Shown: positions 1 to 64,000, counted from the stretch's first letter. The stretch: DNA of 64,000 nucleotides from Prochlorococcus sp. AG-355-B18 (GCA_003280965.1 QCDI01000007.1:1-64000), one strand, 5' to 3'. A program made the numbers and translations. The notes: a model not told the origin generated them from the sequence alone.

Positions 1-214
1 ATTCAGGTAATAAAATTTAAAAAAAAAGAAAATTAATTTACATTTAAAAAAAACCTGAAAATTAATTAATTGTATTGATACCAATTGTTTTGGCGATAAA
101 TCTTTATTTTGAGAATTTTTTAGTAGTCAGAGGATCCTGACGACAGGGCAAAAAGACACACAATTTACAAAAAAAAAGAACATACTGATCCCAAACAAAA
201 ACGGAGATTTTAAA

Positions 215-1315
215 GTGCCTGAAGGGATCATGAATAAAGATCAATTACTCTCACTTACCCTCAGACAATTACGTCAAGAAGCAAGTAAATTATCAGTACC
301 GCTTTACAGTCGTAAAACAAAGGCTGTATTAGTTGACTTAATACTTAAATACCAAGAAAAATCCTCTAAGAAAATAAATATCAGCTCACCAGAGCCAAAA
401 TTTGAAGAAACTATTGATTCCAATATTCCAAATATCAGTGAAGAAGTCAAAACAAAAGTAGTATTTCTACCTCGAGATCCAGATTGGGCTTATGTTTTCT
501 GGCAAATTTCTGATGCTGATCGAGAAAAAGCACAATCCTTGGGCGCGAATAAATTATGTTTACGATTATTCGATGCATCTGGTTCTGAAGGAACCAACTT
601 TAATCAAGGAACACTAAGAGAGATAGCTGTTGATAGTTATAGTACTGAGTGGTACCTACCTATTCCACTTGCAGATAGGGACTATAAAGTCGAATTAGGT
701 TATAAATACGGTTTTAACTGGATGTCATTGGCATTCTCTTCCGTAAGTCATGTTCCTGGGTCTCATCCCTCTGAACAAATTCTTGATAAATTTGTACCTT
801 TTAATTTGGATTCTACCGCTGAGTCAATCCCAGATATATCAAACCCTGATCTTTCAGAACAAAATGGTATGCATGAAAGGTTATATCAAGCAGCAACTAA
901 CATTCCCCTCAGAACAAAAGTTGGTTCTGAAGAATTTATGGAAAACGTAAATTCAACAAATCTCAATGATAATCTCACAGATTCAGGAGCTGGTAAGTGG
1001 TCATCAGGTTTAAACGATTCGGGAAGTGGAATTGTTAAAAATAGGTCTTTTTGGTTAGTTGCTGATGCTGAATTAATAGTTTACGGAGCTACAGAACCTT
1101 CTGCAAAACTCACAATAGGTGGAGAAGATGTACCTCTTGCAGCTGATGGTACTTTTAAAATTCAAGTTCCATTCAGAGACGGGACTCAAAAATATGATAT
1201 TAAAGCTGTTGATGTATCTGGTGAGCAAGAAAAAAGTATATCAATGAAATTCGAAAGAACTACACCACTTGACGATACTAATGAAAAAGATAATGCTGAG
1301 ACAGAATGGTTTTAA
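215..1315 (+). CDS. DUF4912-type protein with N-terminal Rho-N-like domain
   Basis: N-terminal LTLRQLRQEA...YSRKTKA; LPRDPDWAYVFW; C-terminal ADAELIVYGATEP. Confidence 0.75.
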   Translation: MPEGIMNKDQLLSLTLRQLRQEASKLSVPLYSRKTKAVLVDLILKYQEKSSKKINISSPEPKFEETIDSNIPNISEEVKTKVVFLPRDPDWAYVFWQISDADREKAQSLGANKLCLRLFDASGSEGTNFNQGTLREIAVDSYSTEWYLPIPLADRDYKVELGYKYGFNWMSLAFSSVSHVPGSHPSEQILDKFVPFNLDSTAESIPDISNPDLSEQNGMHERLYQAATNIPLRTKVGSEEFMENVNSTNLNDNLTDSGAGKWSSGLNDSGSGIVKNRSFWLVADAELIVYGATEPSAKLTIGGEDVPLAADGTFKIQVPFRDGTQKYDIKAVDVSGEQEKSISMKFERTTPLDDTNEKDNAETEWF

Positions 1316-1328
1316 TTAAATAGAAGTA

Positions 1329-1499
1329 ATGCTGAAAAAATTTATAGCTTTTACTCCATTGTTTGGAGCATTAACATTTCCACTAATTGTTCCAATTACA
1401 ATTTCTAAATTTGGTGTTAACTATGGAATTATTAGTGCATTATTAATTTCCTCATTATGGTTTATCGCTATGTTAAGAACTTCTGAAATGCCTCATTAA
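1329..1499 (+). CDS. Small membrane protein, 56 aa (not in ORF track)
   Basis: Manual translation MLKKFIAFTPLFGALTFPLIVP...MLRTSEMPH*; two hydrophobic segments; fills the intergenic gap. Confidence 0.65.
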   Translation: MLKKFIAFTPLFGALTFPLIVPITISKFGVNYGIISALLISSLWFIAMLRTSEMPH

Positions 1500-1523
1500 T
1501 TTAGTTAGATTTTTGGAAGTTTC

Positions 1524-3170
1524 TTGAAAAATATGAATCAATTTAATGTAATCAATATAAATTCTCCTTTTTTAGATCAAAAACCCGGAACCTCTGGTTT
1601 AAGAAAAAGTACATTAAAGTTTCAGGAAGAACATTATCTAGAAATTTTTATTGAAGCAATTTTACAATCATTGGAAGATTTAAAAGGATCAACATTAGTA
1701 GTTGGTGGTGATGGAAGATATGGTAATTTTGAAGCAATACAAAAGATTGTTCAAATATGTGTTGCTCATAAAGTTCAAAAGGTTATTGTTCCAAAATACG
1801 GTTTATTATCTACACCTGCTACATCACATTTAATTAGAAAAGAAAAAGCAATTGGTGGAATTATTCTTTCTGCAAGCCATAATCCTGGTGGGATTGATGG
1901 CGACTTTGGAGTGAAATTGAATATCTCTAATGGTGGCCCAGCTCCTGAGATAATTACTAATAAGATTTATAAAGCTTCACAATTACTAACTAGTTATAAA
2001 ATTTGTAAAATTCAATTGCCGGATTTTAGTAAATATGAAACTTATTCTTACGGCGAAACCACTTTAGAAATTATTGATGGATTAAAAGATTATTCTAATT
2101 TGATGGAGAAAATTTTTGATTTTGATCAAATTAGTGATTTTTTAAAAAAAGACTTCTCGTTAATCTTTGATGCAATGAATGCGGTTACAGGCCCATACGC
2201 AAAAAACATTTTTGTTGAAAAAATGGGTCTTGCTCATGATTGTGTCATGAACGGTAATCCGTTAGAAGATTTTGGAGGTTTACATCCTGATCCTAATCTT
2301 ACTTATGCATCCCATTTAGCGGATTTGTTATTAAATAAAAAATCTTATAGTTTTGGTGCTGCCTGCGATGGAGATGGAGATAGGAATATGATTTTAGGAA
2401 GTGGATGTTTTGTAAATCCTAGTGATAGCCTAGCAGTTATCACTGCTAACACCAAAAGTGTCCCTGGTTATAAAGATGGCATTACAGGTGTGGCACGATC
2501 AATGCCAACAAGCTCTGCTGTTGATAATGTTGCTCGAGCATTAAACATACCGTGTTTCGAGACACCTACTGGTTGGAAGTTTTTTGGAAATCTTTTAGAC
2601 TCTAATTTAATTACTTTATGTGGAGAAGAAAGTTTTGGAACAGGTAGCAACCATGTGAGAGAGAAAGATGGATTATGGGCAGTTTTGTATTGGCTACAAG
2701 TTTTAGCTGATAAAAAATGTTCGGTAAGTGATTTGATGCAGAATCATTGGAAAAAATTTGGTAGGAATTATTATTCAAGACATGATTATGAGGCAATTCC
2801 TTCAAATATTGCTAATCAAATTTTTGGCAATCTTACTTTTATGCTAGAAAATTTAAAAGGAACTAGTTTTGCTGGTCATTTAGTTCAAGTTGCGGATAAC
2901 TTTTCATATTTAGATCCCGTTGATAATTCCATAAGTGAAAATCAAGGTTTAAGATTGGTGCTTGATGATAATTCTCGAGTAATTGTGCGCCTTTCTGGAA
3001 CTGGTACTAAGGGTGCAACATTAAGACTTTACTTTGAGAAATTTTTCCATCCTCAACAGAATCTTTCGTTAAATCCTCAAGTTGCTTTGAAACCTCTAAT
3101 AAATGATTTAGATGTTTTATTAAATATTTCAAAACTTACTCAAATGGAAACTCCTACTGTAATTACATAG
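1524..3170 (+). CDS. pgm: Phosphoglucomutase
   Basis: QKPGTSGLRK, SASHNP, DGDGDR, CGEESFG motifs. Confidence 0.95.
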   Translation: MKNMNQFNVININSPFLDQKPGTSGLRKSTLKFQEEHYLEIFIEAILQSLEDLKGSTLVVGGDGRYGNFEAIQKIVQICVAHKVQKVIVPKYGLLSTPATSHLIRKEKAIGGIILSASHNPGGIDGDFGVKLNISNGGPAPEIITNKIYKASQLLTSYKICKIQLPDFSKYETYSYGETTLEIIDGLKDYSNLMEKIFDFDQISDFLKKDFSLIFDAMNAVTGPYAKNIFVEKMGLAHDCVMNGNPLEDFGGLHPDPNLTYASHLADLLLNKKSYSFGAACDGDGDRNMILGSGCFVNPSDSLAVITANTKSVPGYKDGITGVARSMPTSSAVDNVARALNIPCFETPTGWKFFGNLLDSNLITLCGEESFGTGSNHVREKDGLWAVLYWLQVLADKKCSVSDLMQNHWKKFGRNYYSRHDYEAIPSNIANQIFGNLTFMLENLKGTSFAGHLVQVADNFSYLDPVDNSISENQGLRLVLDDNSRVIVRLSGTGTKGATLRLYFEKFFHPQQNLSLNPQVALKPLINDLDVLLNISKLTQMETPTVIT

Positions 3171-3203
3171 AATTGAAAGTAATGATTTTTTGATTTTATT
3201 TAT

Positions 3204-4493
3204 ATGTATTCAGAAAATTTATTTACTAATTATTCTCAAGTAGAAAATAATGCACCTTTGGCAGATAAATTAAGACCAAAGAATTTGGAAGATTTTTTTG
3301 GTCAAGAACCAATCCTTAATGAGAATTCGCTTTTAAGAAATGCAATTTTAAACGATAAGATTAGTAATTTTATTTTTTCAGGCCCTCCTGGTGTTGGAAA
3401 AACTACTCTAATTGAAATTATTTCCTTTAATACGCGTTCAAAATTAATTAAGTTAAATGCAGTATTATCAAGTGTTAAAGAATTAAGAAATGAAATCGCT
3501 AATGCAAAAGATAGATTATTAAATTCAAAAAGAAAAACAATTTTATTTATCGATGAGGTTCATAGATTTACATCAGTTCAGCAAGATGCTCTATTACCTT
3601 CAATAGAAAATGGAACTATAACTTTTATTGGTGCTACAACTGAAAACCCTTTTTTTGCTGTTAATAAAGCGCTTGTTAGCAGGTCTCGTATTTTTACATT
3701 ACTTCCTTTGGCAGAAAATGATTTGCAGAAAATAATACAAAAAGTTATAACTCACTATTTAAAACAAAAAGATTCAAAAAAGGTTTATCTAACTCAAGAT
3801 GCAATAAGTCATTTAATTAAATTTTCTGGTGGTGATGCAAGAACATTAATCAATGCGCTAGAGATGGCTATAGAAACAACTCCTGAAAATGATGCTGAAG
3901 AAATCAACATTAATCTCTCAATAGCAGAGGATGCTATTCAAAAGAAAAATATTGTTTACGATAAAAATGGTCAAAATCATTACGATGTAATAAGTGCCTT
4001 TATCAAGTCCATAAGAGGTTCTGATCCAGATGCAACATTATTCTGGCTTGCGAATATGGTGGAGGCTGGTGAAGATCCTAATTTTATTTTTAGAAGACTA
4101 CTTATATCTGCCAGTGAAGATATTGGAATAGCAGATCCAAATGCAATAGTAGTTGTACAATCTTGTTGTGATGCTTTTGATAGAGTTGGTTTTCCAGAGG
4201 GATTATATTTCTTAACGCAGGCTGCTTTGTGTTTAGCAATGTCTCCAAAAAGTAATAGTGCGAAAAGTATTTTTAAAGCAATTGAAATAATCAAATCTGC
4301 CAATCCTTTTGACGTTCCACTTCACTTAAAAAATAACTCTAATAGTTATGTCAATCCTCATAATTATCAAGGCAATTGGGTCGCACAAGAATATCTTCCA
4401 AAATCTTTAAGAGGTTTAAAAATATGGGAACCAAATAGTAATGGATGGGAGAAAACGAAATATGAAGAACTGCTTAGAAAAAAGGAAAACTAA
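3204..4493 (+). CDS. rarA: Replication-associated recombination AAA+ ATPase RarA/MgsA
   Basis: PLADKLRP, GPPGVGKT, DEVHRF, SAFIKSIRGSDPDA. Confidence 0.92.
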   Translation: MYSENLFTNYSQVENNAPLADKLRPKNLEDFFGQEPILNENSLLRNAILNDKISNFIFSGPPGVGKTTLIEIISFNTRSKLIKLNAVLSSVKELRNEIANAKDRLLNSKRKTILFIDEVHRFTSVQQDALLPSIENGTITFIGATTENPFFAVNKALVSRSRIFTLLPLAENDLQKIIQKVITHYLKQKDSKKVYLTQDAISHLIKFSGGDARTLINALEMAIETTPENDAEEININLSIAEDAIQKKNIVYDKNGQNHYDVISAFIKSIRGSDPDATLFWLANMVEAGEDPNFIFRRLLISASEDIGIADPNAIVVVQSCCDAFDRVGFPEGLYFLTQAALCLAMSPKSNSAKSIFKAIEIIKSANPFDVPLHLKNNSNSYVNPHNYQGNWVAQEYLPKSLRGLKIWEPNSNGWEKTKYEELLRKKEN

Positions 4494-5146
4494 AAATTTT
4501 TTGAACAACAAATAATCTCAGAATTAAAAGAGGTTTTTTCTTCGTAGGCTAAAGCGATAGTCCAATTATGGAAGTTTATCTGTGAATAATTTAGATGTAT
4601 GTTTTTCTTCTTATGAATTAACTCTTTTGGCTTTTCAAAAAATTGCCAATGGTTGATGTCTTTAGCTAATTTTCCATGATCCCATTTTATAGCCGCTTCA
4701 ACAGCACACCATTGATTTAATATCATATTTTTTGTCAAATAATTATTATGGTTTGATTTATTGGTATGAAAAAAATATTTTTCTGCAAATTTTACATGGT
4801 TAAAATCTCTATCTGATCTCTCAATATCAATCCCTATTTTGCTTTTGTGCCAGACTATAGTAATGGCATCTTTACAATGACTTAAACTTATATTTCCCAT
4901 GCCAGAGGGTAAAGTTGGAGGTTCTCCAGGATTAGCATTAATTGGAATTTCTAGGGGATCTAAATCAAAAAGAGTTGAAAGTGATTGTCTAATATAAGCT
5001 CTTGTTTCTAAAAAAACTTTTGATCTTAAATCTGAAAGTTTTTCTGCAGTTTTAATTTCCTCTACCGTTACGACATCTTGTACACCTTTAATCTCATAAA
5101 ACCAAATTTTTGGTATTTTATATTTATACTCATTTAATAATTTCAA
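4490..5146 (-). CDS. Sfp-type 4'-phosphopantetheinyl transferase (start uncertain)
   Basis: NISLSHC, IGIDIE, WCAVEAAIK. Confidence 0.85.
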   Translation of the reverse strand: MKLLNEYKYKIPKIWFYEIKGVQDVVTVEEIKTAEKLSDLRSKVFLETRAYIRQSLSTLFDLDPLEIPINANPGEPPTLPSGMGNISLSHCKDAITIVWHKSKIGIDIERSDRDFNHVKFAEKYFFHTNKSNHNNYLTKNMILNQWCAVEAAIKWDHGKLAKDINHWQFFEKPKELIHKKKNIHLNYSQINFHNWTIALAYEEKTSFNSEIICCSKNF

Positions 5147-5613
5147 TGGCTCTTAAGGTCGGTGACAAAGCACCAGAATTTAAATTAAAAGATTCTTCTG
5201 AGAAGGAAGTGTCTCTTAAAGATTTTAAAGGTAAAAAAATAATACTATATTTTTATCCCAAAGATAATACTCCAGGATGCACTAAGGAAGCCTGTAATTT
5301 TAAAGAAAATTGGGATTTGCTACAGAAAAATAATATTGTTGTACTTGGTATTAGTAAAGATAATGCCTCTTCTCATCAGAAGTTTATAGAAAAATTTAAT
5401 TTACCTTTTATTCTTTTAACTGATCCTGAACCTTATAAAGTTTCTTCTGATTACGATAGCTATGGACTTAAGAAATTCATGGGAAAAGAATATATGGGAA
5501 TGATGAGAAATACTTTTTTGATTGATGCAGATGGTAACATCGAAAAAATTTACTTAAAGGTGAAAGCAGCAATAATGGCCGATCATATTATTGCTGATCT
5601 TGGATTAAAGTAG
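5146..5613 (+). CDS. bcp: Peroxiredoxin BCP/PrxQ
   Basis: YFYPKDNTPGCTKEAC; start set at MALKVGDKAP. Confidence 0.92.
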   Translation: MALKVGDKAPEFKLKDSSEKEVSLKDFKGKKIILYFYPKDNTPGCTKEACNFKENWDLLQKNNIVVLGISKDNASSHQKFIEKFNLPFILLTDPEPYKVSSDYDSYGLKKFMGKEYMGMMRNTFLIDADGNIEKIYLKVKAAIMADHIIADLGLK

Positions 5614-6300
5614 CTTTTTTATGGAAAGGTGGTGAATGATCATTCCTTCCATAACTAAATTAGGAGCATTGATAATATTCTCTTTTTGAGTTTTTAGAGA
5701 TTTTGCAAAAAATTCAGAATCTCCTCCACATATTATTAAAATATCCTTTGAGGGAATAAATAGATTTTTAATAACGCTAGTAAGAGAGTTGATTACACCT
5801 TTTAAAATTGCTTCTTCTGTATTAATTAAAAAATCTTTGATAGGAATTTTATATTTTTTGGGAATTTTGAGATTTTTTGTATTTTGTTCCATTGATTTTA
5901 ATTGTGTTAGAAAACCTGGAATAAGTTGACCACCAAGAATGAAACCATTTGCATTTAATTTTGTTATTGATAATATTGTTCCAAAATCTGCAATTAGCAA
6001 ATCTTTATTTAAAGGGTTTTCAATAATTTTTAAAGCTGCAGTGCAAGCAAGAGCTCTATCAACTCCAAAATAATCAGGGAGATTTGATAATTGAATATCT
6101 TTAGTTTTTATTTCATTTTCTTCTTTCAGCAAAAAATTAGGTAATTTTCCTACAGAAGCCCAAATTAAATTATCAAGATCTATATTTTCGGGAACTTTTT
6201 GATCTTTTTGGGTATGGAAGAATTTAGATTGATTTTGAGAATATTTAGCCCAATGAAGCCTACTATTGCCTACCAATAAAAAATTTAAATTTGAGACCAT
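5605..6300 (-). CDS. coaX: Type III pantothenate kinase
   Basis: VGNSRLHW, FGVDR, ADFGT, CGGD. Confidence 0.88.
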   Translation of the reverse strand: MVSNLNFLLVGNSRLHWAKYSQNQSKFFHTQKDQKVPENIDLDNLIWASVGKLPNFLLKEENEIKTKDIQLSNLPDYFGVDRALACTAALKIIENPLNKDLLIADFGTILSITKLNANGFILGGQLIPGFLTQLKSMEQNTKNLKIPKKYKIPIKDFLINTEEAILKGVINSLTSVIKNLFIPSKDILIICGGDSEFFAKSLKTQKENIINAPNLVMEGMIIHHLSIKKLL

Positions 6301-6315
6301 TGTTTTATGATCAAT

Positions 6316-7038
6316 TTAATTATTAGTGTGTATACCACATTCTTGTTTAATACCCCCAAATCTTGTATCTCTACCTTGTGTTTTGATACCATCGGGACTG
6401 CTTGAATGCCAATCACCTACAGTTGAATAACCTTTGAGAAAAAGTGGATGGTCAGGTAAATTATTCTCTTCCATATAATAAAAAATATCTTTATTTGTCC
6501 AATTTAATAATGGTCTCAAAGAAAGTCTTTGGCGAATTACGTCTAGGAATTTCATTTTGTTTCTATTTTCTGTTTGAGTTGATCTAATACCGCTTGCCCA
6601 GCAGTAAATATTATATTTTTCTAGACCATTTTCTAAAGGTTGTATCTTTCTTAATTCATGATATTTATCCAAATCAGTCTCTTTATTTGTTTCCCAAAGT
6701 TTTCCGTATTTAGCCTCCATTCTTGCTGGAGATAATACACTTTGTAGAACTTCTACTTCTAAAGACAAATCCTCAATAAGCTTTTCAGCGTAATGATATG
6801 TTTCTGGAGGAAGGTAACCTGTATCTATCCAAAATATTTTGATTTTTTTTTGAAGACATAATTTGCTGACCATATCTAAAAGGACGGATGACTGTATTCC
6901 AAAACTTGTTGTTATAGCAAATTGATTATCAAATTTTTCATAACCCCATGTAAGCATTTCTTGAGGCTTCATATCTACTAGCTCTTTACTATATTTCCCT
7001 AAGTTAGGTTGAATATCTTTATGTATGTTTTCAATCAT
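6316..7038 (-). CDS. cysH: PAPS reductase
   Basis: TTSFG, DTGYL, GYSTVGD, C-terminal ECGIH. Confidence 0.93.
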   Translation of the reverse strand: MIENIHKDIQPNLGKYSKELVDMKPQEMLTWGYEKFDNQFAITTSFGIQSSVLLDMVSKLCLQKKIKIFWIDTGYLPPETYHYAEKLIEDLSLEVEVLQSVLSPARMEAKYGKLWETNKETDLDKYHELRKIQPLENGLEKYNIYCWASGIRSTQTENRNKMKFLDVIRQRLSLRPLLNWTNKDIFYYMEENNLPDHPLFLKGYSTVGDWHSSSPDGIKTQGRDTRFGGIKQECGIHTNN

Positions 7039-7127
7039 TCTTCAATTTGGTTATGGGTTTAATTTTATTTCGCTCAATTTGAAAATTCTTCGTATAGTTT
7101 AATAATACATTTACGCATAACAATATT

Positions 7128-8327
7128 TTGCTAATGAAATCAATACAAAAACCAATAGTAATAGTTGGAGCAGGTTTTGCAGGTATGACATTTGCGTTGA
7201 GTTTAAAGAATCTTAATCCTTCTTTACCGATTCTTGTTGTTGATTCTGAATCAAACTTTATATTTAAACCTTTAATGTATGAAGTCTTAAGTAAAGAAAT
7301 AAGAATGTGGGAAGCTACGCCAAAATTTGCAAATATTTTTTCTGATGCAGGTATAACTTTTTTAAAAAATTGTTTAACCAAGATTTCCTTTAAAGAAAAT
7401 ATTCTTGAATTTAGTGATGAATTAAAATTAAGTTATCAATATCTTGTAATCTGTACAGGATCTACTCCAAATAGTTTTTCAATAAAAGGTGTTTATGAAA
7501 ATTGTTATTTTTTTAATGATTTTCAAGATCTTAAAAAATTAAAATCTTTTTTAATAAAATTACAGAAAACTTCTTTTCATAAAAAGTTATTCATAGTTGG
7601 AGGTGGTCCCTCTGGTATCGAATTGGCATGTAAAATTAAAGATATATTTCTTGATCAATTTGAAATTAATGTAATAGAAAAATCAAATGAAATTCTTAAC
7701 AGAAATAAAATTTTTAATCGAGAACAAGCAGAGAAGGCATTAGAAAAAAGAAAAATCAAAGTTATTTTAAATTCTAAGGTTAAAGAAGTATCAGAAACTA
7801 AAATTAGTATTGATGGTGAGGATGGAACAACTTCTTTGGATAAAGATGTTGTTATTTGGACTGCAGGAGTTAAACCTAATTTGTCTTATTTGGAAAATGA
7901 TGAAATTACCAAAAAATTTGGAAGAATTTTAGTTAATAATAAATTGCAAATTGAAAATAATGATAATTGTTTTGCTATTGGCGATATTTCAATTGTTGAA
8001 GGAATGGAGGATTTACCCATAACTGCTCAGGTTGCTATGCAGGAAGGAAATCATCTTGCTAAAAACCTAGAACTATTAATTCAAGGAAAGGATCCTTTAC
8101 CTTTTGAGTTTCAAGACAATGGTGAAATGATTAGCTTAGGAATAGGCGAAGCTTCAATTTCTGGGCTTGGCATTACTTTATCTGGTAAATTGGCTTTTGA
8201 AGCAAGAAGACTTATATATGCTTCCAAGTTGCCTGATATTACGGAAAGCTTAAAATCTGCATCTTCATGGATATTTCAAAAAAAATCTATTTTTAAAAAG
8301 TTTTTTAAAAATGATAATTCCAATTAA
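7128..8327 (+). CDS. Type II NADH dehydrogenase-like FAD oxidoreductase
   Basis: GAGFAG, VGGGPSGIELA, WTAG, AIGD, TAQVAMQEG. Confidence 0.85.
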   Translation: MLMKSIQKPIVIVGAGFAGMTFALSLKNLNPSLPILVVDSESNFIFKPLMYEVLSKEIRMWEATPKFANIFSDAGITFLKNCLTKISFKENILEFSDELKLSYQYLVICTGSTPNSFSIKGVYENCYFFNDFQDLKKLKSFLIKLQKTSFHKKLFIVGGGPSGIELACKIKDIFLDQFEINVIEKSNEILNRNKIFNREQAEKALEKRKIKVILNSKVKEVSETKISIDGEDGTTSLDKDVVIWTAGVKPNLSYLENDEITKKFGRILVNNKLQIENNDNCFAIGDISIVEGMEDLPITAQVAMQEGNHLAKNLELLIQGKDPLPFEFQDNGEMISLGIGEASISGLGITLSGKLAFEARRLIYASKLPDITESLKSASSWIFQKKSIFKKFFKNDNSN

Positions 8328-8376
8328 ACTTTTTTGAAATATTGTTTTTGGGTATATTGAGTTAAATAAGTTTCAT

Positions 8377-10188
8377 ATGAATTTAATTGCAGTAGTTAGT
8401 AATAATTTTCATGCGTTTATAACGGTGGTTGTTTTAATAATGTCAATTATTTTGTTCATTAAAAATACTATTGCACCAGAATTGACTGGTTTGTTATGTG
8501 TTGGAATATTTATAGCTACAGGGGTTCTTTCTCCTGAAAAAGCTTTAGCTGGATTTGGGAGCCCATCCTTAATTACCCTTATGGGTTTATTTGCAGTTTC
8601 CTCTGCATTATTTAAAAGTGGTGCCTTAGACAGAGTAAGAGAATTGATTTCTTCTGAAAGTATTAGAACGCCAAGAAAATTAATTTCTTTAATAGCTTTT
8701 TTGATTGCTCCAATATCTGGAATTGTTCCTAATACTCCAGTAGTAGCTTCTTTGTTACCTTTAATTGAAGGTTGGTGTGAGCGGAGAAATATATCACCAT
8801 CAAAAGTTTTATTACCTCTTTCTTTTGCTACTTTACTAGGTGGAACTCTGACATTATTAGGTAGCTCAGTAAATCTTCTTGTAAGTGATATTAGTCAACA
8901 ATTAGGTTATGGAGCTTTGGAATTATTTAGTTTGACGTCAATTGGAATTCCTGTGTGGCTTATAGGCACAACCTATATGATTCTTGTTTCTGATATGCTT
9001 TTGCCAGATAGAGGGAGAGATAAGGAGTTTATTAAAAATGGGGATATGAATATTTACTTTACTGAAGTCACTATTCCTTCTACTTCAGAATTAGTTGGGC
9101 AATCTGTCAGAAATAGTAGATTGCAAAGACGATTTGATGTTGATGTTCTGGAATTGCAACGAAATGGAAAAGTTATTCTTCCTCCTTTGGCTGATAGAAA
9201 GATTGAACCGGATGATAGATTGATAATTCGTGTAACAAGGGCAGACTTATTTAGACTGCAGCAAGAACACACCATTTTGCTAGGAGAAAATAAAACATCT
9301 TTCGACGGAGCTAATGTTTTCTCAGATGATGAAGGTACAAAAACTTTTGAAGCATTGTTGCCAGCAGGTTCAACTCTTGCTGGCGCAAGTTTGAGAGAAT
9401 TAAGATTTAGGCAGCGCCACAATGCAACAGTTTTAGCACTCAGAAGAGGTCAGCAAACTGTTCAGGAAAGATTAGGACAAGCTGTTTTAAGGGCCGGAGA
9501 TGTTTTATTATTACAAGCGCCGTTAGATTCAATAAGAGGTTTGCAAGCTAGTAATGATTTGCTGATTCTAGATCAATTTGAAGATGATTTACCTTTTTTG
9601 ATAAAAAAACCTATATCTATTGCAATTGCTATAGGAATGGTGGTTTTGCCTTCGGTTACCAATATTCCATTAGTAGGATCAGTTCTTTTAGCAGTTATTG
9701 CAATGGTCGCTTTTGGATGTTTACGACCTGCAGAAATACAAAAATCAATTAAGTTAGACGTTATTTTATTGCTTGGTTCATTATCAAGTTTTAGTGTAGC
9801 TATGCAAGTAACAGGATTAGCAGATTTAATAGCAGTTAATCTCAATTTTGCTCTTAATGGAATGCCTCTTTATTTTGCACTTGTCTTAATTTTTGTATCG
9901 ACCCTAATCCTTACTCAATTTATTAGTAATGCTGCTTCTGTTGCTTTGATTTTGCCTGTCGCGATTGAATTTTCAAATGTTTTAGGGATTTCTCCTAACG
10001 CTTTAATAATGCTTGTTTTATTCGGAGCAAGTCAGTCTTTCTTGACTCCAATGGGTTATCAAACAAATTTAATGGTTTTCGGCCCTGGAAGATATAGATT
10101 TTTTGATATTGCAAAATACGGAGCTGGTTTAACGCTTATAATGTCATTTACGGTGCCAGCATTGATAATTTTAAATTTTTATAAATAA
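8377..10188 (+). CDS. SLC13/DASS family permease with TrkA-C domains
   Basis: Multiple TM segments, GGTLTLLGSSVN, FLTPMGYQTN, central soluble repeats. Confidence 0.85.
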   Translation: MNLIAVVSNNFHAFITVVVLIMSIILFIKNTIAPELTGLLCVGIFIATGVLSPEKALAGFGSPSLITLMGLFAVSSALFKSGALDRVRELISSESIRTPRKLISLIAFLIAPISGIVPNTPVVASLLPLIEGWCERRNISPSKVLLPLSFATLLGGTLTLLGSSVNLLVSDISQQLGYGALELFSLTSIGIPVWLIGTTYMILVSDMLLPDRGRDKEFIKNGDMNIYFTEVTIPSTSELVGQSVRNSRLQRRFDVDVLELQRNGKVILPPLADRKIEPDDRLIIRVTRADLFRLQQEHTILLGENKTSFDGANVFSDDEGTKTFEALLPAGSTLAGASLRELRFRQRHNATVLALRRGQQTVQERLGQAVLRAGDVLLLQAPLDSIRGLQASNDLLILDQFEDDLPFLIKKPISIAIAIGMVVLPSVTNIPLVGSVLLAVIAMVAFGCLRPAEIQKSIKLDVILLLGSLSSFSVAMQVTGLADLIAVNLNFALNGMPLYFALVLIFVSTLILTQFISNAASVALILPVAIEFSNVLGISPNALIMLVLFGASQSFLTPMGYQTNLMVFGPGRYRFFDIAKYGAGLTLIMSFTVPALIILNFYK

Positions 10189-10189
10189 A

Positions 10190-11593
10190 GTGAAATTTAA
10201 GAGTAATTTATACAAGTTAAAAGATGTTTACAGAAAATTATCTGTACCTCAATTTACCATTGTCACAGGATTATTCATTATTTTTTTTGGGACTTTAATT
10301 TTAAGTTCGCCTTTATGTTCATCTTCAAAGGTGGGTTTATGGGAAGCATTTTTTACATCTACTTCTGCCATAACCGTTACTGGCCTAACCATAATTGATA
10401 TTGGTGTCGATTTAAATTTCTTTGGCCAAGTTTTTCTGGCCTTTATGCTTTTATCGGGTGGTCTAGGATTAATGGCTATCACGACATTTTTACAAGGTTT
10501 CGTTGTGAAGGGGACAAAGCTTAGAACAAGATTAGATAAAGGAAAAACTTTAGATGAATTTGGAGTTGGAGGAATTGGTAGAACTTTTCAAAGCATTGCT
10601 ATTACTGCAACTTGTATAATTTCATTTGGCGCAATAGTTTTATATTCATTTGGATTTGTAGATATTCAAAATAATTGGGAAAGACTTTGGACTTCTATTT
10701 TTCACAGCATATCTGCATATAACAATGCAGGTTTTTCTCTATGGTCTAATAGTCTTCAAGACTATAGAACAAATTTTCTGGTTAATAGTGTCTTTGTTTT
10801 TCTAATTGTTATGGGCGGACTGGGATGGCGGGTAATTGACGATATTTGGAGTAATAAAAAAAATCTTTCTTATAGTAAATTGAGCCTTCATTCCAGACTA
10901 GTTATTAGGACTAGTCTGTCTTTAATATTTTTCGGATCATTAGGATTCTTTATCATTGAATCATTGCTAAATAGTCAATTTTTCAATGATTTAAATTTGT
11001 TTGAAAAGTTAATATCGTCAATCTTTGAAACAGTAAGTGCAAGAACTGCAGGTTTTACAAATTATCCAATCTCATTGAACTCTATCTCAGATACGGGTCT
11101 TTTGTTATTAATGACACTGATGTTTATTGGAGCGAGTACTGGAGGAACAGGTGGAGGCATAAAAACAACTACATTTATTGCTTTGATGGCCGCAACTAGA
11201 TCAACTTTAAGAGGTCAAAAAGATGTAATTATTAGCAATAGATTAATTTCAGATAAAGTCATTTTAAAGGCAGTTGGAATTACTGTAGGCTCTTTACTTT
11301 TTGTTCTTTTAATGGCAATGCTGTTAAGTACAACTAATACATTTGTTAAAAAAGAATCTTTTACATTCTTGGAAATTCTATTCACTTGCATATCTGCATT
11401 TGCAACAGTTGGTTTTGATATTGGTTTAACTGCAAAATTAAATCATTTTGGCCAATTTATTCTTATTGTTGGCATGTTTGTGGGTAGGCTTGGTATCCTT
11501 TTGCTATTAAGTGCGCTTTGGCAGGCTCTTTATAAGAGTAGAATAGATAGACAAAAGAGAATTGGCTATCCTAGGGCTGATCTTTATGTTTAG
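10190..11593 (+). CDS. ktrB: Ktr/Trk K+ uptake membrane subunit
   Basis: SAITVTGL, NNAGF, RTAGF, GGTGGGIK, SAFATVG. Confidence 0.88.
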   Translation: MKFKSNLYKLKDVYRKLSVPQFTIVTGLFIIFFGTLILSSPLCSSSKVGLWEAFFTSTSAITVTGLTIIDIGVDLNFFGQVFLAFMLLSGGLGLMAITTFLQGFVVKGTKLRTRLDKGKTLDEFGVGGIGRTFQSIAITATCIISFGAIVLYSFGFVDIQNNWERLWTSIFHSISAYNNAGFSLWSNSLQDYRTNFLVNSVFVFLIVMGGLGWRVIDDIWSNKKNLSYSKLSLHSRLVIRTSLSLIFFGSLGFFIIESLLNSQFFNDLNLFEKLISSIFETVSARTAGFTNYPISLNSISDTGLLLLMTLMFIGASTGGTGGGIKTTTFIALMAATRSTLRGQKDVIISNRLISDKVILKAVGITVGSLLFVLLMAMLLSTTNTFVKKESFTFLEILFTCISAFATVGFDIGLTAKLNHFGQFILIVGMFVGRLGILLLLSALWQALYKSRIDRQKRIGYPRADLYV

Positions 11594-11611
11594 GATTGAC
11601 TGAGTTTTATT

Positions 11612-12316
11612 ATGGCTGATTGGTGGCAGTGGTCTCAAAAGAGAGAAAAAGAAGCCCTAACATTTGCAGTTGTCGGCGTTGGAAGATTTGGAACCGCTGT
11701 TTGTAGAGAACTTATAAGTAATGGTGCAGATGTTTTGGCTGCAGATTATTCGGAAAAAGCTATTGATGATTTGAGACAATTGGAACCTTCGATAGAAGCA
11801 CGAGTTGTAGATTGTACTGATGAAGAGTCTATGAAGGAATCTGGAATACTTGAAATGAATACTGTTGTTGTAGGAATAAGTGAACCCATTGAAGCAAGTA
11901 TAACAACTACACTTATTGCTAAGGATAGTGAGGGTAGTAAAGTCAAAAGAGTGATAGCTAGAGCTACGAGTGATTTGCACGAAAAGATGTTAAAAAGGGT
12001 AGGTGCAGATAAAGTTGTCTTTCCTTCCAGAATGCAAGGTGAAAGATTAGGTTTAGAACTAGTTAGACCAAATCTAATCGAAAGATTGGAATTAGATAAC
12101 CAAACTGGTATAGATGAAATAACTGTTCCAGAAGAATTTATTGGAAGATCTTTAAGAGATTTAAATTTGAGAAAAAATTATTTAGTAAATGTTTTAGCAG
12201 CAGGACCTGCTGAAGAGTTAACAGTTAATCCTCCTGCAAAATATATTTTGGAAAGAGGAAATATTTTGGTAGTTATGGGAAAAACTGCAGATTTACAGAA
12301 ATTACCTCAAAATTAA
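11612..12316 (+). CDS. ktrA: Ktr/Trk K+ uptake NAD-binding subunit
   Basis: GVGRFG Rossmann motif; adjacent to ktrB. Confidence 0.88.
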   Translation: MADWWQWSQKREKEALTFAVVGVGRFGTAVCRELISNGADVLAADYSEKAIDDLRQLEPSIEARVVDCTDEESMKESGILEMNTVVVGISEPIEASITTTLIAKDSEGSKVKRVIARATSDLHEKMLKRVGADKVVFPSRMQGERLGLELVRPNLIERLELDNQTGIDEITVPEEFIGRSLRDLNLRKNYLVNVLAAGPAEELTVNPPAKYILERGNILVVMGKTADLQKLPQN

Positions 12317-12625
12317 TTATTTTGAATCAGATTTTCTATAGTATCTAATCCTTTGTGGAGCTTTTTTTAATCTTTTGATGCTTTGTTTTTCAAGTTCGTC
12401 TCTAAATTTATCTGTATTTAAATTATTTTTTGTGACAAGAAAGTCACCTTCTTTCTCAAGATAATTTTTTATACCCTCTTGTATTAAGACTTTTGCCATA
12501 TTACTTATTGTCCGAGATTCATTGTTAGCTAAATTAGTCAGTTGCTCACAAATTAATTCTGGAAGAACTACTTGAATTCTAGGTGATTTAGGCTTCCCAT
12601 TTGTTGAATTTTGACGGGTAGCCAT
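12317..12625 (-). CDS. Ribbon-helix-helix protein
   Basis: PRIQVVLPE...ESRTISNMAKVLI. Confidence 0.7.
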   Translation of the reverse strand: MATRQNSTNGKPKSPRIQVVLPELICEQLTNLANNESRTISNMAKVLIQEGIKNYLEKEGDFLVTKNNLNTDKFRDELEKQSIKRLKKAPQRIRYYRKSDSK

Positions 12626-12685
12626 GAGGCAAAGTGGATAACTGTTACTTATTAGTATACACAGTTAGTCAAGGATACTATCTTT

Positions 12686-13081
12686 GTGTATATTATTAAT
12701 AAGGAAATTATGTCCGTATTAATTAATTGTTCGTATTGCCCCATGAAAAATTCAAGAAAACTTGATTCACCTAATAGGTCGATAATTGATAAAAAGAAAA
12801 AAAGATTAGTTAATTCTGATTCTCACGATAATGAAAATAGTGATGTGTTGGTATCAGCTGTAATTAGTCCATATTTGTTAACTCATCTTCATCATATTCT
12901 TCAACAGTCTGAATATTATGCTCAAAAAGATGGTAGAAACTCTCATGCAGCTAATTTTGCGAAACTAAGAAAGGTATTATGTTTAGATGCAAGAAGTATG
13001 GCAGATGCATCAGCAAAAGAAATAAAAGATACGGACAATGATTTATCTTTTAATAAATATAATGAACAAAATGTAGCTTGA
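12686..13081 (+). CDS. Hypothetical protein (start uncertain)
   Basis: ORF divergent from the RHH gene. Confidence 0.6.
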   Translation: MYIINKEIMSVLINCSYCPMKNSRKLDSPNRSIIDKKKKRLVNSDSHDNENSDVLVSAVISPYLLTHLHHILQQSEYYAQKDGRNSHAANFAKLRKVLCLDARSMADASAKEIKDTDNDLSFNKYNEQNVA

Positions 13082-13115
13082 AGTAATAGTCTATTAGTAA
13101 ATAGATTTTAAAAAC

Positions 13116-13346
13116 ATGTCTAGTAATGCTGAAAAGCTTTATAACTTAATAGCAAACGATTCCAAAAAGAAACAAAGTTTATTTATGACAGCTTTGACTA
13201 ATCCAAAAAAAGCCTTAGATAAAATTTGCGATATCGGAAACGAGTTAAATATTTCTGTCACTAAAGAGGAGGTTATTGAATATTTGGGGACTATTGACGA
13301 CGAGGCAACTAAAATGTGGTTAGTTAAGGCTCGAGGAGGTCTTTAG
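13116..13346 (+). CDS. Hypothetical protein
   Basis: 76-aa ORF with ATG start. Confidence 0.65.
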   Translation: MSSNAEKLYNLIANDSKKKQSLFMTALTNPKKALDKICDIGNELNISVTKEEVIEYLGTIDDEATKMWLVKARGGL

Positions 13347-13500
13347 TATAAGGTTTAGAATAATTATTGTTTTGATTCGTCGTAGGTTTTATTCTTTTAT
13401 TGTAGCCACCTCCACCAGCTAGAGTCCAAAAAAACCAATAACTTGGAATTGCAAGAGCTGCAGCTATGAAAATCACTACAATTTGTTCTATTCTTTTCAT
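13324..13500 (-). CDS. Small membrane protein, 58 aa (not in ORF track)
   Basis: Manual translation MKRIEQIVVIFIAAALAIPSYWFFWTLAGGGGYNK...KDLLEP*. Confidence 0.6.
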   Translation of the reverse strand: MKRIEQIVVIFIAAALAIPSYWFFWTLAGGGGYNKRIKPTTNQNNNYSKPYTKDLLEP

Positions 13501-13571
13501 AATCCAATTTTATTCTACAAAATATTTTTTAGTAAATAACCTCAGATTTTGTAAATTCTATTTTTAAAACA

Positions 13572-15182
13572 GTGATTAGATTTGAAGGTGTAAGCAAAAT
13601 TTATTCTACAGATGTTGTTTTAAAAAATATTAATTGGGAGATTAAGAAAGGAGAAAAAATTGGCTTAGTTGGTTCTAATGGTGCAGGAAAATCAACCCAA
13701 TTCAAGATCTTAATTGGTGAGGAAGATCAAACAAGTGGCACGATTATCAAAGAGGGAAATCCGAAAATTGCTCATTTAAAACAGGAGTTAGATTGTAATT
13801 TGAATTATTCAGTGCGAGAGGAATTAGAAAGTTCCTTCAAAGATATAAAAATAGTTGCTCTTAAATTATTAGAAATTGAAAAAAAATTAAAATCATTAGA
13901 TATAAAAAAACATACTGAGGAACTTGAAATATCAGTAAATCAACTCGCAAAATATCAAGCAAAATATGAATCATTAGGTGGCTATAAAATGCAATCTGAG
14001 GTTGAAAAAATATTGCCCCAACTAGGTTTCTCTATCGAAGATGCTGATAAATTAGTTGGAAATTTTTCAGGAGGCTGGCAGATGAAAATTGCACTCGGAA
14101 AAATAATCTTACAAAAACCTGATTTACTTTTACTTGATGAACCAACCAATCATTTAGATTTAGATACTATTTTCTGGTTGGAAGAATATCTATCATCTCT
14201 TAAGATTGCAATTATTATAATCAGTCATGATAGATATTTTTTAGATAAATTATGCAAGAAAATAATTTTTGTAGATAGAGGAATATCTGAAATTTATAAT
14301 GGTAACTATTCTTTTTTTGTGGAACAGAAATCTTTAAATGAAGAATCACAAAATAAAGCATTTCAATTACAACAAAAAGAAATTCAGATCCAAAAGAAGT
14401 ACATAGATAGATTTAGAGCTAGTGCAACTAGAAGTTCTCAAGCCAAGAGTAGAGAAAAACAATTAAAAAAGATTCCTAAAATTGAGGCTCCTAAATCAAA
14501 ATCAAAAAGTCCAGCTTTTAATTTTCAGGATTGTCCTCGCTCAGGAAAATTAATTCTAAATATCAAAAATTTGTCTCATAGTTATGAGGATAGAATCCTT
14601 TTTTTAGATGTCAATTTAAAGATTTCTTCGGGCGAAAAAATAGCATTACTTGGACCTAATGGCTGCGGTAAATCTACATTGCTTAAAATTATTATGAAAA
14701 AAATATCCCCTGAAATTGGAGAAATTAATCTTGGTAAACATAATATTATTACTAGTTATTATGAACAAAATCAGGCTGAAGCACTTTCACTAGAGGAGAG
14801 GGTTATCGATTTAATATGTTATAAATCTCCAGAGTGGTCACAAAAAAAAGTAAGAACATTTTTAGGAGGTTTTGGCTTTCAAAATGAAACTGTTTTTAAG
14901 TATGTTAAACAACTCAGTGGTGGAGAAAAGGCAAGATTAGCATTGGCTCTCATGATTATGAATCCTAGTAATTTTCTGCTACTTGATGAACCAACTAATC
15001 ATTTGGATCTTCAATCTAAAGAAAACTTAGAATTAGCAATTAAAAATTATAAAGGTTCATTATTAATAGTTTCTCATGATCGATATTTTATCTCAAAGGT
15101 TGCAAATAGAATTGTCGAAATTAAAGATTCTAAGTTATTTTCATATGATGGAAATTACGAATATTTTTTAGAAAAAAAATAA
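13572..15182 (+). CDS. ABC-F family ATPase
   Basis: Two ABC cassettes (GSNGAGKST/FSGGW; GPNGCGKST/LSGGE), DEPTNHLD twice, no TM. Confidence 0.93.
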   Translation: MIRFEGVSKIYSTDVVLKNINWEIKKGEKIGLVGSNGAGKSTQFKILIGEEDQTSGTIIKEGNPKIAHLKQELDCNLNYSVREELESSFKDIKIVALKLLEIEKKLKSLDIKKHTEELEISVNQLAKYQAKYESLGGYKMQSEVEKILPQLGFSIEDADKLVGNFSGGWQMKIALGKIILQKPDLLLLDEPTNHLDLDTIFWLEEYLSSLKIAIIIISHDRYFLDKLCKKIIFVDRGISEIYNGNYSFFVEQKSLNEESQNKAFQLQQKEIQIQKKYIDRFRASATRSSQAKSREKQLKKIPKIEAPKSKSKSPAFNFQDCPRSGKLILNIKNLSHSYEDRILFLDVNLKISSGEKIALLGPNGCGKSTLLKIIMKKISPEIGEINLGKHNIITSYYEQNQAEALSLEERVIDLICYKSPEWSQKKVRTFLGGFGFQNETVFKYVKQLSGGEKARLALALMIMNPSNFLLLDEPTNHLDLQSKENLELAIKNYKGSLLIVSHDRYFISKVANRIVEIKDSKLFSYDGNYEYFLEKK

Positions 15183-15219
15183 AAAAAGTACAAAAACTTG
15201 TAATCAACAAATAAATCTT

Positions 15220-16380
15220 TTAGTTACTTTGTAGATTAGTAATATCAGTTGGTCGAACTTTAACTCTTATAAGAGTGTTTTTTCGCTTCAATAATATATT
15301 TACTGTTTTATTAATTCCATTTTTACTTATTTGGCTTATAACATCTGAAGCTGCTTCAATATCTTTATTGCCTACTTTTATAATTATGTCATTTATCATA
15401 AATCCGCTCTTTTCAGCTGGACTATTTGGCACTACATAACCAACTTTTACAGAAATATTATTTGTTTTAGGATTACTCTCATCTATTAGGCTTATCCCAA
15501 TCATAGGATGTATTACTTTACCATTATTTATTAGTTGATAAGCAATTTCTTTAGCTTTATTAATTGGAATTGCGAAACTTAAACCTGCTCCTGGCCCTGA
15601 TCTTATCAAGGTATTAATACCAATTACTTCCCCATTGCTATTTAAGAGTGGCCCTCCAGAGTTTCCAGGATTAATAGCAGCATCTGTTTGAATCAGCTCA
15701 AGTTTCTTATCATATATTCCTAATTGAGTAACGTTTCTATTTAGATTACTAATAATGCCAAGGGTGACTGTATTTTCTAGGCCGAATGGATTGCCAACTG
15801 CGATTGCCCAATCACCAACTTTAATTTTTGTTGAATCTCCCAATTGGGCTTTTGGCCAAGGCCCTTTTCCTTCTATCTTAAGCACGGCTAAATCAGTAAA
15901 AAAGTCTTGACCTATAAGTTTTGCGTTTAATTTTTTGCCATTGGTTAAACCAACAATTACCTTATCTGATCCATTTACAACATGAGCATTAGTCATTACG
16001 AGTCCGTCTGCGAATATAAATCCACTTCCTTGGTTTTGCTCTATCCTTGGCTGATTGTCGTTAGGCAAATCTAATCCAAAAAATCTCTCAAAATATGGGT
16101 CTAGAAATAGTTGAGAATTTCGTTGAAATTTTCTTTTTTTAACATATCTTTGAGTATCAATTGTCACAACAGAGGAACCTGTTTTTTCTACAGCTTTAGT
16201 TATGAAAGATTTGTCTGAATAATTATTAATTTCATTTAATTTTGTAATAATTAATGACTGAGATATTAGATTTGTTGGAAATAAAAACCCTAATGCAATT
16301 GCTGATGAGAGAAATAATTTCTTATTCTTGTCGCTTTTCAATATTGATTTTCTTATTATTTTCTTATTCATTTGGTACAC
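15220..16380 (-). CDS. HtrA/DegQ serine protease with PDZ domain
   Basis: TNAHVV, DLAVLK, GNSGGPL. Confidence 0.93.
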   Translation of the reverse strand: MYQMNKKIIRKSILKSDKNKKLFLSSAIALGFLFPTNLISQSLIITKLNEINNYSDKSFITKAVEKTGSSVVTIDTQRYVKKRKFQRNSQLFLDPYFERFFGLDLPNDNQPRIEQNQGSGFIFADGLVMTNAHVVNGSDKVIVGLTNGKKLNAKLIGQDFFTDLAVLKIEGKGPWPKAQLGDSTKIKVGDWAIAVGNPFGLENTVTLGIISNLNRNVTQLGIYDKKLELIQTDAAINPGNSGGPLLNSNGEVIGINTLIRSGPGAGLSFAIPINKAKEIAYQLINNGKVIHPMIGISLIDESNPKTNNISVKVGYVVPNSPAEKSGFMINDIIIKVGNKDIEAASDVISQISKNGINKTVNILLKRKNTLIRVKVRPTDITNLQSN

Positions 16381-16516
16381 AATATTTGTGTTAACTTACT
16401 ATAACTATACAAAAAATTCATTTAGTTTAGAAAAGAATTTATTAACCTAAAATAGCTAATTTTCTTTTTTTCGAGCTATCATATAGTTTATATTACTTAT
16501 TAATTTATAAGCTTAA

Positions 16517-16780
16517 ATGACGATTTTATTTCCAATTATATATTCGGCAGCTCTCACTTATCTAGTTTGGAAAGCTTTTAAAGTTATGTCAAATGGATGG
16601 AATATATCTGGATCAGAAAAAAAACCTTTTAATAACTCAAAATTTCAACAAAAAAAATATACAATTCACCCAGAACTTCTTGATAAATCTGGAAATATTA
16701 CAGAAGAGGAGCTCCTAACAGTGAGATTTTCAAATGATAATGATTCTTCACTTGAAGAGAAGGGTTCAACTACTGATTAA
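16517..16780 (+). CDS. DUF2973-like small protein
   Basis: N-terminal TM, TIHPELLDKSG. Confidence 0.7.
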   Translation: MTILFPIIYSAALTYLVWKAFKVMSNGWNISGSEKKPFNNSKFQQKKYTIHPELLDKSGNITEEELLTVRFSNDNDSSLEEKGSTTD

Positions 16781-16805
16781 TTGAATTTAAATTTTAGGAA
16801 AAAAA

Positions 16806-17189
16806 TTGGAATTAAGAACAAAAATTGTCTCAGCGGTCGTAAGATCTCTTAAGTTACCGCCAAGGTTTCGTTTAAAAATGGTTAAAGAAGATCCTGTTAG
16901 GCTTGAACTAAGCTTGACTCCTTCTTATGGTAAAAATCCAGTAATTGTTGGAATAGTAGAATCTCTGGATTTAGTTGCTAGAAGAGATAGAGAAGGGAGA
17001 ATACCAAGAGATCTACAAGGAACATGGGATTGGACAGTAAGACATGGCAAAGTGAGTACTGGTGGATGGAATCCTATGCTCAAGGAAGCGTTACAAACCA
17101 TGTTTGATACAGGATTGCCAGCCATCATTTATGAAGAACTTACTGGAGATGAGTATCGTCCAGTTGATGGAATAAGACATGTTAAATAA
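16806..17189 (+). CDS. Conserved hypothetical protein
   Basis: 127-aa ORF with TTG start. Confidence 0.7.
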   Translation: MELRTKIVSAVVRSLKLPPRFRLKMVKEDPVRLELSLTPSYGKNPVIVGIVESLDLVARRDREGRIPRDLQGTWDWTVRHGKVSTGGWNPMLKEALQTMFDTGLPAIIYEELTGDEYRPVDGIRHVK

Positions 17190-17256
17190 TCATTTATTAT
17201 TTTTCATAAATTCTTCCTCAAAACGTTAAAATAAAATCAGTACTCAGAAGTTAATT

Positions 17257-17403
17257 ATGTCCGATGAAAATCAACCAAGATTTGGATTTGTGAATTTTGC
17301 CGAAACGTGGAATGGTCGTATGGCTATGATGGGTATCTTAATTGGGTTAGGAACTGAACTAATTACTGGACAAAGCATTTTACGTCAAATTGGAATAGGC
17401 TAA
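17257..17403 (+). CDS. hli: High-light inducible protein, 48 aa (not in ORF track)
   Basis: MSDENQPRFGFVNFAETWNGRMAMMG: AExxNGRxAM chlorophyll-binding motif. Confidence 0.92.
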   Translation: MSDENQPRFGFVNFAETWNGRMAMMGILIGLGTELITGQSILRQIGIG

Positions 17404-17405
17404 GT

Positions 17406-17747
17406 TTATTTAACTTCTTCTGCCTTTATTTCTATTGTTCTTTCACTCGGATTTTTATCATATTTGCTTTCTTTATTTGAGTCCTTTAAATTTTCACCGC
17501 AGTTCATACATGTATCACTTAAACCTAGCGATATTGCACCACAATTACTACATGTATTGATTTTTGGTTTATAAGAGTTAAGACCTATAAATAATATCAG
17601 CAATAAGAAAAGGGGAATTAAAAATAAAAGAAGTAAAATATTACCAAGAAAACTTATAAAAAAGTTTATTCCAAAAATAGATATTATGACAAACGTTATT
17701 AAAGTGTAAGTAAGCAAAGTTTTATTGCCTTTAAGGAAATAATCCAT
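17406..17747 (-). CDS. Membrane protein with CxxC...CxxC Zn ribbon
   Basis: Two TM segments, CSNC and CMNC. Confidence 0.7.
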   Translation of the reverse strand: MDYFLKGNKTLLTYTLITFVIISIFGINFFISFLGNILLLLFLIPLFLLLILFIGLNSYKPKINTCSNCGAISLGLSDTCMNCGENLKDSNKESKYDKNPSERTIEIKAEEVK

Positions 17748-17751
17748 ACTT

Positions 17752-18687
17752 CTAAGATGTCTTTTTTATTCTTTTTTTATTTACTAAAGACATACTAGCA
17801 ATGACAACACTCCAACACTGTCCAAAATATAAAATTACTCCTAAAAGCCATACCCATAAAGTAAGGACAAGAAAACCTCCAATAAAACCATATGCTTGAA
17901 ATCTTACACCTAGCGAAAGAATACTTTTACTTACCGCAAGGTTCAAGGTGGTTAGGCCAATTCCAATAAGAAAAGATCCAGGCAAAAGTGGTCTCAAAGG
18001 AACCTTTCTACTAGGTAGGAGAGCTTGTAATAAAAGGGCCATTAAAGAAAAGCCAATTAGTGGAATGGCAAATTGACCAACTTGTAGAAGAGGCAATTTA
18101 AGTAATAAATGAGAAATTAGATTATTAGATTTTGAAATATTTTCTAAGACATTACTTGGTATCATTCTAAGATTTGCACTAATCTGATCTAATACCATTA
18201 AGAAACCTATAAAGAATACTATTAAAAAAGCTTCAAATCTATTTCGAAGAAACCTCGATGCTTGCTCTCTCCATGCAGCATTTACTCTTTTAGAGGGAAG
18301 TTGGTCTTCCCATAGCCTATCTGAACCTCGCTGGAGAGATAAATATGCATTTCCCGCTGTAAAAAGTAAAAACATAGCTCCAAGAATACCTGCACCAAAA
18401 CCTTGATCAATTAATTTAAATAATGTTGTTTCAACTAATTCAACTACAGAAGGAGGTAAAATCTGAGCTGCAACGGAAATTATTTGCTGATCCAAGCCTT
18501 CTTGTTTGCCTAAAAACCATGATGCTATTGAAAGAGAGATTAGGAGAATAGGAAAAAATGATTGTAGTGTGTAGTACGCAAATGCAGCACTTAAATCAAT
18601 ACAATCAGATTTGCTCCATCTCTCACAAGCACCCCACAAACTTTTTAGTATCCAAGTTGTGCTTCGCTGCATATTTATTCTCTTCAA
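17752..18687 (-). CDS. YihY/BrkB family membrane protein
   Basis: SAAFAYYTLQSFFP, AYGFIGG...LWVW. Confidence 0.85.
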   Translation of the reverse strand: MKRINMQRSTTWILKSLWGACERWSKSDCIDLSAAFAYYTLQSFFPILLISLSIASWFLGKQEGLDQQIISVAAQILPPSVVELVETTLFKLIDQGFGAGILGAMFLLFTAGNAYLSLQRGSDRLWEDQLPSKRVNAAWREQASRFLRNRFEAFLIVFFIGFLMVLDQISANLRMIPSNVLENISKSNNLISHLLLKLPLLQVGQFAIPLIGFSLMALLLQALLPSRKVPLRPLLPGSFLIGIGLTTLNLAVSKSILSLGVRFQAYGFIGGFLVLTLWVWLLGVILYFGQCWSVVIASMSLVNKKRIKKTS

Positions 18688-18758
18688 ATACTTGTAATAT
18701 CTACTTTTTATTGTATCTAATAAAGCAATTTTTCAAGGAATTATTTTTTATGATCCAA

Positions 18759-19559
18759 CTAGTTTTCTAATAGTAAATTACCCCATGGTCTTAAGATTTT
18801 AATTTTTTCTATGGATCTACCAGCAACTAATGGAAAATTAACATTGCTCAAGTTTTGTCCTGGAACTAAATTTAAAGGATTTATTTCTAGCCACTCTATT
18901 GAACATTTAAGTTCTTCTAATAATAACCAGGCTGCCGCGATATCCCATATCTTTGGTGTTGACTCAATAGCTCCAAAAGTTTGTCCCATCGCCACACTTG
19001 TTAAATTTAAACTGGATACACCTAAAAGCCTTATTTTTCCAGGAAATATTGAATTTGGTTTTTTTTGTAAGATTTTTATAGATCTACTACATAAAGATAC
19101 GCATTCACTTCTTTGGTTATTGATATAAGGCTCAATCTTAGTGTTATTTAACCAGACACCCTCGCCTTGAATAGATAAAAATTTTTTCTTTAATGTAGGA
19201 ATAATCAAAAAAGAAGATTGAGGTTTACCGGCTACGAATCTAGCAATTGATATAGACCAATATGGAATACCAGCAGCAAAATTTGTTGTTCCATCCAGTG
19301 GGTCCACTATCCAATAGGCATCGCTATGAGGAATTAATTTATCCCCTTCTTCGCTGAGAACTCCCTCTTTTGGTGCAATTGAAGAAAGACCATTTACTAT
19401 AGTTTTATCACTCCATAAATCACAACTTGTAATCAAAGATCCATCTGATTTATTACTTGCACTTATATTTCCAAAGTCTTTTAGTTGGCGCTCGCTAACT
19501 AAATCAAATAATGAATCTAATTCTTTTAATTGTTTTTTTGTTAACTTATTTGTTTGCAT
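18759..19559 (-). CDS. Inositol monophosphatase family protein
   Basis: SEE, WIVDPLDGTTNF, WDIAAA. Confidence 0.9.
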   Translation of the reverse strand: MQTNKLTKKQLKELDSLFDLVSERQLKDFGNISASNKSDGSLITSCDLWSDKTIVNGLSSIAPKEGVLSEEGDKLIPHSDAYWIVDPLDGTTNFAAGIPYWSISIARFVAGKPQSSFLIIPTLKKKFLSIQGEGVWLNNTKIEPYINNQRSECVSLCSRSIKILQKKPNSIFPGKIRLLGVSSLNLTSVAMGQTFGAIESTPKIWDIAAAWLLLEELKCSIEWLEINPLNLVPGQNLSNVNFPLVAGRSIEKIKILRPWGNLLLEN

Positions 19560-20993
19560 TTAGATATCGCATATTGAATAGGGTTGATCATTACTTTCAT
19601 CAATTGATTGATCGGTACAATTTGTATTTATTTTAAGAAAAGTTAATCTCTCAAGTTGATCTAAATTTAAATTATATTTATAAACTGCGTCAATATTTTT
19701 AGACCTAGCGTCGCTTAATTCTTTTTGTCTGATTAGAACATCTTTCAGAGTTGATATTCCCACTTCATATCTTAATCTAGATAATCTTAAGGATTCTTCA
19801 GTAGAAGATACTTCTTCTAATGTAGAAAGTATTTTTGCTTGATTCAATTTTAAATTTAGATGTGCTTTATTTATATTTGCTTTAAGAATATTTTGAAAAT
19901 TAACATATGAAAAATTTTCTGCGTTAGCAGATGCTTTTTGTGATTTAGAAGAATTTTTATTTTGACCGCCATCAAAGATGTTCCAAGAAAAGTTTAGACT
20001 TATTGTATTTGTGTAAGAAGATCCATATTCATCACTATCGATTACTGTTGAAGTTAACGAATCACCTTTAGTAAAAGATGAAGAAAAAGTATTACTAATA
20101 AAAATTTTTGGTTTATTAGCATTAAGGAAATTTTTTGCCTGGTTTTGCTTAATTTTTTCTTGAATACTAGTGTTTTTTAAAGATAGATTACTTTGTAATC
20201 CATTTTTTAAATTTGTTTCGAGATCGTAAGTCCAGTAGCCTTTTATAGCTTGTTTTTTTTCTATATTAAAATCTTTTTTTATATTTAATATCTCTTTAAG
20301 CGCAAGCTTATTAATTTTATGTTGAATTTTTTTTTCATTAAGAAACTGTTTATCTCTTGTTAATTGAGCATTAGCTTCAAGAACTTCGAACTTGGTACCA
20401 ATTCCAGTTTCTAACTTTGATTCCGCATCTTTAAGACTTTGAATTGATAAATCTAGAGTAATTTCTCTATTTAATACATCCTGATATGACTTTTGCAGGT
20501 CATGATATCGTCTCCTTGCTTCTTGGATTAAATCTCTTTTTTTTATGTCATAGTTATTTTGTGCTACTTCATAATTCAACTTTGCTATTTTAATTTCATT
20601 ACCTCTGAGTGGATCAATCAGATCTAATTTCAGTCTTAAAGAGGGATTGACAGACAATTGTGAAGTTTTGGTATTTCCAGAGTTGCTATTGTAAGTTCTA
20701 CCCGCTTGATATTGTGGTAATCCATTCACATTAAAATCTAAGGTCGGATTTCTCTTTGCTAACTTACTATTGAGATTAAATTTTGCTGACAATACTAGTT
20801 CATTTAGTGATTTTAGTTCTTGATTATTATTCAAAATGATTTTATTAACGTCTTTATAACTAATTAAATTTTCTTTTTCTTTTGTGGAATTGATTAGCTT
20901 GGTTTCATCCTTATTTTGACTAAATAATGCGTTATTGGAGTAAAAAAATAAAAAAAATGGTATTAAAAATGTACGTATTAATTTTCTATGCAT
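19560..20993 (-). CDS. TolC family outer membrane efflux protein
   Basis: Signal peptide, GIGTKFEVLEA, WNIFDGG, RYEVGIST. Confidence 0.85.
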   Translation of the reverse strand: MHRKLIRTFLIPFFLFFYSNNALFSQNKDETKLINSTKEKENLISYKDVNKIILNNNQELKSLNELVLSAKFNLNSKLAKRNPTLDFNVNGLPQYQAGRTYNSNSGNTKTSQLSVNPSLRLKLDLIDPLRGNEIKIAKLNYEVAQNNYDIKKRDLIQEARRRYHDLQKSYQDVLNREITLDLSIQSLKDAESKLETGIGTKFEVLEANAQLTRDKQFLNEKKIQHKINKLALKEILNIKKDFNIEKKQAIKGYWTYDLETNLKNGLQSNLSLKNTSIQEKIKQNQAKNFLNANKPKIFISNTFSSSFTKGDSLTSTVIDSDEYGSSYTNTISLNFSWNIFDGGQNKNSSKSQKASANAENFSYVNFQNILKANINKAHLNLKLNQAKILSTLEEVSSTEESLRLSRLRYEVGISTLKDVLIRQKELSDARSKNIDAVYKYNLNLDQLERLTFLKINTNCTDQSIDESNDQPYSICDI

Positions 20994-22398
20994 AATCTGA
21001 AAATTCTTGACTATTTGATATACCGATTAGAGTATTAATAATATCATCTGGGTTATCAAGAATGTGAATTTTTGTATTCAGAATTTGTGAGACTTCACTT
21101 ATTTTTTTGTCGTCCAAAAATAATTCACTATTATGCTTTAACATAATTGATGGAATAAAAACTGCTTCTCCAAGATCTTTTTTAGATAATCCGTGAATTA
21201 AATCTTCACCAGTTAGAAGTCCTGTCACGACTTGTTCTTGACCCCAATAAATGCTTGGTAAACCGTATAGTTTAATGGTTAATCCATCTATGAGATTTAA
21301 CTTTTCTACTGTTGGAATAAGTGCTTCATAAACTAATTTTCCTACAATCCAACTAACTTTTCTGATTTTATTTATCTTTTTTGGTAAGTTACGAGTTTTG
21401 ATAGTTAATATTTTAAGAAAACTTCTAATTGATCCTACTCCATTTGATTCTTGTGGTATATTTTCATAGGTTTTGTAACTAGGTAAATTTGTACCTGCTA
21501 TTAAATACCATTCGTCTGCTAGCCAACAAAAACGAGTTCCAAGACTAATTTGTAAAGATGCTTGAATCCTCTCTACTTGTTTTATAGTTTTCATTGCGTA
21601 TTCTGAGCTTATTGATTTCAATCCATCATTTTCAGGTCTAAATTTTGTAAGTCCTACAGGAACTATTGCCACTGAAAGTACAGTTTGAGAAGTTTTTTTA
21701 TGGAATTCTGCAAGTTCAAAAATTGATTTTTCAAGAACTTCCCCGTCATTTATATCTGGACATACAACAATTTGAGCATGTATTTGAATCGAGTTTTTTT
21801 CAAACCAAGAAATTTGATCAAGAATTACTCTGGCTTTTTTATTTTTTAATAATTTTTCTCTAGTTTCAGGATCAGTTGCATGTACAGAAATAAAAAGTGG
21901 GGATAGTTTTTGTGTAGAAATTCTTTCCCAGTCTTCTTTTTTTAAATTCGTAAGAGTTAGATAAGAGCCATATAGAAAACTTAATCTATAATCATCGTCT
22001 TTTATGTAAAGGCTTTTTCTTTTACCGCTTGGCTGTTGATCTATAAAACAAAATGGACATTTATTATTGCACTGCTTTATTGAATCAAATAATGCATCTT
22101 TAAAATTAATACCTAAATTGGCATCTTGATCTTTTTCAATACTTACATTATGAATTTCATGATTTTTATCTAAAACTGATATGTCTAAGAATTCTTCACT
22201 AATTAGAATTTGATAATCAATTAAATCTCTTGGTTTTTTTCCATTTATACTAATAATTGAATCACCTGATTCGAATCCTATTTGATGAGCAATGGAATTA
22301 GCTTCGATACTTTCAATTTCTGCAGGGTTTATTTTATGAGAAATATTGGGAATCAAAAGATCATTTGAATCTTCTTTATAATTGATTTCTTTCCACAC
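20986..22398 (-). CDS. PDZ/DUF512 radical-SAM-like Fe-S protein
   Basis: CNNKCPFCFIDQ, KDDDYRLSFLYG, VTGLLTGEDL. Confidence 0.85.
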   Translation of the reverse strand: MWKEINYKEDSNDLLIPNISHKINPAEIESIEANSIAHQIGFESGDSIISINGKKPRDLIDYQILISEEFLDISVLDKNHEIHNVSIEKDQDANLGINFKDALFDSIKQCNNKCPFCFIDQQPSGKRKSLYIKDDDYRLSFLYGSYLTLTNLKKEDWERISTQKLSPLFISVHATDPETREKLLKNKKARVILDQISWFEKNSIQIHAQIVVCPDINDGEVLEKSIFELAEFHKKTSQTVLSVAIVPVGLTKFRPENDGLKSISSEYAMKTIKQVERIQASLQISLGTRFCWLADEWYLIAGTNLPSYKTYENIPQESNGVGSIRSFLKILTIKTRNLPKKINKIRKVSWIVGKLVYEALIPTVEKLNLIDGLTIKLYGLPSIYWGQEQVVTGLLTGEDLIHGLSKKDLGEAVFIPSIMLKHNSELFLDDKKISEVSQILNTKIHILDNPDDIINTLIGISNSQEFSDYA

Positions 22399-22585
22399 AA
22401 TTAAATTTAAAATATTTTTCTTTATTTTTATTCTAAACTCATATATGACTCAAAGTGTATTAAATACTTTTAAAATACTAAATATATGTATAAAAGTAGG
22501 GGCCTTTAATTTATTAAAATATGGCATTCGCAGTTTTTTAAAACACGATTTAAATTTATTAAAATAACTAAATAAGTTTTATTCA

Positions 22586-23353
22586 TTGAAAGAATTAATT
22601 AAAAAAAATTTAGAAGTGAAAGATAAATTGAACTATGAATTTCATGAATTACCTGATGCAGATGAAAGTACCTTTTTATCAAGGCCAATTTCTCTAAGAT
22701 TGTGGACTTCTTTTTTTGTAATTTTGCCTATATTTGTTCAAGCCCCTTGGGTTAGATTAGAACCAATTAGTGCTCTATGTTTTACTTTAATAATTCTATC
22801 AGTGGCATATTTTTTGCATAAAAAAGAATCAAATAAATGTTTTATAATTAGTTCATTATTATTTGGCGTATCAGGTAGTTGGCTAGGTGGATGTTTGTTT
22901 TGGGGATGGTTAAGCCCTTTTCCTATACTACATATTCCTGTTGAAGCAGTAGTGCTCCCATTAGCTTTAATTGGACTTGGTACTAATTGGAGAATTGGTT
23001 CTAGTTTCTACATATCTTCTTTATTTGGAACTGCGGTTACTGACATGACAATATTTTTGATCGGAATAATGGATCAATGGAAGGAAGTCATAACAGCAGA
23101 TTCTGAAAATGCACCTCTAATTCTTCAAAAAACCTCAGAAAATCTCATTCAAATAAAATCATTATCTATAATTTTTTTTGTTGCACTTATACTTTGGTTT
23201 ATTTCAAAAGAAATTTTTGATTCTGCGACTATAAACACTACTAATGGTAAAGCACTCTTGGTTGCTAGTTATGTAATTCAAACGACATTGATTGTTGATG
23301 GTATTTTTGTTTTCTTAGCAATTTTAGAACCAACTTTGAGTGGATTAGTTTAA
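22586..23353 (+). CDS. DUF3120-like membrane protein
   Basis: PIFVQAPWVR, WLGGCLFWGWL, HIPVEA. Confidence 0.75.
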   Translation: MKELIKKNLEVKDKLNYEFHELPDADESTFLSRPISLRLWTSFFVILPIFVQAPWVRLEPISALCFTLIILSVAYFLHKKESNKCFIISSLLFGVSGSWLGGCLFWGWLSPFPILHIPVEAVVLPLALIGLGTNWRIGSSFYISSLFGTAVTDMTIFLIGIMDQWKEVITADSENAPLILQKTSENLIQIKSLSIIFFVALILWFISKEIFDSATINTTNGKALLVASYVIQTTLIVDGIFVFLAILEPTLSGLV

Positions 23354-25020
23354 TGCTGAGGGCTCCATTTTCACAAGAACCCATACCAATAAATAATTGG
23401 GATGTAATAGTTGTTGGTGCAGGGGCTGCAGGACTTATGACATGTCTTGAATTACCTGCAAGTTTAAAAGTACTACTTTTAAATAGAAATACTAGTAAGG
23501 TATCTTCTAGTAGATGGGCTCAAGGTGGAATAGCATCTGTTATTAGACAAGACGATTCATTTGATCTTCATGCACATGACACTTTAAAGGCAGGAGATGG
23601 ACTATGTGATTTTCAAGCTGTAGAAATGCTTGTTAAAGAAGCCCCAGGTTGCGTAGATAGGTTACAGAATTTAGGAATGATTTTTGATCAAAGTTCTGAT
23701 CAATTAGCTACTACTTTAGAAGCAGCCCATTCTCGAAGAAGAGTTTTGCATGTTAAAGATCGTACTGGCAGAGCATTAGTTGAAGTTCTAGAAGATCATA
23801 TTGAAAATAAAAAAAATATTCTTCATTGTAGGGGTGTAAGAGTAACTGAACTTCTCATTGAAAATAAAGAATGTAGAGGAGTTCAGGTTCTTGATGGAGC
23901 AAATTTATATTGGATTCAATCGAGAGCTGTTGTTTTAGCTACAGGTGGGGGTGGGCATTTATTTACTAATACAACAAATCCTGCTCAATCGTCTGGAGAA
24001 GGGATTGCTCTTGCATGGAAAGCAGGCGCTGCTATCGAAGATTTAGAGTTCGTGCAATTTCATCCAACCGCTCTAAAATTTTATGGTGCACCTTGCTTTT
24101 TAATATCTGAGGCACTTAGAGGAGAAGGTGCCATTTTAGTTGATAAAAATGGTGAAAGTCCAGTTAAAAATCTTGAAGATCGTGATTTAGCTTCTAGAGA
24201 TCAAGTTAGTAGAGCAATTATAGAAAATATGCATAATAATAATGTGGATCATGTTGGCTTAGATCTTCGATATATTGATCCAGAAAAAATTGTAGAGCGC
24301 TTCCCCACGATTTTAAGTCGATGTCAGGATTATGGAGTTAACCCTTTAAATGAAGTTATACCTGTAGCTCCTGCAGCTCACTATTGGATGGGAGGTGTTA
24401 AAACTGACTTAAATGCATCTTCTACAAGAAAAGGATTATATGCGGTTGGAGAAGTTGCTTCTACAGGTGTTCATGGTGCTAATAGACTGGCAAGTAATTC
24501 TCTGATGGAGTGTCTTGTTTTCGCAAGAAAACTGTCTGGGATTGTTTTGAATGATCTTACTGAATTTACAAAATTTGATAGATCATTGCAGGAGTTTGAT
24601 ATTCAAGATCCTAAAGAAGGTCAAATTTCCAAAATTGTTGAAAAAATTGATGAACTAAGAAAACTATGTTGGTTAAATTTAGGTGTATCTCGAAATAAGA
24701 TAAATATGAGTAAATTTCTGAATTTTATTCAAGATGATATTGATAAATTACATAAAAATGCTTTACTAAATACTCTTGAAAAAATAAAATTTGATCAAAA
24801 AATTAAACTTAGTGAACGCAATAGGAGAGCATTAAATCTCTTACTTGATTTAAAGAATAGACAAATAACAACTATAACTTTATTAAAAGCTTGTCTGTTT
24901 CGAGAAGAGAGTAGAGGAGGTCATTATAGAGATGATTTTCCAGATAAAGATAAAAATTGGGAATGCCATACTAGACAACAGTTAGATCAAAAAATTCAAA
25001 AAAGATTTATTAAAAATTAG
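23353..25020 (+). CDS. nadB: L-aspartate oxidase
   Basis: AQGGIA, QFHPT, SEALRGEG, HGANRLASNSL, ESRGGH. Confidence 0.93.
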   Translation: MLRAPFSQEPIPINNWDVIVVGAGAAGLMTCLELPASLKVLLLNRNTSKVSSSRWAQGGIASVIRQDDSFDLHAHDTLKAGDGLCDFQAVEMLVKEAPGCVDRLQNLGMIFDQSSDQLATTLEAAHSRRRVLHVKDRTGRALVEVLEDHIENKKNILHCRGVRVTELLIENKECRGVQVLDGANLYWIQSRAVVLATGGGGHLFTNTTNPAQSSGEGIALAWKAGAAIEDLEFVQFHPTALKFYGAPCFLISEALRGEGAILVDKNGESPVKNLEDRDLASRDQVSRAIIENMHNNNVDHVGLDLRYIDPEKIVERFPTILSRCQDYGVNPLNEVIPVAPAAHYWMGGVKTDLNASSTRKGLYAVGEVASTGVHGANRLASNSLMECLVFARKLSGIVLNDLTEFTKFDRSLQEFDIQDPKEGQISKIVEKIDELRKLCWLNLGVSRNKINMSKFLNFIQDDIDKLHKNALLNTLEKIKFDQKIKLSERNRRALNLLLDLKNRQITTITLLKACLFREESRGGHYRDDFPDKDKNWECHTRQQLDQKIQKRFIKN

Positions 25021-25945
25021 AATCTCCTTGATAACCTGTCTTTGTGGCTAATTCATTCAAGTCGCGAGTCCCACTAATGATTTCTCCATTTATTTCCCAT
25101 GATGGAAATCCACTGATTCCTTTCGTTTGGCATAGCTCATACTCATTATCTTTACCATCTTTAGCACATTCAACTACTTTTAATTCTTTAACTGCTTCTT
25201 TACCAAATAATTGTTTCTGATCGTGGCAATGAGGGCACCAGTATGCGCTAAACATAATAATATCGTTTTCACTTAAAAATTTTGCAAATTTTACCTTCTG
25301 GGGAGAGCTTGAAGTGGTAATTATTGGCGATACATTTTCTGTGGGGCTTGAAATATCAATAGCATTAGATGGGTCAACGTTTGTTGACCAAATTAGACCC
25401 CCCAGCAGGACACTAATGGCTACAATGAAACCTCTAAAAATCATAGGTTCTCTACTTTCAAACTTTGCTCCAATCATAGAAATTATAAAGATAGAAAACG
25501 ATAAAATTGCTGAAAGTATACAAAAAAAGCAATATGCTTTAATCTTAAAAAACATTATATTTATCAATAAAAAGCTAAATGTTGATGACGCACAAGAAAT
25601 TAAAAATACTAACCACCATAAAAACTTATTTAGTTTTTCTTTTGGGGAAATTAAATTAAGCGAGAGTATTATTGTGATAACTAATATTGATAAATATGTT
25701 ATGAATCCAGCTAATGAGAGAGGTATATTAACTTGACTATTTTCAAATAAAGTACCCCAAGGACTATTTAAAACCGTTTCACAACCATTTCGTATTCCTG
25801 GGCACGAAAGCGAAGTAAATAATCCCCAGTTTTTTAAAGTAATCGAACCTGTATCAACTATGCCTATAGTGCTAAGAATTGCGATTATGATTTTTGGCCA
25901 TTTCAAATCTTTTTTATTTCTTCTGTTTAAAGTCTGGAGGGCCAT
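25010..25945 (-). CDS. VKOR-thioredoxin fusion
   Basis: TM domain with CFFC, soluble WCPHC. Confidence 0.88.
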   Translation of the reverse strand: MALQTLNRRNKKDLKWPKIIIAILSTIGIVDTGSITLKNWGLFTSLSCPGIRNGCETVLNSPWGTLFENSQVNIPLSLAGFITYLSILVITIILSLNLISPKEKLNKFLWWLVFLISCASSTFSFLLINIMFFKIKAYCFFCILSAILSFSIFIISMIGAKFESREPMIFRGFIVAISVLLGGLIWSTNVDPSNAIDISSPTENVSPIITTSSSPQKVKFAKFLSENDIIMFSAYWCPHCHDQKQLFGKEAVKELKVVECAKDGKDNEYELCQTKGISGFPSWEINGEIISGTRDLNELATKTGYQGDSNF

Positions 25946-26048
25946 ACAAAAAGAAAGTTTGTTATTTACATTATCTATTCTAATATTATCTTGGCATGAG
26001 TTATTTACGAAATGCTTTTAAAATCCTTTAATTCTTATTTTTCAAGTT

Positions 26049-27419
26049 GTGAAACAAAATAGTTTTAATATAAAAGAAAAAAAACTATCTAAGATTGCAT
26101 TTAGTCATATTGGTTGTGAGAAAAATCTTGTTGATACTCAACATATGCAAGGCTTATTAGATAAAGAGGGTTATGAAGTTGACAATAATATAAATGATGC
26201 AAATGTTGTTGTTGTAAATACTTGTAGTTTTATTGAAACAGCTAGAGAAGAATCTATTAGAAAAATTCTAGAATATACAAATCAAGGAAAGGAAGTAATA
26301 GTTGCAGGCTGTATGGCTCAGCATTTTAAAGATGAGCTTATAAAAGAAATCCCTGAAATAAAAGGTTTGGTTGGGACAGGAGATTATCAAAAGATAGCCA
26401 AGGTTTTAGACAGAGTAGAAAAAGGGGAAATCGTTAATGAAGTTTCAAAAATACCTGAATTTATTGCAGATGAGGAAATGCCTCGTTTTGTAGAAAAAAA
26501 CAAATTTGTTGCTTATCTTCGTATTGCTGAAGGCTGCAACTATAATTGCGCTTTTTGTATTATTCCTAAATTGAGAGGGCCCCAAAGAAGTAGAACAATA
26601 GAATCTATAGTTTCAGAAGCCAAAAGTCTTGCAAAGCAGGGGATACAAGAAATTATATTAATTAGTCAAATAACAACTAATTATGGTCAAGATATTTATG
26701 GAAAACCATCATTAGCCAAACTTTTGAATGAGCTTTCTAAAGTTCCAATTCCTTGGATCAGGATACATTATGCTTATCCAACGGGTTTAACTGATGAAGT
26801 TATTAAAGCTTTCAAAGATTCAGAGAATATAGTGCCTTACTTTGATTTACCACTTCAGCATAGTCATCCAGATGTGTTGAAGAGTATGAATAGACCTTGG
26901 CAGGCTTCTTTGAATGAATCAATTTTGGAGAAAATTAGAAAAGAAATCCCATCTGCTGTATTAAGAACTAGTCTCATTGTTGGTTTCCCAGGAGAAAAGA
27001 AAGAACATTTTGAACATCTTCTGGAATTTTTGTATAGGCATAAATTTGATCATGTAGGAGTGTTTATTTTTTCTCCAGAGGACGGAACTGCAGCTTTTGA
27101 TTTGCCAAATAGAGTATTCCCAGAGGTTGCAGAGGCAAGAAAAGATAATGTTATTTCAGTTCAACAAAATATCTCTAGAGATAAAAATCAGGCATATGTT
27201 GGTTCAAAAATGAAAGTTTTGGTAGAAAAAATATCAGATAATAAGGAATTAATAGGTAGGTCCTACAATTTCGCACCTGAAATTGACGGAAATGTAATTT
27301 TATCTATTGATTCTAATGCTAATAATGATTTTAAAAATTATATTGGAAAATTTGTTGAAGCAAATATTTCTTTTGCCGATGAATATGATTTGTATGGAGA
27401 GATTATTAAAATTTTTTAG
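26049..27419 (+). CDS. rimO: S12 methylthiotransferase
   Basis: [33 protein letters not shown]. Confidence 0.93.
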
Positions 27420-27422
27420 TTT

Positions 27423-27515
27423 TTAAATTAATTTAACTGCTCTTAAGAGCTTATCTAATGCGAAAGCAGCTCCAAAACCAAAACCAATAAATGCAATATA
27501 GAAAATGATGTTCAT
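27423..27515 (-). CDS. petL: Cytochrome b6f subunit PetL, 30 aa (not in ORF track)
   Basis: MNIIFYIAFIGFGFGAAFALDKLLRAVKLI*; single TM with PetL-type xxKLI end. Confidence 0.72.
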   Translation of the reverse strand: MNIIFYIAFIGFGFGAAFALDKLLRAVKLI

Positions 27516-27579
27516 TAATTTTTTTATTTTTATTTAATTTAACATCAGATGAAAAGATTAGATTTTTTCGTTTAATTTC

Positions 27580-27966
27580 TTAATCTTGGATATATGGTAA
27601 TTTTTTGTATAAACATTCTTCTGCTTTTTGTAGTTCCCGGCCTAAATATAGAGCATGATCGAATCTGGTTATTAAGTCATTTCTTTCTTCAGTAATCAAT
27701 ATTCCAAGTTGTTTCGCACTAATACCTTTAAAGACTTCATTACTAACTCTTTTATTTTGAGAGTCGCATTTAATTGGTTCATTTGTTTCTGGGTCAAGAG
27801 CATAGCCTTCTTCATCGATGTTATTTAAAAAGTGCTCTAAAATTATTTGATTTTCTTCTAAATCAACTTTTATAATAAAATAACCGTTTGGATCTAAATC
27901 TATATATCGGTTGGATAGATTATTATCAATCTTTATTTTTTCACCTAAACTTTTTCTAGAATCCAT
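27580..27966 (-). CDS. DUF4346-like protein
   Basis: LDPNGYFII, DHALYLGRELQKAE, YIQD. Confidence 0.75.
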   Translation of the reverse strand: MDSRKSLGEKIKIDNNLSNRYIDLDPNGYFIIKVDLEENQIILEHFLNNIDEEGYALDPETNEPIKCDSQNKRVSNEVFKGISAKQLGILITEERNDLITRFDHALYLGRELQKAEECLYKKLPYIQD

Positions 27967-28026
27967 TATTAGAAGTTAATAAAAATTATATTAATAATAT
28001 AATCTTTAGAAAAGCCAAATAATTTT

Positions 28027-29181
28027 TTATTTAAAGGGTATAGAATTGTTCTCAAATTCAATTTCCTTCTCGGTTTGCTTATTAACTTCATTTAGCCAAG
28101 GAAAAATTATATTTTCCATATTTTTGTCAAACCACTTATGCAAGCTAATGGTGCTTTTTGCAAAAAACCCTCTCCGCCTTTTATGTTTACCACCCGCTCC
28201 AGGATCAAAAAAATCGATATTATTTTTTATTGCCCATTCAATTGGCTGGTAGTAGCATAATTCAAAATGTAAATTAGATATGTCTTCTTGACTACCCCAA
28301 TATCTACCCCATAAGTTGTTTTTATTTTTAACACACATCGACATAGCAAAAATATCATTTGAATCATTTTTTGATGCGCTAAAAAGTAAAATATTTTTTT
28401 TATTAGCAACAATTTTTTCGAAAAATGTAGATGTTAGATATTTACTTCCCCAAACTCCCCACCTCGAACAATGCTGTTCATAAAAATTATGCATTTTTTT
28501 GAGGATTTCTTGGTTGATATCATCTTCATTAAAAATTTCTACTTTTACATCTTGTTTAGTAATTGATTTCCTCTCTTTTTTGATATTTTTTCTCTGATTA
28601 GAGTTAAATCTACAAAGAAAATCATCAAACGTCTTTTCTCCATTACTCCTCCATTCACTGCTGGAATTTATCCATTTATGGTATCCCAAAGATTTGAGAT
28701 GATTGCCCCAGCTTTCGTCAATGTATAAAAAATTACAACTTAAAATTTTGTTTGTAATCGCAAAGCTTTCGATATGGTTTATGAGTAAATTTGTAATTTC
28801 TTTCTTATCTTCATTTTTTTTATAAAGAAATTGATATCCTTTTACAGGACTATAAGGACTCATTCCAATTAATTTAGGGTAATAATTTAAATTCAGCTCT
28901 TGAGCCAATCTTGCAAATGATTGATCAAAAATGAATTCTCCATAGCTATGATTTTTTAAAAAAAGTGGAGCAATTCCTAATATTTCTTCATTTTTATAAG
29001 CAACAAAATATAGAGGCTGCCAACCAGTTTCCCTTGAAACACTTTTTGATATTTCAAGGTTTTTCAGCCAAGTCCATTCATAGAATGGATTATTGATTTC
29101 ATTTGTTAATTCATTCCATATCTCATTGGAGATTTCCTTGATTGACAATTTGACTTCAACTTTATGTATTTTTTGGTTCAT
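28027..29181 (-). CDS. GNAT-like DUF482 family protein
   Basis: HSYGEFIFD, GRYWG, LHFELCYY, GAGGKHK. Confidence 0.8.
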   Translation of the reverse strand: MNQKIHKVEVKLSIKEISNEIWNELTNEINNPFYEWTWLKNLEISKSVSRETGWQPLYFVAYKNEEILGIAPLFLKNHSYGEFIFDQSFARLAQELNLNYYPKLIGMSPYSPVKGYQFLYKKNEDKKEITNLLINHIESFAITNKILSCNFLYIDESWGNHLKSLGYHKWINSSSEWRSNGEKTFDDFLCRFNSNQRKNIKKERKSITKQDVKVEIFNEDDINQEILKKMHNFYEQHCSRWGVWGSKYLTSTFFEKIVANKKNILLFSASKNDSNDIFAMSMCVKNKNNLWGRYWGSQEDISNLHFELCYYQPIEWAIKNNIDFFDPGAGGKHKRRRGFFAKSTISLHKWFDKNMENIIFPWLNEVNKQTEKEIEFENNSIPFK

Positions 29182-29198
29182 TTATTATTGAATCTATT

Positions 29199-29849
29199 TC
29201 AAATTTTTTTGTAATGAATATGGATTTCATTATTCATTAAATTTTTAATTGATTTTATTTCCCATAGTCTTTTGAGATTAAAAATCTCATTTGTTTCTTC
29301 TGGAGGGATCCATGTATATTTACCTCCAATAATTTGTGGAATTATTGTAATTTTTATATCTGTTATTAGATCCTCTTTTATAAATGAATTTATAAGTTTT
29401 GTACCTCCTAAAAGAGCTAGATCATTTATTCCTTGTTTTTTAAGTGAAATTAAAGTTTTACCCCATGAATCTTCAAAAAAGAGGTGTTTCTCGAAGTCAT
29501 TATTCAACGAATTATCAACTTTACTTGAGCTTATTAGCCATCTTCTAATTGGTTGACGAAAGTATTCCCAATTACTGTTAAATTTTTTGGAATTTGAAGC
29601 AACTATAGAAATTGGTTGTTTTTTTGATACTGTTACTTCGTCATTACCATTGAGATTTTTAATTAGGTAAGTTGATTGATGAGCTATTAAAGTACCTAAA
29701 CCAAAAATGGTGGCGTCAACCATTGATAAGTGTTGATTTAACATTTTTTTATCTTCTTCGCTTCCAAGATGCGACTCTCCACCTCCAGGAAATGCAATTC
29801 TCCCATCAAGACTAGATGCTATAACAATTATTACTCTTGGGATACTCAA
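29199..29849 (-). CDS. RibD C-terminal/DHFR-like protein
   Basis: ASSLDGRIA, LLGG. Confidence 0.8.
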   Translation of the reverse strand: MSIPRVIIVIASSLDGRIAFPGGGESHLGSEEDKKMLNQHLSMVDATIFGLGTLIAHQSTYLIKNLNGNDEVTVSKKQPISIVASNSKKFNSNWEYFRQPIRRWLISSSKVDNSLNNDFEKHLFFEDSWGKTLISLKKQGINDLALLGGTKLINSFIKEDLITDIKITIIPQIIGGKYTWIPPEETNEIFNLKRLWEIKSIKNLMNNEIHIHYKKI

Positions 29850-30772
29850 ATTTGTGAGACTAAACTATTTTCAAGTTTCAAATTCAATGAATTGGTTAGC
29901 TTTTGATCAACATAAATTTCTGCAGCATTATTTGGGCTTTCTTGGAGTCTTATTTTGTGTAATTTTGCACCAAGTTCATGTATTGGATTTTTAAGAATAT
30001 CAGAAATATATAAAGCTATATTTTCAGCAGTTGGAACACAATTCTGGAAAAATTCGATGTCTTTATTTAGAAAAGTATGATCTAGTTGTTCAACAACTAA
30101 ATCATTAATTATCTTCTGGAGCGCAGATAAGTCGCAAACCATTCCCGTTCTTTTATCAATGTCTCCTTTTACAGTTATATCGACAAGATAGTTATGACCA
30201 TGTCCATTAACTCTGGCACATTTCCCATAGATTTTTTTATTTTCATCAAAAGAAATCTCTTCTTTTGCAAGTCTATGAGCGGCTGCAAAATGAGTTTGTA
30301 CTGTTAAAAATGCTTCCATGTTTTTTCCAAAATAATCTGCCCATAAATTTGGGTTTTCATAAAGCCTTAGACTTGTAAGAGGTAAATCATCCTTAAGACG
30401 ACTCCAAATAACCTTGACTAATGCTTCAGTTGTGGGAATTATACCTTCTTGATTATTAACATTAAATTCAGGCCAGACATCATTTAAGAAACGAAAATCT
30501 AATTGTCCAGTAACCTTATCTTTAATAGAGTGTTTTACATCAGAGAGATTAAGTACCATTCCATCAGAATCTAGTTCGCCACCCATTGAAACAATAAGTT
30601 CATAGTTATGACCATGACCTGGTGCAATACTGCAATTTCCAAAAAGAGATAAATTTTCTTCTGGGGTTTTTTCAGGAAGCCAATAACGGTGACTAGAACT
30701 AAAGCAGGCACGTCGAGTTATGACGCATTCACGTCCTTTTCCATGTAATGGTTTGGATTGTGTAGAAGTCAT
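29846..30772 (-). CDS. queD: 6-carboxytetrahydropterin synthase (two-domain)
   Basis: GHGHNY twice, PTTE/PTAEN. Confidence 0.85.
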   Translation of the reverse strand: MTSTQSKPLHGKGRECVITRRACFSSSHRYWLPEKTPEENLSLFGNCSIAPGHGHNYELIVSMGGELDSDGMVLNLSDVKHSIKDKVTGQLDFRFLNDVWPEFNVNNQEGIIPTTEALVKVIWSRLKDDLPLTSLRLYENPNLWADYFGKNMEAFLTVQTHFAAAHRLAKEEISFDENKKIYGKCARVNGHGHNYLVDITVKGDIDKRTGMVCDLSALQKIINDLVVEQLDHTFLNKDIEFFQNCVPTAENIALYISDILKNPIHELGAKLHKIRLQESPNNAAEIYVDQKLTNSLNLKLENSLVSQI

Positions 30773-30822
30773 ACCTTTCTGCGATAATACTATCTTAAGG
30801 TTTTAAATACGCTTTTGTCTTT

Positions 30823-31380
30823 ATGGAACAAACCATTATCAAAAAAACAGTTAATACTTTAAAGGGCAGAAGCATATTTTTAATAGGAATGATGGGTTCT
30901 GGTAAGTCACAAACCGGTTTGAAGCTGGCTGAATTATTGAAGTATAAACATATTGATTTAGATTCGTTAATAGAGAAGTTGGCAAAAAAATCTATCAATC
31001 AAATTTTTAATGATGAAGGAGAAAATAATTTCCGTGAATTAGAAGCAAACTGCCTCAAAGAAACTATCAAAATTCCTTCATTAGTAATCTCTACTGGGGG
31101 AGGAATAGTTACCAAATCGGAAAACTGGGGAATATTAAGGCAGGGAATAATTGCTTGGATAGATCTCGACAAAGATATAGCAATTGAAAGATTGAAAAAT
31201 GAAATTGAAAATAGACCACTTCTTCAGGGAAAGAATCTAAATGATTTATATATGAGCATTTTTCAATCTAGAGAAAATTTGTATTCTCAAGCAGATTTAA
31301 GAATTAAAGTAAAAAAGGAAAATATTGAAGAAGTCGCTATGAAAATAATTAATGCAATTCATAAAGAAATAGTTAGTTAA
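30823..31380 (+). CDS. aroK: Shikimate kinase
   Basis: GMMGSGKS, GENNFR, STGGG, RPLL. Confidence 0.93.
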   Translation: MEQTIIKKTVNTLKGRSIFLIGMMGSGKSQTGLKLAELLKYKHIDLDSLIEKLAKKSINQIFNDEGENNFRELEANCLKETIKIPSLVISTGGGIVTKSENWGILRQGIIAWIDLDKDIAIERLKNEIENRPLLQGKNLNDLYMSIFQSRENLYSQADLRIKVKKENIEEVAMKIINAIHKEIVS

Positions 31381-31634
31381 TCTGGTTCAATTCTTACTGC
31401 AAACCATTTGATAACGTATCCTAATTTTATTTCTAATTCATAAGTACTTTCTAATAATTCTTCAAAAAATTCCTGATCAGGATCTTCTATATTTTGATAT
31501 ATTGTTTGTGTTTCTGTCTTATTGAGCCAATTCTTCAACCATAAAATTGCATCTTGCTTTGATACAATTTTTTCTTTTGAATCTGGCTCTAATAATACAT
31601 AATGATCTGATGCTCTTATTAGTGGATTTGACAT
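31377..31634 (-). CDS. CRR7-like NDH assembly factor
   Basis: DHYVLLEP...WFAVRIE. Confidence 0.75.
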   Translation of the reverse strand: MSNPLIRASDHYVLLEPDSKEKIVSKQDAILWLKNWLNKTETQTIYQNIEDPDQEFFEELLESTYELEIKLGYVIKWFAVRIEPD

Positions 31635-31635
31635 A

Positions 31636-32343
31636 ATGAAGATTCTTCTTGGATTAATTCTTTTCTTGATTTTTCAAGGAATTTTTTTAGAAAGTTCTTT
31701 TGCTTTTGTAGATTCTAATGTACGAGAGTTTTTGGAAAATCGTGTAAATCAATGGCCAGAATTATATTTACCAAATTTTAAATTCTCGGATACTTCTGAG
31801 GATTTAGTTTATCCTAAATGGTTCGAGGGGAATTGGCTTGTTACTTCTAAAGATATAACTAATGATTCAGAAGAGCCAGTTATTTATAAAGTAAATTTCT
31901 TTAAGAATGATTCAGATTTAATTGTTGGTAATCGTGCAAAAAATTCTGAATCTATCGGAAAAGCAATATTTGGCGATACCTTAATCAAGGTTGTAAATGA
32001 TCCTCAATCTATTAACAATCAAATTACTTATTTAAAAGATGATTTTTATATCGATTCAAGAATTATAGGGAGAAATCAGATCCAAGATGATGATATTTTT
32101 TTCGCAGATGAGCTAGTTATACAAACTGCACATAAGCCAGGTGCTTCCCGGGTTAATCAGGTAGAGACCATTAGTAAATTTCAAAAATGTTCCGAAGAAA
32201 TATTGGAAGTTGATAATTCAATCAAACCATCAATTTGTGGAGTGCAATATGTTGCTTCTTATGGTTCAAAAGTTGGTGATCCTTCTATTCATGCTATAAA
32301 AACAAATAAATATAAATTAACATTTGAATTTATTGAGAGTTAG
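31636..32343 (+). CDS. Conserved exported protein
   Basis: Signal peptide, DLVYPKWFEGNW. Confidence 0.7.
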   Translation: MKILLGLILFLIFQGIFLESSFAFVDSNVREFLENRVNQWPELYLPNFKFSDTSEDLVYPKWFEGNWLVTSKDITNDSEEPVIYKVNFFKNDSDLIVGNRAKNSESIGKAIFGDTLIKVVNDPQSINNQITYLKDDFYIDSRIIGRNQIQDDDIFFADELVIQTAHKPGASRVNQVETISKFQKCSEEILEVDNSIKPSICGVQYVASYGSKVGDPSIHAIKTNKYKLTFEFIES

Positions 32344-33055
32344 CACTAAAAAGATATTCTTCTAAGTTGTTCCTCCAAATGAAAAGATTTTCTAAATAAG
32401 GGTTGTTTATGTATTCTTGGCTCCCCTCTCCTGAAAGAATTGGTCCTGCAGACTTTGGAAATTTAAGAAGAGATAATTGAGCAGCAATTGAAATATCTGC
32501 AATTGATAAACTATCTCCAACTAAATATTTCTTGTTGATCAATGATTTTGATAAAGCTTCCAGTAATTTTTGGAGTTCTAAATTATCTTTAGAAGACAAA
32601 ACTACATTAGAAATTTTACTAAGATTTTCAAAAGGTAGTTTATCAACAATACTTTTAACTGAAGAAGGTATTTCATCTGGAAGTAATGCAGTTCTTAGTT
32701 GTGGATTTTCTATTGCAGATTTTATTAAAGCCTTCCTACAAGTTGTAGCCATTGTAGTATCTGCCCAGTCTTCAATTAGTTTGCATTGTGCAAATAATAT
32801 TGGGTCCTCAGGAAAAAGTGGATTGTTATCATTTTTTTTATCTATATATTCGCAAATAGTTGAAGAGTCATTAATAACTTGATCATTACTATCGACTATT
32901 ACAGGTACTTGTTTTTGACCTGATAATTTAAAGATTTCAAATTGGCCTATTCCAGGTGTTACTTCTTCAACTCGATATTGTAGTTTTTTTGCATGAAGAG
33001 CCATTCTTGTTTTTAAACAAAAAGCACTATGCCTAAATTGATATAATGTAATCAT
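32330..33055 (-). CDS. Glutathione S-transferase family protein
   Basis: SAFCLK, QVPV, DSSTI, SIADI. Confidence 0.88.
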   Translation of the reverse strand: MITLYQFRHSAFCLKTRMALHAKKLQYRVEEVTPGIGQFEIFKLSGQKQVPVIVDSNDQVINDSSTICEYIDKKNDNNPLFPEDPILFAQCKLIEDWADTTMATTCRKALIKSAIENPQLRTALLPDEIPSSVKSIVDKLPFENLSKISNVVLSSKDNLELQKLLEALSKSLINKKYLVGDSLSIADISIAAQLSLLKFPKSAGPILSGEGSQEYINNPYLENLFIWRNNLEEYLFSANSQ

Positions 33056-33100
33056 GCTGTTTAATGTTTGTTAAAACTTAGCTAAAAAAGTAATCTATTT

Positions 33101-33319
33101 GTGGAGCTGATGGGCGAATTTTTCTCTAATGTTGCGAGATATCCAAAGTATTTGATATCTATCATTGTTGGGGGACTTGCTGCTTTGCTTGAACCTTTAT
33201 TCAAGAATAGATCAAATCCTCTTACAATAGTAGGATTGATATCTTCTGTCTTAAGTGCTTTCATAACTTTTTATTTTGTATTGCAAGCGATGACAAACCC
33301 AATAAATATACAATCATAA
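33101..33319 (+). CDS. DUF751-like small membrane protein
   Basis: EFFSNVARYPKY. Confidence 0.75.
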   Translation: MELMGEFFSNVARYPKYLISIIVGGLAALLEPLFKNRSNPLTIVGLISSVLSAFITFYFVLQAMTNPINIQS

Positions 33320-33711
33320 TGCCAAATAATTACCGTCTTGCAAAAGTTTCTTCTCTTTTGAAGAAAGAAATAACCCTTATATTGCAGAATGATTTAGAAA
33401 ATGATCTTATTAGAGATCATTTCGTCAATATTTCTAAGATTGATTTATCAGGTGATTTGCAACACTGTAAAATTTATATAACTTCAACTGCTCAAGAGAA
33501 AGTGAGGAAAGAGATTGTGGAAAACTTGAATACTACTAAAAGCTCTATAAGACATTGTTTAGGAAAAAGAATTGAGATGAGAAGAGTTCCAGAGATAATT
33601 TTTAAAGACGATGTGGTTCTTGATAAAGGTTTATCAGTCTTGAAACTTCTCGATGAATTAAAAAATCAAAATCAAAATCATAGTGTTGAGGATAAGGATG
33701 CCAAAGCTTGA
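33319..33711 (+). CDS. rbfA: Ribosome-binding factor A
   Basis: SGDLQHCKIY, RRVPEIIF. Confidence 0.92.
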   Translation: MPNNYRLAKVSSLLKKEITLILQNDLENDLIRDHFVNISKIDLSGDLQHCKIYITSTAQEKVRKEIVENLNTTKSSIRHCLGKRIEMRRVPEIIFKDDVVLDKGLSVLKLLDELKNQNQNHSVEDKDAKA

Positions 33712-34495
33712 TCTACCCCTTGATCAAAGAAATATAATTATTACTCGATCAAAAGAAGGGATATTGGATATAAAAAAGATATTCATAAGCAAGGGCGCTA
33801 ATGTATTTGATTTTCCTGCAATAAGTATTACTGATCCTGATGATTTGAATCCTCTTGACGAGGCATTAAATCAAATAAATGATTTTCATTGGATTATTTT
33901 TTCCAGTAGTAATGGGATCAAATTTGTGGATAAAAGACTTAGATACTTTAATAGTTCATTAAAAGAATGTTCTAAAAAAACAAAAATCGCCGTTGTCGGA
34001 GAAAAAACCTCAAAAACTCTTGATGATTTTGGGATTAAGGCTGATTTTATACCTCCAGAATTTGTTGCTGAAAGTTTAATTGATAATTTTCCAGTATCTG
34101 GATATGGACTTAGAGTTTTTGTACCAAGAGTTCAAACAGGGGGTAGGGATTTAATCGCAGATCAATTTAGAAAGGCTGGTTCTCGTGTATTTGAGGTTGC
34201 TGCATATGAAACTAGATGTCCTGAATCAATTCCGGAAGAAACAATTGATATTATTTCTAATCGAAAAGTCGATGCAATTATTTTCTCAAGCGGTAAAACC
34301 GTATTAAATGCTGCTTTTTTATTAGAAAAAAAACTTGGTAAAAAATGGTTAGGATATTTTGATCAAATTAAGTTATTATCTATTGGACCTCAGACAACAA
34401 AAATTTGTAATAAGATTTTTGGAAGAGTTGATAGTCAAGCACAAAAATATACTTTTGAAGGACTACTAGATGTAGCAATTAATATTTTTAACTAG
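33698..34495 (+). CDS. hemD: Uroporphyrinogen-III synthase
   Basis: IITRS, FSSSNG, VGEKT, AYET, SIGPQT; start set at ATG 33698. Confidence 0.9.
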   Translation: MPKLDLPLDQRNIIITRSKEGILDIKKIFISKGANVFDFPAISITDPDDLNPLDEALNQINDFHWIIFSSSNGIKFVDKRLRYFNSSLKECSKKTKIAVVGEKTSKTLDDFGIKADFIPPEFVAESLIDNFPVSGYGLRVFVPRVQTGGRDLIADQFRKAGSRVFEVAAYETRCPESIPEETIDIISNRKVDAIIFSSGKTVLNAAFLLEKKLGKKWLGYFDQIKLLSIGPQTTKICNKIFGRVDSQAQKYTFEGLLDVAINIFN

Positions 34496-34958
34496 AAAAA
34501 TTTTTTGTATAGTTCTTTTCAACTAAATCTTTGAACCTATCAATATTGGCCTGTAATTCGTTTGTAACCATTTTGCCTAAAATATTTTCTTCCATAAACC
34601 GAGCAATCATTTTTGGTAGTTCATAAGTTATGGCTAAATTGACCGTTGTGATTTGATTAGTTTTACTCTCGAAAACTACTGATCCCTCAGTTGGTAAACC
34701 TCCTATTGATTTCCATTTAAGTTTGCTTTTTTCAACTCTTTCTGTAATTTGAGCTTTCCATTTAAACCTAAAGCCATTTGCAGCTAAAGTCCATTCTGTT
34801 AAATCTGGTAACGTATTAGTTTCTTCATCAACTGTTTTTACAGATTCAATCCAGCTCATCCAAAGTGACATTGAGTCTAAATCGCTCCATGTATCCCACA
34901 CATTTTCAAGAGGCGCATTAACAACTGTTATTACGTCATGTTTTAGCCAAGTACCCAT
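34488..34958 (-). CDS. SRPBCC/cyclase family protein
   Basis: WMSWIESV; lies downstream of zds. Confidence 0.8.
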   Translation of the reverse strand: MGTWLKHDVITVVNAPLENVWDTWSDLDSMSLWMSWIESVKTVDEETNTLPDLTEWTLAANGFRFKWKAQITERVEKSKLKWKSIGGLPTEGSVVFESKTNQITTVNLAITYELPKMIARFMEENILGKMVTNELQANIDRFKDLVEKNYTKNFSS

Positions 34959-34961
34959 GAA

Positions 34962-36416
34962 TTAACTTACTGCAAGATTTTTTGCTAATTCGGCTTTCTT
35001 CTCTAAAATTGCTGCGGCAGCTAAATGACCACTCATTGTAGCTCCCTCCATAGAGTCTATATAATCCTGTTTTGTATAACTACCAGCCATGAAGAAATTA
35101 GATATAGATGTTTTTTGATCGGGTCTGAAAGGTTCCATACCGGGAGCTTCTCTATAGAGTGATTGTGGAATTTGTACCACGTTACTCCAAAGCAATTTAA
35201 GGTTTTTTGAGGATGGGAATAGACGGCGAACCTCTTTATCTATTTCTTTTGTAATTCTTTCTGTGGATCTTCCCATCCACCTATCGCCAGGAGTTAAAAC
35301 ACATTGGAGAAGCGATCCCATATCTTTTTTTCTATAGTCTGCTGGACTTGCTAGTGCTAAATCAGCAAAACAACTGAAAGAGGCATCAGCAGAATAAAGA
35401 AGGTTATCTAGTCCAATTGGTTCGTTTCCAGTATTTTCTTTTTGTAATTCAGTGACCCAACCGTCATATCTTAATTGAATTGTGGCAACAGCAACAGCTC
35501 TAAGTTTTTTTAAACCTTCAAATTCTTTAAATTGATACCATTCTTTTGGAATTATTTTTTTTATTCCAGGAACATCACAGGCAGCTAGAAATTTATCTGC
35601 AAACACTGCCTTAATTCCTTCAGGGGAAGATATTTTTAATTGATTTACTAAATAAGAGGAAGATTCCTTTTCATAAATGATTTCTTCTACCTTATGGTTA
35701 AGATGTATTTTTGCTCCTTTGTTTTTGATGTAGTCGACAATAGGTTGAGTTAACCATTTATGCGGGGAACCTTTTAAAAGATTAAGTTTTGAAGCTTCTG
35801 TTTTTGAAGCAAACATCATAAATATAGTTAGCATGCATCTTGCTGAAATATCTTTGCAATTAATAAAACCTAAAGCGTATGCGATGGGATCCCACATTCT
35901 TTCTAAGCTTTTTTCACTTCCACCATGGTTTAAAAACCATTCTTTAAAACTAATTTTATCTAGATCTCTAATTATTTTCATTGCGCCTTCATAGTCTATC
36001 AATCCTCTAACTATTGGGCTTGTCCCTAAAGCTAAGGCATTTCTGAACTTATCTAACCAAGTAAGTTGTTCGGTGGTGAAAAAAGCTTTAAGTCCGTTGA
36101 ATGGAGCACCTAGAGGGAATCTGAAGTCTAAAGATTTTAAATTACCACCATTATTAATAAATAGATGAGTATGATCTTTTGGGAGTAAATTGTCTAGAGC
36201 TCCCACTTTTTTCATTAATTTAAAAAGATTTGCATAATTGTAAAAAAATACATGTAAACCCATTTCTATGTGGTTGCCATCCTTATCTTCCCAACTTCCT
36301 ACTTTACCTCCCCAAAATGACCTGCTCTCGAAAATTTCTACTTCGTGACCTTCATCAACTAAATTGACTGCTGCTGTAAGACCAGCTAATCCAGAACCAA
36401 CTATTGCAATTTTCAC
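34962..36416 (-). CDS. zds: Zeta-carotene desaturase
   Basis: [19 protein letters not shown]. Confidence 0.92.
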
Positions 36417-36515
36417 TTTTTCTTATAATTATAACAAATCAAGTTTCGATACCGTTTGTTCTATGCATCCTATCGATTAAGTTTTTATATTATAAATAGT
36501 AGAAATCCCTTGTTT

Positions 36516-36908
36516 ATGGAAAATGTAGAAGTTAAAGAGGAAATTAAAAATTCTGATGATGGGAAAGGTATCTTAATTACGAATGATGCTATAGAACAAA
36601 TTTCAAATTTATTGAAGGGCCAAAGTGATAAAAAAGCACTAAGGGTCGGAGTAAGATCAGGCGGTTGTAGTGGGATGAGTTATACGATGGATTTTATAGA
36701 AACTGATGAAATAAACCCCGATGATAAAGTTTATGATTATTCGTTAAAAGCTGATCAAAGCTTTCAAGTGGTTTGTGATCCTAAAAGTCTTTTATATATT
36801 TATGGAATGCAGTTAGATTTTAGTAAGGAATTAATTGGAGGTGGCTTTAATTTTGTAAATCCTAATGCCTCTCAAACTTGCGGTTGTGGAAGCTCCTTTG
36901 CAGTTTAA
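36516..36908 (+). CDS. iscA: IscA/HesB Fe-S assembly protein
   Basis: GGCSGMSY, TCGCGSSF; start set at ATG 36516. Confidence 0.88.
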   Translation: MENVEVKEEIKNSDDGKGILITNDAIEQISNLLKGQSDKKALRVGVRSGGCSGMSYTMDFIETDEINPDDKVYDYSLKADQSFQVVCDPKSLLYIYGMQLDFSKELIGGGFNFVNPNASQTCGCGSSFAV

Positions 36909-36914
36909 TAAAAA

Positions 36915-37343
36915 ATGAATAACGAAATTAATCCCATCGAAGAGGATTTTAATGCAGCTTTATCAAGATATAAAGCAGGGGAAGATTTAATTCCAATCGT
37001 CCAAGATTTTCAAAAAATTATACAGCAAATTCCAAATCACTTTGCTGCTTGGACTTGTTTATCATGGCTTCAATTACTTTTGAAAAATAATGAAGAAGCT
37101 TTGTCAGCTGCCAGACAAGCTGTTCGATTAAATCAGCAAGATCCACAAGCAAGAATGAATTTGTCTTTAGCTCTTTTGGCTACCAATAATAAAGGCGTTA
37201 GGGATCATATTGAGTTAATAAAAAAAATGTCTATAATGATGCCAGATGTTAAAAGTGAGTTGAAAGAATCTGTTGAAGACGGATTAAGTAGATATCCAGA
37301 TTGGCCAGAGTTAACCAAAGTAAAAAAATGGTTGGAATTTTAA
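36915..37343 (+). CDS. TPR-like protein
   Basis: Helical repeats AWTCLSWL...QARMNLSLA. Confidence 0.7.
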   Translation: MNNEINPIEEDFNAALSRYKAGEDLIPIVQDFQKIIQQIPNHFAAWTCLSWLQLLLKNNEEALSAARQAVRLNQQDPQARMNLSLALLATNNKGVRDHIELIKKMSIMMPDVKSELKESVEDGLSRYPDWPELTKVKKWLEF

Positions 37344-37344
37344 A

Positions 37345-38547
37345 TTGTTTAAGATTTTAATATTAAGTAATGGGCATGGAGAAGATCTATCTGGAAGTCT
37401 AATAGCTAAACAATTCGTAAAAAGTGGTTATTCTGTTCATGCTTTGCCAATTGTTGGTATGGGAAACCATTACGAAAAAGAAAAAATTAAGATTATCGGC
37501 AAAACTAAAGAATTCAGAACTGGAGGAATTGGCTATAATTCTTTCAAAGGAAGACTTACTGAGATATTAGGAGGAGAAATATTTTATGTCTTAAAAAGAT
37601 TATATTTAACTTTTAAGATAAGAAAAAAATATGATTATTTTTTTATAGTTGGAGATATTGTGCCAGTTTTTTTTGCATGGGTTTGTAAGAAAGATTTTTT
37701 TACATATCTAGTTGCTTATTCCAGCCATTATGAAGGGAAGTTGAAATTACCATGGCCTTCTAAATTTTTCTTGATCTCACAAAAAGCAAAAAAAATATAT
37801 ACGAGAGATTCCCTTACAGCTAATGATTTAACATCGCAATTAAAAAAGAAAGTGTCTTTTTTAGGCAACCCATTTATGGATAAGTTTTTTCCTAGAAACA
37901 AAAAATTAAATAAAGCAGAATTTAGTATTGGATTATTTCCAGGAAGTAGATTCCCTGAGATTTTAGATAATTTTGTTTTTATTTTAGAGGTATTAGAGGC
38001 ATTGTCAGATTTAAGATATTTTCAAAAAATTCAGTTTAATTTTGCAATAGTTAATGCTCTATCTTCATTAAAAATAAAGGAGATATTTCAAAAAAGAGGA
38101 TGGTTAAAAATAGAAAATATAAAAGATAATAATCTCTTGAAATTCCAATATAAATTTTTAGAAGTGAATATATATTGGAATAATTTTGACAATATATTAT
38201 TGAAAAGTAGATGCTGTATCAGCATGGCAGGAACAGCATCAGAGCAAGCGATTGGATTAGGAAAACCGGTTATTCAGATAGAAGGTAAAGGTCCACAATT
38301 TACAAAAACTTTTGCAGAAGCGCAAAGACGTTTGCTTGGAAAATATGTTTTTTGTGCCACAAATTATAAAGATAAGAATGATCAAATCAATCAGACAAAA
38401 GAATTGATCATTAAAATTATATACCTTATAAAGCTGAATAAGAAGTTTATGATCTCATGTAATGAAAATGCTAAAAAAAGACTGGGTGAAAACAAAGCTT
38501 GTCTTAAAATGGTTAATGATATGAATATTGTTATAAAAAATGACTAA
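37345..38547 (+). CDS. Lipid-A-disaccharide synthase-related protein
   Basis: SNGHGED, GNPFMD, PGSR, MAGTASEQ. Confidence 0.8.
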   Translation: MFKILILSNGHGEDLSGSLIAKQFVKSGYSVHALPIVGMGNHYEKEKIKIIGKTKEFRTGGIGYNSFKGRLTEILGGEIFYVLKRLYLTFKIRKKYDYFFIVGDIVPVFFAWVCKKDFFTYLVAYSSHYEGKLKLPWPSKFFLISQKAKKIYTRDSLTANDLTSQLKKKVSFLGNPFMDKFFPRNKKLNKAEFSIGLFPGSRFPEILDNFVFILEVLEALSDLRYFQKIQFNFAIVNALSSLKIKEIFQKRGWLKIENIKDNNLLKFQYKFLEVNIYWNNFDNILLKSRCCISMAGTASEQAIGLGKPVIQIEGKGPQFTKTFAEAQRRLLGKYVFCATNYKDKNDQINQTKELIIKIIYLIKLNKKFMISCNENAKKRLGENKACLKMVNDMNIVIKND

Positions 38548-38809
38548 GGAGAATAATCAAAATAAGTTAAAACAAATTATCGATAATTTGTTATTAATAA
38601 ATTTATTTACAGTAATTTTTTTTGCAATATTTTTTATTTTTGCAATCATCATGCAATTTAATGGCATATTTATTTTTGTTAATTTTATTCAGATAGTTTG
38701 GAATCCTCTTGTAGTTCCATTGATAACAATTCTTATTATTGGCGCTTTAGTGAACGGTATTAATTCTTGGTGGAGGCGTAAATTGCTCTCTCAAGAAGAG
38801 GATATTTAA
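38540..38809 (+). CDS. Small membrane protein
   Basis: Two TM segments; overlaps upstream stop codon. Confidence 0.6.
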   Translation: MTKENNQNKLKQIIDNLLLINLFTVIFFAIFFIFAIIMQFNGIFIFVNFIQIVWNPLVVPLITILIIGALVNGINSWWRRKLLSQEEDI

Positions 38810-39686
38810 AATTATAATTTTTGAGTTTATTGCTTATAACTTTTTGTCCTTCCAATACAACTTTTGCTCCATCTCCTAACAATATTTTTAAAACCGCTCC
38901 AGGCACTGGAAGTAAATTAGGTCTATTCAGACATTTGCCTAAAGTCTGAGAAAATTCTCTCATTAATACTGGATTTGGTGCAACAGCATTAAATACTCCC
39001 GAATACTTTTTATCAACTAATGCTTGAGTAATTAATGTACATAAATCAGTTCTATGAATCCAACTCATCCATTGCTTACCATCTCCAATTGGTCCACCTA
39101 ATCCAACTTTAAATATAGGGAGCATTTTTCCTAATGCTCCTCCATCTGCCTCTAAAACTATTCCAATTCTAAAAATAACTAACCTTGAGAAAAATGGTTT
39201 TTCAGCAGCGACCGCTTCCCATTTTTTGCAAAGATTAGCTAAAAAGTCTTTTCCTCCAATACTATTTTCAGTGAATTCACCAGACAAACTTGTTCCGTAA
39301 TAACCTACTGCTGATCCATTTATGATGACTTTTGGGTTTATTTTTAAATTTTTAAGGGTCTTCATCATAAATTTTGTGGTGTTAATACGACTATTTTCAA
39401 TCTCCTGTTTTTGTTCAGAAGTCCATTTTTTTTCTGCTATGGGTTCGCCCATCAGGTTAATAATTCCATCGGTCTCTCTTAAAATATTTAGAAGATTTTC
39501 GTTATTCCAGTTTTTTTCTTTTGATAAATCTATTTGTAAAAACTTAAAATTATTGAAATCTAAATCAAGCTTTAATTTACTGATAGGTTTTCTACTTACA
39601 ATATATATCTCATGGTTTTCATTTATTAGTGTTGGTAGAAGTTCTTTACCAACAAATCCAGTGCAGCCAAGTAATAAAAGACGCAT
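38760..39686 (-). CDS. TIGR01777-type NAD-dependent epimerase
   Basis: GCTGFVG, SAVGYYG, GGPIGDGKQWMSWIH. Confidence 0.88.
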   Translation of the reverse strand: MRLLLLGCTGFVGKELLPTLINENHEIYIVSRKPISKLKLDLDFNNFKFLQIDLSKEKNWNNENLLNILRETDGIINLMGEPIAEKKWTSEQKQEIENSRINTTKFMMKTLKNLKINPKVIINGSAVGYYGTSLSGEFTENSIGGKDFLANLCKKWEAVAAEKPFFSRLVIFRIGIVLEADGGALGKMLPIFKVGLGGPIGDGKQWMSWIHRTDLCTLITQALVDKKYSGVFNAVAPNPVLMREFSQTLGKCLNRPNLLPVPGAVLKILLGDGAKVVLEGQKVISNKLKNYNFKYPLLERAIYASTKN

Positions 39687-39821
39687 ATTTTTAGATATTT
39701 ATCATCTTAGGCTATTAAATTTTTTAGAATTTTGTAATTATTATTCCGTTATCAATTTTTTTAAATATTTATCAAACAAGATTTTGTATAATATATTCCA
39801 AATGTCTTCTTGGATTTTAAC

Positions 39822-40058
39822 ATGACAGATTCTATTCAAAAGAAACCTTTGAAGAAAGGAAGCTTAGTTTTTGTCGATAGAGAAAATTATATAAAAAGTA
39901 TCGAGGCTCTTGCCAGTGATGATGATTTACCTAATTACATCTTTGAAGGTCCTGGAGAAATTCTTTCTGTCAAAGAAGAATATGCTCAGGTCCGATGGCG
40001 TAGACCTGTTCCAGATGCTTGGCTGAAATTAGATCAACTTAAAGAATATATTCAATAA
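39822..40058 (+). CDS. ndhO: NDH-1 subunit O
   Basis: LKKGSLV...SIEALASD...YIFEGPGE. Confidence 0.85.
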   Translation: MTDSIQKKPLKKGSLVFVDRENYIKSIEALASDDDLPNYIFEGPGEILSVKEEYAQVRWRRPVPDAWLKLDQLKEYIQ

Positions 40059-40062
40059 AATT

Positions 40063-40746
40063 TTATAGTTTAAAACTCTTTATTTTTTTCTTTATAGCCA
40101 TTTTTGATTGGATTATTTTTGCTTCTTTAATCATTTCTTTACCATCAAATAAGTAATTATCTACATATCCTTGTGTATATCTATCAAGCTCTGATAGTGC
40201 ATCTTTAACTTGCGAAAAACAATGATACAGATCGAGGCCTAAATTTGAAATAGACTTTGGAACTAACTTTTTGTTATAAATTTTTTCAACTTTTTCTATT
40301 TTCTTTTGTGAAAGACTTATATAACTGCAAAAATTTTCCATAAGTTCGTCATCATATGGATCCGCAGATAGTTCTTTTATTTCGTTGTTCAAAGGTTTAA
40401 TTATTTGGCTAATTAATCTATTGATCGGAGTGTAAATTTCTTTAATCCATGTTTCAACTTCTTTATCTTTATTTGACGAATTATATTTTTTTGAATTTAG
40501 TTTCTCTTCCCAATTTTCTTTTAATGAATCAAATGATGAATTTGAAGAGAAAAAATTCCTATCATATTGTTCTTTTTTAATAGGATCATTTAGAGTCTCC
40601 CAAGCATTTTGTATTGCAAGAAATCGTTCTTTTTCGCCACCGGCATCGGGATGATGTTGCTTAACTAAAGAACGATATGAAGACTTAATTTCACTTTTGG
40701 TTGCATTTTTTTCGAGGCCTAATTCTTTATAAAAATTTTTTTCCAT
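40063..40746 (-). CDS. DnaJ-domain protein
   Basis: N-terminal J domain with HPD. Confidence 0.88.
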   Translation of the reverse strand: MEKNFYKELGLEKNATKSEIKSSYRSLVKQHHPDAGGEKERFLAIQNAWETLNDPIKKEQYDRNFFSSNSSFDSLKENWEEKLNSKKYNSSNKDKEVETWIKEIYTPINRLISQIIKPLNNEIKELSADPYDDELMENFCSYISLSQKKIEKVEKIYNKKLVPKSISNLGLDLYHCFSQVKDALSELDRYTQGYVDNYLFDGKEMIKEAKIIQSKMAIKKKIKSFKL

Positions 40747-40761
40747 TTTTTAAATAAGAGA

Positions 40762-41730
40762 TCAAAGATAACCGTCTTTTCTTGCTTGAATCGAAGTATT
40801 CGATTCAAACATTGCTGTTGATAAATATCTTTCGCCAAAACTAGGAAGAATTACTATTAATCTCTTATTCATCAGTTCTTTCCTTTTACCTATTTTTATT
40901 GTTGCTGCTAAAGCTGCACCACTACTTATACCTGATAAAAGACCTTCCAATCGAGCTAATAAACGTCCATAATAAAAAGCTTCATCGTCATCTATTTTTA
41001 TAATTTCATCTATTAGTTTGGTATTCAGAACTTTTGGCACGAAACCTGCTCCTATACCTTGAATTAAATGCGATCCTGCTTTTTTTCCGGAAATGACAGC
41101 ACTTTTTTTGGGCTCTACAGCATAAATTTTGCAATTTGGATTAACTTTTTTCAAAAAACGTGCGCAACCAGTAATTGTTCCTCCTGTGCCTACTCCTGTA
41201 ACTAGCCCATCTAAATTGTTATTGGATTGGGCCCATATTTCTTGTGCAGTTGTTCTTTCATGAATATCTGGATTAGCAAAGTTTTCAAATTGATTAAATT
41301 GATAACTATTTGCAATGCTTGAAGACAACTCATTAGCTAAATCTAAAGCTCCTTTCATTCCCTCTTTACCAGGTGTGAGCTGCAATTCAGCTCCATATGC
41401 TCTCAACATTGCCCTTCTTTCAATACTCATCGTATCTGGCATAGTTAATATCAATTTATAGCCTTTTGCTGCAGCGACCATTGCTAATGCGATGCCAGTA
41501 TTTCCACTTGTTGCTTCAATTAACGTTGTCTTATCTGGCGTAATTAATCCTTCTTCTTCAGCTTTACATAACATTGAATAAGCGATGCGATCCTTAACGG
41601 AAGCTGATGGATTGAAACTTTCTAGTTTGGCGATTATTTCCGGATAACAATTAAAAAACTTTCTGATTCGATTTAATTTAACTAATGGCGTATTTCCAAC
41701 TAGAGAAGTTATATCATTTGCTATATCCAT
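40762..41730 (-). CDS. cysK: Cysteine synthase A
   Basis: SVKDR, TSGNTG, GTGGT, IQGIG. Confidence 0.95.
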   Translation of the reverse strand: MDIANDITSLVGNTPLVKLNRIRKFFNCYPEIIAKLESFNPSASVKDRIAYSMLCKAEEEGLITPDKTTLIEATSGNTGIALAMVAAAKGYKLILTMPDTMSIERRAMLRAYGAELQLTPGKEGMKGALDLANELSSSIANSYQFNQFENFANPDIHERTTAQEIWAQSNNNLDGLVTGVGTGGTITGCARFLKKVNPNCKIYAVEPKKSAVISGKKAGSHLIQGIGAGFVPKVLNTKLIDEIIKIDDDEAFYYGRLLARLEGLLSGISSGAALAATIKIGKRKELMNKRLIVILPSFGERYLSTAMFESNTSIQARKDGYL

Positions 41731-41874
41731 GAAATGATTATTTAAATTGCAAAATTAAATCCCCTACTCACATAATAATTGTATTTAAAGATCTTTTATA
41801 TAATTTTCTCAAAAGAATTTAATTTAAAATAACTTTCTCCTTTAAATATTTATTATTATAAAAGGTAGTCTTTA

Positions 41875-42156
41875 TTGATGATTATGTATTTGCTAGAACT
41901 AAGTCTGAGATATTCACCTTTTCCACTGTCAATTCAGAAGAAAGAATTTGAAGATGTTAAAAGAATTTATGATGAAATAAAAAGTTCTATGAATGAAACT
42001 TTAGAATCTTCAAACTTGATTGAGTTAAAGTGTGACAAAGTGCAAGATAAATTAATTGCTGTCAGAGCTAAAGAAATCATTTCTGTTCAGATATATGAAA
42101 AATCGTCAGTAGCAGGTGGAGCAAAAAGACCAGGATTTTCTCTCAACATAGATTGA
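41875..42156 (+). CDS. Conserved hypothetical protein
   Basis: Ends in KRPGFS; overlaps the next gene. Confidence 0.7.
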   Translation: MMIMYLLELSLRYSPFPLSIQKKEFEDVKRIYDEIKSSMNETLESSNLIELKCDKVQDKLIAVRAKEIISVQIYEKSSVAGGAKRPGFSLNID

Positions 42157-42839
42157 TAGAATTAATGCCATATTCTCTTGAAGATCAAATACCTCATATT
42201 CATTTTAAAGATGTATCTTTTTCATATCCTGGAAAAAAAGAAAATTTAATTTTTAAATGTAATTTCTCGATAAAAAAAACTGGATTTTGGATGGTCGTAG
42301 GTAAAAACGGAAGTGGGAAAAGTACTCTTTTAAAATTAATAAATGGAATAATTAAACCGAATAATGGAATCATTAATTCTAAAGCAAATATAGGGATGGT
42401 ATTTCAAAACCCTGATCATCAAATATTAATGCCAAATTGCAGGAGCGAACTTCTGATTAACATTAATCAAAATATAAGTGATAATGAAATTAATAAAAAA
42501 ATTGAATATGTGCTTGATCAGGTGGGATTATCTGGTTTTGAAAAAAGGCCAGTTCATACGTTAAGCGGTGGGCAAAAACAACGCTTGACTATTGCATGCG
42601 CGCTTATTAGTAATAGAAATTTTATTCTTTTGGATGAGCCTACAGCGTTACTTGATCGAACAAGCCAATTAAAAGTTTTAAATACAATTAAAAATCTTAC
42701 AAGTGACTATAAAAAACCTTTATCAGCTTTATGGATTACTCATCGTTATGAAGAATTAACTTACGCTGATTCAGTTGCGGAGTTAAAAAATGGTTTTTTA
42801 TCTAGCTGGCAAGAACCATCAAAATTTCAATATAATTAA
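42153..42839 (+). CDS. ECF/CbiO-type ABC ATPase
   Basis: GKNGSGKST, FQNPD, LSGGQKQR, DEPT. Confidence 0.88.
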   Translation: MIELMPYSLEDQIPHIHFKDVSFSYPGKKENLIFKCNFSIKKTGFWMVVGKNGSGKSTLLKLINGIIKPNNGIINSKANIGMVFQNPDHQILMPNCRSELLININQNISDNEINKKIEYVLDQVGLSGFEKRPVHTLSGGQKQRLTIACALISNRNFILLDEPTALLDRTSQLKVLNTIKNLTSDYKKPLSALWITHRYEELTYADSVAELKNGFLSSWQEPSKFQYN

Positions 42840-42888
42840 CTCTTGTACTTGTCATAAGGTACTTTAAAGAGCTAAATTCATTCTATAT

Positions 42889-42960
<72 letters not shown>

Positions 42961-42978
42961 TTCATTTACGGGTTCTTC

Positions 42979-43011
42979 AGACTTCAAGTTAATTCACTTG
43001 AGGTCTTTTTT
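42979..43011 (+). terminator. Element-supplied intrinsic terminator for tRNA-Asn
   Basis: AGACTTCAAGT-6nt-ACTTGAGGTCT stem (one G-U) followed by T run. Confidence 0.8.
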
Positions 43012-43084
43012 AATGCCCTGACTACTGTTTTGAAGAAATCAGAAGATCAGATGTTTTCAGGATAACTCAAATCCACCATTTTGC

Positions 43085-43126
43085 TGGTCGTGATATGGTC
43101 GTGAAATTAATTTTTCATGGTCGTGA
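43085..43126 (+). repeat. Three TGGTCGTGA repeats (probable integrase arm sites)
   Basis: Copies at 43085, 43096 and 43118. Confidence 0.8.
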
Positions 43127-43139
43127 AGAAAAAATGCCG

Positions 43140-43162
43140 AAAAAAAAGACCCTAAATGGGTC
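43140..43162 (-). terminator. Intrinsic terminator of the leftward operon
   Basis: Minus strand GACCC-ATTTA-GGGTC followed by T8. Confidence 0.7.
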
Positions 43163-43241
43163 AGAGTCAGGGTAGAAAAAATTCAAATAGGGAAGGCAAG
43201 GGACTGTCCTTTATCCCACTACTATTTAGTTCATTTCGTAG

Positions 43242-43640
43242 TTAGATTTCCTCCTCTTCAGCAAATTTTGCTTCCAAATACTCTTTGGCATCTTTAGGGA
43301 CTTTCATGGCATTTTCTTCAAAGTCTTCTTTTGACTTGATAAAGAAGACATACCTTGCCCTATTAAAAACTGTGTTCCAATGTGCTGCGTTATCAAGTTC
43401 AGGAAATTCTTGAAATAAGTAAAGCATTTCGATCAAAACTTTTTCTTGTGCTTTTCTTACTTTCAATGCTCTCTTTGCATTACTTCGTATGTGACTGACG
43501 AAGTGCTTGGCATCATCAGATAACAGTTCCCACTTGGAATTTGCCAACTTGATGTTGGCATTATTTGAAGCAGTTTGGTTGGAAATAAAGTAATCCAGTT
43601 TTTTGTACTCTGGAATTTTTAACTCTTGAGAACTATCCAT
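43242..43640 (-). CDS. Hypothetical protein, 132 aa
   Basis: TAATG coupling to the upstream ORF; GGGGAGG RBS. Confidence 0.75.
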   Translation of the reverse strand: MDSSQELKIPEYKKLDYFISNQTASNNANIKLANSKWELLSDDAKHFVSHIRSNAKRALKVRKAQEKVLIEMLYLFQEFPELDNAAHWNTVFNRARYVFFIKSKEDFEENAMKVPKDAKEYLEAKFAEEEEI

Positions 43641-44236
43641 TACTCTTCCTCCCCTGCAATGAATAAATCCTTCTCAGTTTCAAATGACATGATTGTGGTT
43701 TGAAGATTGCTCCATTGTCCAAGATAAGCATTTCCTCCACGCCATTTAATGTCATCTGGGGAAAGTACAAATTTTAATTTGTTTCTCTTAACAACTTTTA
43801 CCCAATCTTCAGTCATAACCGTGTCGTAAGGACTAAATTCAAATCCATTTTTTGCGACATCATTTCGATTTGCATCCCCATAGTTCTGATTGCAGTAAAT
43901 AAGAGGACATTCATCTATGTAAAATGCCGTGATTAAATTTGGAATACTTGGATGAAGTAAAGGATGATAGATTTTTGGATGTCTCATCATCATTTTTCCA
44001 GAATCAAAAATTCTTATCTTTTCTGAGTCTCCAAATCCTTTTGAAGGTTTCTCTTTATAAAAGAAACTGGATTCATGTTCCAATGCTTCGTGCAGAATAG
44101 GTGCTTGAATATTATCGACCCATTCATTGACGCAATTTCTATAGGTCAAATTTCCGTCATTGATCTTTTTCAGAATTTCTCCATGCTCATTATTGGCATG
44201 AAATTTTTCCAACTTTTCAGTAATAGTTGTTGTCAT
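43640..44236 (-). CDS. Hypothetical protein, 198 aa
   Basis: AAGGAGGGG RBS; consensus promoter upstream. Confidence 0.78.
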   Translation of the reverse strand: MTTTITEKLEKFHANNEHGEILKKINDGNLTYRNCVNEWVDNIQAPILHEALEHESSFFYKEKPSKGFGDSEKIRIFDSGKMMMRHPKIYHPLLHPSIPNLITAFYIDECPLIYCNQNYGDANRNDVAKNGFEFSPYDTVMTEDWVKVVKRNKLKFVLSPDDIKWRGGNAYLGQWSNLQTTIMSFETEKDLFIAGEEE

Positions 44237-44309
44237 TAGTTCCCCTCCTTTTAGGGATTAAGTGAATTTAGATTTAAAAAATAAATGGAATATTTTTATC
44301 TTTTCTTTG

Positions 44310-44333
44310 AGTTGACCCTTTCGGGTCTATTCA
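44310..44333 (-). repeat. 24-bp leader hairpin motif, copy 1
   Basis: Plus strand AGTTGACCCTTTCGGGTCTATTCA; 23/24 identical to 55701-55724. Confidence 0.85.
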
Positions 44334-44429
44334 GTTGTGTTGGGTCTGAACTTCATGTTCAGGGGTTTAAAATCTGTCCCAATTAGATCACTTAAAGCGT
44401 GGTTACCAACCCTTGCTTTTTATACATAA

Positions 44430-44458
44430 ATTATACATTAAATCAATGGACTTGTCAA
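44430..44458 (-). promoter_or_regulatory. Consensus sigma70 promoter
   Basis: TTGACA (44458-44453), 17-bp spacer, TATAAT (44435-44430). Confidence 0.85.
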
Positions 44459-44640
44459 CCCATAACTCAAGTTATAGCAATTAATGTCAGGGAATCTCAA
44501 CCTCTTTCAGGAGGGTTCAGAATGTAAAAAAATTGGCGAAAAAAATTTCCATATTTCAGGTATTTTTTATCGTTCTTGGGTAACACTTTGTAGGTTAGGG
44601 AAGTTGGTCGTTTTATATACTGCGAGATCTTATGAACGAA

Positions 44641-44787
44641 TCACTTTTTGAAGATCTGTTTCTTTAACTTTGGATCCATATAAACAACTTCAATCAGTCT
44701 GTTCAAAGTGTTGAGTATATCCATTCTTGAAAATTTAGAAATATCCTTGAGCATTTCTAGGCGGATTGGGTTTAGTTTTGGTTGCAT
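44641..44787 (-). CDS. Small protein, 48 aa (not in ORF track)
   Basis: MQPKLNPIRLEMLKDISKFSRMDILNTLNRLIEVVYMDPKLKKQIFKK*; starts 3 bp after the upstream stop. Confidence 0.55.
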   Translation of the reverse strand: MQPKLNPIRLEMLKDISKFSRMDILNTLNRLIEVVYMDPKLKKQIFKK

Positions 44788-44790
44788 TGT

Positions 44791-44991
44791 CTAAATATTT
44801 TCTAATTGAGCGTTCTTCCTCAGGTTGTAAATCATATTGGTGCATTTTTTGTATATATCTGCCCTCTTATAGACTCCTAGGTCATCCATAAGGAACTGTT
44901 CTATCTTCTCGTACTTAGGAACCTCATCCTTTTTGTAGGACATCTGGAATCTATTCTGTTTGATCTTTACTGCTGGCATTTTTCTATGCAA
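44791..44991 (-). CDS. Small basic protein, possibly RHH-like
   Basis: Strand-helix-helix pattern (RFQMSY/KYEKIEQFL/RADIYKK); start uncertain. Confidence 0.55.
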   Translation of the reverse strand: MHRKMPAVKIKQNRFQMSYKKDEVPKYEKIEQFLMDDLGVYKRADIYKKCTNMIYNLRKNAQLENI

Positions 44992-45049
44992 TTTAGGTGT
45001 ACTAAATATTTATTCCGATTTTTCTTTCGCTTCTTATCGTTCGGTATTT

Positions 45050-45185
45050 TGTAGGCAAAGGTCACATGAGATAGAAAGCATACTTATATTTTTTTGATGC
45101 TTTTTAATGGGTTTTAACCCTTTGCCCTTCGGGCAAATTTCCTTCGGAACAACCTTTTGGTTAGTTATTTCTGTTTTTGCCTACA
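45050..45185. other. Multi-hairpin structured non-coding element
   Basis: 10-bp closing stem TGTAGGCAAA/TTTGCCTACA enclosing five inverted repeats. Confidence 0.7.
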
Positions 45186-45351
45186 GTAATCTTTCAACCG
45201 ATACAAAGGTATCTATACAAGTTATGTATTTGACTTATACATATATTGGGAGACCAAAACATATTGCTATGACTTGATTCAACATGATTAAACCCCACAT
45301 CATTTGATTTAATTGCCGTAAAAAGTTTATTTTTGCCTTACTGATTGAAAA

Positions 45352-45780
45352 TTATTGCTGCTTTACTAAAGGATAAACGTCTTTACATTTTGATTTTTCG
45401 TTTTGATAATCTTTGATAGCAGTATCCCATTTTGATAAATCTGCTTCTTTCCCAGAAATATATAATTCCATTTGTGCCGAATAGGTTGCTGCTTCAATCC
45501 GACTATTGAATGAAGAATTACAAAAAAGAATACTTCCAAATTTTTCATAGTCAGTAAAATCCCTATTCGCTGCATATTCAGCATTTGCCCTTTTCTTATC
45601 TAATGCTTTATATTCCAAATCCTCAATACTAGGTTTTGGTCGGAGTAAGACTGCTTTATAGTCTAAATCCTCAACTCGGAGTAAGGATTGGTTACCTTGT
45701 GCATTTAGATATGAAAAAAGTGAAACACAAATAAGAACAACAGCAAATACACTAATTAACCAAGTGTTAGTTTTATCCAT
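45352..45780 (-). CDS. Membrane-anchored hypothetical protein
   Basis: N-terminal TM; internal repeat EDLDYKA/EDLEYKA. Confidence 0.72.
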   Translation of the reverse strand: MDKTNTWLISVFAVVLICVSLFSYLNAQGNQSLLRVEDLDYKAVLLRPKPSIEDLEYKALDKKRANAEYAANRDFTDYEKFGSILFCNSSFNSRIEAATYSAQMELYISGKEADLSKWDTAIKDYQNEKSKCKDVYPLVKQQ

Positions 45781-45939
45781 TTATTTTTGCCTGACTGACT
45801 GAAAATAAACTTTATCTGCTGGATACCTTGCCTTAACAAGGTCTTCTAGATGCTTTCTATCGGCAGTATCACTCTCAACTTCAACAGTATGAGATCTTTT
45901 TTGAAAATCTACATATCGGACTTTTGCGATTATCTTCAT
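45781..45939 (-). CDS. Small protein, 52 aa (not in ORF track)
   Basis: MKIIAKVRYVDFQKRSHTVEVESDTADRKHLEDLVKARYPADKVYFQSVRQK*; ATGA overlap upstream, abuts the downstream ATG. Confidence 0.72.
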   Translation of the reverse strand: MKIIAKVRYVDFQKRSHTVEVESDTADRKHLEDLVKARYPADKVYFQSVRQK

Positions 45940-46166
45940 TTGATTTTGTCCTCAAATTCTTTGAAGGATGATTGCATTTGTCCTTTATTTTCTACTGGAT
46001 CATCTTTGTCTAGACCTCTGATCTTTCTCCATCTGGAGTACATATAACCAAGATATATTCCTTGCATGAAATTCTTTGCACCATTTTCAAGCAAATTTGT
46101 AGAAAATTTATCGTTAAATCTTCCACTTTCTAATAATTCTTTTTTCCAATCTATTTTTTCTGTCAT
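45936..46166 (-). CDS. Hypothetical protein, 76 aa
   Basis: ATGA overlap with the resolvase stop. Confidence 0.72.
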   Translation of the reverse strand: MTEKIDWKKELLESGRFNDKFSTNLLENGAKNFMQGIYLGYMYSRWRKIRGLDKDDPVENKGQMQSSFKEFEDKIK

Positions 46167-46741
46167 ACCGCTACTTCCTGTTTAACTATTCTTTGCACCA
46201 TTGAACGACTCATGCCTAATGATTTGGCAATAGTTCCTAATCCTTCGCCTTGAGATTTCTTTTTCATTACTTCAGCAACTTGAAAGTCATCATATTTGCG
46301 TTTTCTTCCAAATTTTACTCCTCTACTTAAGGCAACTGCTCTACCTTCTGAAGTTCTGGACTTAATTTGTGAGAGTTCTTGCTCTGCTGCATATCCAAGA
46401 ATTGAAACTATTAGACCAACTATCTCTTTTGACATGGTTGTTGTATCAAGTCTCTTATCTAAAGTGCGAACATTAACTCCTTTCTTGAGAAGTTTGTCTA
46501 ATTCGATTTGCATAAGAAGAGAAGTTCTTCCAAGTCTTGATAATTCAGAAAGAATAAGAAGATCTCCTTCTTCTAAAACTTCTAATAATTTTGATAATTC
46601 TTCTCTATCTCCATAACTCGAAGTTCCAGTAATCTTATCGCCATATAAAACTTCAACCCCTGCATCCTTTAATGCACGGATCTGTCTTTCTTGATCTTGA
46701 TGATCTGTAGAACATCTCCAATATCCGTAAATTGTATTCAT
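46163..46741 (-). CDS. Small serine recombinase (resolvase/invertase)
   Basis: YWRCST catalytic Ser, LSRLGR, GVKFGRK, C-terminal HTH. Confidence 0.93.
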   Translation of the reverse strand: MNTIYGYWRCSTDHQDQERQIRALKDAGVEVLYGDKITGTSSYGDREELSKLLEVLEEGDLLILSELSRLGRTSLLMQIELDKLLKKGVNVRTLDKRLDTTTMSKEIVGLIVSILGYAAEQELSQIKSRTSEGRAVALSRGVKFGRKRKYDDFQVAEVMKKKSQGEGLGTIAKSLGMSRSMVQRIVKQEVAV

Positions 46742-46757
46742 TTTCTGGGGGTAAATC

Positions 46758-46861
46758 TGATATTAATATCATAATATTCCGATACAGTATTTCAATACAC
46801 TCAAACCCCAATATTTGTGTTTCTTTACATGGTATATCGAATTTCTTAATTTTCGATACAC
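46758..46861. promoter_or_regulatory. Putative res site
   Basis: Palindrome TGATATTAATATCA; repeated C(G/A)ATACA half-sites; inverted repeat GTATATCGAA...TTCGATACAC directly upstream of the resolvase. Confidence 0.55.
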
Positions 46862-46941
46862 TTTTGCCCCTTCAGGATCGCCTGTAAGGGCATTGAATTT
46901 TTATTTGCTTCCCAAAGTACCTTCGATTAATCTATTATTAC

Positions 46942-46957
46942 TAATACAGATGTACTA
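46942..46957. promoter_or_regulatory. Putative cyanobacterial LexA box
   Basis: TAATACAGATGTACTA, one mismatch to AGTAC-N4-GTACT, 6 bp before an ATG. Confidence 0.65.
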
Positions 46958-46963
46958 CTAATA

Positions 46964-47209
46964 ATGATTGAAGAAGAAGAGTGGAGTTATCTCAATGATT
47001 GGGAAGAAGATCAACTAAGAAAGAAGAAAACAAAGATTTGTATGTGTTGCGATCACTTTCGTTATGCCTGTACTGTTCAATGCGTGACTCTTTTAACTTG
47101 TCCTGTCCATCAGAAATTAATACCTCAAGGAGATCATCTAATAAAAGGATGCAAATACTGGGTAAAAAGAAGAGAACTTCGTGAAGGTTGGTGTCCCGAA
47201 GTTGCTTAA
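46964..47209 (+). CDS. Cys-rich small protein
   Basis: CMCCDHF...TCPVH...GCKYW; possible metal binding. Confidence 0.72.
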   Translation: MIEEEEWSYLNDWEEDQLRKKKTKICMCCDHFRYACTVQCVTLLTCPVHQKLIPQGDHLIKGCKYWVKRRELREGWCPEVA

Positions 47210-47287
47210 TTTAGTTAATTATTTTTTTAATCTTTTCCAGATTCCATTTATCAAATTTATATAATAATAAAACAGAGTTTTTTCAAA

Positions 47288-47575
47288 ATGGCAAAAGGTT
47301 ATTGGTTATCAACAGGATCTATTAAAGATGGTGAAGGAATGCAACCTTATTTAAAAGCGTTAAAAGATTGGTTACCTTCTGTTAATGGAGCATTTTTTGT
47401 TAGAGATTTGGCAACTATCGAGAAGGAAAGTACTCTTGGACATCTAACAGTAATTATTGAATTTCCATCAAAAGAAGATGCAGTTTCTGCATATGAATCA
47501 GAGGAATATCAAAAGATGATTCCCTTAAGAACTCCATATTCTGATCTAACTCTTACCATCTTTGAGGGAGTTTAA
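47288..47575 (+). CDS. DUF1330 family protein
   Basis: IIEFPSKEDAVSAYESEEYQ. Confidence 0.85.
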   Translation: MAKGYWLSTGSIKDGEGMQPYLKALKDWLPSVNGAFFVRDLATIEKESTLGHLTVIIEFPSKEDAVSAYESEEYQKMIPLRTPYSDLTLTIFEGV

Positions 47576-47579
47576 CGAT

Positions 47580-48443
47580 TCATAAAACTAAATTTTCTAA
47601 ATCTTTTAACTCTTTATCTGAAGTTAAAATTACGCTTGTTGAATTTGCAAGTGCTTCAGCAGATTTAGTAAATCCACTTTTTGCTACTACAACAGAATGA
47701 GTGCCTTTCCAATAAATCATACCTGCTGCGATTTCTTGAACTGCTTTATTCCCTACTGCTTTGGCAAAACACTTACATTGAATACATACTCTTACATCTT
47801 CAATAGAAGCAATTAAATCTACGCCTTGATCTCCAGTTGTTGAAGTATCTTCAACTTCCCATCCAGCATTTTCTAGTATTGTTTTGCAATATTGTTCATA
47901 CTCAATTCCATCCATTGAATCAATATCTTTATTACTTGCTCCTTGAGAATCAACTTTGTCACATACTTCATCTATTTCATCTTCTATCCAATCTTCTAAA
48001 TCTAAGTCAATATAAAGATCGTAAAAATCTCCATAAACATCTATTTTTTCTTGTATAACTTCATCTATAAAATATCGAATACCAGTTACTTTTTTCTTCC
48101 CGAAATCATAATCCAACGCCCATCCTTTATCTTCTTCTACTCCATACTGATTTTTCTTCAAATATTTTTTTCTATCAATAGTTAAAGCATATTTGTGTTT
48201 TTTTATAAGTTTTCTGCATTTCTTTTTAAATTTATCAATTTCTTTTGCTTCTTCTTTCTTTTTTTCTTCTTTCTTTAATGCTGTAATTTTTGCATTTTTA
48301 ATACGAAGTTTATTAGTTCTAATTAATGCAAAAACGAATAAAAAAAAGATAAATAAAATCCCAACAATTCCACCTGCTGTTTCTGCTCTACTTCCTGCAA
48401 ATATTGTATTTCCATTAGCGTCTCTTAATATGACTTGATTCAT
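47580..48443 (-). CDS. Membrane-anchored Mrr-like restriction endonuclease
   Basis: N-terminal TM; C-terminal GIEYE...GDQGVDL...IQCK...VGNKAVQE. Confidence 0.85.
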   Translation of the reverse strand: MNQVILRDANGNTIFAGSRAETAGGIVGILFIFFLFVFALIRTNKLRIKNAKITALKKEEKKKEEAKEIDKFKKKCRKLIKKHKYALTIDRKKYLKKNQYGVEEDKGWALDYDFGKKKVTGIRYFIDEVIQEKIDVYGDFYDLYIDLDLEDWIEDEIDEVCDKVDSQGASNKDIDSMDGIEYEQYCKTILENAGWEVEDTSTTGDQGVDLIASIEDVRVCIQCKCFAKAVGNKAVQEIAAGMIYWKGTHSVVVAKSGFTKSAEALANSTSVILTSDKELKDLENLVL

Positions 48444-48503
48444 TTATTTAAAAGATATGTCAATTAGTATAAGATTAACTTTAAATTTCTAGAAAATTTA
48501 TAA

Positions 48504-49112
48504 ATGGAAGGAAGTGTTTATGTTCTAACCAATCCTGCAATGCCTAATATGGTCAAGATTGGTAAGACAACAAGAGATGTAGAACTTCGACTTGCTGATC
48601 TATATTCAACTGGAGTTCCTCTTCCTTTTGAATGTGAGTATGCAGCGAAAGTTAAAGATGTAGATAAGACAGAAAAAGCATTTCATACAGCATTTGAACC
48701 AAGCAGAGTTAATCCAAAAAGAGAATTTTTCAATATCAATCCAGAACAGGCAATTGCTGTTTTATCACTAATGGCGATTGAAGATGTGACTCCAAGTGTT
48801 CAAGACGAAGCAAAAAAAATTGATATAGAAGCATCTGCCTCTGCTGAGAAATTTAAAAAGAAAAGAAGACCTACTATTAATTACTTTGAGATGGGTTTAA
48901 AAGAAGGAGATATTTTAAAATTCGGGAGAAATGAAGAATCCTGCACAGTCTTAAATGGAAGGCAAGTTACCTATAAAGGGGAACCTTGGTTTTTATCAAA
49001 TTTAACTAATAAGTTATTAGATAGAACTGGTCCTATGGATGGATCGCCTTATTGGTATTTTAACGGTAAAAACCTTAAAGATTTATACAACGAAACTTAT
49101 TCAATAGATTGA
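48504..49112 (+). CDS. GIY-YIG T5orf172-family nuclease with RAMA-like C-terminus
   Basis: VYVLTNPAMP..VKIGKT, TGVPLPF, REFF; C-terminal GSPYWYFNGKNL. Confidence 0.8.
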   Translation: MEGSVYVLTNPAMPNMVKIGKTTRDVELRLADLYSTGVPLPFECEYAAKVKDVDKTEKAFHTAFEPSRVNPKREFFNINPEQAIAVLSLMAIEDVTPSVQDEAKKIDIEASASAEKFKKKRRPTINYFEMGLKEGDILKFGRNEESCTVLNGRQVTYKGEPWFLSNLTNKLLDRTGPMDGSPYWYFNGKNLKDLYNETYSID

Positions 49113-49200
49113 TTTTCAATATTTGGTGGCGATAAGAGTGCAAATGAAAAATTAAGTATATAAATTAAATTTTTCGATGTTTCTAATCAGGAACAGAATT

Positions 49201-49221
49201 ATGACTAAAGTGTTTAGTCAT
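49201..49221. promoter_or_regulatory. Perfect inverted repeat upstream of the helicase operon
   Basis: ATGACTAAA-GTG-TTTAGTCAT. Confidence 0.5.
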
Positions 49222-49267
49222 TACTATTATTTTAGTGATACTCTTACAATCATAAAAACTAAAAAAT

Positions 49268-49858
49268 ATGAACCTTCTTTTAACTATTGCTGCTGTTGCG
49301 AATCCAGTTTTAACAGCATTACTGACTATTTTAGTTTTCCTAGAGTCTAAAAAATCAAAAAAACAAATAGAAGATATTCAAAATTCAATCAATACTGGTA
49401 ATCAATCAATTGTTACCTCAGTTGTGAAACAGAAAGATGATTTTACAAAGTTAGCAGAAAGTTTTGAAGCATTATCAAAAGATACAGAAGAGTCAGCAAA
49501 GAGTTTTGTAGAAATATCAAATGCATTAACAAAAAGTTCTGCAGTTAGTAAAGAAGCACTTGGAAAAGTAACTTCAGGACTAGAAAATCATGCCACTTTG
49601 GTAACGGGAATGATTGATACACTTACTGCAAAAGTTACAAATACAAGTGCTGATTCTATTAAAGGTATTACTGATAAAGTTTCAGAAGCAATGGATAATA
49701 TTAACGATGCTGTTTCTAAAATCGAAACCTCTCAAAATAGTCTAAAAGATAACTTAACTGAATCAATTTCAAAACTTTCTGAAAGTACTGAGAATACGAA
49801 TAAATCTATCAGTTCTCTTAAAGAAGCACTCAAAAATATGGTTTCTCTCAATCAATAA
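49268..49858 (+). CDS. N-terminal TM plus long S/T/E/K-rich coiled-coil protein
   Basis: Hydrophobic residues 1-25, then amphipathic helical repeats. Confidence 0.8.
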   Translation: MNLLLTIAAVANPVLTALLTILVFLESKKSKKQIEDIQNSINTGNQSIVTSVVKQKDDFTKLAESFEALSKDTEESAKSFVEISNALTKSSAVSKEALGKVTSGLENHATLVTGMIDTLTAKVTNTSADSIKGITDKVSEAMDNINDAVSKIETSQNSLKDNLTESISKLSESTENTNKSISSLKEALKNMVSLNQ

Positions 49859-50629
49859 ATGGAAGATTCTCTTAGCAAACAATATTTACTCTATTTAAGA
49901 GATATGAGTAGAAAGGTAGTATATGGTGCTTCTGGTTCTGCTGGAGATTATTCAAAAGTTTTAATTGGTGGTTCAAAGCAAAAAAATGCTAGAAAATTTC
50001 CAAGGATGACAGATATAAAATTAAAAAAAATGATGGGTAATCCAGAAGGATTTAGAAGACAACAGGATCAAGAGAATATTGGTAATGGTATTTTTTGTGG
50101 GATCGGACTTATTGCGGGTACATATAGTAAAAAAGTCCGTGGTCAAAAATCTCTTCGTATGATTGCAGCACCTGCAATATACGGTCAAATACTCTTTGAA
50201 GAAGATAGTGAGGGTGAAAGTGAGATTTCAGAATGGATAGTTAATTATGATATCGCTTCAGCGTTGATTACTCGGAACGCTAATGAAGAGGATGAGGCAT
50301 ATGCTGCTTTTAGCGAAGATGAGGATGATATAACAGGCAACAAGTTAGTCGATGAGATCGAAACTGAATTAGATAAATATGAGAATCCTAGTATTGAATT
50401 AATAGAAGAACTATCTATGAAATTCATAGATGGATTTTCTAAACTTACTGAGACAGAATTGGAAATTACTGAAGAACCTCTTTCTACAGTTAATTCTGCA
50501 ATAAAAGCAAAAGACAATAATATAAGAAAATTTTTCTTTTGTCCCGGGGATTGGATTTTTTTCGCTCCAATACCTGAGGGACTTAGTACATATCAAGCAT
50601 TAAATGATCTTTCTAAAGAAATAACATAA
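49859..50629 (+). CDS. Unknown protein, possibly a detached DUF4011-like helicase N-terminal domain
   Basis: ATG abuts the upstream stop; TAATG coupling to the helicase. Confidence 0.7.
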   Translation: MEDSLSKQYLLYLRDMSRKVVYGASGSAGDYSKVLIGGSKQKNARKFPRMTDIKLKKMMGNPEGFRRQQDQENIGNGIFCGIGLIAGTYSKKVRGQKSLRMIAAPAIYGQILFEEDSEGESEISEWIVNYDIASALITRNANEEDEAYAAFSEDEDDITGNKLVDEIETELDKYENPSIELIEELSMKFIDGFSKLTETELEITEEPLSTVNSAIKAKDNNIRKFFFCPGDWIFFAPIPEGLSTYQALNDLSKEIT

Positions 50630-53217
50630 TGAATCAGACAACCCTTTCAAGACTTTTAGAATCAGTTTTTTCAGGAGGTGAATTTTCTCCTCAATATACA
50701 AATATAAAGAATGACGATATTAATAAAGTTCTAGAAAGATTACCATTTTCATTATCAAAGTCCCAAAGAGATGCAATATTTAGAGCATTAAAAAATGATA
50801 TTTCCTATATTCAAGGACCCCCGGGAACAGGGAAATCTTTTACTATTTCTGCGCTTGCTATTGCAGGAAGAGAATTAGGACTAAAAGTTTTAGTAGCATC
50901 ACAAAAAACACCAGCAGTTGATATTGTTCATAAAAAATTAACTGATGTGTTAGGCATTTCCTCATGTTTATATCTTGCTAATTCTTATGAGAGAAGAAAA
51001 AATATGAGAGCAGTAATTCAAGATTTGGTAAGTCAATCTCTTGATTTAATGAATCAACTTGCTGAGCGTGAAGAGAGGATTTTATCCGACAAGGTAAACA
51101 GTCTTATTGAAGAAAGACTCGATTATGCTAAAAAAATTAGAATTTATGAATCAGAATTAAAAAATTTCTACACATTAAATATTGATGCAGTCGATCACAG
51201 AGAAAATCTAGAAAAAAATTGGAATGTTAAAGAAGAAATAATAAAAAACATAAAATTAATTTTTGATAAAAATGGAATTATAAAAATTAGAAGATTAGTA
51301 AGTGAATGCGAAAAGATAAGAGATAAAGCAAGAACAAATTCTGGTCAGGTATCTTTATCTGAGGCAGTTAAAATCAAAGTTATTTCTAAGGCAATCGTAG
51401 ATGAGTTGAATTTTGATAATAATGAATATTTGAAACATAAAGAAGAACTTCTTAAGAGTGTAATTAAATATTCTGAGAGTCTGGCAAAAGCAGAAGAAAT
51501 AAAAAATAAAGTAAAAGTTCAACCTCTTGAACAAATAAGAAATTCATTTAATTGGCAAAATGAAAAGATTTATACAAAAGATATTAGTGAATCTATATTG
51601 TCTGAATATTTATCGAAAAGAAATTCAGTCAAGGCAAATAAACTTTTACAAGATAAAAAATATAAAAAATCGTTAGATATTTTTTGTAAGAGATTAAGCG
51701 CAAGAAATAGGAGAAGAATTAAAAAATATAATTCAGAAATTGACTTTAATTGCTTGTTTGAAGTCTTCCAAGTAATTATGGGAGAAATTAAATCGCTACA
51801 TGCTTTCTTGCCATTTGAAGAAGAGTTATTTGATTTGTTGATATTAGATGAAGCATCCCAAGTAAACTTGGCGGAGATATTTCCAGTTCTTTATAGAGCA
51901 AAAAGATTTTGTATTGTTGGTGATCATAAGCAACTAGGAATAAAGGCGGCAGGAGGAATGTTTATAAGTAAGGTTTATGAAAAACTTACTTGGGAGAAAT
52001 ACTTTTCTTCACTTCCTAAATATCCAGTAAGTTACAAAAAAGCAGAAGAGCGAGATTTATTAGTTTCAAGATCATCAATTCTAAATTTAATACGAAATCC
52101 AAGTAATCCCATCACAGCACCACCGATATTGCTTAACGAACATTTTCGTTCTTTACCAATGCTCGCTGAGTTTACAAGTGAACAATTTTATAAAGATGAT
52201 ACTCAAGATGCTGGATTAAGAATAATGACTGCACTTCCAGATAAAAAAGCAATTAATGCTTTTTGTGATGTCCAAGTATCTACAAAAAGAGAAGATGCAC
52301 CAAGTACATTAAACAAAAATAAAAAGTCTCAATTAAACAAAGGGGAAGTTGATAAATCATTTGAAATTATCCAATCAATTGTTAAAAAGAAACCTATTAA
52401 AAAACTTACTGAACAAGTATTTAAAATTCCAGATTTAGTCGATCAAAAAATATCAGTAGGTGTCATTTCCTTCACTCGTGAACAAGTCAGATATATGAAA
52501 AGTGAGGCGGAAAAAAAATTAACTGATGAAGAAGTTGAGTCAATTAATTTAATGATTGGTACTCCAGAGGAATTTCAAGGTAATGAGAGAGATGTAATGA
52601 TTTTTGCTCCCTCAATTGATCCAGATCAAAAAAGATCTAAGGGGCATATGGAAGATCCCAATAGATTTAATGTCGCAACAAGTAGAGCGAGATATTTCAC
52701 ATATTTTGTTCATGGAGCAATACCTTCAAATATGGTTCTTATGCAGAAAATGCTCACAAAAATGGGGCAAGAAAGAAATGAAATCATTCAAAATAAAACT
52801 GGGTTTTTGCCAATAGGATGGACATTAAATGTATCCGATTGCGAAAGTGAATTTGAATTGCGAGTATTTGATGTTTTAAGTAAATTAATTGAAAAAGAAT
52901 TTCCTGATAGACTTTTCCTTTATAACCAAGTAAGAACCTGTGGTTATAGATTAGATTTTGTGATTTACGAAAAATCTACTAAAACAACAATCGGAATTGA
53001 AGTTGACGGGAAACATCATTTTTATGCAGATGATGAAACATATACAGATGATCACCTTGAAAGAGCAAATTCTTTAAAGAGAGGCGGTTGGATTATTAAA
53101 TATCTTCCATATTGGGATTGGTACGATGATGGATGGTTACCTTATGATCATCCACCTGTAGAAGAATTAAGGAATTTTGTCAGACAATTTTTTAATAATA
53201 CTTCTGAAAATCAATAA
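50629..53217 (+). CDS. SF1 Upf1/DNA2-like helicase with C-terminal Vsr/DUF559-like nuclease
   Basis: QGPPGTGKS, DEASQ, VGDHKQL, EHFRS, FQGNERD, RFNVATSRAR; ESEFE...YRLDFV...IEVDG..H. Confidence 0.92.
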   Translation: MNQTTLSRLLESVFSGGEFSPQYTNIKNDDINKVLERLPFSLSKSQRDAIFRALKNDISYIQGPPGTGKSFTISALAIAGRELGLKVLVASQKTPAVDIVHKKLTDVLGISSCLYLANSYERRKNMRAVIQDLVSQSLDLMNQLAEREERILSDKVNSLIEERLDYAKKIRIYESELKNFYTLNIDAVDHRENLEKNWNVKEEIIKNIKLIFDKNGIIKIRRLVSECEKIRDKARTNSGQVSLSEAVKIKVISKAIVDELNFDNNEYLKHKEELLKSVIKYSESLAKAEEIKNKVKVQPLEQIRNSFNWQNEKIYTKDISESILSEYLSKRNSVKANKLLQDKKYKKSLDIFCKRLSARNRRRIKKYNSEIDFNCLFEVFQVIMGEIKSLHAFLPFEEELFDLLILDEASQVNLAEIFPVLYRAKRFCIVGDHKQLGIKAAGGMFISKVYEKLTWEKYFSSLPKYPVSYKKAEERDLLVSRSSILNLIRNPSNPITAPPILLNEHFRSLPMLAEFTSEQFYKDDTQDAGLRIMTALPDKKAINAFCDVQVSTKREDAPSTLNKNKKSQLNKGEVDKSFEIIQSIVKKKPIKKLTEQVFKIPDLVDQKISVGVISFTREQVRYMKSEAEKKLTDEEVESINLMIGTPEEFQGNERDVMIFAPSIDPDQKRSKGHMEDPNRFNVATSRARYFTYFVHGAIPSNMVLMQKMLTKMGQERNEIIQNKTGFLPIGWTLNVSDCESEFELRVFDVLSKLIEKEFPDRLFLYNQVRTCGYRLDFVIYEKSTKTTIGIEVDGKHHFYADDETYTDDHLERANSLKRGGWIIKYLPYWDWYDDGWLPYDHPPVEELRNFVRQFFNNTSENQ

Positions 53218-53296
53218 TTAAATTTTTGATCAGTTTCAACTTAGAAGGTCTCAAAAAAATTAAATTGTATTACATTAGTAAAAATATCTTTTAACA

Positions 53297-53671
53297 ATGC
53301 CTAGTAAGCATGGCAACAAAATTTATAAACAGATTTTGTTAGATCCGGGAATGTATATTCTATTAGAAAAACTTGCTGGAGACCAAAAAAAAGTATCCTC
53401 TCTTATAAGAAAAGTAGTATATGAATGGATAGAAACACAAGTTGATAAATCAGAATTTCAAGCAGCAAAAGCACTTGATGATGCTTTATGGCAACAATCT
53501 ATCCTAAACAGAATTGATGGAAGAAAGAAAAATAATCAAAAGTCGATAATTGATAGTTCTAAAAATGAAAAAATTAAAAGCAATGAGAAAAAAGAAAATA
53601 ATTTCCAATATTTAATAGATCCTGAAATTATGATAAAAAATCTCAAAAATATAATCAAAAAAGATAGGTGA
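53297..53671 (+). CDS. Hypothetical protein, RHH-like N-terminus
   Basis: YKQILLDP...LEKLA...VSSLIRKVVYEWI. Confidence 0.65.
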   Translation: MPSKHGNKIYKQILLDPGMYILLEKLAGDQKKVSSLIRKVVYEWIETQVDKSEFQAAKALDDALWQQSILNRIDGRKKNNQKSIIDSSKNEKIKSNEKKENNFQYLIDPEIMIKNLKNIIKKDR

Positions 53672-53791
53672 TTAGTGAATTAGATAGGAATTGATCCTAA
53701 TGCCAAAGTCAAAGTTGATGATGAGATGAAAAATTATTTAACTAAGCATCGCGAGCAATTTAGAGAAATCTTAGAGAATTAAACATTAAAT

Positions 53792-53857
53792 AAGAGGGCA
53801 TGAGTTTGCCCTCTTCGAGTCTTATGCACCTCGCTGTCCACAAAGTCGATGAAGTGC
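53792..53857 (-). ncRNA. Candidate structured RNA or terminator pair
   Basis: Hairpins AAGAGGGCA/TGCCCTCTT and GCACCTC/GAAGTGC in an ORF-free gap. Confidence 0.35.
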
Positions 53858-53999
53858 TTTTGACTCCTGAATTATTTCTACTCCTGCTGAATAGAAAAAG
53901 ATAGTCGTACAAACCATAAAGCACTAATACTCGGGTATTAATACCCTATGAATTTCAAGAAAAAAGGAGGAGAATATAGGTATAGATCTAGGAGGTCTT

Positions 54000-54182
54000 A
54001 TGAAACTATTCAATCAATTCAATGTTCTTCCAAGATACCTAACTGCATTTAATTATGCAGGGTTAAACTTGAACGAGACTCCAAAAGAATTAGAGCAATG
54101 TCCTCAAGAATTCCAAAACTTTTGGGATAAGGAATGTAGAGAACATCCGACTAACCAGAATTGTTTAATTTATTGCGACTGA
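54000..54182 (+). CDS. Small protein with CP12-like C-terminal Cys loop
   Basis: AGGAGG RBS; ends CREHPTNQNCLIYCD. Confidence 0.7.
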   Translation: MKLFNQFNVLPRYLTAFNYAGLNLNETPKELEQCPQEFQNFWDKECREHPTNQNCLIYCD

Positions 54183-54184
54183 GT

Positions 54185-55465
54185 TTAAATTATTAATCCT
54201 TGGTTAACCAAAGTTTTTGACCACCATTCCATAAATTCTTTTCTTTTATCTAAAAGAGTTGAACGATCATAATGACCGCGAGTGCCATTTAGATGTCCCA
54301 TTCTTCCCAATTGGCGATCAATAACCTCATAATCAAAATCAGATTTTTCTAATGCTGAAGTTGTAATTACACTTCGCCATTGATGAGCAGATTGTTTGTC
54401 TTTCCAACCAAGATTTTTGAAATGGTCATTGATAGTTTCAGTTCCAATATGATGAACATTTTTGCTTTTTAATGAATAAAAACAATATTTTTGCCATCCT
54501 GTTATCTCTCTTACCTTTGCCATAAGTTTATTAATTTCAGGAGTCGAAGGAATCACATGATCGTTTAATAAATCATCTTTTTTTCTTTTCAATCCTGATG
54601 TTTGCGAAGGGATAATCCACTCATCATTTTCAGAGTTATACCAATCCCATTCAAGGCATGAAATAACGCCTGTCCTGATGCACATTAGTATATGTGCTTT
54701 AGTTGCTAGATCAGTAATTATTGAAGCATTACAGGCGTTCTCATTGACCGATTGAATGAACTCTGGAAGCATACCCCATGAATTTTTTGTAATTCTTTTT
54801 GCAAAAGTTTTATCTGATATTTTTCTTTGATTTCCTGTTTCCCATTGGAACTTTTTGAATACTGGATTTTGATTTGGTCTTATGTAAGTTTCATCTTCTG
54901 CGTAATTAAAAATCTGACTTAAAAGTTGCCTACATCTTGTTAATTGAACAGGAGAATTATGAAAAAGAGTTTTCAACATATTGGAAATATATTTCCTTCC
55001 ATCTTTTTCAATTTCTAAATCAGAAATTAGTTTTTCATCTCCAATAAATTTGAGCATCTGGTTTATTTTGTTTGATCTATCTTGATATGTTCTTTCTTTA
55101 TTCTTCGGTTTAAAAACATCCTCAAGAAATTCAAGTGCAACATCCTTGAATGTTTTTTCACTTACTTTTTCTTCTTCTTCTTTGCCAAATAATTTTGGAT
55201 CTTTATTATTTTCTTTGCTCCAACTTTTAATCGAATACCATTTTTCAAGAGCATCTTGTACTAGAACTTCTCTTTCAAAAACTCCTATTGAAATTGCAAT
55301 TTTTTTACCAGAAGCATTAAAAGGAAATTTCATTCTTCCTTGAAAATATCTTGATTTACCTCTCTTAATTACTGATAAACCACTATTAGGAGAAACAGGA
55401 TAAGATTTATCCTCTTTTAATTTCCTAATCTTTGAATCTGTATTAGCGAAAAAAGTAGAAGTCAT
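54185..55465 (-). CDS. P4-like tyrosine integrase
   Basis: CIRTG, HQWR, GHYDRS...RKEFMEWW; start at 55465 supported by AGGAGG RBS and TAATG overlap with AlpA. Confidence 0.92.
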   Translation of the reverse strand: MTSTFFANTDSKIRKLKEDKSYPVSPNSGLSVIKRGKSRYFQGRMKFPFNASGKKIAISIGVFEREVLVQDALEKWYSIKSWSKENNKDPKLFGKEEEEKVSEKTFKDVALEFLEDVFKPKNKERTYQDRSNKINQMLKFIGDEKLISDLEIEKDGRKYISNMLKTLFHNSPVQLTRCRQLLSQIFNYAEDETYIRPNQNPVFKKFQWETGNQRKISDKTFAKRITKNSWGMLPEFIQSVNENACNASIITDLATKAHILMCIRTGVISCLEWDWYNSENDEWIIPSQTSGLKRKKDDLLNDHVIPSTPEINKLMAKVREITGWQKYCFYSLKSKNVHHIGTETINDHFKNLGWKDKQSAHQWRSVITTSALEKSDFDYEVIDRQLGRMGHLNGTRGHYDRSTLLDKRKEFMEWWSKTLVNQGLII

Positions 55466-55674
55466 TACTGCCATCCTCCTCTTTTGCCTTGTAACCATTC
55501 CACTATTTGGAACACCCAAAAACCTACTCTGCCTTCAGATAGTTTTCTCTTTGGAGGAAATGTTTTCCCTGCTGTTCTGTTTATGGTTGAAGTTGAAATT
55601 CCACACTCTGCACAAGCACCAGAAATGGACAAATGATGACGACCCATATCGCCTTTCACATTGAATTGATACAT
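55465..55674 (-). CDS. AlpA-family excisionase/regulator
   Basis: CGISTSTINR...FPPKRKLSEGRVGFWVFQIVEWL; start moved downstream of the promoter. Confidence 0.85.
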   Translation of the reverse strand: MYQFNVKGDMGRHHLSISGACAECGISTSTINRTAGKTFPPKRKLSEGRVGFWVFQIVEWLQGKRGGWQ

Positions 55675-55700
55675 GAATAAATTAATTACAAACGGACTTA

Positions 55701-55724
55701 AGTTGACCCTTTTGGGTCTATTCA
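55701..55724 (-). repeat. 24-bp leader hairpin motif, copy 2
   Basis: Plus strand AGTTGACCCTTTTGGGTCTATTCA. Confidence 0.85.
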
Positions 55725-55795
55725 ATTTTTTGGTCAATATTGCTTTCTTAAATTCGGGCGTATCTACCTGATCTTGCCTTCCTTTATACCCTAAT

Positions 55796-55824
55796 ATTAT
55801 AGCACTAGATTGTAGTCGTGTCAA
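55796..55824 (-). promoter_or_regulatory. Consensus sigma70 promoter for alpA-int
   Basis: TTGACA (55824-55819), 17-bp spacer, TATAAT (55801-55796), with extended TGn. Confidence 0.85.
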
Positions 55825-55849
55825 CTGTTCTGGGGGAATTCGACCCCAA

Positions 55850-55873
55850 AAAATGACCTCTAAAATGACCTCT
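55850..55873 (+). repeat. 12-bp tandem repeat AAAATGACCTCT, two copies
   Basis: Read directly from sequence. Confidence 0.7.
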
Positions 55874-55901
55874 GGAATGGGTCTTTCAAATAAAAAGTTC
55901 A

Positions 55902-55921
55902 TGGTCGTGAAATGGTCGTGA
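55902..55921 (+). repeat. Two TGGTCGTGA repeats (probable integrase arm sites)
   Basis: Copies at 55902 and 55913. Confidence 0.8.
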
Positions 55922-55992
55922 AATATATCTTTTTCTTCGATTTCTTATATCAGGTTCAGTCAGGCACTATCACGAAATATCAACCCGACTTT

Positions 55993-56005
55993 CGCCCGGG
56001 GAGTT
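55993..56005 (+). repeat. attR core, duplicated tRNA-Asn 3' end
   Basis: CGCCCGGGGAGTT. Confidence 0.92.
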
Positions 56006-56027
56006 TATAAATACTAAAAAGTTATCC

Positions 56028-56055
56028 AAAGTCACCCTAATAAGGTGACTTTTTT
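56028..56055 (+). terminator. Displaced native tRNA-Asn terminator
   Basis: AAAGTCACC-7nt-GGTGACTTT followed by Ts, just after attR. Confidence 0.8.
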
Positions 56056-56339
56056 ACTTCTTTGCCCCCTTTCCTATCAAATAGTGGTTAGCCGAAAATA
56101 TAATCAAGTATATTTGATATAATATTAAGAACAGTATTTAGAACATTAAAAATCATCAATTAATAAAAATCTTAAAAATGATTAATTATTATAAAAAATG
56201 TTTTTTTGGAACAGTAATCAGAACATTTACTTAATTCTCCATAAAAATGAAAAAATAAGCTCTTTGATTGATCTTCAATTTTAAAATTAAGACATATTTT
56301 TGTTTGTATCGTTTGAGTTAATACACCATTAAGCAGATT

Positions 56340-56699
56340 CTAGTCATCCCACATATCCTTTTTATCTTGATCCAAATTATTCCTTTCAAGTAATTCTATT
56401 CTTTGCTTTTGAGAATCTATTTCTGTTTCAATTACGTTTTTATCGTCAATGTATTTTGTTTGTATTTCTAAGATATTTATTTCAAATTGTTCTCCAAAAA
56501 AATCTGACATTTCTCTCCATGCTTCCATTTCCTCTTCTTTGCCAATAGTATCGTTTATCTGATGAGAAATAATTTCTAATACATATTGTTTAAGTTCTTG
56601 ATGACTCATCGATTCAACTTTTTTTTGAATGTAAAGTTCTTTAAGAGTTTCTAGTTGTTTTTTTGATAAGTCAGAATAGATAATAGACTTCTTTTTCAT
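56340..56699 (-). CDS. Hypothetical protein
   Basis: Acidic 119-aa ORF ending DMWDD. Confidence 0.7.
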   Translation of the reverse strand: MKKKSIIYSDLSKKQLETLKELYIQKKVESMSHQELKQYVLEIISHQINDTIGKEEEMEAWREMSDFFGEQFEINILEIQTKYIDDKNVIETEIDSQKQRIELLERNNLDQDKKDMWDD

Positions 56700-57102
56700 A
56701 GATAATTAAATTTTTTTCAATATAGACAAAATTAAGAATTTAAACATTTTGGAGAAATTAAAAAATTTTAAACTTAGTTAATTCTTATTTAAAAATAGAA
56801 AATCTCCAATAAATACAATTTTTTTGAAAACTTATAATGGCAATCTGATTTAGATATTCTTTCAATTTGAACCATTATTTGTTTCTAATAATCCTTTGAT
56901 TATTAAGAAAAAGTAAATAGAATCGAAAGAAATTATAAAATTTAAACTAATTTAAAATTACAATTTCTTTCTAATCCCCTGTAATTATTGAATTATTTGA
57001 TAAAACAATTGATAAAATTGTTTACACAAATTCAGCAATCTCTATAAATTCTTGAGAGAATCGTATTACCAAAACTTTATTTTAATTTAATAGTTTATAA
57101 AT

Positions 57103-57885
57103 ATGAAAATTTCAATCCTCTTAATCGAAGATGATCGTGATATGCGTGATTTAGTGGCAGGGCATTTAGAACATTCTGGATTCGATGTTCAAAAAGCTGA
57201 AGATGGAATTAAAGGACAAGCTTTAGCTCTTCAATACTCACCTGATTTAATACTTTTAGATTTAATGTTGCCAAGTGTTGATGGATTAACTTTATGCCAG
57301 CGACTTAGAAGGGATGAAAGAACATCAAATATCCCAATTTTGATGATAACTGCACTAGGTGGCCTTAAAGATAAAGTGACTGGGTTTAATTCAGGAGCAG
57401 ATGATTACATTACAAAACCATTTGATCTAGAAGAGTTACATGTGCGCATAAAAGCATTATTGAGGAGAACAAACAGAGCACAATTGAATTCTAGTAACCA
57501 GCAAGAAATACTAAATTATGGCCCTTTGACTCTTGTTCCTGAGAGATTTGAAGCTATCTGGTTTGAATCACCTGTTAGATTAACGCATCTTGAGTTTGAA
57601 TTGCTCCATTGCCTTTTGCAGAGGCATGGTCAAACTGTATCGCCAGCATTAATTCTTAAAGAAGTATGGGGATATGAACCTGATGATGATATTGAGACAA
57701 TAAGAGTTCATATTAGACACTTACGCACTAAGCTAGAGCCGGATCCACGTAAACCTTTATACATAAAAACTGTATATGGCGCGGGATATTGTCTTGAGCT
57801 ACCCATCGGTTCTCAAGTCGAAACTGCAAGGCAAGAGTTTATTCAAGCAAGAAATCCGAATTTGATAAATTCTGCTGTTGATTGA
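57103..57885 (+). CDS. rpaA: OmpR-family response regulator RpaA
   Basis: [37 protein letters not shown]. Confidence 0.9.
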
Positions 57886-57887
57886 TT

Positions 57888-58850
57888 TTATGTATGTTGC
57901 ATTGAAATTTTTAAAAAAGTAACTTCCCAAGCTAACCTAGGTTGAATCTTTTGTTTTAAGAGGTATTTTAAATTTTCAAGCTTTTTTACTACATCAATGT
58001 TTTTTGTCTTTCTCCACCAAATATTTTGAATTAAATTGACTAAATAAATCTGTTGATAAATCTCTAATTTTTCAGATATTAACTTTGAGATCTCTAATAT
58101 TTCAAGACTACTTTTTATTGGAGAATCTAATTTATTTATAATTTCATCTGAAAAATCATTCCAAATTTCAATATTTTTCAATAATTGATTTGGAGATCCA
58201 TTTGCAGAGTTTATTAAATCATCAAATTTAAAATTTGAATTTCTATTTAATTTGGAAGTATCAAAATATTCTTTTAAAATTGACTTTAATTGTTTACTAG
58301 AAAAAGATCGAAATCTGACGATTTGACATCTTGAGATGATCGTTTCTAAGAGAAGGTTTAATTTAGACGTTAGTAAAATAAAAATCCCGTTACTAGGTTC
58401 TTCTAAGGTTTTTAAAAGGCAATTTGAGGCTGCTTCGTTTAAGAGGTGTGCATCAATAATCAAAACAACTTTTTTTTCTGAGTTTATTGATTTTTGACTA
58501 AGAAAAGTTTTGATATTACGTATTTGAGAAATTTTAATAATCTCTGATTCACTTTTTATTTTTTTTTCAAGATCGAAACTTCCTAAACTTTTTGCTGCCA
58601 AAAGAGAATCAGGTTCAATAATTAAAAAATCAGGATGGTTATTGTTTGTAATTCTCTCTTCAACATTTCCGCTTGCTGAAGAATGTTTGAAAATCTCTTT
58701 TATAAATTGAAGAGCAGTTTGCTTTTTACCTAATCCTTCAGCACCATAAAATATATAACCATTTGCCAATGATTTGTTTTTAATTATGTTTTTAAGAAAG
58801 GTATTGACTTCTTCATTCAAGAAAAAATTATTTTTTTTAACTTCAATCAT
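57888..58850 (-). CDS. holB: DNA polymerase III delta' subunit
   Basis: [23 protein letters not shown]; downstream of tmk. Confidence 0.9.
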
Positions 58851-59485
58851 TTGTTATTAGAAAAATTATTTAGCAAAGTCTCTTTAATTTGATTTGAAAT
58901 AGTTTTAATATTTTGTGAAGCAGATATTACTTTCCAATTTTTTTGTTTGGCAATTAGTTTGAAGCCCTCATTTACTTTTTCTAAAAATCTAATACCTTCT
59001 GATTCTATTCTGTCTGGAATTTCATTTTTTCTTCGGAATATGCTCTCTTCTGGAGAAATTTCTAAGAAGAAAGTTATATCTGGAGATGCCCCTTGACACA
59101 CAATAGATTCAATATTTTTAATTATTTCTAAATTTATATTTCTTCCATAACCTTGATAAGCCAGTGTGGAATCGGAAAATCTATCACTTATTACCCAATC
59201 ATTGTTATTTAAAGCAGGTGAGATAATTTTGGAAACATGTTCAGCTCTATCTGCTGAATAAAGCAATAATTCTGCAAGAGATGAAGGCTTGTTATTTTCA
59301 TCATTATCAAGAATCAGTGCTCTAAGTTTTTTTCCTAAAAGGCTGCCTCCAGGCTCTCTTGTTGTGATTAATTTAGACCCTTTCTTTATTAGACCACTAT
59401 TAGGAAGCCATTTAGATAGTTCATCTATTTGGGTAGTTTTACCACATCCATCAATACCCTCAATAACTATAAATTTTCCCTTCAT
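58847..59485 (-). CDS. tmk: Thymidylate kinase
   Basis: [28 protein letters not shown]. Confidence 0.95.
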
Positions 59486-61780
59486 TTAATCCAAAGATAA
59501 AGCATTAATTACAACTGTAATAGAGCTAATAGCCATCAATAATGCTGCTATTGAGGGAGTTAAAAGAATACCGTATTTAGGGAATAAAATGCCGGCGGCT
59601 AAAGGTATAGCTAGTAAGTTGTAACCAAAGGCCCATGTTAGATTTTGCTTTATTTTTCTTATAGTTTTTTTTGCAAGTTTTAAGGCGTAGGGTAATCCAC
59701 TTAATTTATCTCCCATTAATACTACATCTGCATTTGCCTTGGCTATTTGAGTCCCTGATCCTACCGCAATTCCTAAGTCTGAGGATGCTAAGGCTGGGAC
59801 ATCATTAATACCATCACCAATCATTGCTACTTTATTATTAATTTTTAAATTTTCTATAGTCTTTAGCTTCATTTCAGGAAGAAGATCCCATTTTACTTCT
59901 GCTTCTTTACACCCAATTTTTTTTGCTAAAGCTAAAACTGTTTGTTTCCTATCGCCACTTAAAATGTTAATTTTAAATTTGTTTTCTCTCAAATTTTGAA
60001 CTGTATTAATAGAATCATCTCTGAGTAAATCTCCAAGTAAAATAAATCCTAATAACTTATCTTTGATACTTACTCCAATGATAGTGTTCGTTTTTGTTTC
60101 TTCATTTTCAATGACTTTTTTTGCATCACTATCAATAATTATTCCTTTGTTTAGTAGCCATTCAATATTTCCAATATTAATAAGTCCATCAATTGACTCA
60201 AGTTCTCCAGAAATACCTCGCCCTGAATGAGTGAAAATTTTTTTTATTGGAAATAAAGTTAAATTTTGCTTTTTTGCCTCTTGAATTAAGGCATCTGCGA
60301 TAGGATGTCTGCTTTCTTTTTCTAAACTGGCAGCTATTTTTAATAAAAATGCATGATCATCATTATTTTTGTAATCAACAATAAAAGGCTTACCTTTTGT
60401 TAAAGTGCCTGTCTTGTCAAAAATAATGTGATTAATTTTCGAAGCCATCTCTATTTTATCCCCGCCTTTAAATAAAACTCCTTTTTTTGCTGCTTTACCT
60501 GATGCGACAGTGATTACTGTTGGGGTGGCTAAACCTAATGCACAAGGACAGGCTATCACTAAAACGGCAATTGATAATTGAATTGCTAAACTCAGGAAAT
60601 TCTCTGCATTACTACCAAGCGAACTATGAAGTGTATGGTTTGAGTGAGTGATTAATTCATGCTTGTGATTTAATAAATCAGGCCATATGTTTATTGCCCC
60701 TTTCCACCAAAAGAAGAAGGTTGAAGTAGCAAAAATAAGTACAAAGTAAGTAAATTTACCTGCAATTTCATCAGCAATGCTTTGAATGCGAGGTTTGCTA
60801 GCGTTTACAGACTCAATAAGATTTACAAGTTTTGCAAGAGAAGAATCTCCTCCAACCTTTTGTACTTTAAGTCTAAGAGTTGAATTAAGATTTAAAGACC
60901 CACTAGATAGATTTTCGCCTTCTTTTACTTCTATAGGTTTGGATTCACCAGTAATATGTGAAACATCAACATATGAATTACCTCGGGTAACAATGCAGTC
61001 AGCAGGTACTCTGTCTCCTGCTAAAACTTGAATCTCTTGCTCAGGTCTTAAAGTGTTCACTCTTATTGACTTTATTTGATTGTCTTCTGTGAAGATATTT
61101 GCCATTTCAGGTTGAAGATCTAATAATTCTCCAATGGATGAACCAGTTTGATATTTTGCTCTTTCTTCTAAGTAACGCCCAATCAGTATGAAGCCTAACA
61201 GCATAACTGGCTCATTAAAAAAACAAGGAAAACCAGTGGCAGGAAATATTAAGGATAGAAGACTTGTTGTATATGCGCTAATTACTCCAAGAGCTACTAA
61301 AGAATCCATATCTGGGTGGTTCTTAATAAATGATTTAAATCCATTAATAATTATTCCTCTGCCAGGAAATAATAGAGCTAACGTTGCTAATGAAGCGTGA
61401 AAAAATATATTACCTAATATTGGAAAATTTATATATTTTCCTTCTGCCAGATGACCTAATCCTGAAAATAATAAAAGTAATAGGGCAAAAGTTAGTTTTT
61501 TCCATTGATTATTCCACTTCTTTTTTTTTTCTAATTCTGCTTTATTTATTTTTTTTGAAAAATCATTTATGTAAATCTTTGATGGGAAACCATTCTCTTT
61601 TAGATTTTCGAGAACTGATTCTATTTCTATATGTTTCTGGGTAATTTCAAAATAAGCACTTTCAGTGAGCAAGTTAACAGAAACATTTTCAATACCATCC
61701 GAATTATTCAATATTTTTTCAACAGTACTAACACAACCTCCGCACTTCATTCCTTTAACGCTTAATTGAATGCTCTCCAT
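59486..61780 (-). CDS. Cu-type P1B ATPase (CtaA-like)
   Basis: GMKCGGC, TGES, CPC, DKTGT, HP, GDGIND, YN. Confidence 0.92.
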   Translation of the reverse strand: MESIQLSVKGMKCGGCVSTVEKILNNSDGIENVSVNLLTESAYFEITQKHIEIESVLENLKENGFPSKIYINDFSKKINKAELEKKKKWNNQWKKLTFALLLLLFSGLGHLAEGKYINFPILGNIFFHASLATLALLFPGRGIIINGFKSFIKNHPDMDSLVALGVISAYTTSLLSLIFPATGFPCFFNEPVMLLGFILIGRYLEERAKYQTGSSIGELLDLQPEMANIFTEDNQIKSIRVNTLRPEQEIQVLAGDRVPADCIVTRGNSYVDVSHITGESKPIEVKEGENLSSGSLNLNSTLRLKVQKVGGDSSLAKLVNLIESVNASKPRIQSIADEIAGKFTYFVLIFATSTFFFWWKGAINIWPDLLNHKHELITHSNHTLHSSLGSNAENFLSLAIQLSIAVLVIACPCALGLATPTVITVASGKAAKKGVLFKGGDKIEMASKINHIIFDKTGTLTKGKPFIVDYKNNDDHAFLLKIAASLEKESRHPIADALIQEAKKQNLTLFPIKKIFTHSGRGISGELESIDGLINIGNIEWLLNKGIIIDSDAKKVIENEETKTNTIIGVSIKDKLLGFILLGDLLRDDSINTVQNLRENKFKINILSGDRKQTVLALAKKIGCKEAEVKWDLLPEMKLKTIENLKINNKVAMIGDGINDVPALASSDLGIAVGSGTQIAKANADVVLMGDKLSGLPYALKLAKKTIRKIKQNLTWAFGYNLLAIPLAAGILFPKYGILLTPSIAALLMAISSITVVINALSLD

Positions 61781-61901
61781 ATTTTTTACGATAGAAGCAA
61801 ATTAATGTTTGACTTTATATTTAAGTATAATAATAAATGTAATAGACTTTTTAAATAGTTATTTTTTAAATTACTATATTAATTTCATTAGACTTTGAGC
61901 A

Positions 61902-62423
61902 GTGCCTAGTAATCAAAACAGAGACAATTTTATTGATAAGGCTTTTACTGTAATTGCTGAATCTATTGTAAAAATAATGCCTATCGCTGAGAAAGAAAAA
62001 AAGGCATATATTTATTATAGAGATGGCTTAGCAGCACAAAATAATGGGGATTATTCGGAAGCATTAGAGTATTACAAAGAGAGCTTACTGCTTGAAGAAA
62101 ATAAAATTGATAGGGGTGAGACCTTAAAAAATATGGCTATTATATATATGAGTAACGGTGAAGAGGATTTGTCTATTGAAACTTATGAAAAAGCATTAAT
62201 AGAAAATCCCAAACAGCCATCATGCTTGAAAAATATAGGTTTAATTTATGAAAAAAGGGGAAGATATGCTGAGCAAAATGGTGATTTAGATCAGAGAGAT
62301 ATTTGGTTTGATAAAGCTGCTGAAGTCTGGTCTAAAGCAGTGAGACTTTATCCAGGTGGTTATCTAGATATTGAAAATTGGTTGAAAAACTCAGGCAGAA
62401 GCTCAATTGATATGTACCTTTGA
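61902..62423 (+). CDS. ycf3: Photosystem I assembly protein Ycf3
   Basis: [21 protein letters not shown] repeats. Confidence 0.93.
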
Positions 62424-62428
62424 TTTTT

Positions 62429-63790
62429 TTATTTTGATAAAGAATAATCAACTGCTTCTTTAATATTAGATATCTCTTTGATATTTATTAAATTTTGAAA
62501 ATTATTATTTAGTTTCTCATCTAGTTTTGGCACTACGATATTTTTAATCCCTAGTCTTACAGCTTCTTCTATCTTTGTCCGAAGGTTATTCGATTTTCTA
62601 ACCTGACCGCTCAAACCCAATTCTCCAATAAATGAGCTACTCGCCAAAGGAGGAATATTTTTCAAACTTGATAAAATTGATATTGCTACACCTAAGTCAG
62701 ATGATGGATCATTAATCTCAAAACCCCCACCAGTAGCAATATAACAATCAAATTCAGATAATTTTATCCCTACGTGTTTTTCAATTACAGCTAGAATTTG
62801 ATGCAATCTATTTATGCTTATTCCAGTTGTAGTTCGTCTTGGGTTACTGTAGAAAGTTTTGTTGACCAGTGCTTGTATATCAACTGCTAATGGTCGAGAG
62901 CCTTCATTTGTAATTGTAGTTGTTACACCTGAAATATTTTCTTTATTTGTAAAAATTGAACTAGGGTTTTTTATCTCTCGTAAACCCTCTTCAAGCATTT
63001 CAAAAAGTCCAATCTCGAAGGTCGATCCAAATCGATTTTTAATACTTCTTAGTAATCTATGTGAGGAAATACTATCTCCTTCAAAGTTAATTACTGTATC
63101 AACTAAATGTTCTAGAGTTTTAGGGCCAGCTAAAGCACCATCTTTGGTTACATGACCGATTATTAGAAGAGCAACATTATTCTCTTTGGCAAGATTTTGC
63201 AATTCAGATGAACATTCTCTAACTTGAGAAACAGATCCTGGAGAACTTTGCATTTCATGATTATGGATGGCTTGAATACTATCAATAATTGCGAAACTTG
63301 GATTGACACGTTTGATCTCTTCAATAATTAGGGATAAATTGGTTTCTGCAAAAATTTTTAAATCAATACTTTTTTGATTTAATCTTTCCCATCTAATTTT
63401 TACTTGTTCTAAAGATTCTTCTGCAGTTATATATAAAACTTTCTCATTAAGAGATATTTTTCCTGCTGATTGAAGAACTATTGTGCTTTTACCTATACCT
63501 GGTTCTCCTCCTAGTAAAACAAAAGATCCAGGTACTATTCCACCTCCAAGCACTCGATCAAATTCTCTAAAACCACTCGTAAATCTTGATATCTTTTTTG
63601 ATGAAATCTCATTAAACGGAATAGATTTTTTATTATTTTTTATATTTTTTATTTCTTGATATTTAGTTCTCTTACTTTTTATTTCTTCAACAATGGAATT
63701 CCATGAGTTGCAATTTAGACATCTACCAAAGTATTGAGAAGTTTCAGATCCGCAATTCTGACAAATAAAAGTAGATAATTTGCTAGACAT
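62429..63790 (-). CDS. radA: DNA repair protein RadA/Sms
   Basis: C4 Zn finger, GEPGIGKST, KNRFG. Confidence 0.95.
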   Translation of the reverse strand: MSSKLSTFICQNCGSETSQYFGRCLNCNSWNSIVEEIKSKRTKYQEIKNIKNNKKSIPFNEISSKKISRFTSGFREFDRVLGGGIVPGSFVLLGGEPGIGKSTIVLQSAGKISLNEKVLYITAEESLEQVKIRWERLNQKSIDLKIFAETNLSLIIEEIKRVNPSFAIIDSIQAIHNHEMQSSPGSVSQVRECSSELQNLAKENNVALLIIGHVTKDGALAGPKTLEHLVDTVINFEGDSISSHRLLRSIKNRFGSTFEIGLFEMLEEGLREIKNPSSIFTNKENISGVTTTITNEGSRPLAVDIQALVNKTFYSNPRRTTTGISINRLHQILAVIEKHVGIKLSEFDCYIATGGGFEINDPSSDLGVAISILSSLKNIPPLASSSFIGELGLSGQVRKSNNLRTKIEEAVRLGIKNIVVPKLDEKLNNNFQNLINIKEISNIKEAVDYSLSK

Positions 63791-63897
63791 TTAGTCTCTA
63801 AATGAATTAATGGAACTAGAATGTTTGGGATATTGCCCCTCTACAAGTTAGATTAGGTTAATAGTAAATTCTCTTACTGATTAGCTAATAGAAACAA

Positions 63898-64000
63898 ATG
63901 GCTCTATCTAGTCAAACTAAAGAAACTATACTTGTCGCAGATGACGAGGCAAGTATTAGAAGAATTCTGGAGACACGTCTCTCCATGATTGGCTACAAAG
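63898..64000 (+). CDS. rpaB: Response regulator RpaB, 5' part (truncated by window end)
   Basis: MALSSQTKETILVADDEASIRRILETRLSMIGY. Confidence 0.88.
   Translation, partial: MALSSQTKETILVADDEASIRRILETRLSMIGYK

Follow-up and report, generated by a model that had tools for sequence, protein, structure and literature searches.

A candidate membrane-tethered relative of the anti-phage protein Hhe in a genomic island of Prochlorococcus

Three adjacent plus-strand open reading frames, designated A, B and C (49268–53217), form one conserved, translationally coupled cassette in a genomic island of Prochlorococcus sp. AG-355-B18 (GCA_003280965.1 QCDI01000007.1:1-64000; the full stretch of 64,000 nt is referred to below as the window). 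The cassette is likely to represent an uncatalogued, membrane-tethered relative of the anti-phage protein Hhe and is considered a candidate system. Since the B product corresponds to the N-terminal part of the C helicase, encoded here as a gene of its own, the system has effectively two components, a membrane partner and an Hhe-like helicase-nuclease, rather than three, and is predicted to be defensive.

Genomic setting and distribution of the cassette

Translational coupling of the three genes, claimed in an earlier note on this DNA, is evident at both junctions: the TAA of A (49856–49858) is followed directly by the ATG of B at 49859, and the stop codon of B overlaps the start codon of C (TAATG, 50627–50631). 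Metatranscriptome contigs bridge the A/B junction (49762–50070, one difference) as well as the B/C junction (50532–50751, no differences), which is a weak hint of expression, as contigs from RNA libraries may come from contaminating DNA.

The mobile-element setting described in the same note was also recovered. A tRNA-Asn gene marks the proximal boundary of the island and a degenerate copy of its 3' end the distal, att-like one; an integrase and a resolvase are encoded between them (Table 1), and repeats of TGGTCGTGAAATGGTCGTGAAAT are found near both island ends. In the tycheposon model a full tRNA gene lies at one end of the island and a partial repeat together with an integrase at the other (10.1101/2020.12.28.424599). 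The tRNA, the distal partial repeat and the distal integrase are all present here, as in a tRNA-seeded integrative (tycheposon-like) island. The two neighbouring nucleases are an Mrr_cat protein on the minus strand, which also matches the ZorD-tail and PDC-S02 models, and a T5orf172/GIY-YIG protein on the plus strand.

Table 1. Positions of the features discussed, in window coordinates unless a locus is named
Feature	Position	Strand	Details
tRNA-Asn(GTT), proximal island boundary	42888–42961	+	ARAGORN
Resolvase	46163–46741	-	
Mrr_cat protein	47580–48443	-	C-terminal restriction-endonuclease domain, Mrr_cat E 4.2e-23
T5orf172/GIY-YIG protein	48504–49112	+	PADLOC candidate PDC-S57, E 1.8e-76; T5orf172 E 4.6e-16
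Perfect 9-3-9 palindrome	49201–49221	.	ATGACTAAA-GTG-TTTAGTCAT
Gene A	49268–49858	+	ORF, 196 aa
Predicted transmembrane helix of A	49274–49342	+	Residues 3–25; conserved core ANPV.T.LLT, then KKSKK
Conserved C-terminal motif of A	49805–49849	+	S.K.LKE.L...V.L (alignment A3)
Gene B	49859–50629	+	ORF, 256 aa
Core of B, candidate DUF4011-like	50078–50266	+	Residues 74–136: GIFCGxGxxxG ... AAPxIY ... NYD
Gene C	50629–53217	+	ORF, 862 aa
Walker A of C	50815–50838	+	GPPGTGKS, residues 63–70; conserved in 30/30 sequences
All-helical insertion in RecA1 of C	50986–51768	+	~Residues 120–380; DSSP on the AlphaFold2 model
Walker B of C	51847–51858	+	DEAS, residues 407–410; D-E-(A/S)-S conserved in 30/30
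C-terminal alpha/beta nuclease domain of C	52846–53196	+	D776, E791-x-D793-G, H.ER...L.R.GW; AlphaFold2 fold elements
Integrase	54185–55519	-	NCBIfam integrase domain E 7.9e-13; weak Phage_int_M match
Degenerate tRNA-Asn 3' end, distal att-like boundary	55986–56008	+	Direct repeat D6, 83% identity to 42943–42965
Membrane/helical ORF upstream of fused gene	L008 3426–3992		188 aa; N-terminal transmembrane helix and helical tail
Membrane/helical ORF upstream of fused gene	L093 3606–3980		124 aa; N-terminal transmembrane helix and helical tail

The order A-B-C is retained in 5/5 genome loci, in 4/4 split metagenome loci and in all seven genomes in which an order-level search found B. With duplicates removed and the window included, these genome, metagenome and order-level sets yield 12 distinct split loci, in every one of which A lies upstream of B. 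The cassette is rare and its distribution patchy: a search of 401 genomes of the order, from 37 genera, found B in seven genomes and five genera. In the two readable loci where B and C are fused (L008 and L093), a gene for a single-pass membrane/helical protein is situated directly upstream. No sequence similarity of these two proteins to cyanobacterial A was detected (hhalign probability about 1%); architecture alone is common to them (n = 2). The A profile retrieved no matching ORF from 68 more distant helicase-nuclease loci. Within the B-domain clade, the membrane gene thus always accompanies the helicase (12/12 split and 2/2 fused loci), a co-occurrence on which the earlier note had staked its proposal.

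The note had further named conserved synteny and enrichment near defence genes as checks; synteny held up, and the enrichment proved modest. A type I restriction-modification system adjoins the cassette in L002. Five of the nine other loci (L094, L096, L097, L008 and L093) gave no PADLOC match at E ≤ 1e-5, bar a weak ZacB match in L008 (2.8e-8), and the matches in two further loci were of doubtful meaning: mad2 and C3a212 in L095, and in L099 a 'mad3' match to what is, by Pfam, an ordinary ABC-transporter ATPase. Defence-island enrichment of the cassette is therefore modest.

The palindrome reported upstream of A is real, albeit one of 20 perfect palindromes with 9-nt arms and loops of 0–8 nt in the window (three of them with a loop of 3), where five block shuffles produced 3–8. 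It ends upstream of A, whose start is 47 nt downstream, and overlaps a −35-like hexamer; promoter-like matches of the kind found at the palindrome (ATGACT-18-TATTAT) numbered one versus 2.7 expected. The palindrome is missing upstream of A in 12/12 other loci checked, and is thus locus-specific, neither conserved elsewhere nor rare in the window.

Properties of the three gene products

The C protein combines a Upf1-like helicase of the SF1B group with a nuclease of Vsr/RAP type. Pfam models AAA_11, AAA_12 and RAP were matched above their cut-offs (RAP, 31.9 versus 24.2 bits) and MTES_1575 below its own (32.5 bits). The AlphaFold2 model (mean pLDDT 87.2) retrieved senataxin (5e-18), Aquarius, Upf1, IGHMBP2 and Dna2 as best Foldseek matches. 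The helicase motifs are intact, as had been surmised: all 30 of the 30 aligned relatives share both Walker motifs (A and B) as well as motifs III, V and VI. The long helical insertion is likewise present in the model, where ~260 residues, with pLDDT mostly 86–95, separate the two halves of RecA1. In the nuclease domain, D776 and the (E/D)xDG motif are retained in 29 of 30 sequences, the sole exception being the viral-contig form L093. No RNA-binding accessory domain (CSD, YTH or SmpB-like) was found with Pfam.

Judged by its sequence, the B protein is the N-terminal domain of the C helicase-nuclease, split off as a separate gene. B and C correspond to one protein of ~1,100 aa in Persephonella, Ca. 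Magnetobacterium and others: alignment A1 of B matched residues 10–261 of the 1105-aa Persephonella protein P0232 (hhalign probability 98.3%, E 1.2e-14), and C aligns with residues 268–1099 of the same protein at 35% identity. Among the cluster representatives, 17 of 82 are 1093–1158 aa long, and eight more, of 429–894 aa, all run on into AAA_11. The cassette of the earlier note stands as a conserved unit, and its unknown protein as an independent third component is ruled out by this fusion in other phyla.

Whether B is related to DUF4011 is a borderline matter, and it is probably a divergent DUF4011-like domain. One B-family member (P0289) passes the gathering score of Pfam DUF4011 (PF13195; 28.6 versus 22.2 bits) and matches one DUF4011 protein in BLASTP (E 2e-4); a profile-profile comparison gave a probability of 50.5% (E 1.6e-4), and the invariant B residues G83, P105 and N129 align with G133, P150 and N179. 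On the other side, 11 of the 12 B-family members scanned do not match DUF4011, alignment A1 compared with a single DUF4011 sequence gave a probability of 0.3%, and B of the window had no match in Pfam. If B, as a detached domain, is DUF4011-like, B-C would have the domain order of Hhe in compact form.

The A protein is predicted to be a single-pass membrane protein with an amphipathic helical tail of variable length in the cytoplasm. Mean Kyte-Doolittle hydropathy reaches 2.32 over 19 aa of the helix and at most 0.52 in the rest of the protein. There are no K/R residues ahead of the helix and four among the 15 aa past it, and an N-out/C-in topology is therefore predicted; helix and charge pattern are common to 13/13 proteins. 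Of the transmembrane coiled coil postulated in the earlier note, the membrane helix is retained; the tail is an amphipathic helix with a 3.6-residue periodicity and no proline, and a true coiled coil is at best putative. A ranges from 79 to 252 aa across the loci, and its C-terminal motif, in which L188 is invariant (alignment A3), is kept even in the forms of 79 and 86 aa. Matches of A in PADLOC 2.0.0, NCBIfam 20.0 and Pfam were weak and compositional only, with no homology to known pore-formers in these searches. A physical contact between A and B received no support from any test run.

Relationship to catalogued defence systems

The expectation that the cassette is uncatalogued was upheld, as PADLOC 2.0.0, NCBIfam 20.0 and Pfam gave no complete match. 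Neither A nor B is represented by any model of these collections, B having no match at all, and C, with partial helicase matches only, lacks a full-length counterpart among the defence models. NCBIfam matches of C were to ProA, PLuB and Hhe, and all defence-model matches were far under the family cut-offs (ProA, 109 versus 1500 bits).

Hhe is a single-gene DUF4011-helicase-Vsr anti-phage protein (NF042953, PDLC02194). In C, likewise, a single polypeptide carries an SF1 helicase and, C-terminal to it, a nuclease of Vsr/MTES_1575 type; taken together, B and C would provide a candidate DUF4011-like domain (borderline), an AAA_11/AAA_12 helicase and an MTES_1575/Vsr-type nuclease. By analogy, B-C is likely to act as Hhe does, with ATP-driven translocation coupled to nuclease activity. 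However, C scored 47.2 bits against a cut-off of 2000 with NF042953 (E 5.8e-13, residues 28–117 only), and its match to PDLC02194 (1911 positions; E 7.1e-16, residues 43–170) is confined to the Walker A region. B and C amount to about 1,118 aa, whereas the Hhe profiles are 1,797–1,911 positions long. Furthermore, B and C are split in picocyanobacteria and always accompanied by a membrane protein, giving three genes in the window and two (membrane protein and fused B-C) in L008 and L093, whereas Hhe is a single gene without such a partner. Full-length Hhe membership is thus ruled out.

CoCoNuT type III-B, as described in PMC11090510, consists of a CnuH helicase-Vsr fusion, the coiled-coil CnuA and the McrBC pair CnuB/CnuC. 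Like the cassette, it has an SF1 helicase of Upf1 type in which a large helical insertion follows Walker A and which is fused directly to a Vsr-like PD-(D/E)xK nuclease; in both, a separate helical protein with no other recognisable domain goes with the helicase. In the CoCoNuT type as described there, the N-terminal domain is a Sul7s-like wHTH instead of B; the helical partner of the cassette, A, differs in its membrane anchor. Type III-B membership requires McrBC, and no McrB (CnuB) or McrC (CnuC) homologue was present among the 17 window proteins scanned (43640–58850). The helicase core of C has its best PADLOC matches to Mokosh (MkoA, 3.1e-42; MkoC, 1.9e-30), but the helicase part alone aligns (profile positions 601–1068 of 1112). 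Mokosh systems carry a PLD-type nuclease (MkoB, or the C-terminus of MkoC) and have no membrane partner; C is not a Mokosh protein, its nuclease being RAP/MTES_1575 with no PLD match in Pfam.

With Zorya, in which the long cytoplasmic tail of the ZorAB membrane motor is reported to recruit the ZorC/ZorD nuclease (PMC11946911), the cassette shares logic only: a membrane component, whose long helical tail reaches into the cytoplasm and varies in length, acts together with a soluble helicase/nuclease effector. A has a single hydrophobic segment, one transmembrane helix with no MotA/ExbB domain, no ZorB was found, and the best match of A to ZorA models (E 1.2e-5, 22 bits) covers the tail region only and looks compositional; membership of Zorya is accordingly rejected. 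Kiwa also pairs a membrane protein, KwaA, with a soluble DNA-directed effector, KwaB (10.1101/2023.02.26.530102), but no KwaA or KwaB model of PADLOC was matched, and folds and domains are unrelated. Finally, RecA2 and the nuclease of C (residues 390–833) align with positions 927–1325 of the 1550 in PDC-S37 (E 1.7e-28; up to 1.2e-41 for fused B-C relatives), which is a single-gene PADLOC candidate only. The first ~900 profile positions are unmatched by C, so that full-length membership does not apply.

Proposed function and alternatives

We predict, at roughly even probability, that the cassette provides defence against phages or mobile DNA, with B detached from C and A holding or controlling B-C at the inner face of the membrane. 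The conserved C-terminal motif of the cytoplasmic A tail would dock the B domain, which may have the regulatory or recognition role of a DUF4011-like domain, as in Hhe. When phage DNA enters or is being metabolised, the helicase would load onto a free single-stranded end and move 5'-3', and the Vsr-like domain would then cut nucleic acid. The membrane tether may keep the enzyme active only where DNA enters, away from the chromosome, and the result would be either that the invader is degraded directly or that growth is arrested.

Alternatively, B-C might sense phage nucleic acid or replication intermediates while A oligomerises and depolarises or permeabilises the membrane, the nuclease being secondary. 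A is indeed small (down to 79 aa) and combines one transmembrane helix with an amphipathic helix, features of holin-like and pore-forming effectors. Growth arrest by related enzymes would also fit a report of a phage gene toxic solely in Hhe-bearing cells (10.1101/2024.10.10.617714). Nevertheless, we regard such abortive infection as unlikely: conservation of the acidic residues in 29/30 sequences argues that the nuclease itself is the effector, a threefold variation in tail length with a conserved C-terminal motif fits tethering or docking better than a pore, and A has no detected homology to a known pore-former. Action on phage or element transcripts instead of DNA seems similarly improbable. 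The best structural matches of C include the RNA helicases senataxin, Aquarius, Upf1 and IGHMBP2, and its RAP match is above the cut-off, but the DNA enzyme Dna2 is also among the top matches, Vsr/DUF559-type nucleases mostly act on DNA, and the RNA-binding domains sought with Pfam were not found. An RNA target has been argued for CnuH helicases, Vsr-fused type III-B ones included, although the same source records action of Upf1-like helicases on ssDNA as well (PMC11090510).

It is quite unlikely that the cassette, instead of providing phage immunity, serves the integrative element itself by taking part in its replication or transfer processing or by keeping out competing elements or vesicle-borne DNA. 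Helicases are among the hallmark replication genes of tycheposons, but the ones named there belong to the DnaB, VirE and primase kinds, with no Upf1-like nuclease fusion among them (10.1101/2020.12.28.424599). The cassette has an integrase next to it in the window and in loci L095 and L096, and in L098 a 446-aa ORF beside it matches PADLOC C3a124 and no Pfam model, integrases included; the cassettes of L094, L097, L002 and L099, however, have no adjacent integrase. A nuclease fusion with a membrane partner would also be unusual in a replication module. A housekeeping role in cellular DNA repair or RNA decay is very unlikely: Upf1-like helicases and Vsr-type nucleases do have housekeeping relatives, some of them among the Foldseek matches of C, but the cassette is scattered over few genomes and genera and lies inside a tRNA-bounded island. 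Read as a membrane-tethered, Hhe-like helicase-nuclease, A-B-C would be a variation on known helicase-nuclease defence, not a new class.

Layout of the cassette and of the island that carries it

Three same-strand ORFs, here called genes A, B and C, occupy positions 49268-53217 of the AT-rich window (G+C content ∼30%). The TAA stop codon of A (49856-49858) directly abuts the ATG of B, and the stop codon of B and the ATG of C overlap as TAATG, so that the coupling of the three genes described in the earlier note is borne out. The perfect palindrome that precedes them, also pointed out in that note, is real and overlaps a -35-like hexamer, but it is not unusual: perfect palindromes with arms of 9 nt number 20 in the window versus 3-8 in each of five block shuffles (2.5-7 times commoner), and this palindrome is absent upstream of A in 12 other loci. 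On these two grounds a conserved operator was ruled out and the palindrome was treated as a local feature outside the definition of the system, where it perhaps acts as an operator. A 124-aa ORF with a predicted ribbon-helix-helix-like N-terminus (judged by eye) is located just 3' of C. Since its homologue was found directly 3' of C in L006 (4111-4383, E 1.4e-19) and in no other locus compared, it was rejected as a fourth core gene.

Features of the cassette and of the surrounding island in the window
Feature	Position	Strand	Remark
tRNA-Asn	42888-42961		island end
tandem TGGTCGTGAAAT-type repeats	43085-43127 and 55888-55932		just within the two island ends
30-nt repeat	44307-44336 and 55698-55727		GACCC...GGGTC hairpin
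small serine recombinase (resolvase)	46163-46741		inside island
DUF1330 protein	47288-47575		inside island
T5orf172/GIY-YIG protein	48504-49112		202 aa; directly upstream of cassette
9-3-9 palindrome	49201-49221		overlaps -35-like hexamer
gene A	49268-49858	+	ORF, 196 aa
gene B	49859-50629	+	ORF, 256 aa
gene C	50629-53217	+	ORF, 862 aa
124-aa ORF	53297-53671		just 3' of C
tyrosine integrase	54185-55519	-	444 aa; distal island end
degenerate copy of tRNA-Asn 3' end	55986-56008		distal end

The mobile-element setting could be confirmed, the island being bounded by tRNA-Asn, its partial repeat and the integrase. According to the accessible text of the report on tRNA-seeded islands (tycheposons) of Prochlorococcus, those elements have the same layout (10.1101/2020.12.28.424599). 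A 23-31-nt repeat (TGGTCGTGAAATGGTCGTGAAAT) is found just inside the two ends of the island; the tandem TGGTCGTGAAAT-type repeats may represent recombinase arm sites, and a second, hairpin-forming repeat is likewise present in two copies. The two nucleases said to adjoin the cassette are a T5orf172/GIY-YIG protein, whose match to the PADLOC candidate PDC-S57 (E 1.8e-76) spans nearly the full length, and, encoded divergently from it, a protein of 287 aa that carries an Mrr_cat endonuclease domain and whose first ∼170 residues yielded no family match.

In Prochlorococcus sp. AG-439-O21 (L002) the cassette resides at the same chromosomal spot: as in the window, its neighbours include the genes for a response regulator and DNA polymerase III delta'. 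In L002 a type I restriction-modification system lies upstream. The window, L095 and L096 each have an integrase beside the cassette. The expected enrichment in defence islands was seen in part: defence neighbours are clear in the window (PDC-S57, Mrr) and L002 (type I restriction-modification), but no convincing PADLOC neighbour was found at five loci (L094, L096, L097, L008 and L093), and the defence-island support for the cassette is therefore real but modest. A 'mad3' match at L099 was discarded as a defence gene, the protein being an ABC-transporter ATPase according to Pfam. In Prochlorococcus sp. AG-442-B03 (L098), a 446-aa ORF lacking a Pfam family matches PADLOC C3a124, and the gene for a 149-aa SNase (staphylococcal-nuclease) homologue (7155-7604), which lies on the strand of C, overlaps the 3' end of that gene; the SNase homologue may serve that lineage as an additional effector.

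The middle gene and the helicase-nuclease

Protein B, which had been regarded as an independent protein of unknown nature, has no match in Pfam, PADLOC (PADLOC-DB version of 2023), NCBIfam or PHROGs. Its family comprises 128 proteins in a word-index search and 82 cluster representatives in an exhaustive profile search. Of these representatives, 17 are 1,093-1,158 aa long, and in all eight of a further set (429-894 aa) the B domain runs into AAA_11. In a 1,105-aa protein from Persephonella (P0232), the B profile matches residues 10-261 (probability 98.3%, E 1.2e-14) and C aligns to the remainder with 35% identity. Because B and C match successive parts of fused proteins, sequence comparison identifies them as one split gene, B being the detached N-terminal domain of the helicase, and the earlier view of B has to be abandoned. 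Annotation of the fused forms goes no further than 'AAA domain-containing protein' or 'RAP domain protein'; their sources are Persephonella, Ca. Magnetobacterium bavaricum and Thermodesulfobium. Either the cyanobacterial genes were separated by fission or the fused forms elsewhere arose by fusion. Plasmid matches to the fused protein (tblastn) were restricted to the helicase, none covering the B domain.

The structural model of B (mean pLDDT 69.6) had no Foldseek match at E ≤ 0.001 in the PDB or in BFVD and no usable one in the ESM Atlas, and its best match in a wide VIA-align search (Z 5.8) was to generic helical bundles; these results do not amount to a new fold. Sequence searches against the PDB returned nothing significant for B or for the nuclease domain of C.

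Protein C matches AAA_11, AAA_12 and RAP above the Pfam cut-offs and MTES_1575 just under its own. Its AlphaFold2 model (mean pLDDT 87.2) displays, in order, RecA1, an all-helical insertion of ∼260 residues (120-380), corresponding to the long insertion noticed previously, RecA2 and a C-terminal alpha/beta domain (740-856). Best Foldseek matches were to senataxin/Sen1 (5e-18), Aquarius, Upf1, IGHMBP2 and Dna2, placing the modelled protein in the Upf1-like SF1B family. The helicase motifs are indeed intact: all 30 aligned relatives share Walker A, Walker B and motifs III, V and VI with little or no change, and 29 of the 30 also keep D776 and (E/D)xDG of the nuclease, the exception being a form on a viral contig. 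Matches of C to PADLOC defence models are partial: MkoA (3e-42) covers the helicase only, PDC-S37 (1.7e-28) covers RecA2 and the nuclease, and Hhe, the known single-gene anti-phage protein, matches in the Walker A region (7e-16). Scores against the NCBIfam models ProA, PLuB and Hhe were all far under the cut-offs.

The N-terminal domain of Hhe is DUF4011, and several comparisons connect B to it. P0289, a truncated fused member that matches the B profile with 98.2% probability, passes the Pfam gathering score for DUF4011 (28.6 vs 22.2 bits) with a match to the last 60 positions of the model, and in BLASTP it matches L057, a bona fide DUF4011 protein (Pfam E 1e-39), with an E-value of 2e-4. Aligned to each other with hhalign, the broad B and DUF4011 profiles gave a probability of 50.5% (E 1.6e-4, 78 columns), with the invariant B residues G83, P105 and N129 aligned to the invariant G133, P150 and N179 of DUF4011. 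A comparison of a 62-sequence B alignment with 22 N-termini of long helicase-nucleases, which reached a probability of 15.5% in the same motif region, was set aside as a test of the link, those proteins proving to have no Pfam DUF4011. Against the link, the narrower B profile against a single DUF4011 protein gave a probability of 0.3%, only one of 12 scanned B-family members matches DUF4011, the window protein has no Pfam match, and the first ∼100 positions of the DUF4011 model have no counterpart in B. We consider it fairly likely that B is a DUF4011-like domain. If so, B-C would reproduce the domain order of Hhe (DUF4011, SF1 helicase, Vsr-type nuclease) in ∼60% of its length. At the metagenomic locus L057 the DUF4011 domain is encoded by a separate 218-aa gene (3320-3976) that closely precedes the gene for a 1,510-aa helicase, which is an independent case of an N-terminal domain split off in the manner of B.

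The membrane partner and its co-occurrence with the helicase

Gene A was found upstream of B at 5/5 loci from the genome collection, at all four split metagenome loci (among 80 loci listed) and in each of the seven B-bearing genomes among 401 sampled from the order. Once duplicates are removed, 12 distinct split loci remain, counting the window, and A precedes B in all of them; the three-gene synteny is thus conserved. The distribution of B is sparse and scattered (7 of 401 genomes, 5 of 37 genera). At the two readable fused loci, L008 (a high-G+C metagenome contig) and L093 (a 180-kb IMG/VR contig), an ORF for a protein with a membrane helix at its N-terminus and a helical tail ends 5-17 nt upstream of the fused gene. 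Neither ORF has detectable sequence similarity to the cyanobacterial A proteins, so that architecture alone is held in common, in a comparison of n=2 loci. At 68 more distant helicase-nuclease loci (forms of 900 aa and 1,500-1,800 aa), no ORF matches the A profile; upstream ORFs of five (L010, L046, L051, L069 and L080) encode an N-terminal hydrophobic stretch, without matching that profile.

Among viral contigs L093 was the single cassette locus. It carries the fused two-gene form (3606-7258), lacks the conserved D and the ExDG motif of the nuclease, and has a GIY-YIG-like gene, repeat proteins, DUF1281_C proteins and a photolyase as neighbours; judging from these sequences it may be a phage-borne, nuclease-dead copy. 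Cassette pieces are also present in contigs of four metatranscriptome runs, one spanning the A/B and another the B/C junction. These contigs leave parts of the cassette uncovered, which has no bearing on expression; they provide a hint of expression, the source of which may be contaminating DNA in the RNA libraries.

The A proteins were compared as a set of 13, 11 of them cyanobacterial and two from the fused loci. Every one has a single hydrophobic segment near the N-terminus (mean hydropathy 1.96-3.10 over 19 aa), with no basic residues before it and 2-5 in the 15 aa after it; the tail is therefore predicted to be cytoplasmic. The tail is devoid of proline and has a hydrophobic periodicity of 3.55-3.60 residues (power 128-238 vs shuffle maxima of 44-53, SD 10-14), features that identify it, by sequence analysis, as a long amphipathic helix. 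Hence, of the membrane-anchored coiled coil proposed previously, the membrane segment and the helical tail stand, but a heptad coiled coil is not demonstrated by this periodicity. The length of the tail varies strikingly, the proteins measuring 79, 86, 136, 154, 194-205 and 252 aa. Two parts are retained throughout, namely ANPV.T.LLT in the membrane helix and S.K.LKE.L...V.L over the last ∼15 residues. The 252-aa form of Synechococcus CS-1329 (L003/L096; L003 5238-5996) contains a near-exact internal duplication of ∼57 residues, which shows, at the sequence level, that the tail lengthens by tandem duplication. Weak matches of A to ZorA tails, JetC, tape-measure proteins and apolipoproteins look compositional. 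Complex prediction for A with B (score 0.00, mark 0.32) counts neither for nor against binding.

Possible mode of action and implications

The cassette is conserved and uncatalogued: B has no match, A weak ones and C only partial helicase or nuclease matches in PADLOC, as the earlier note had anticipated, and no description of it was found in the literature on Hhe/DUF4011, on Upf1-like/MTES_1575/PDC-S37/ProA proteins, on membrane-anchored helicase-nucleases, or on defence in Prochlorococcus and marine Synechococcus. Since the middle gene is a split-off helicase domain, the predicted system consists of a membrane partner and a compact Hhe/CnuH-like helicase-nuclease, and it is probably defensive.

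Its nearest architectural analogue, as far as the accessible part of the CoCoNuT report (PMC11090510) goes, is CoCoNuT type III-B, in which the CnuH helicase, bearing a helical insertion, is fused to Vsr and accompanied by a separate coiled-coil protein; the targets are argued there to be RNA. The window cassette, however, lacks the McrBC genes that define CoCoNuT. For Hhe, the accessible text of the relevant study states that several T7 DNA-metabolism genes act as triggers and that one phage gene is toxic only where cells have Hhe (10.1101/2024.10.10.617714). By analogy, these results suggest that the cassette might be activated by phage DNA transactions, with an abortive outcome being possible.

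In the mechanism that we favour, a membrane-tethered helicase-nuclease defence, A would anchor B-C beneath the membrane, with the B domain and the conserved motif at the C-terminus of A providing the link, B-C would load on single-stranded ends of foreign nucleic acid, entering or replicating, and the Vsr-type domain of C would cut it. A more far-reaching reading, which we regard as rather unlikely, is that of a new two-component immune module of several phyla, in which A, with its single membrane pass and amphipathic tail of adjustable length, would report membrane disturbance at phage DNA injection and free or activate the tethered compact Hhe-like helicase-nuclease, so that entering nucleic acid would be destroyed on the spot. 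Were this the case, the cassette would parallel Zorya in a minimal form without the motor, and the DUF4011-like domain would be assigned its first role, as a docking and control module.

The cassette appears to couple an Hhe/CnuH-type helicase-nuclease to an obligatory membrane anchor; if the anchor sets where and when the nuclease fires, this would be a simple answer to the problem of sparing the host chromosome. The natural split between B and the helicase offers a handle for dissecting the DUF4011-like N-terminal domain of Hhe-type proteins. Prochlorococcus and marine Synechococcus have few recognised defence systems despite heavy phage pressure, and an island-borne, horizontally mobile module confined to these cyanobacteria and a few other phyla would widen the range of immune systems known from the main primary producers of the ocean.
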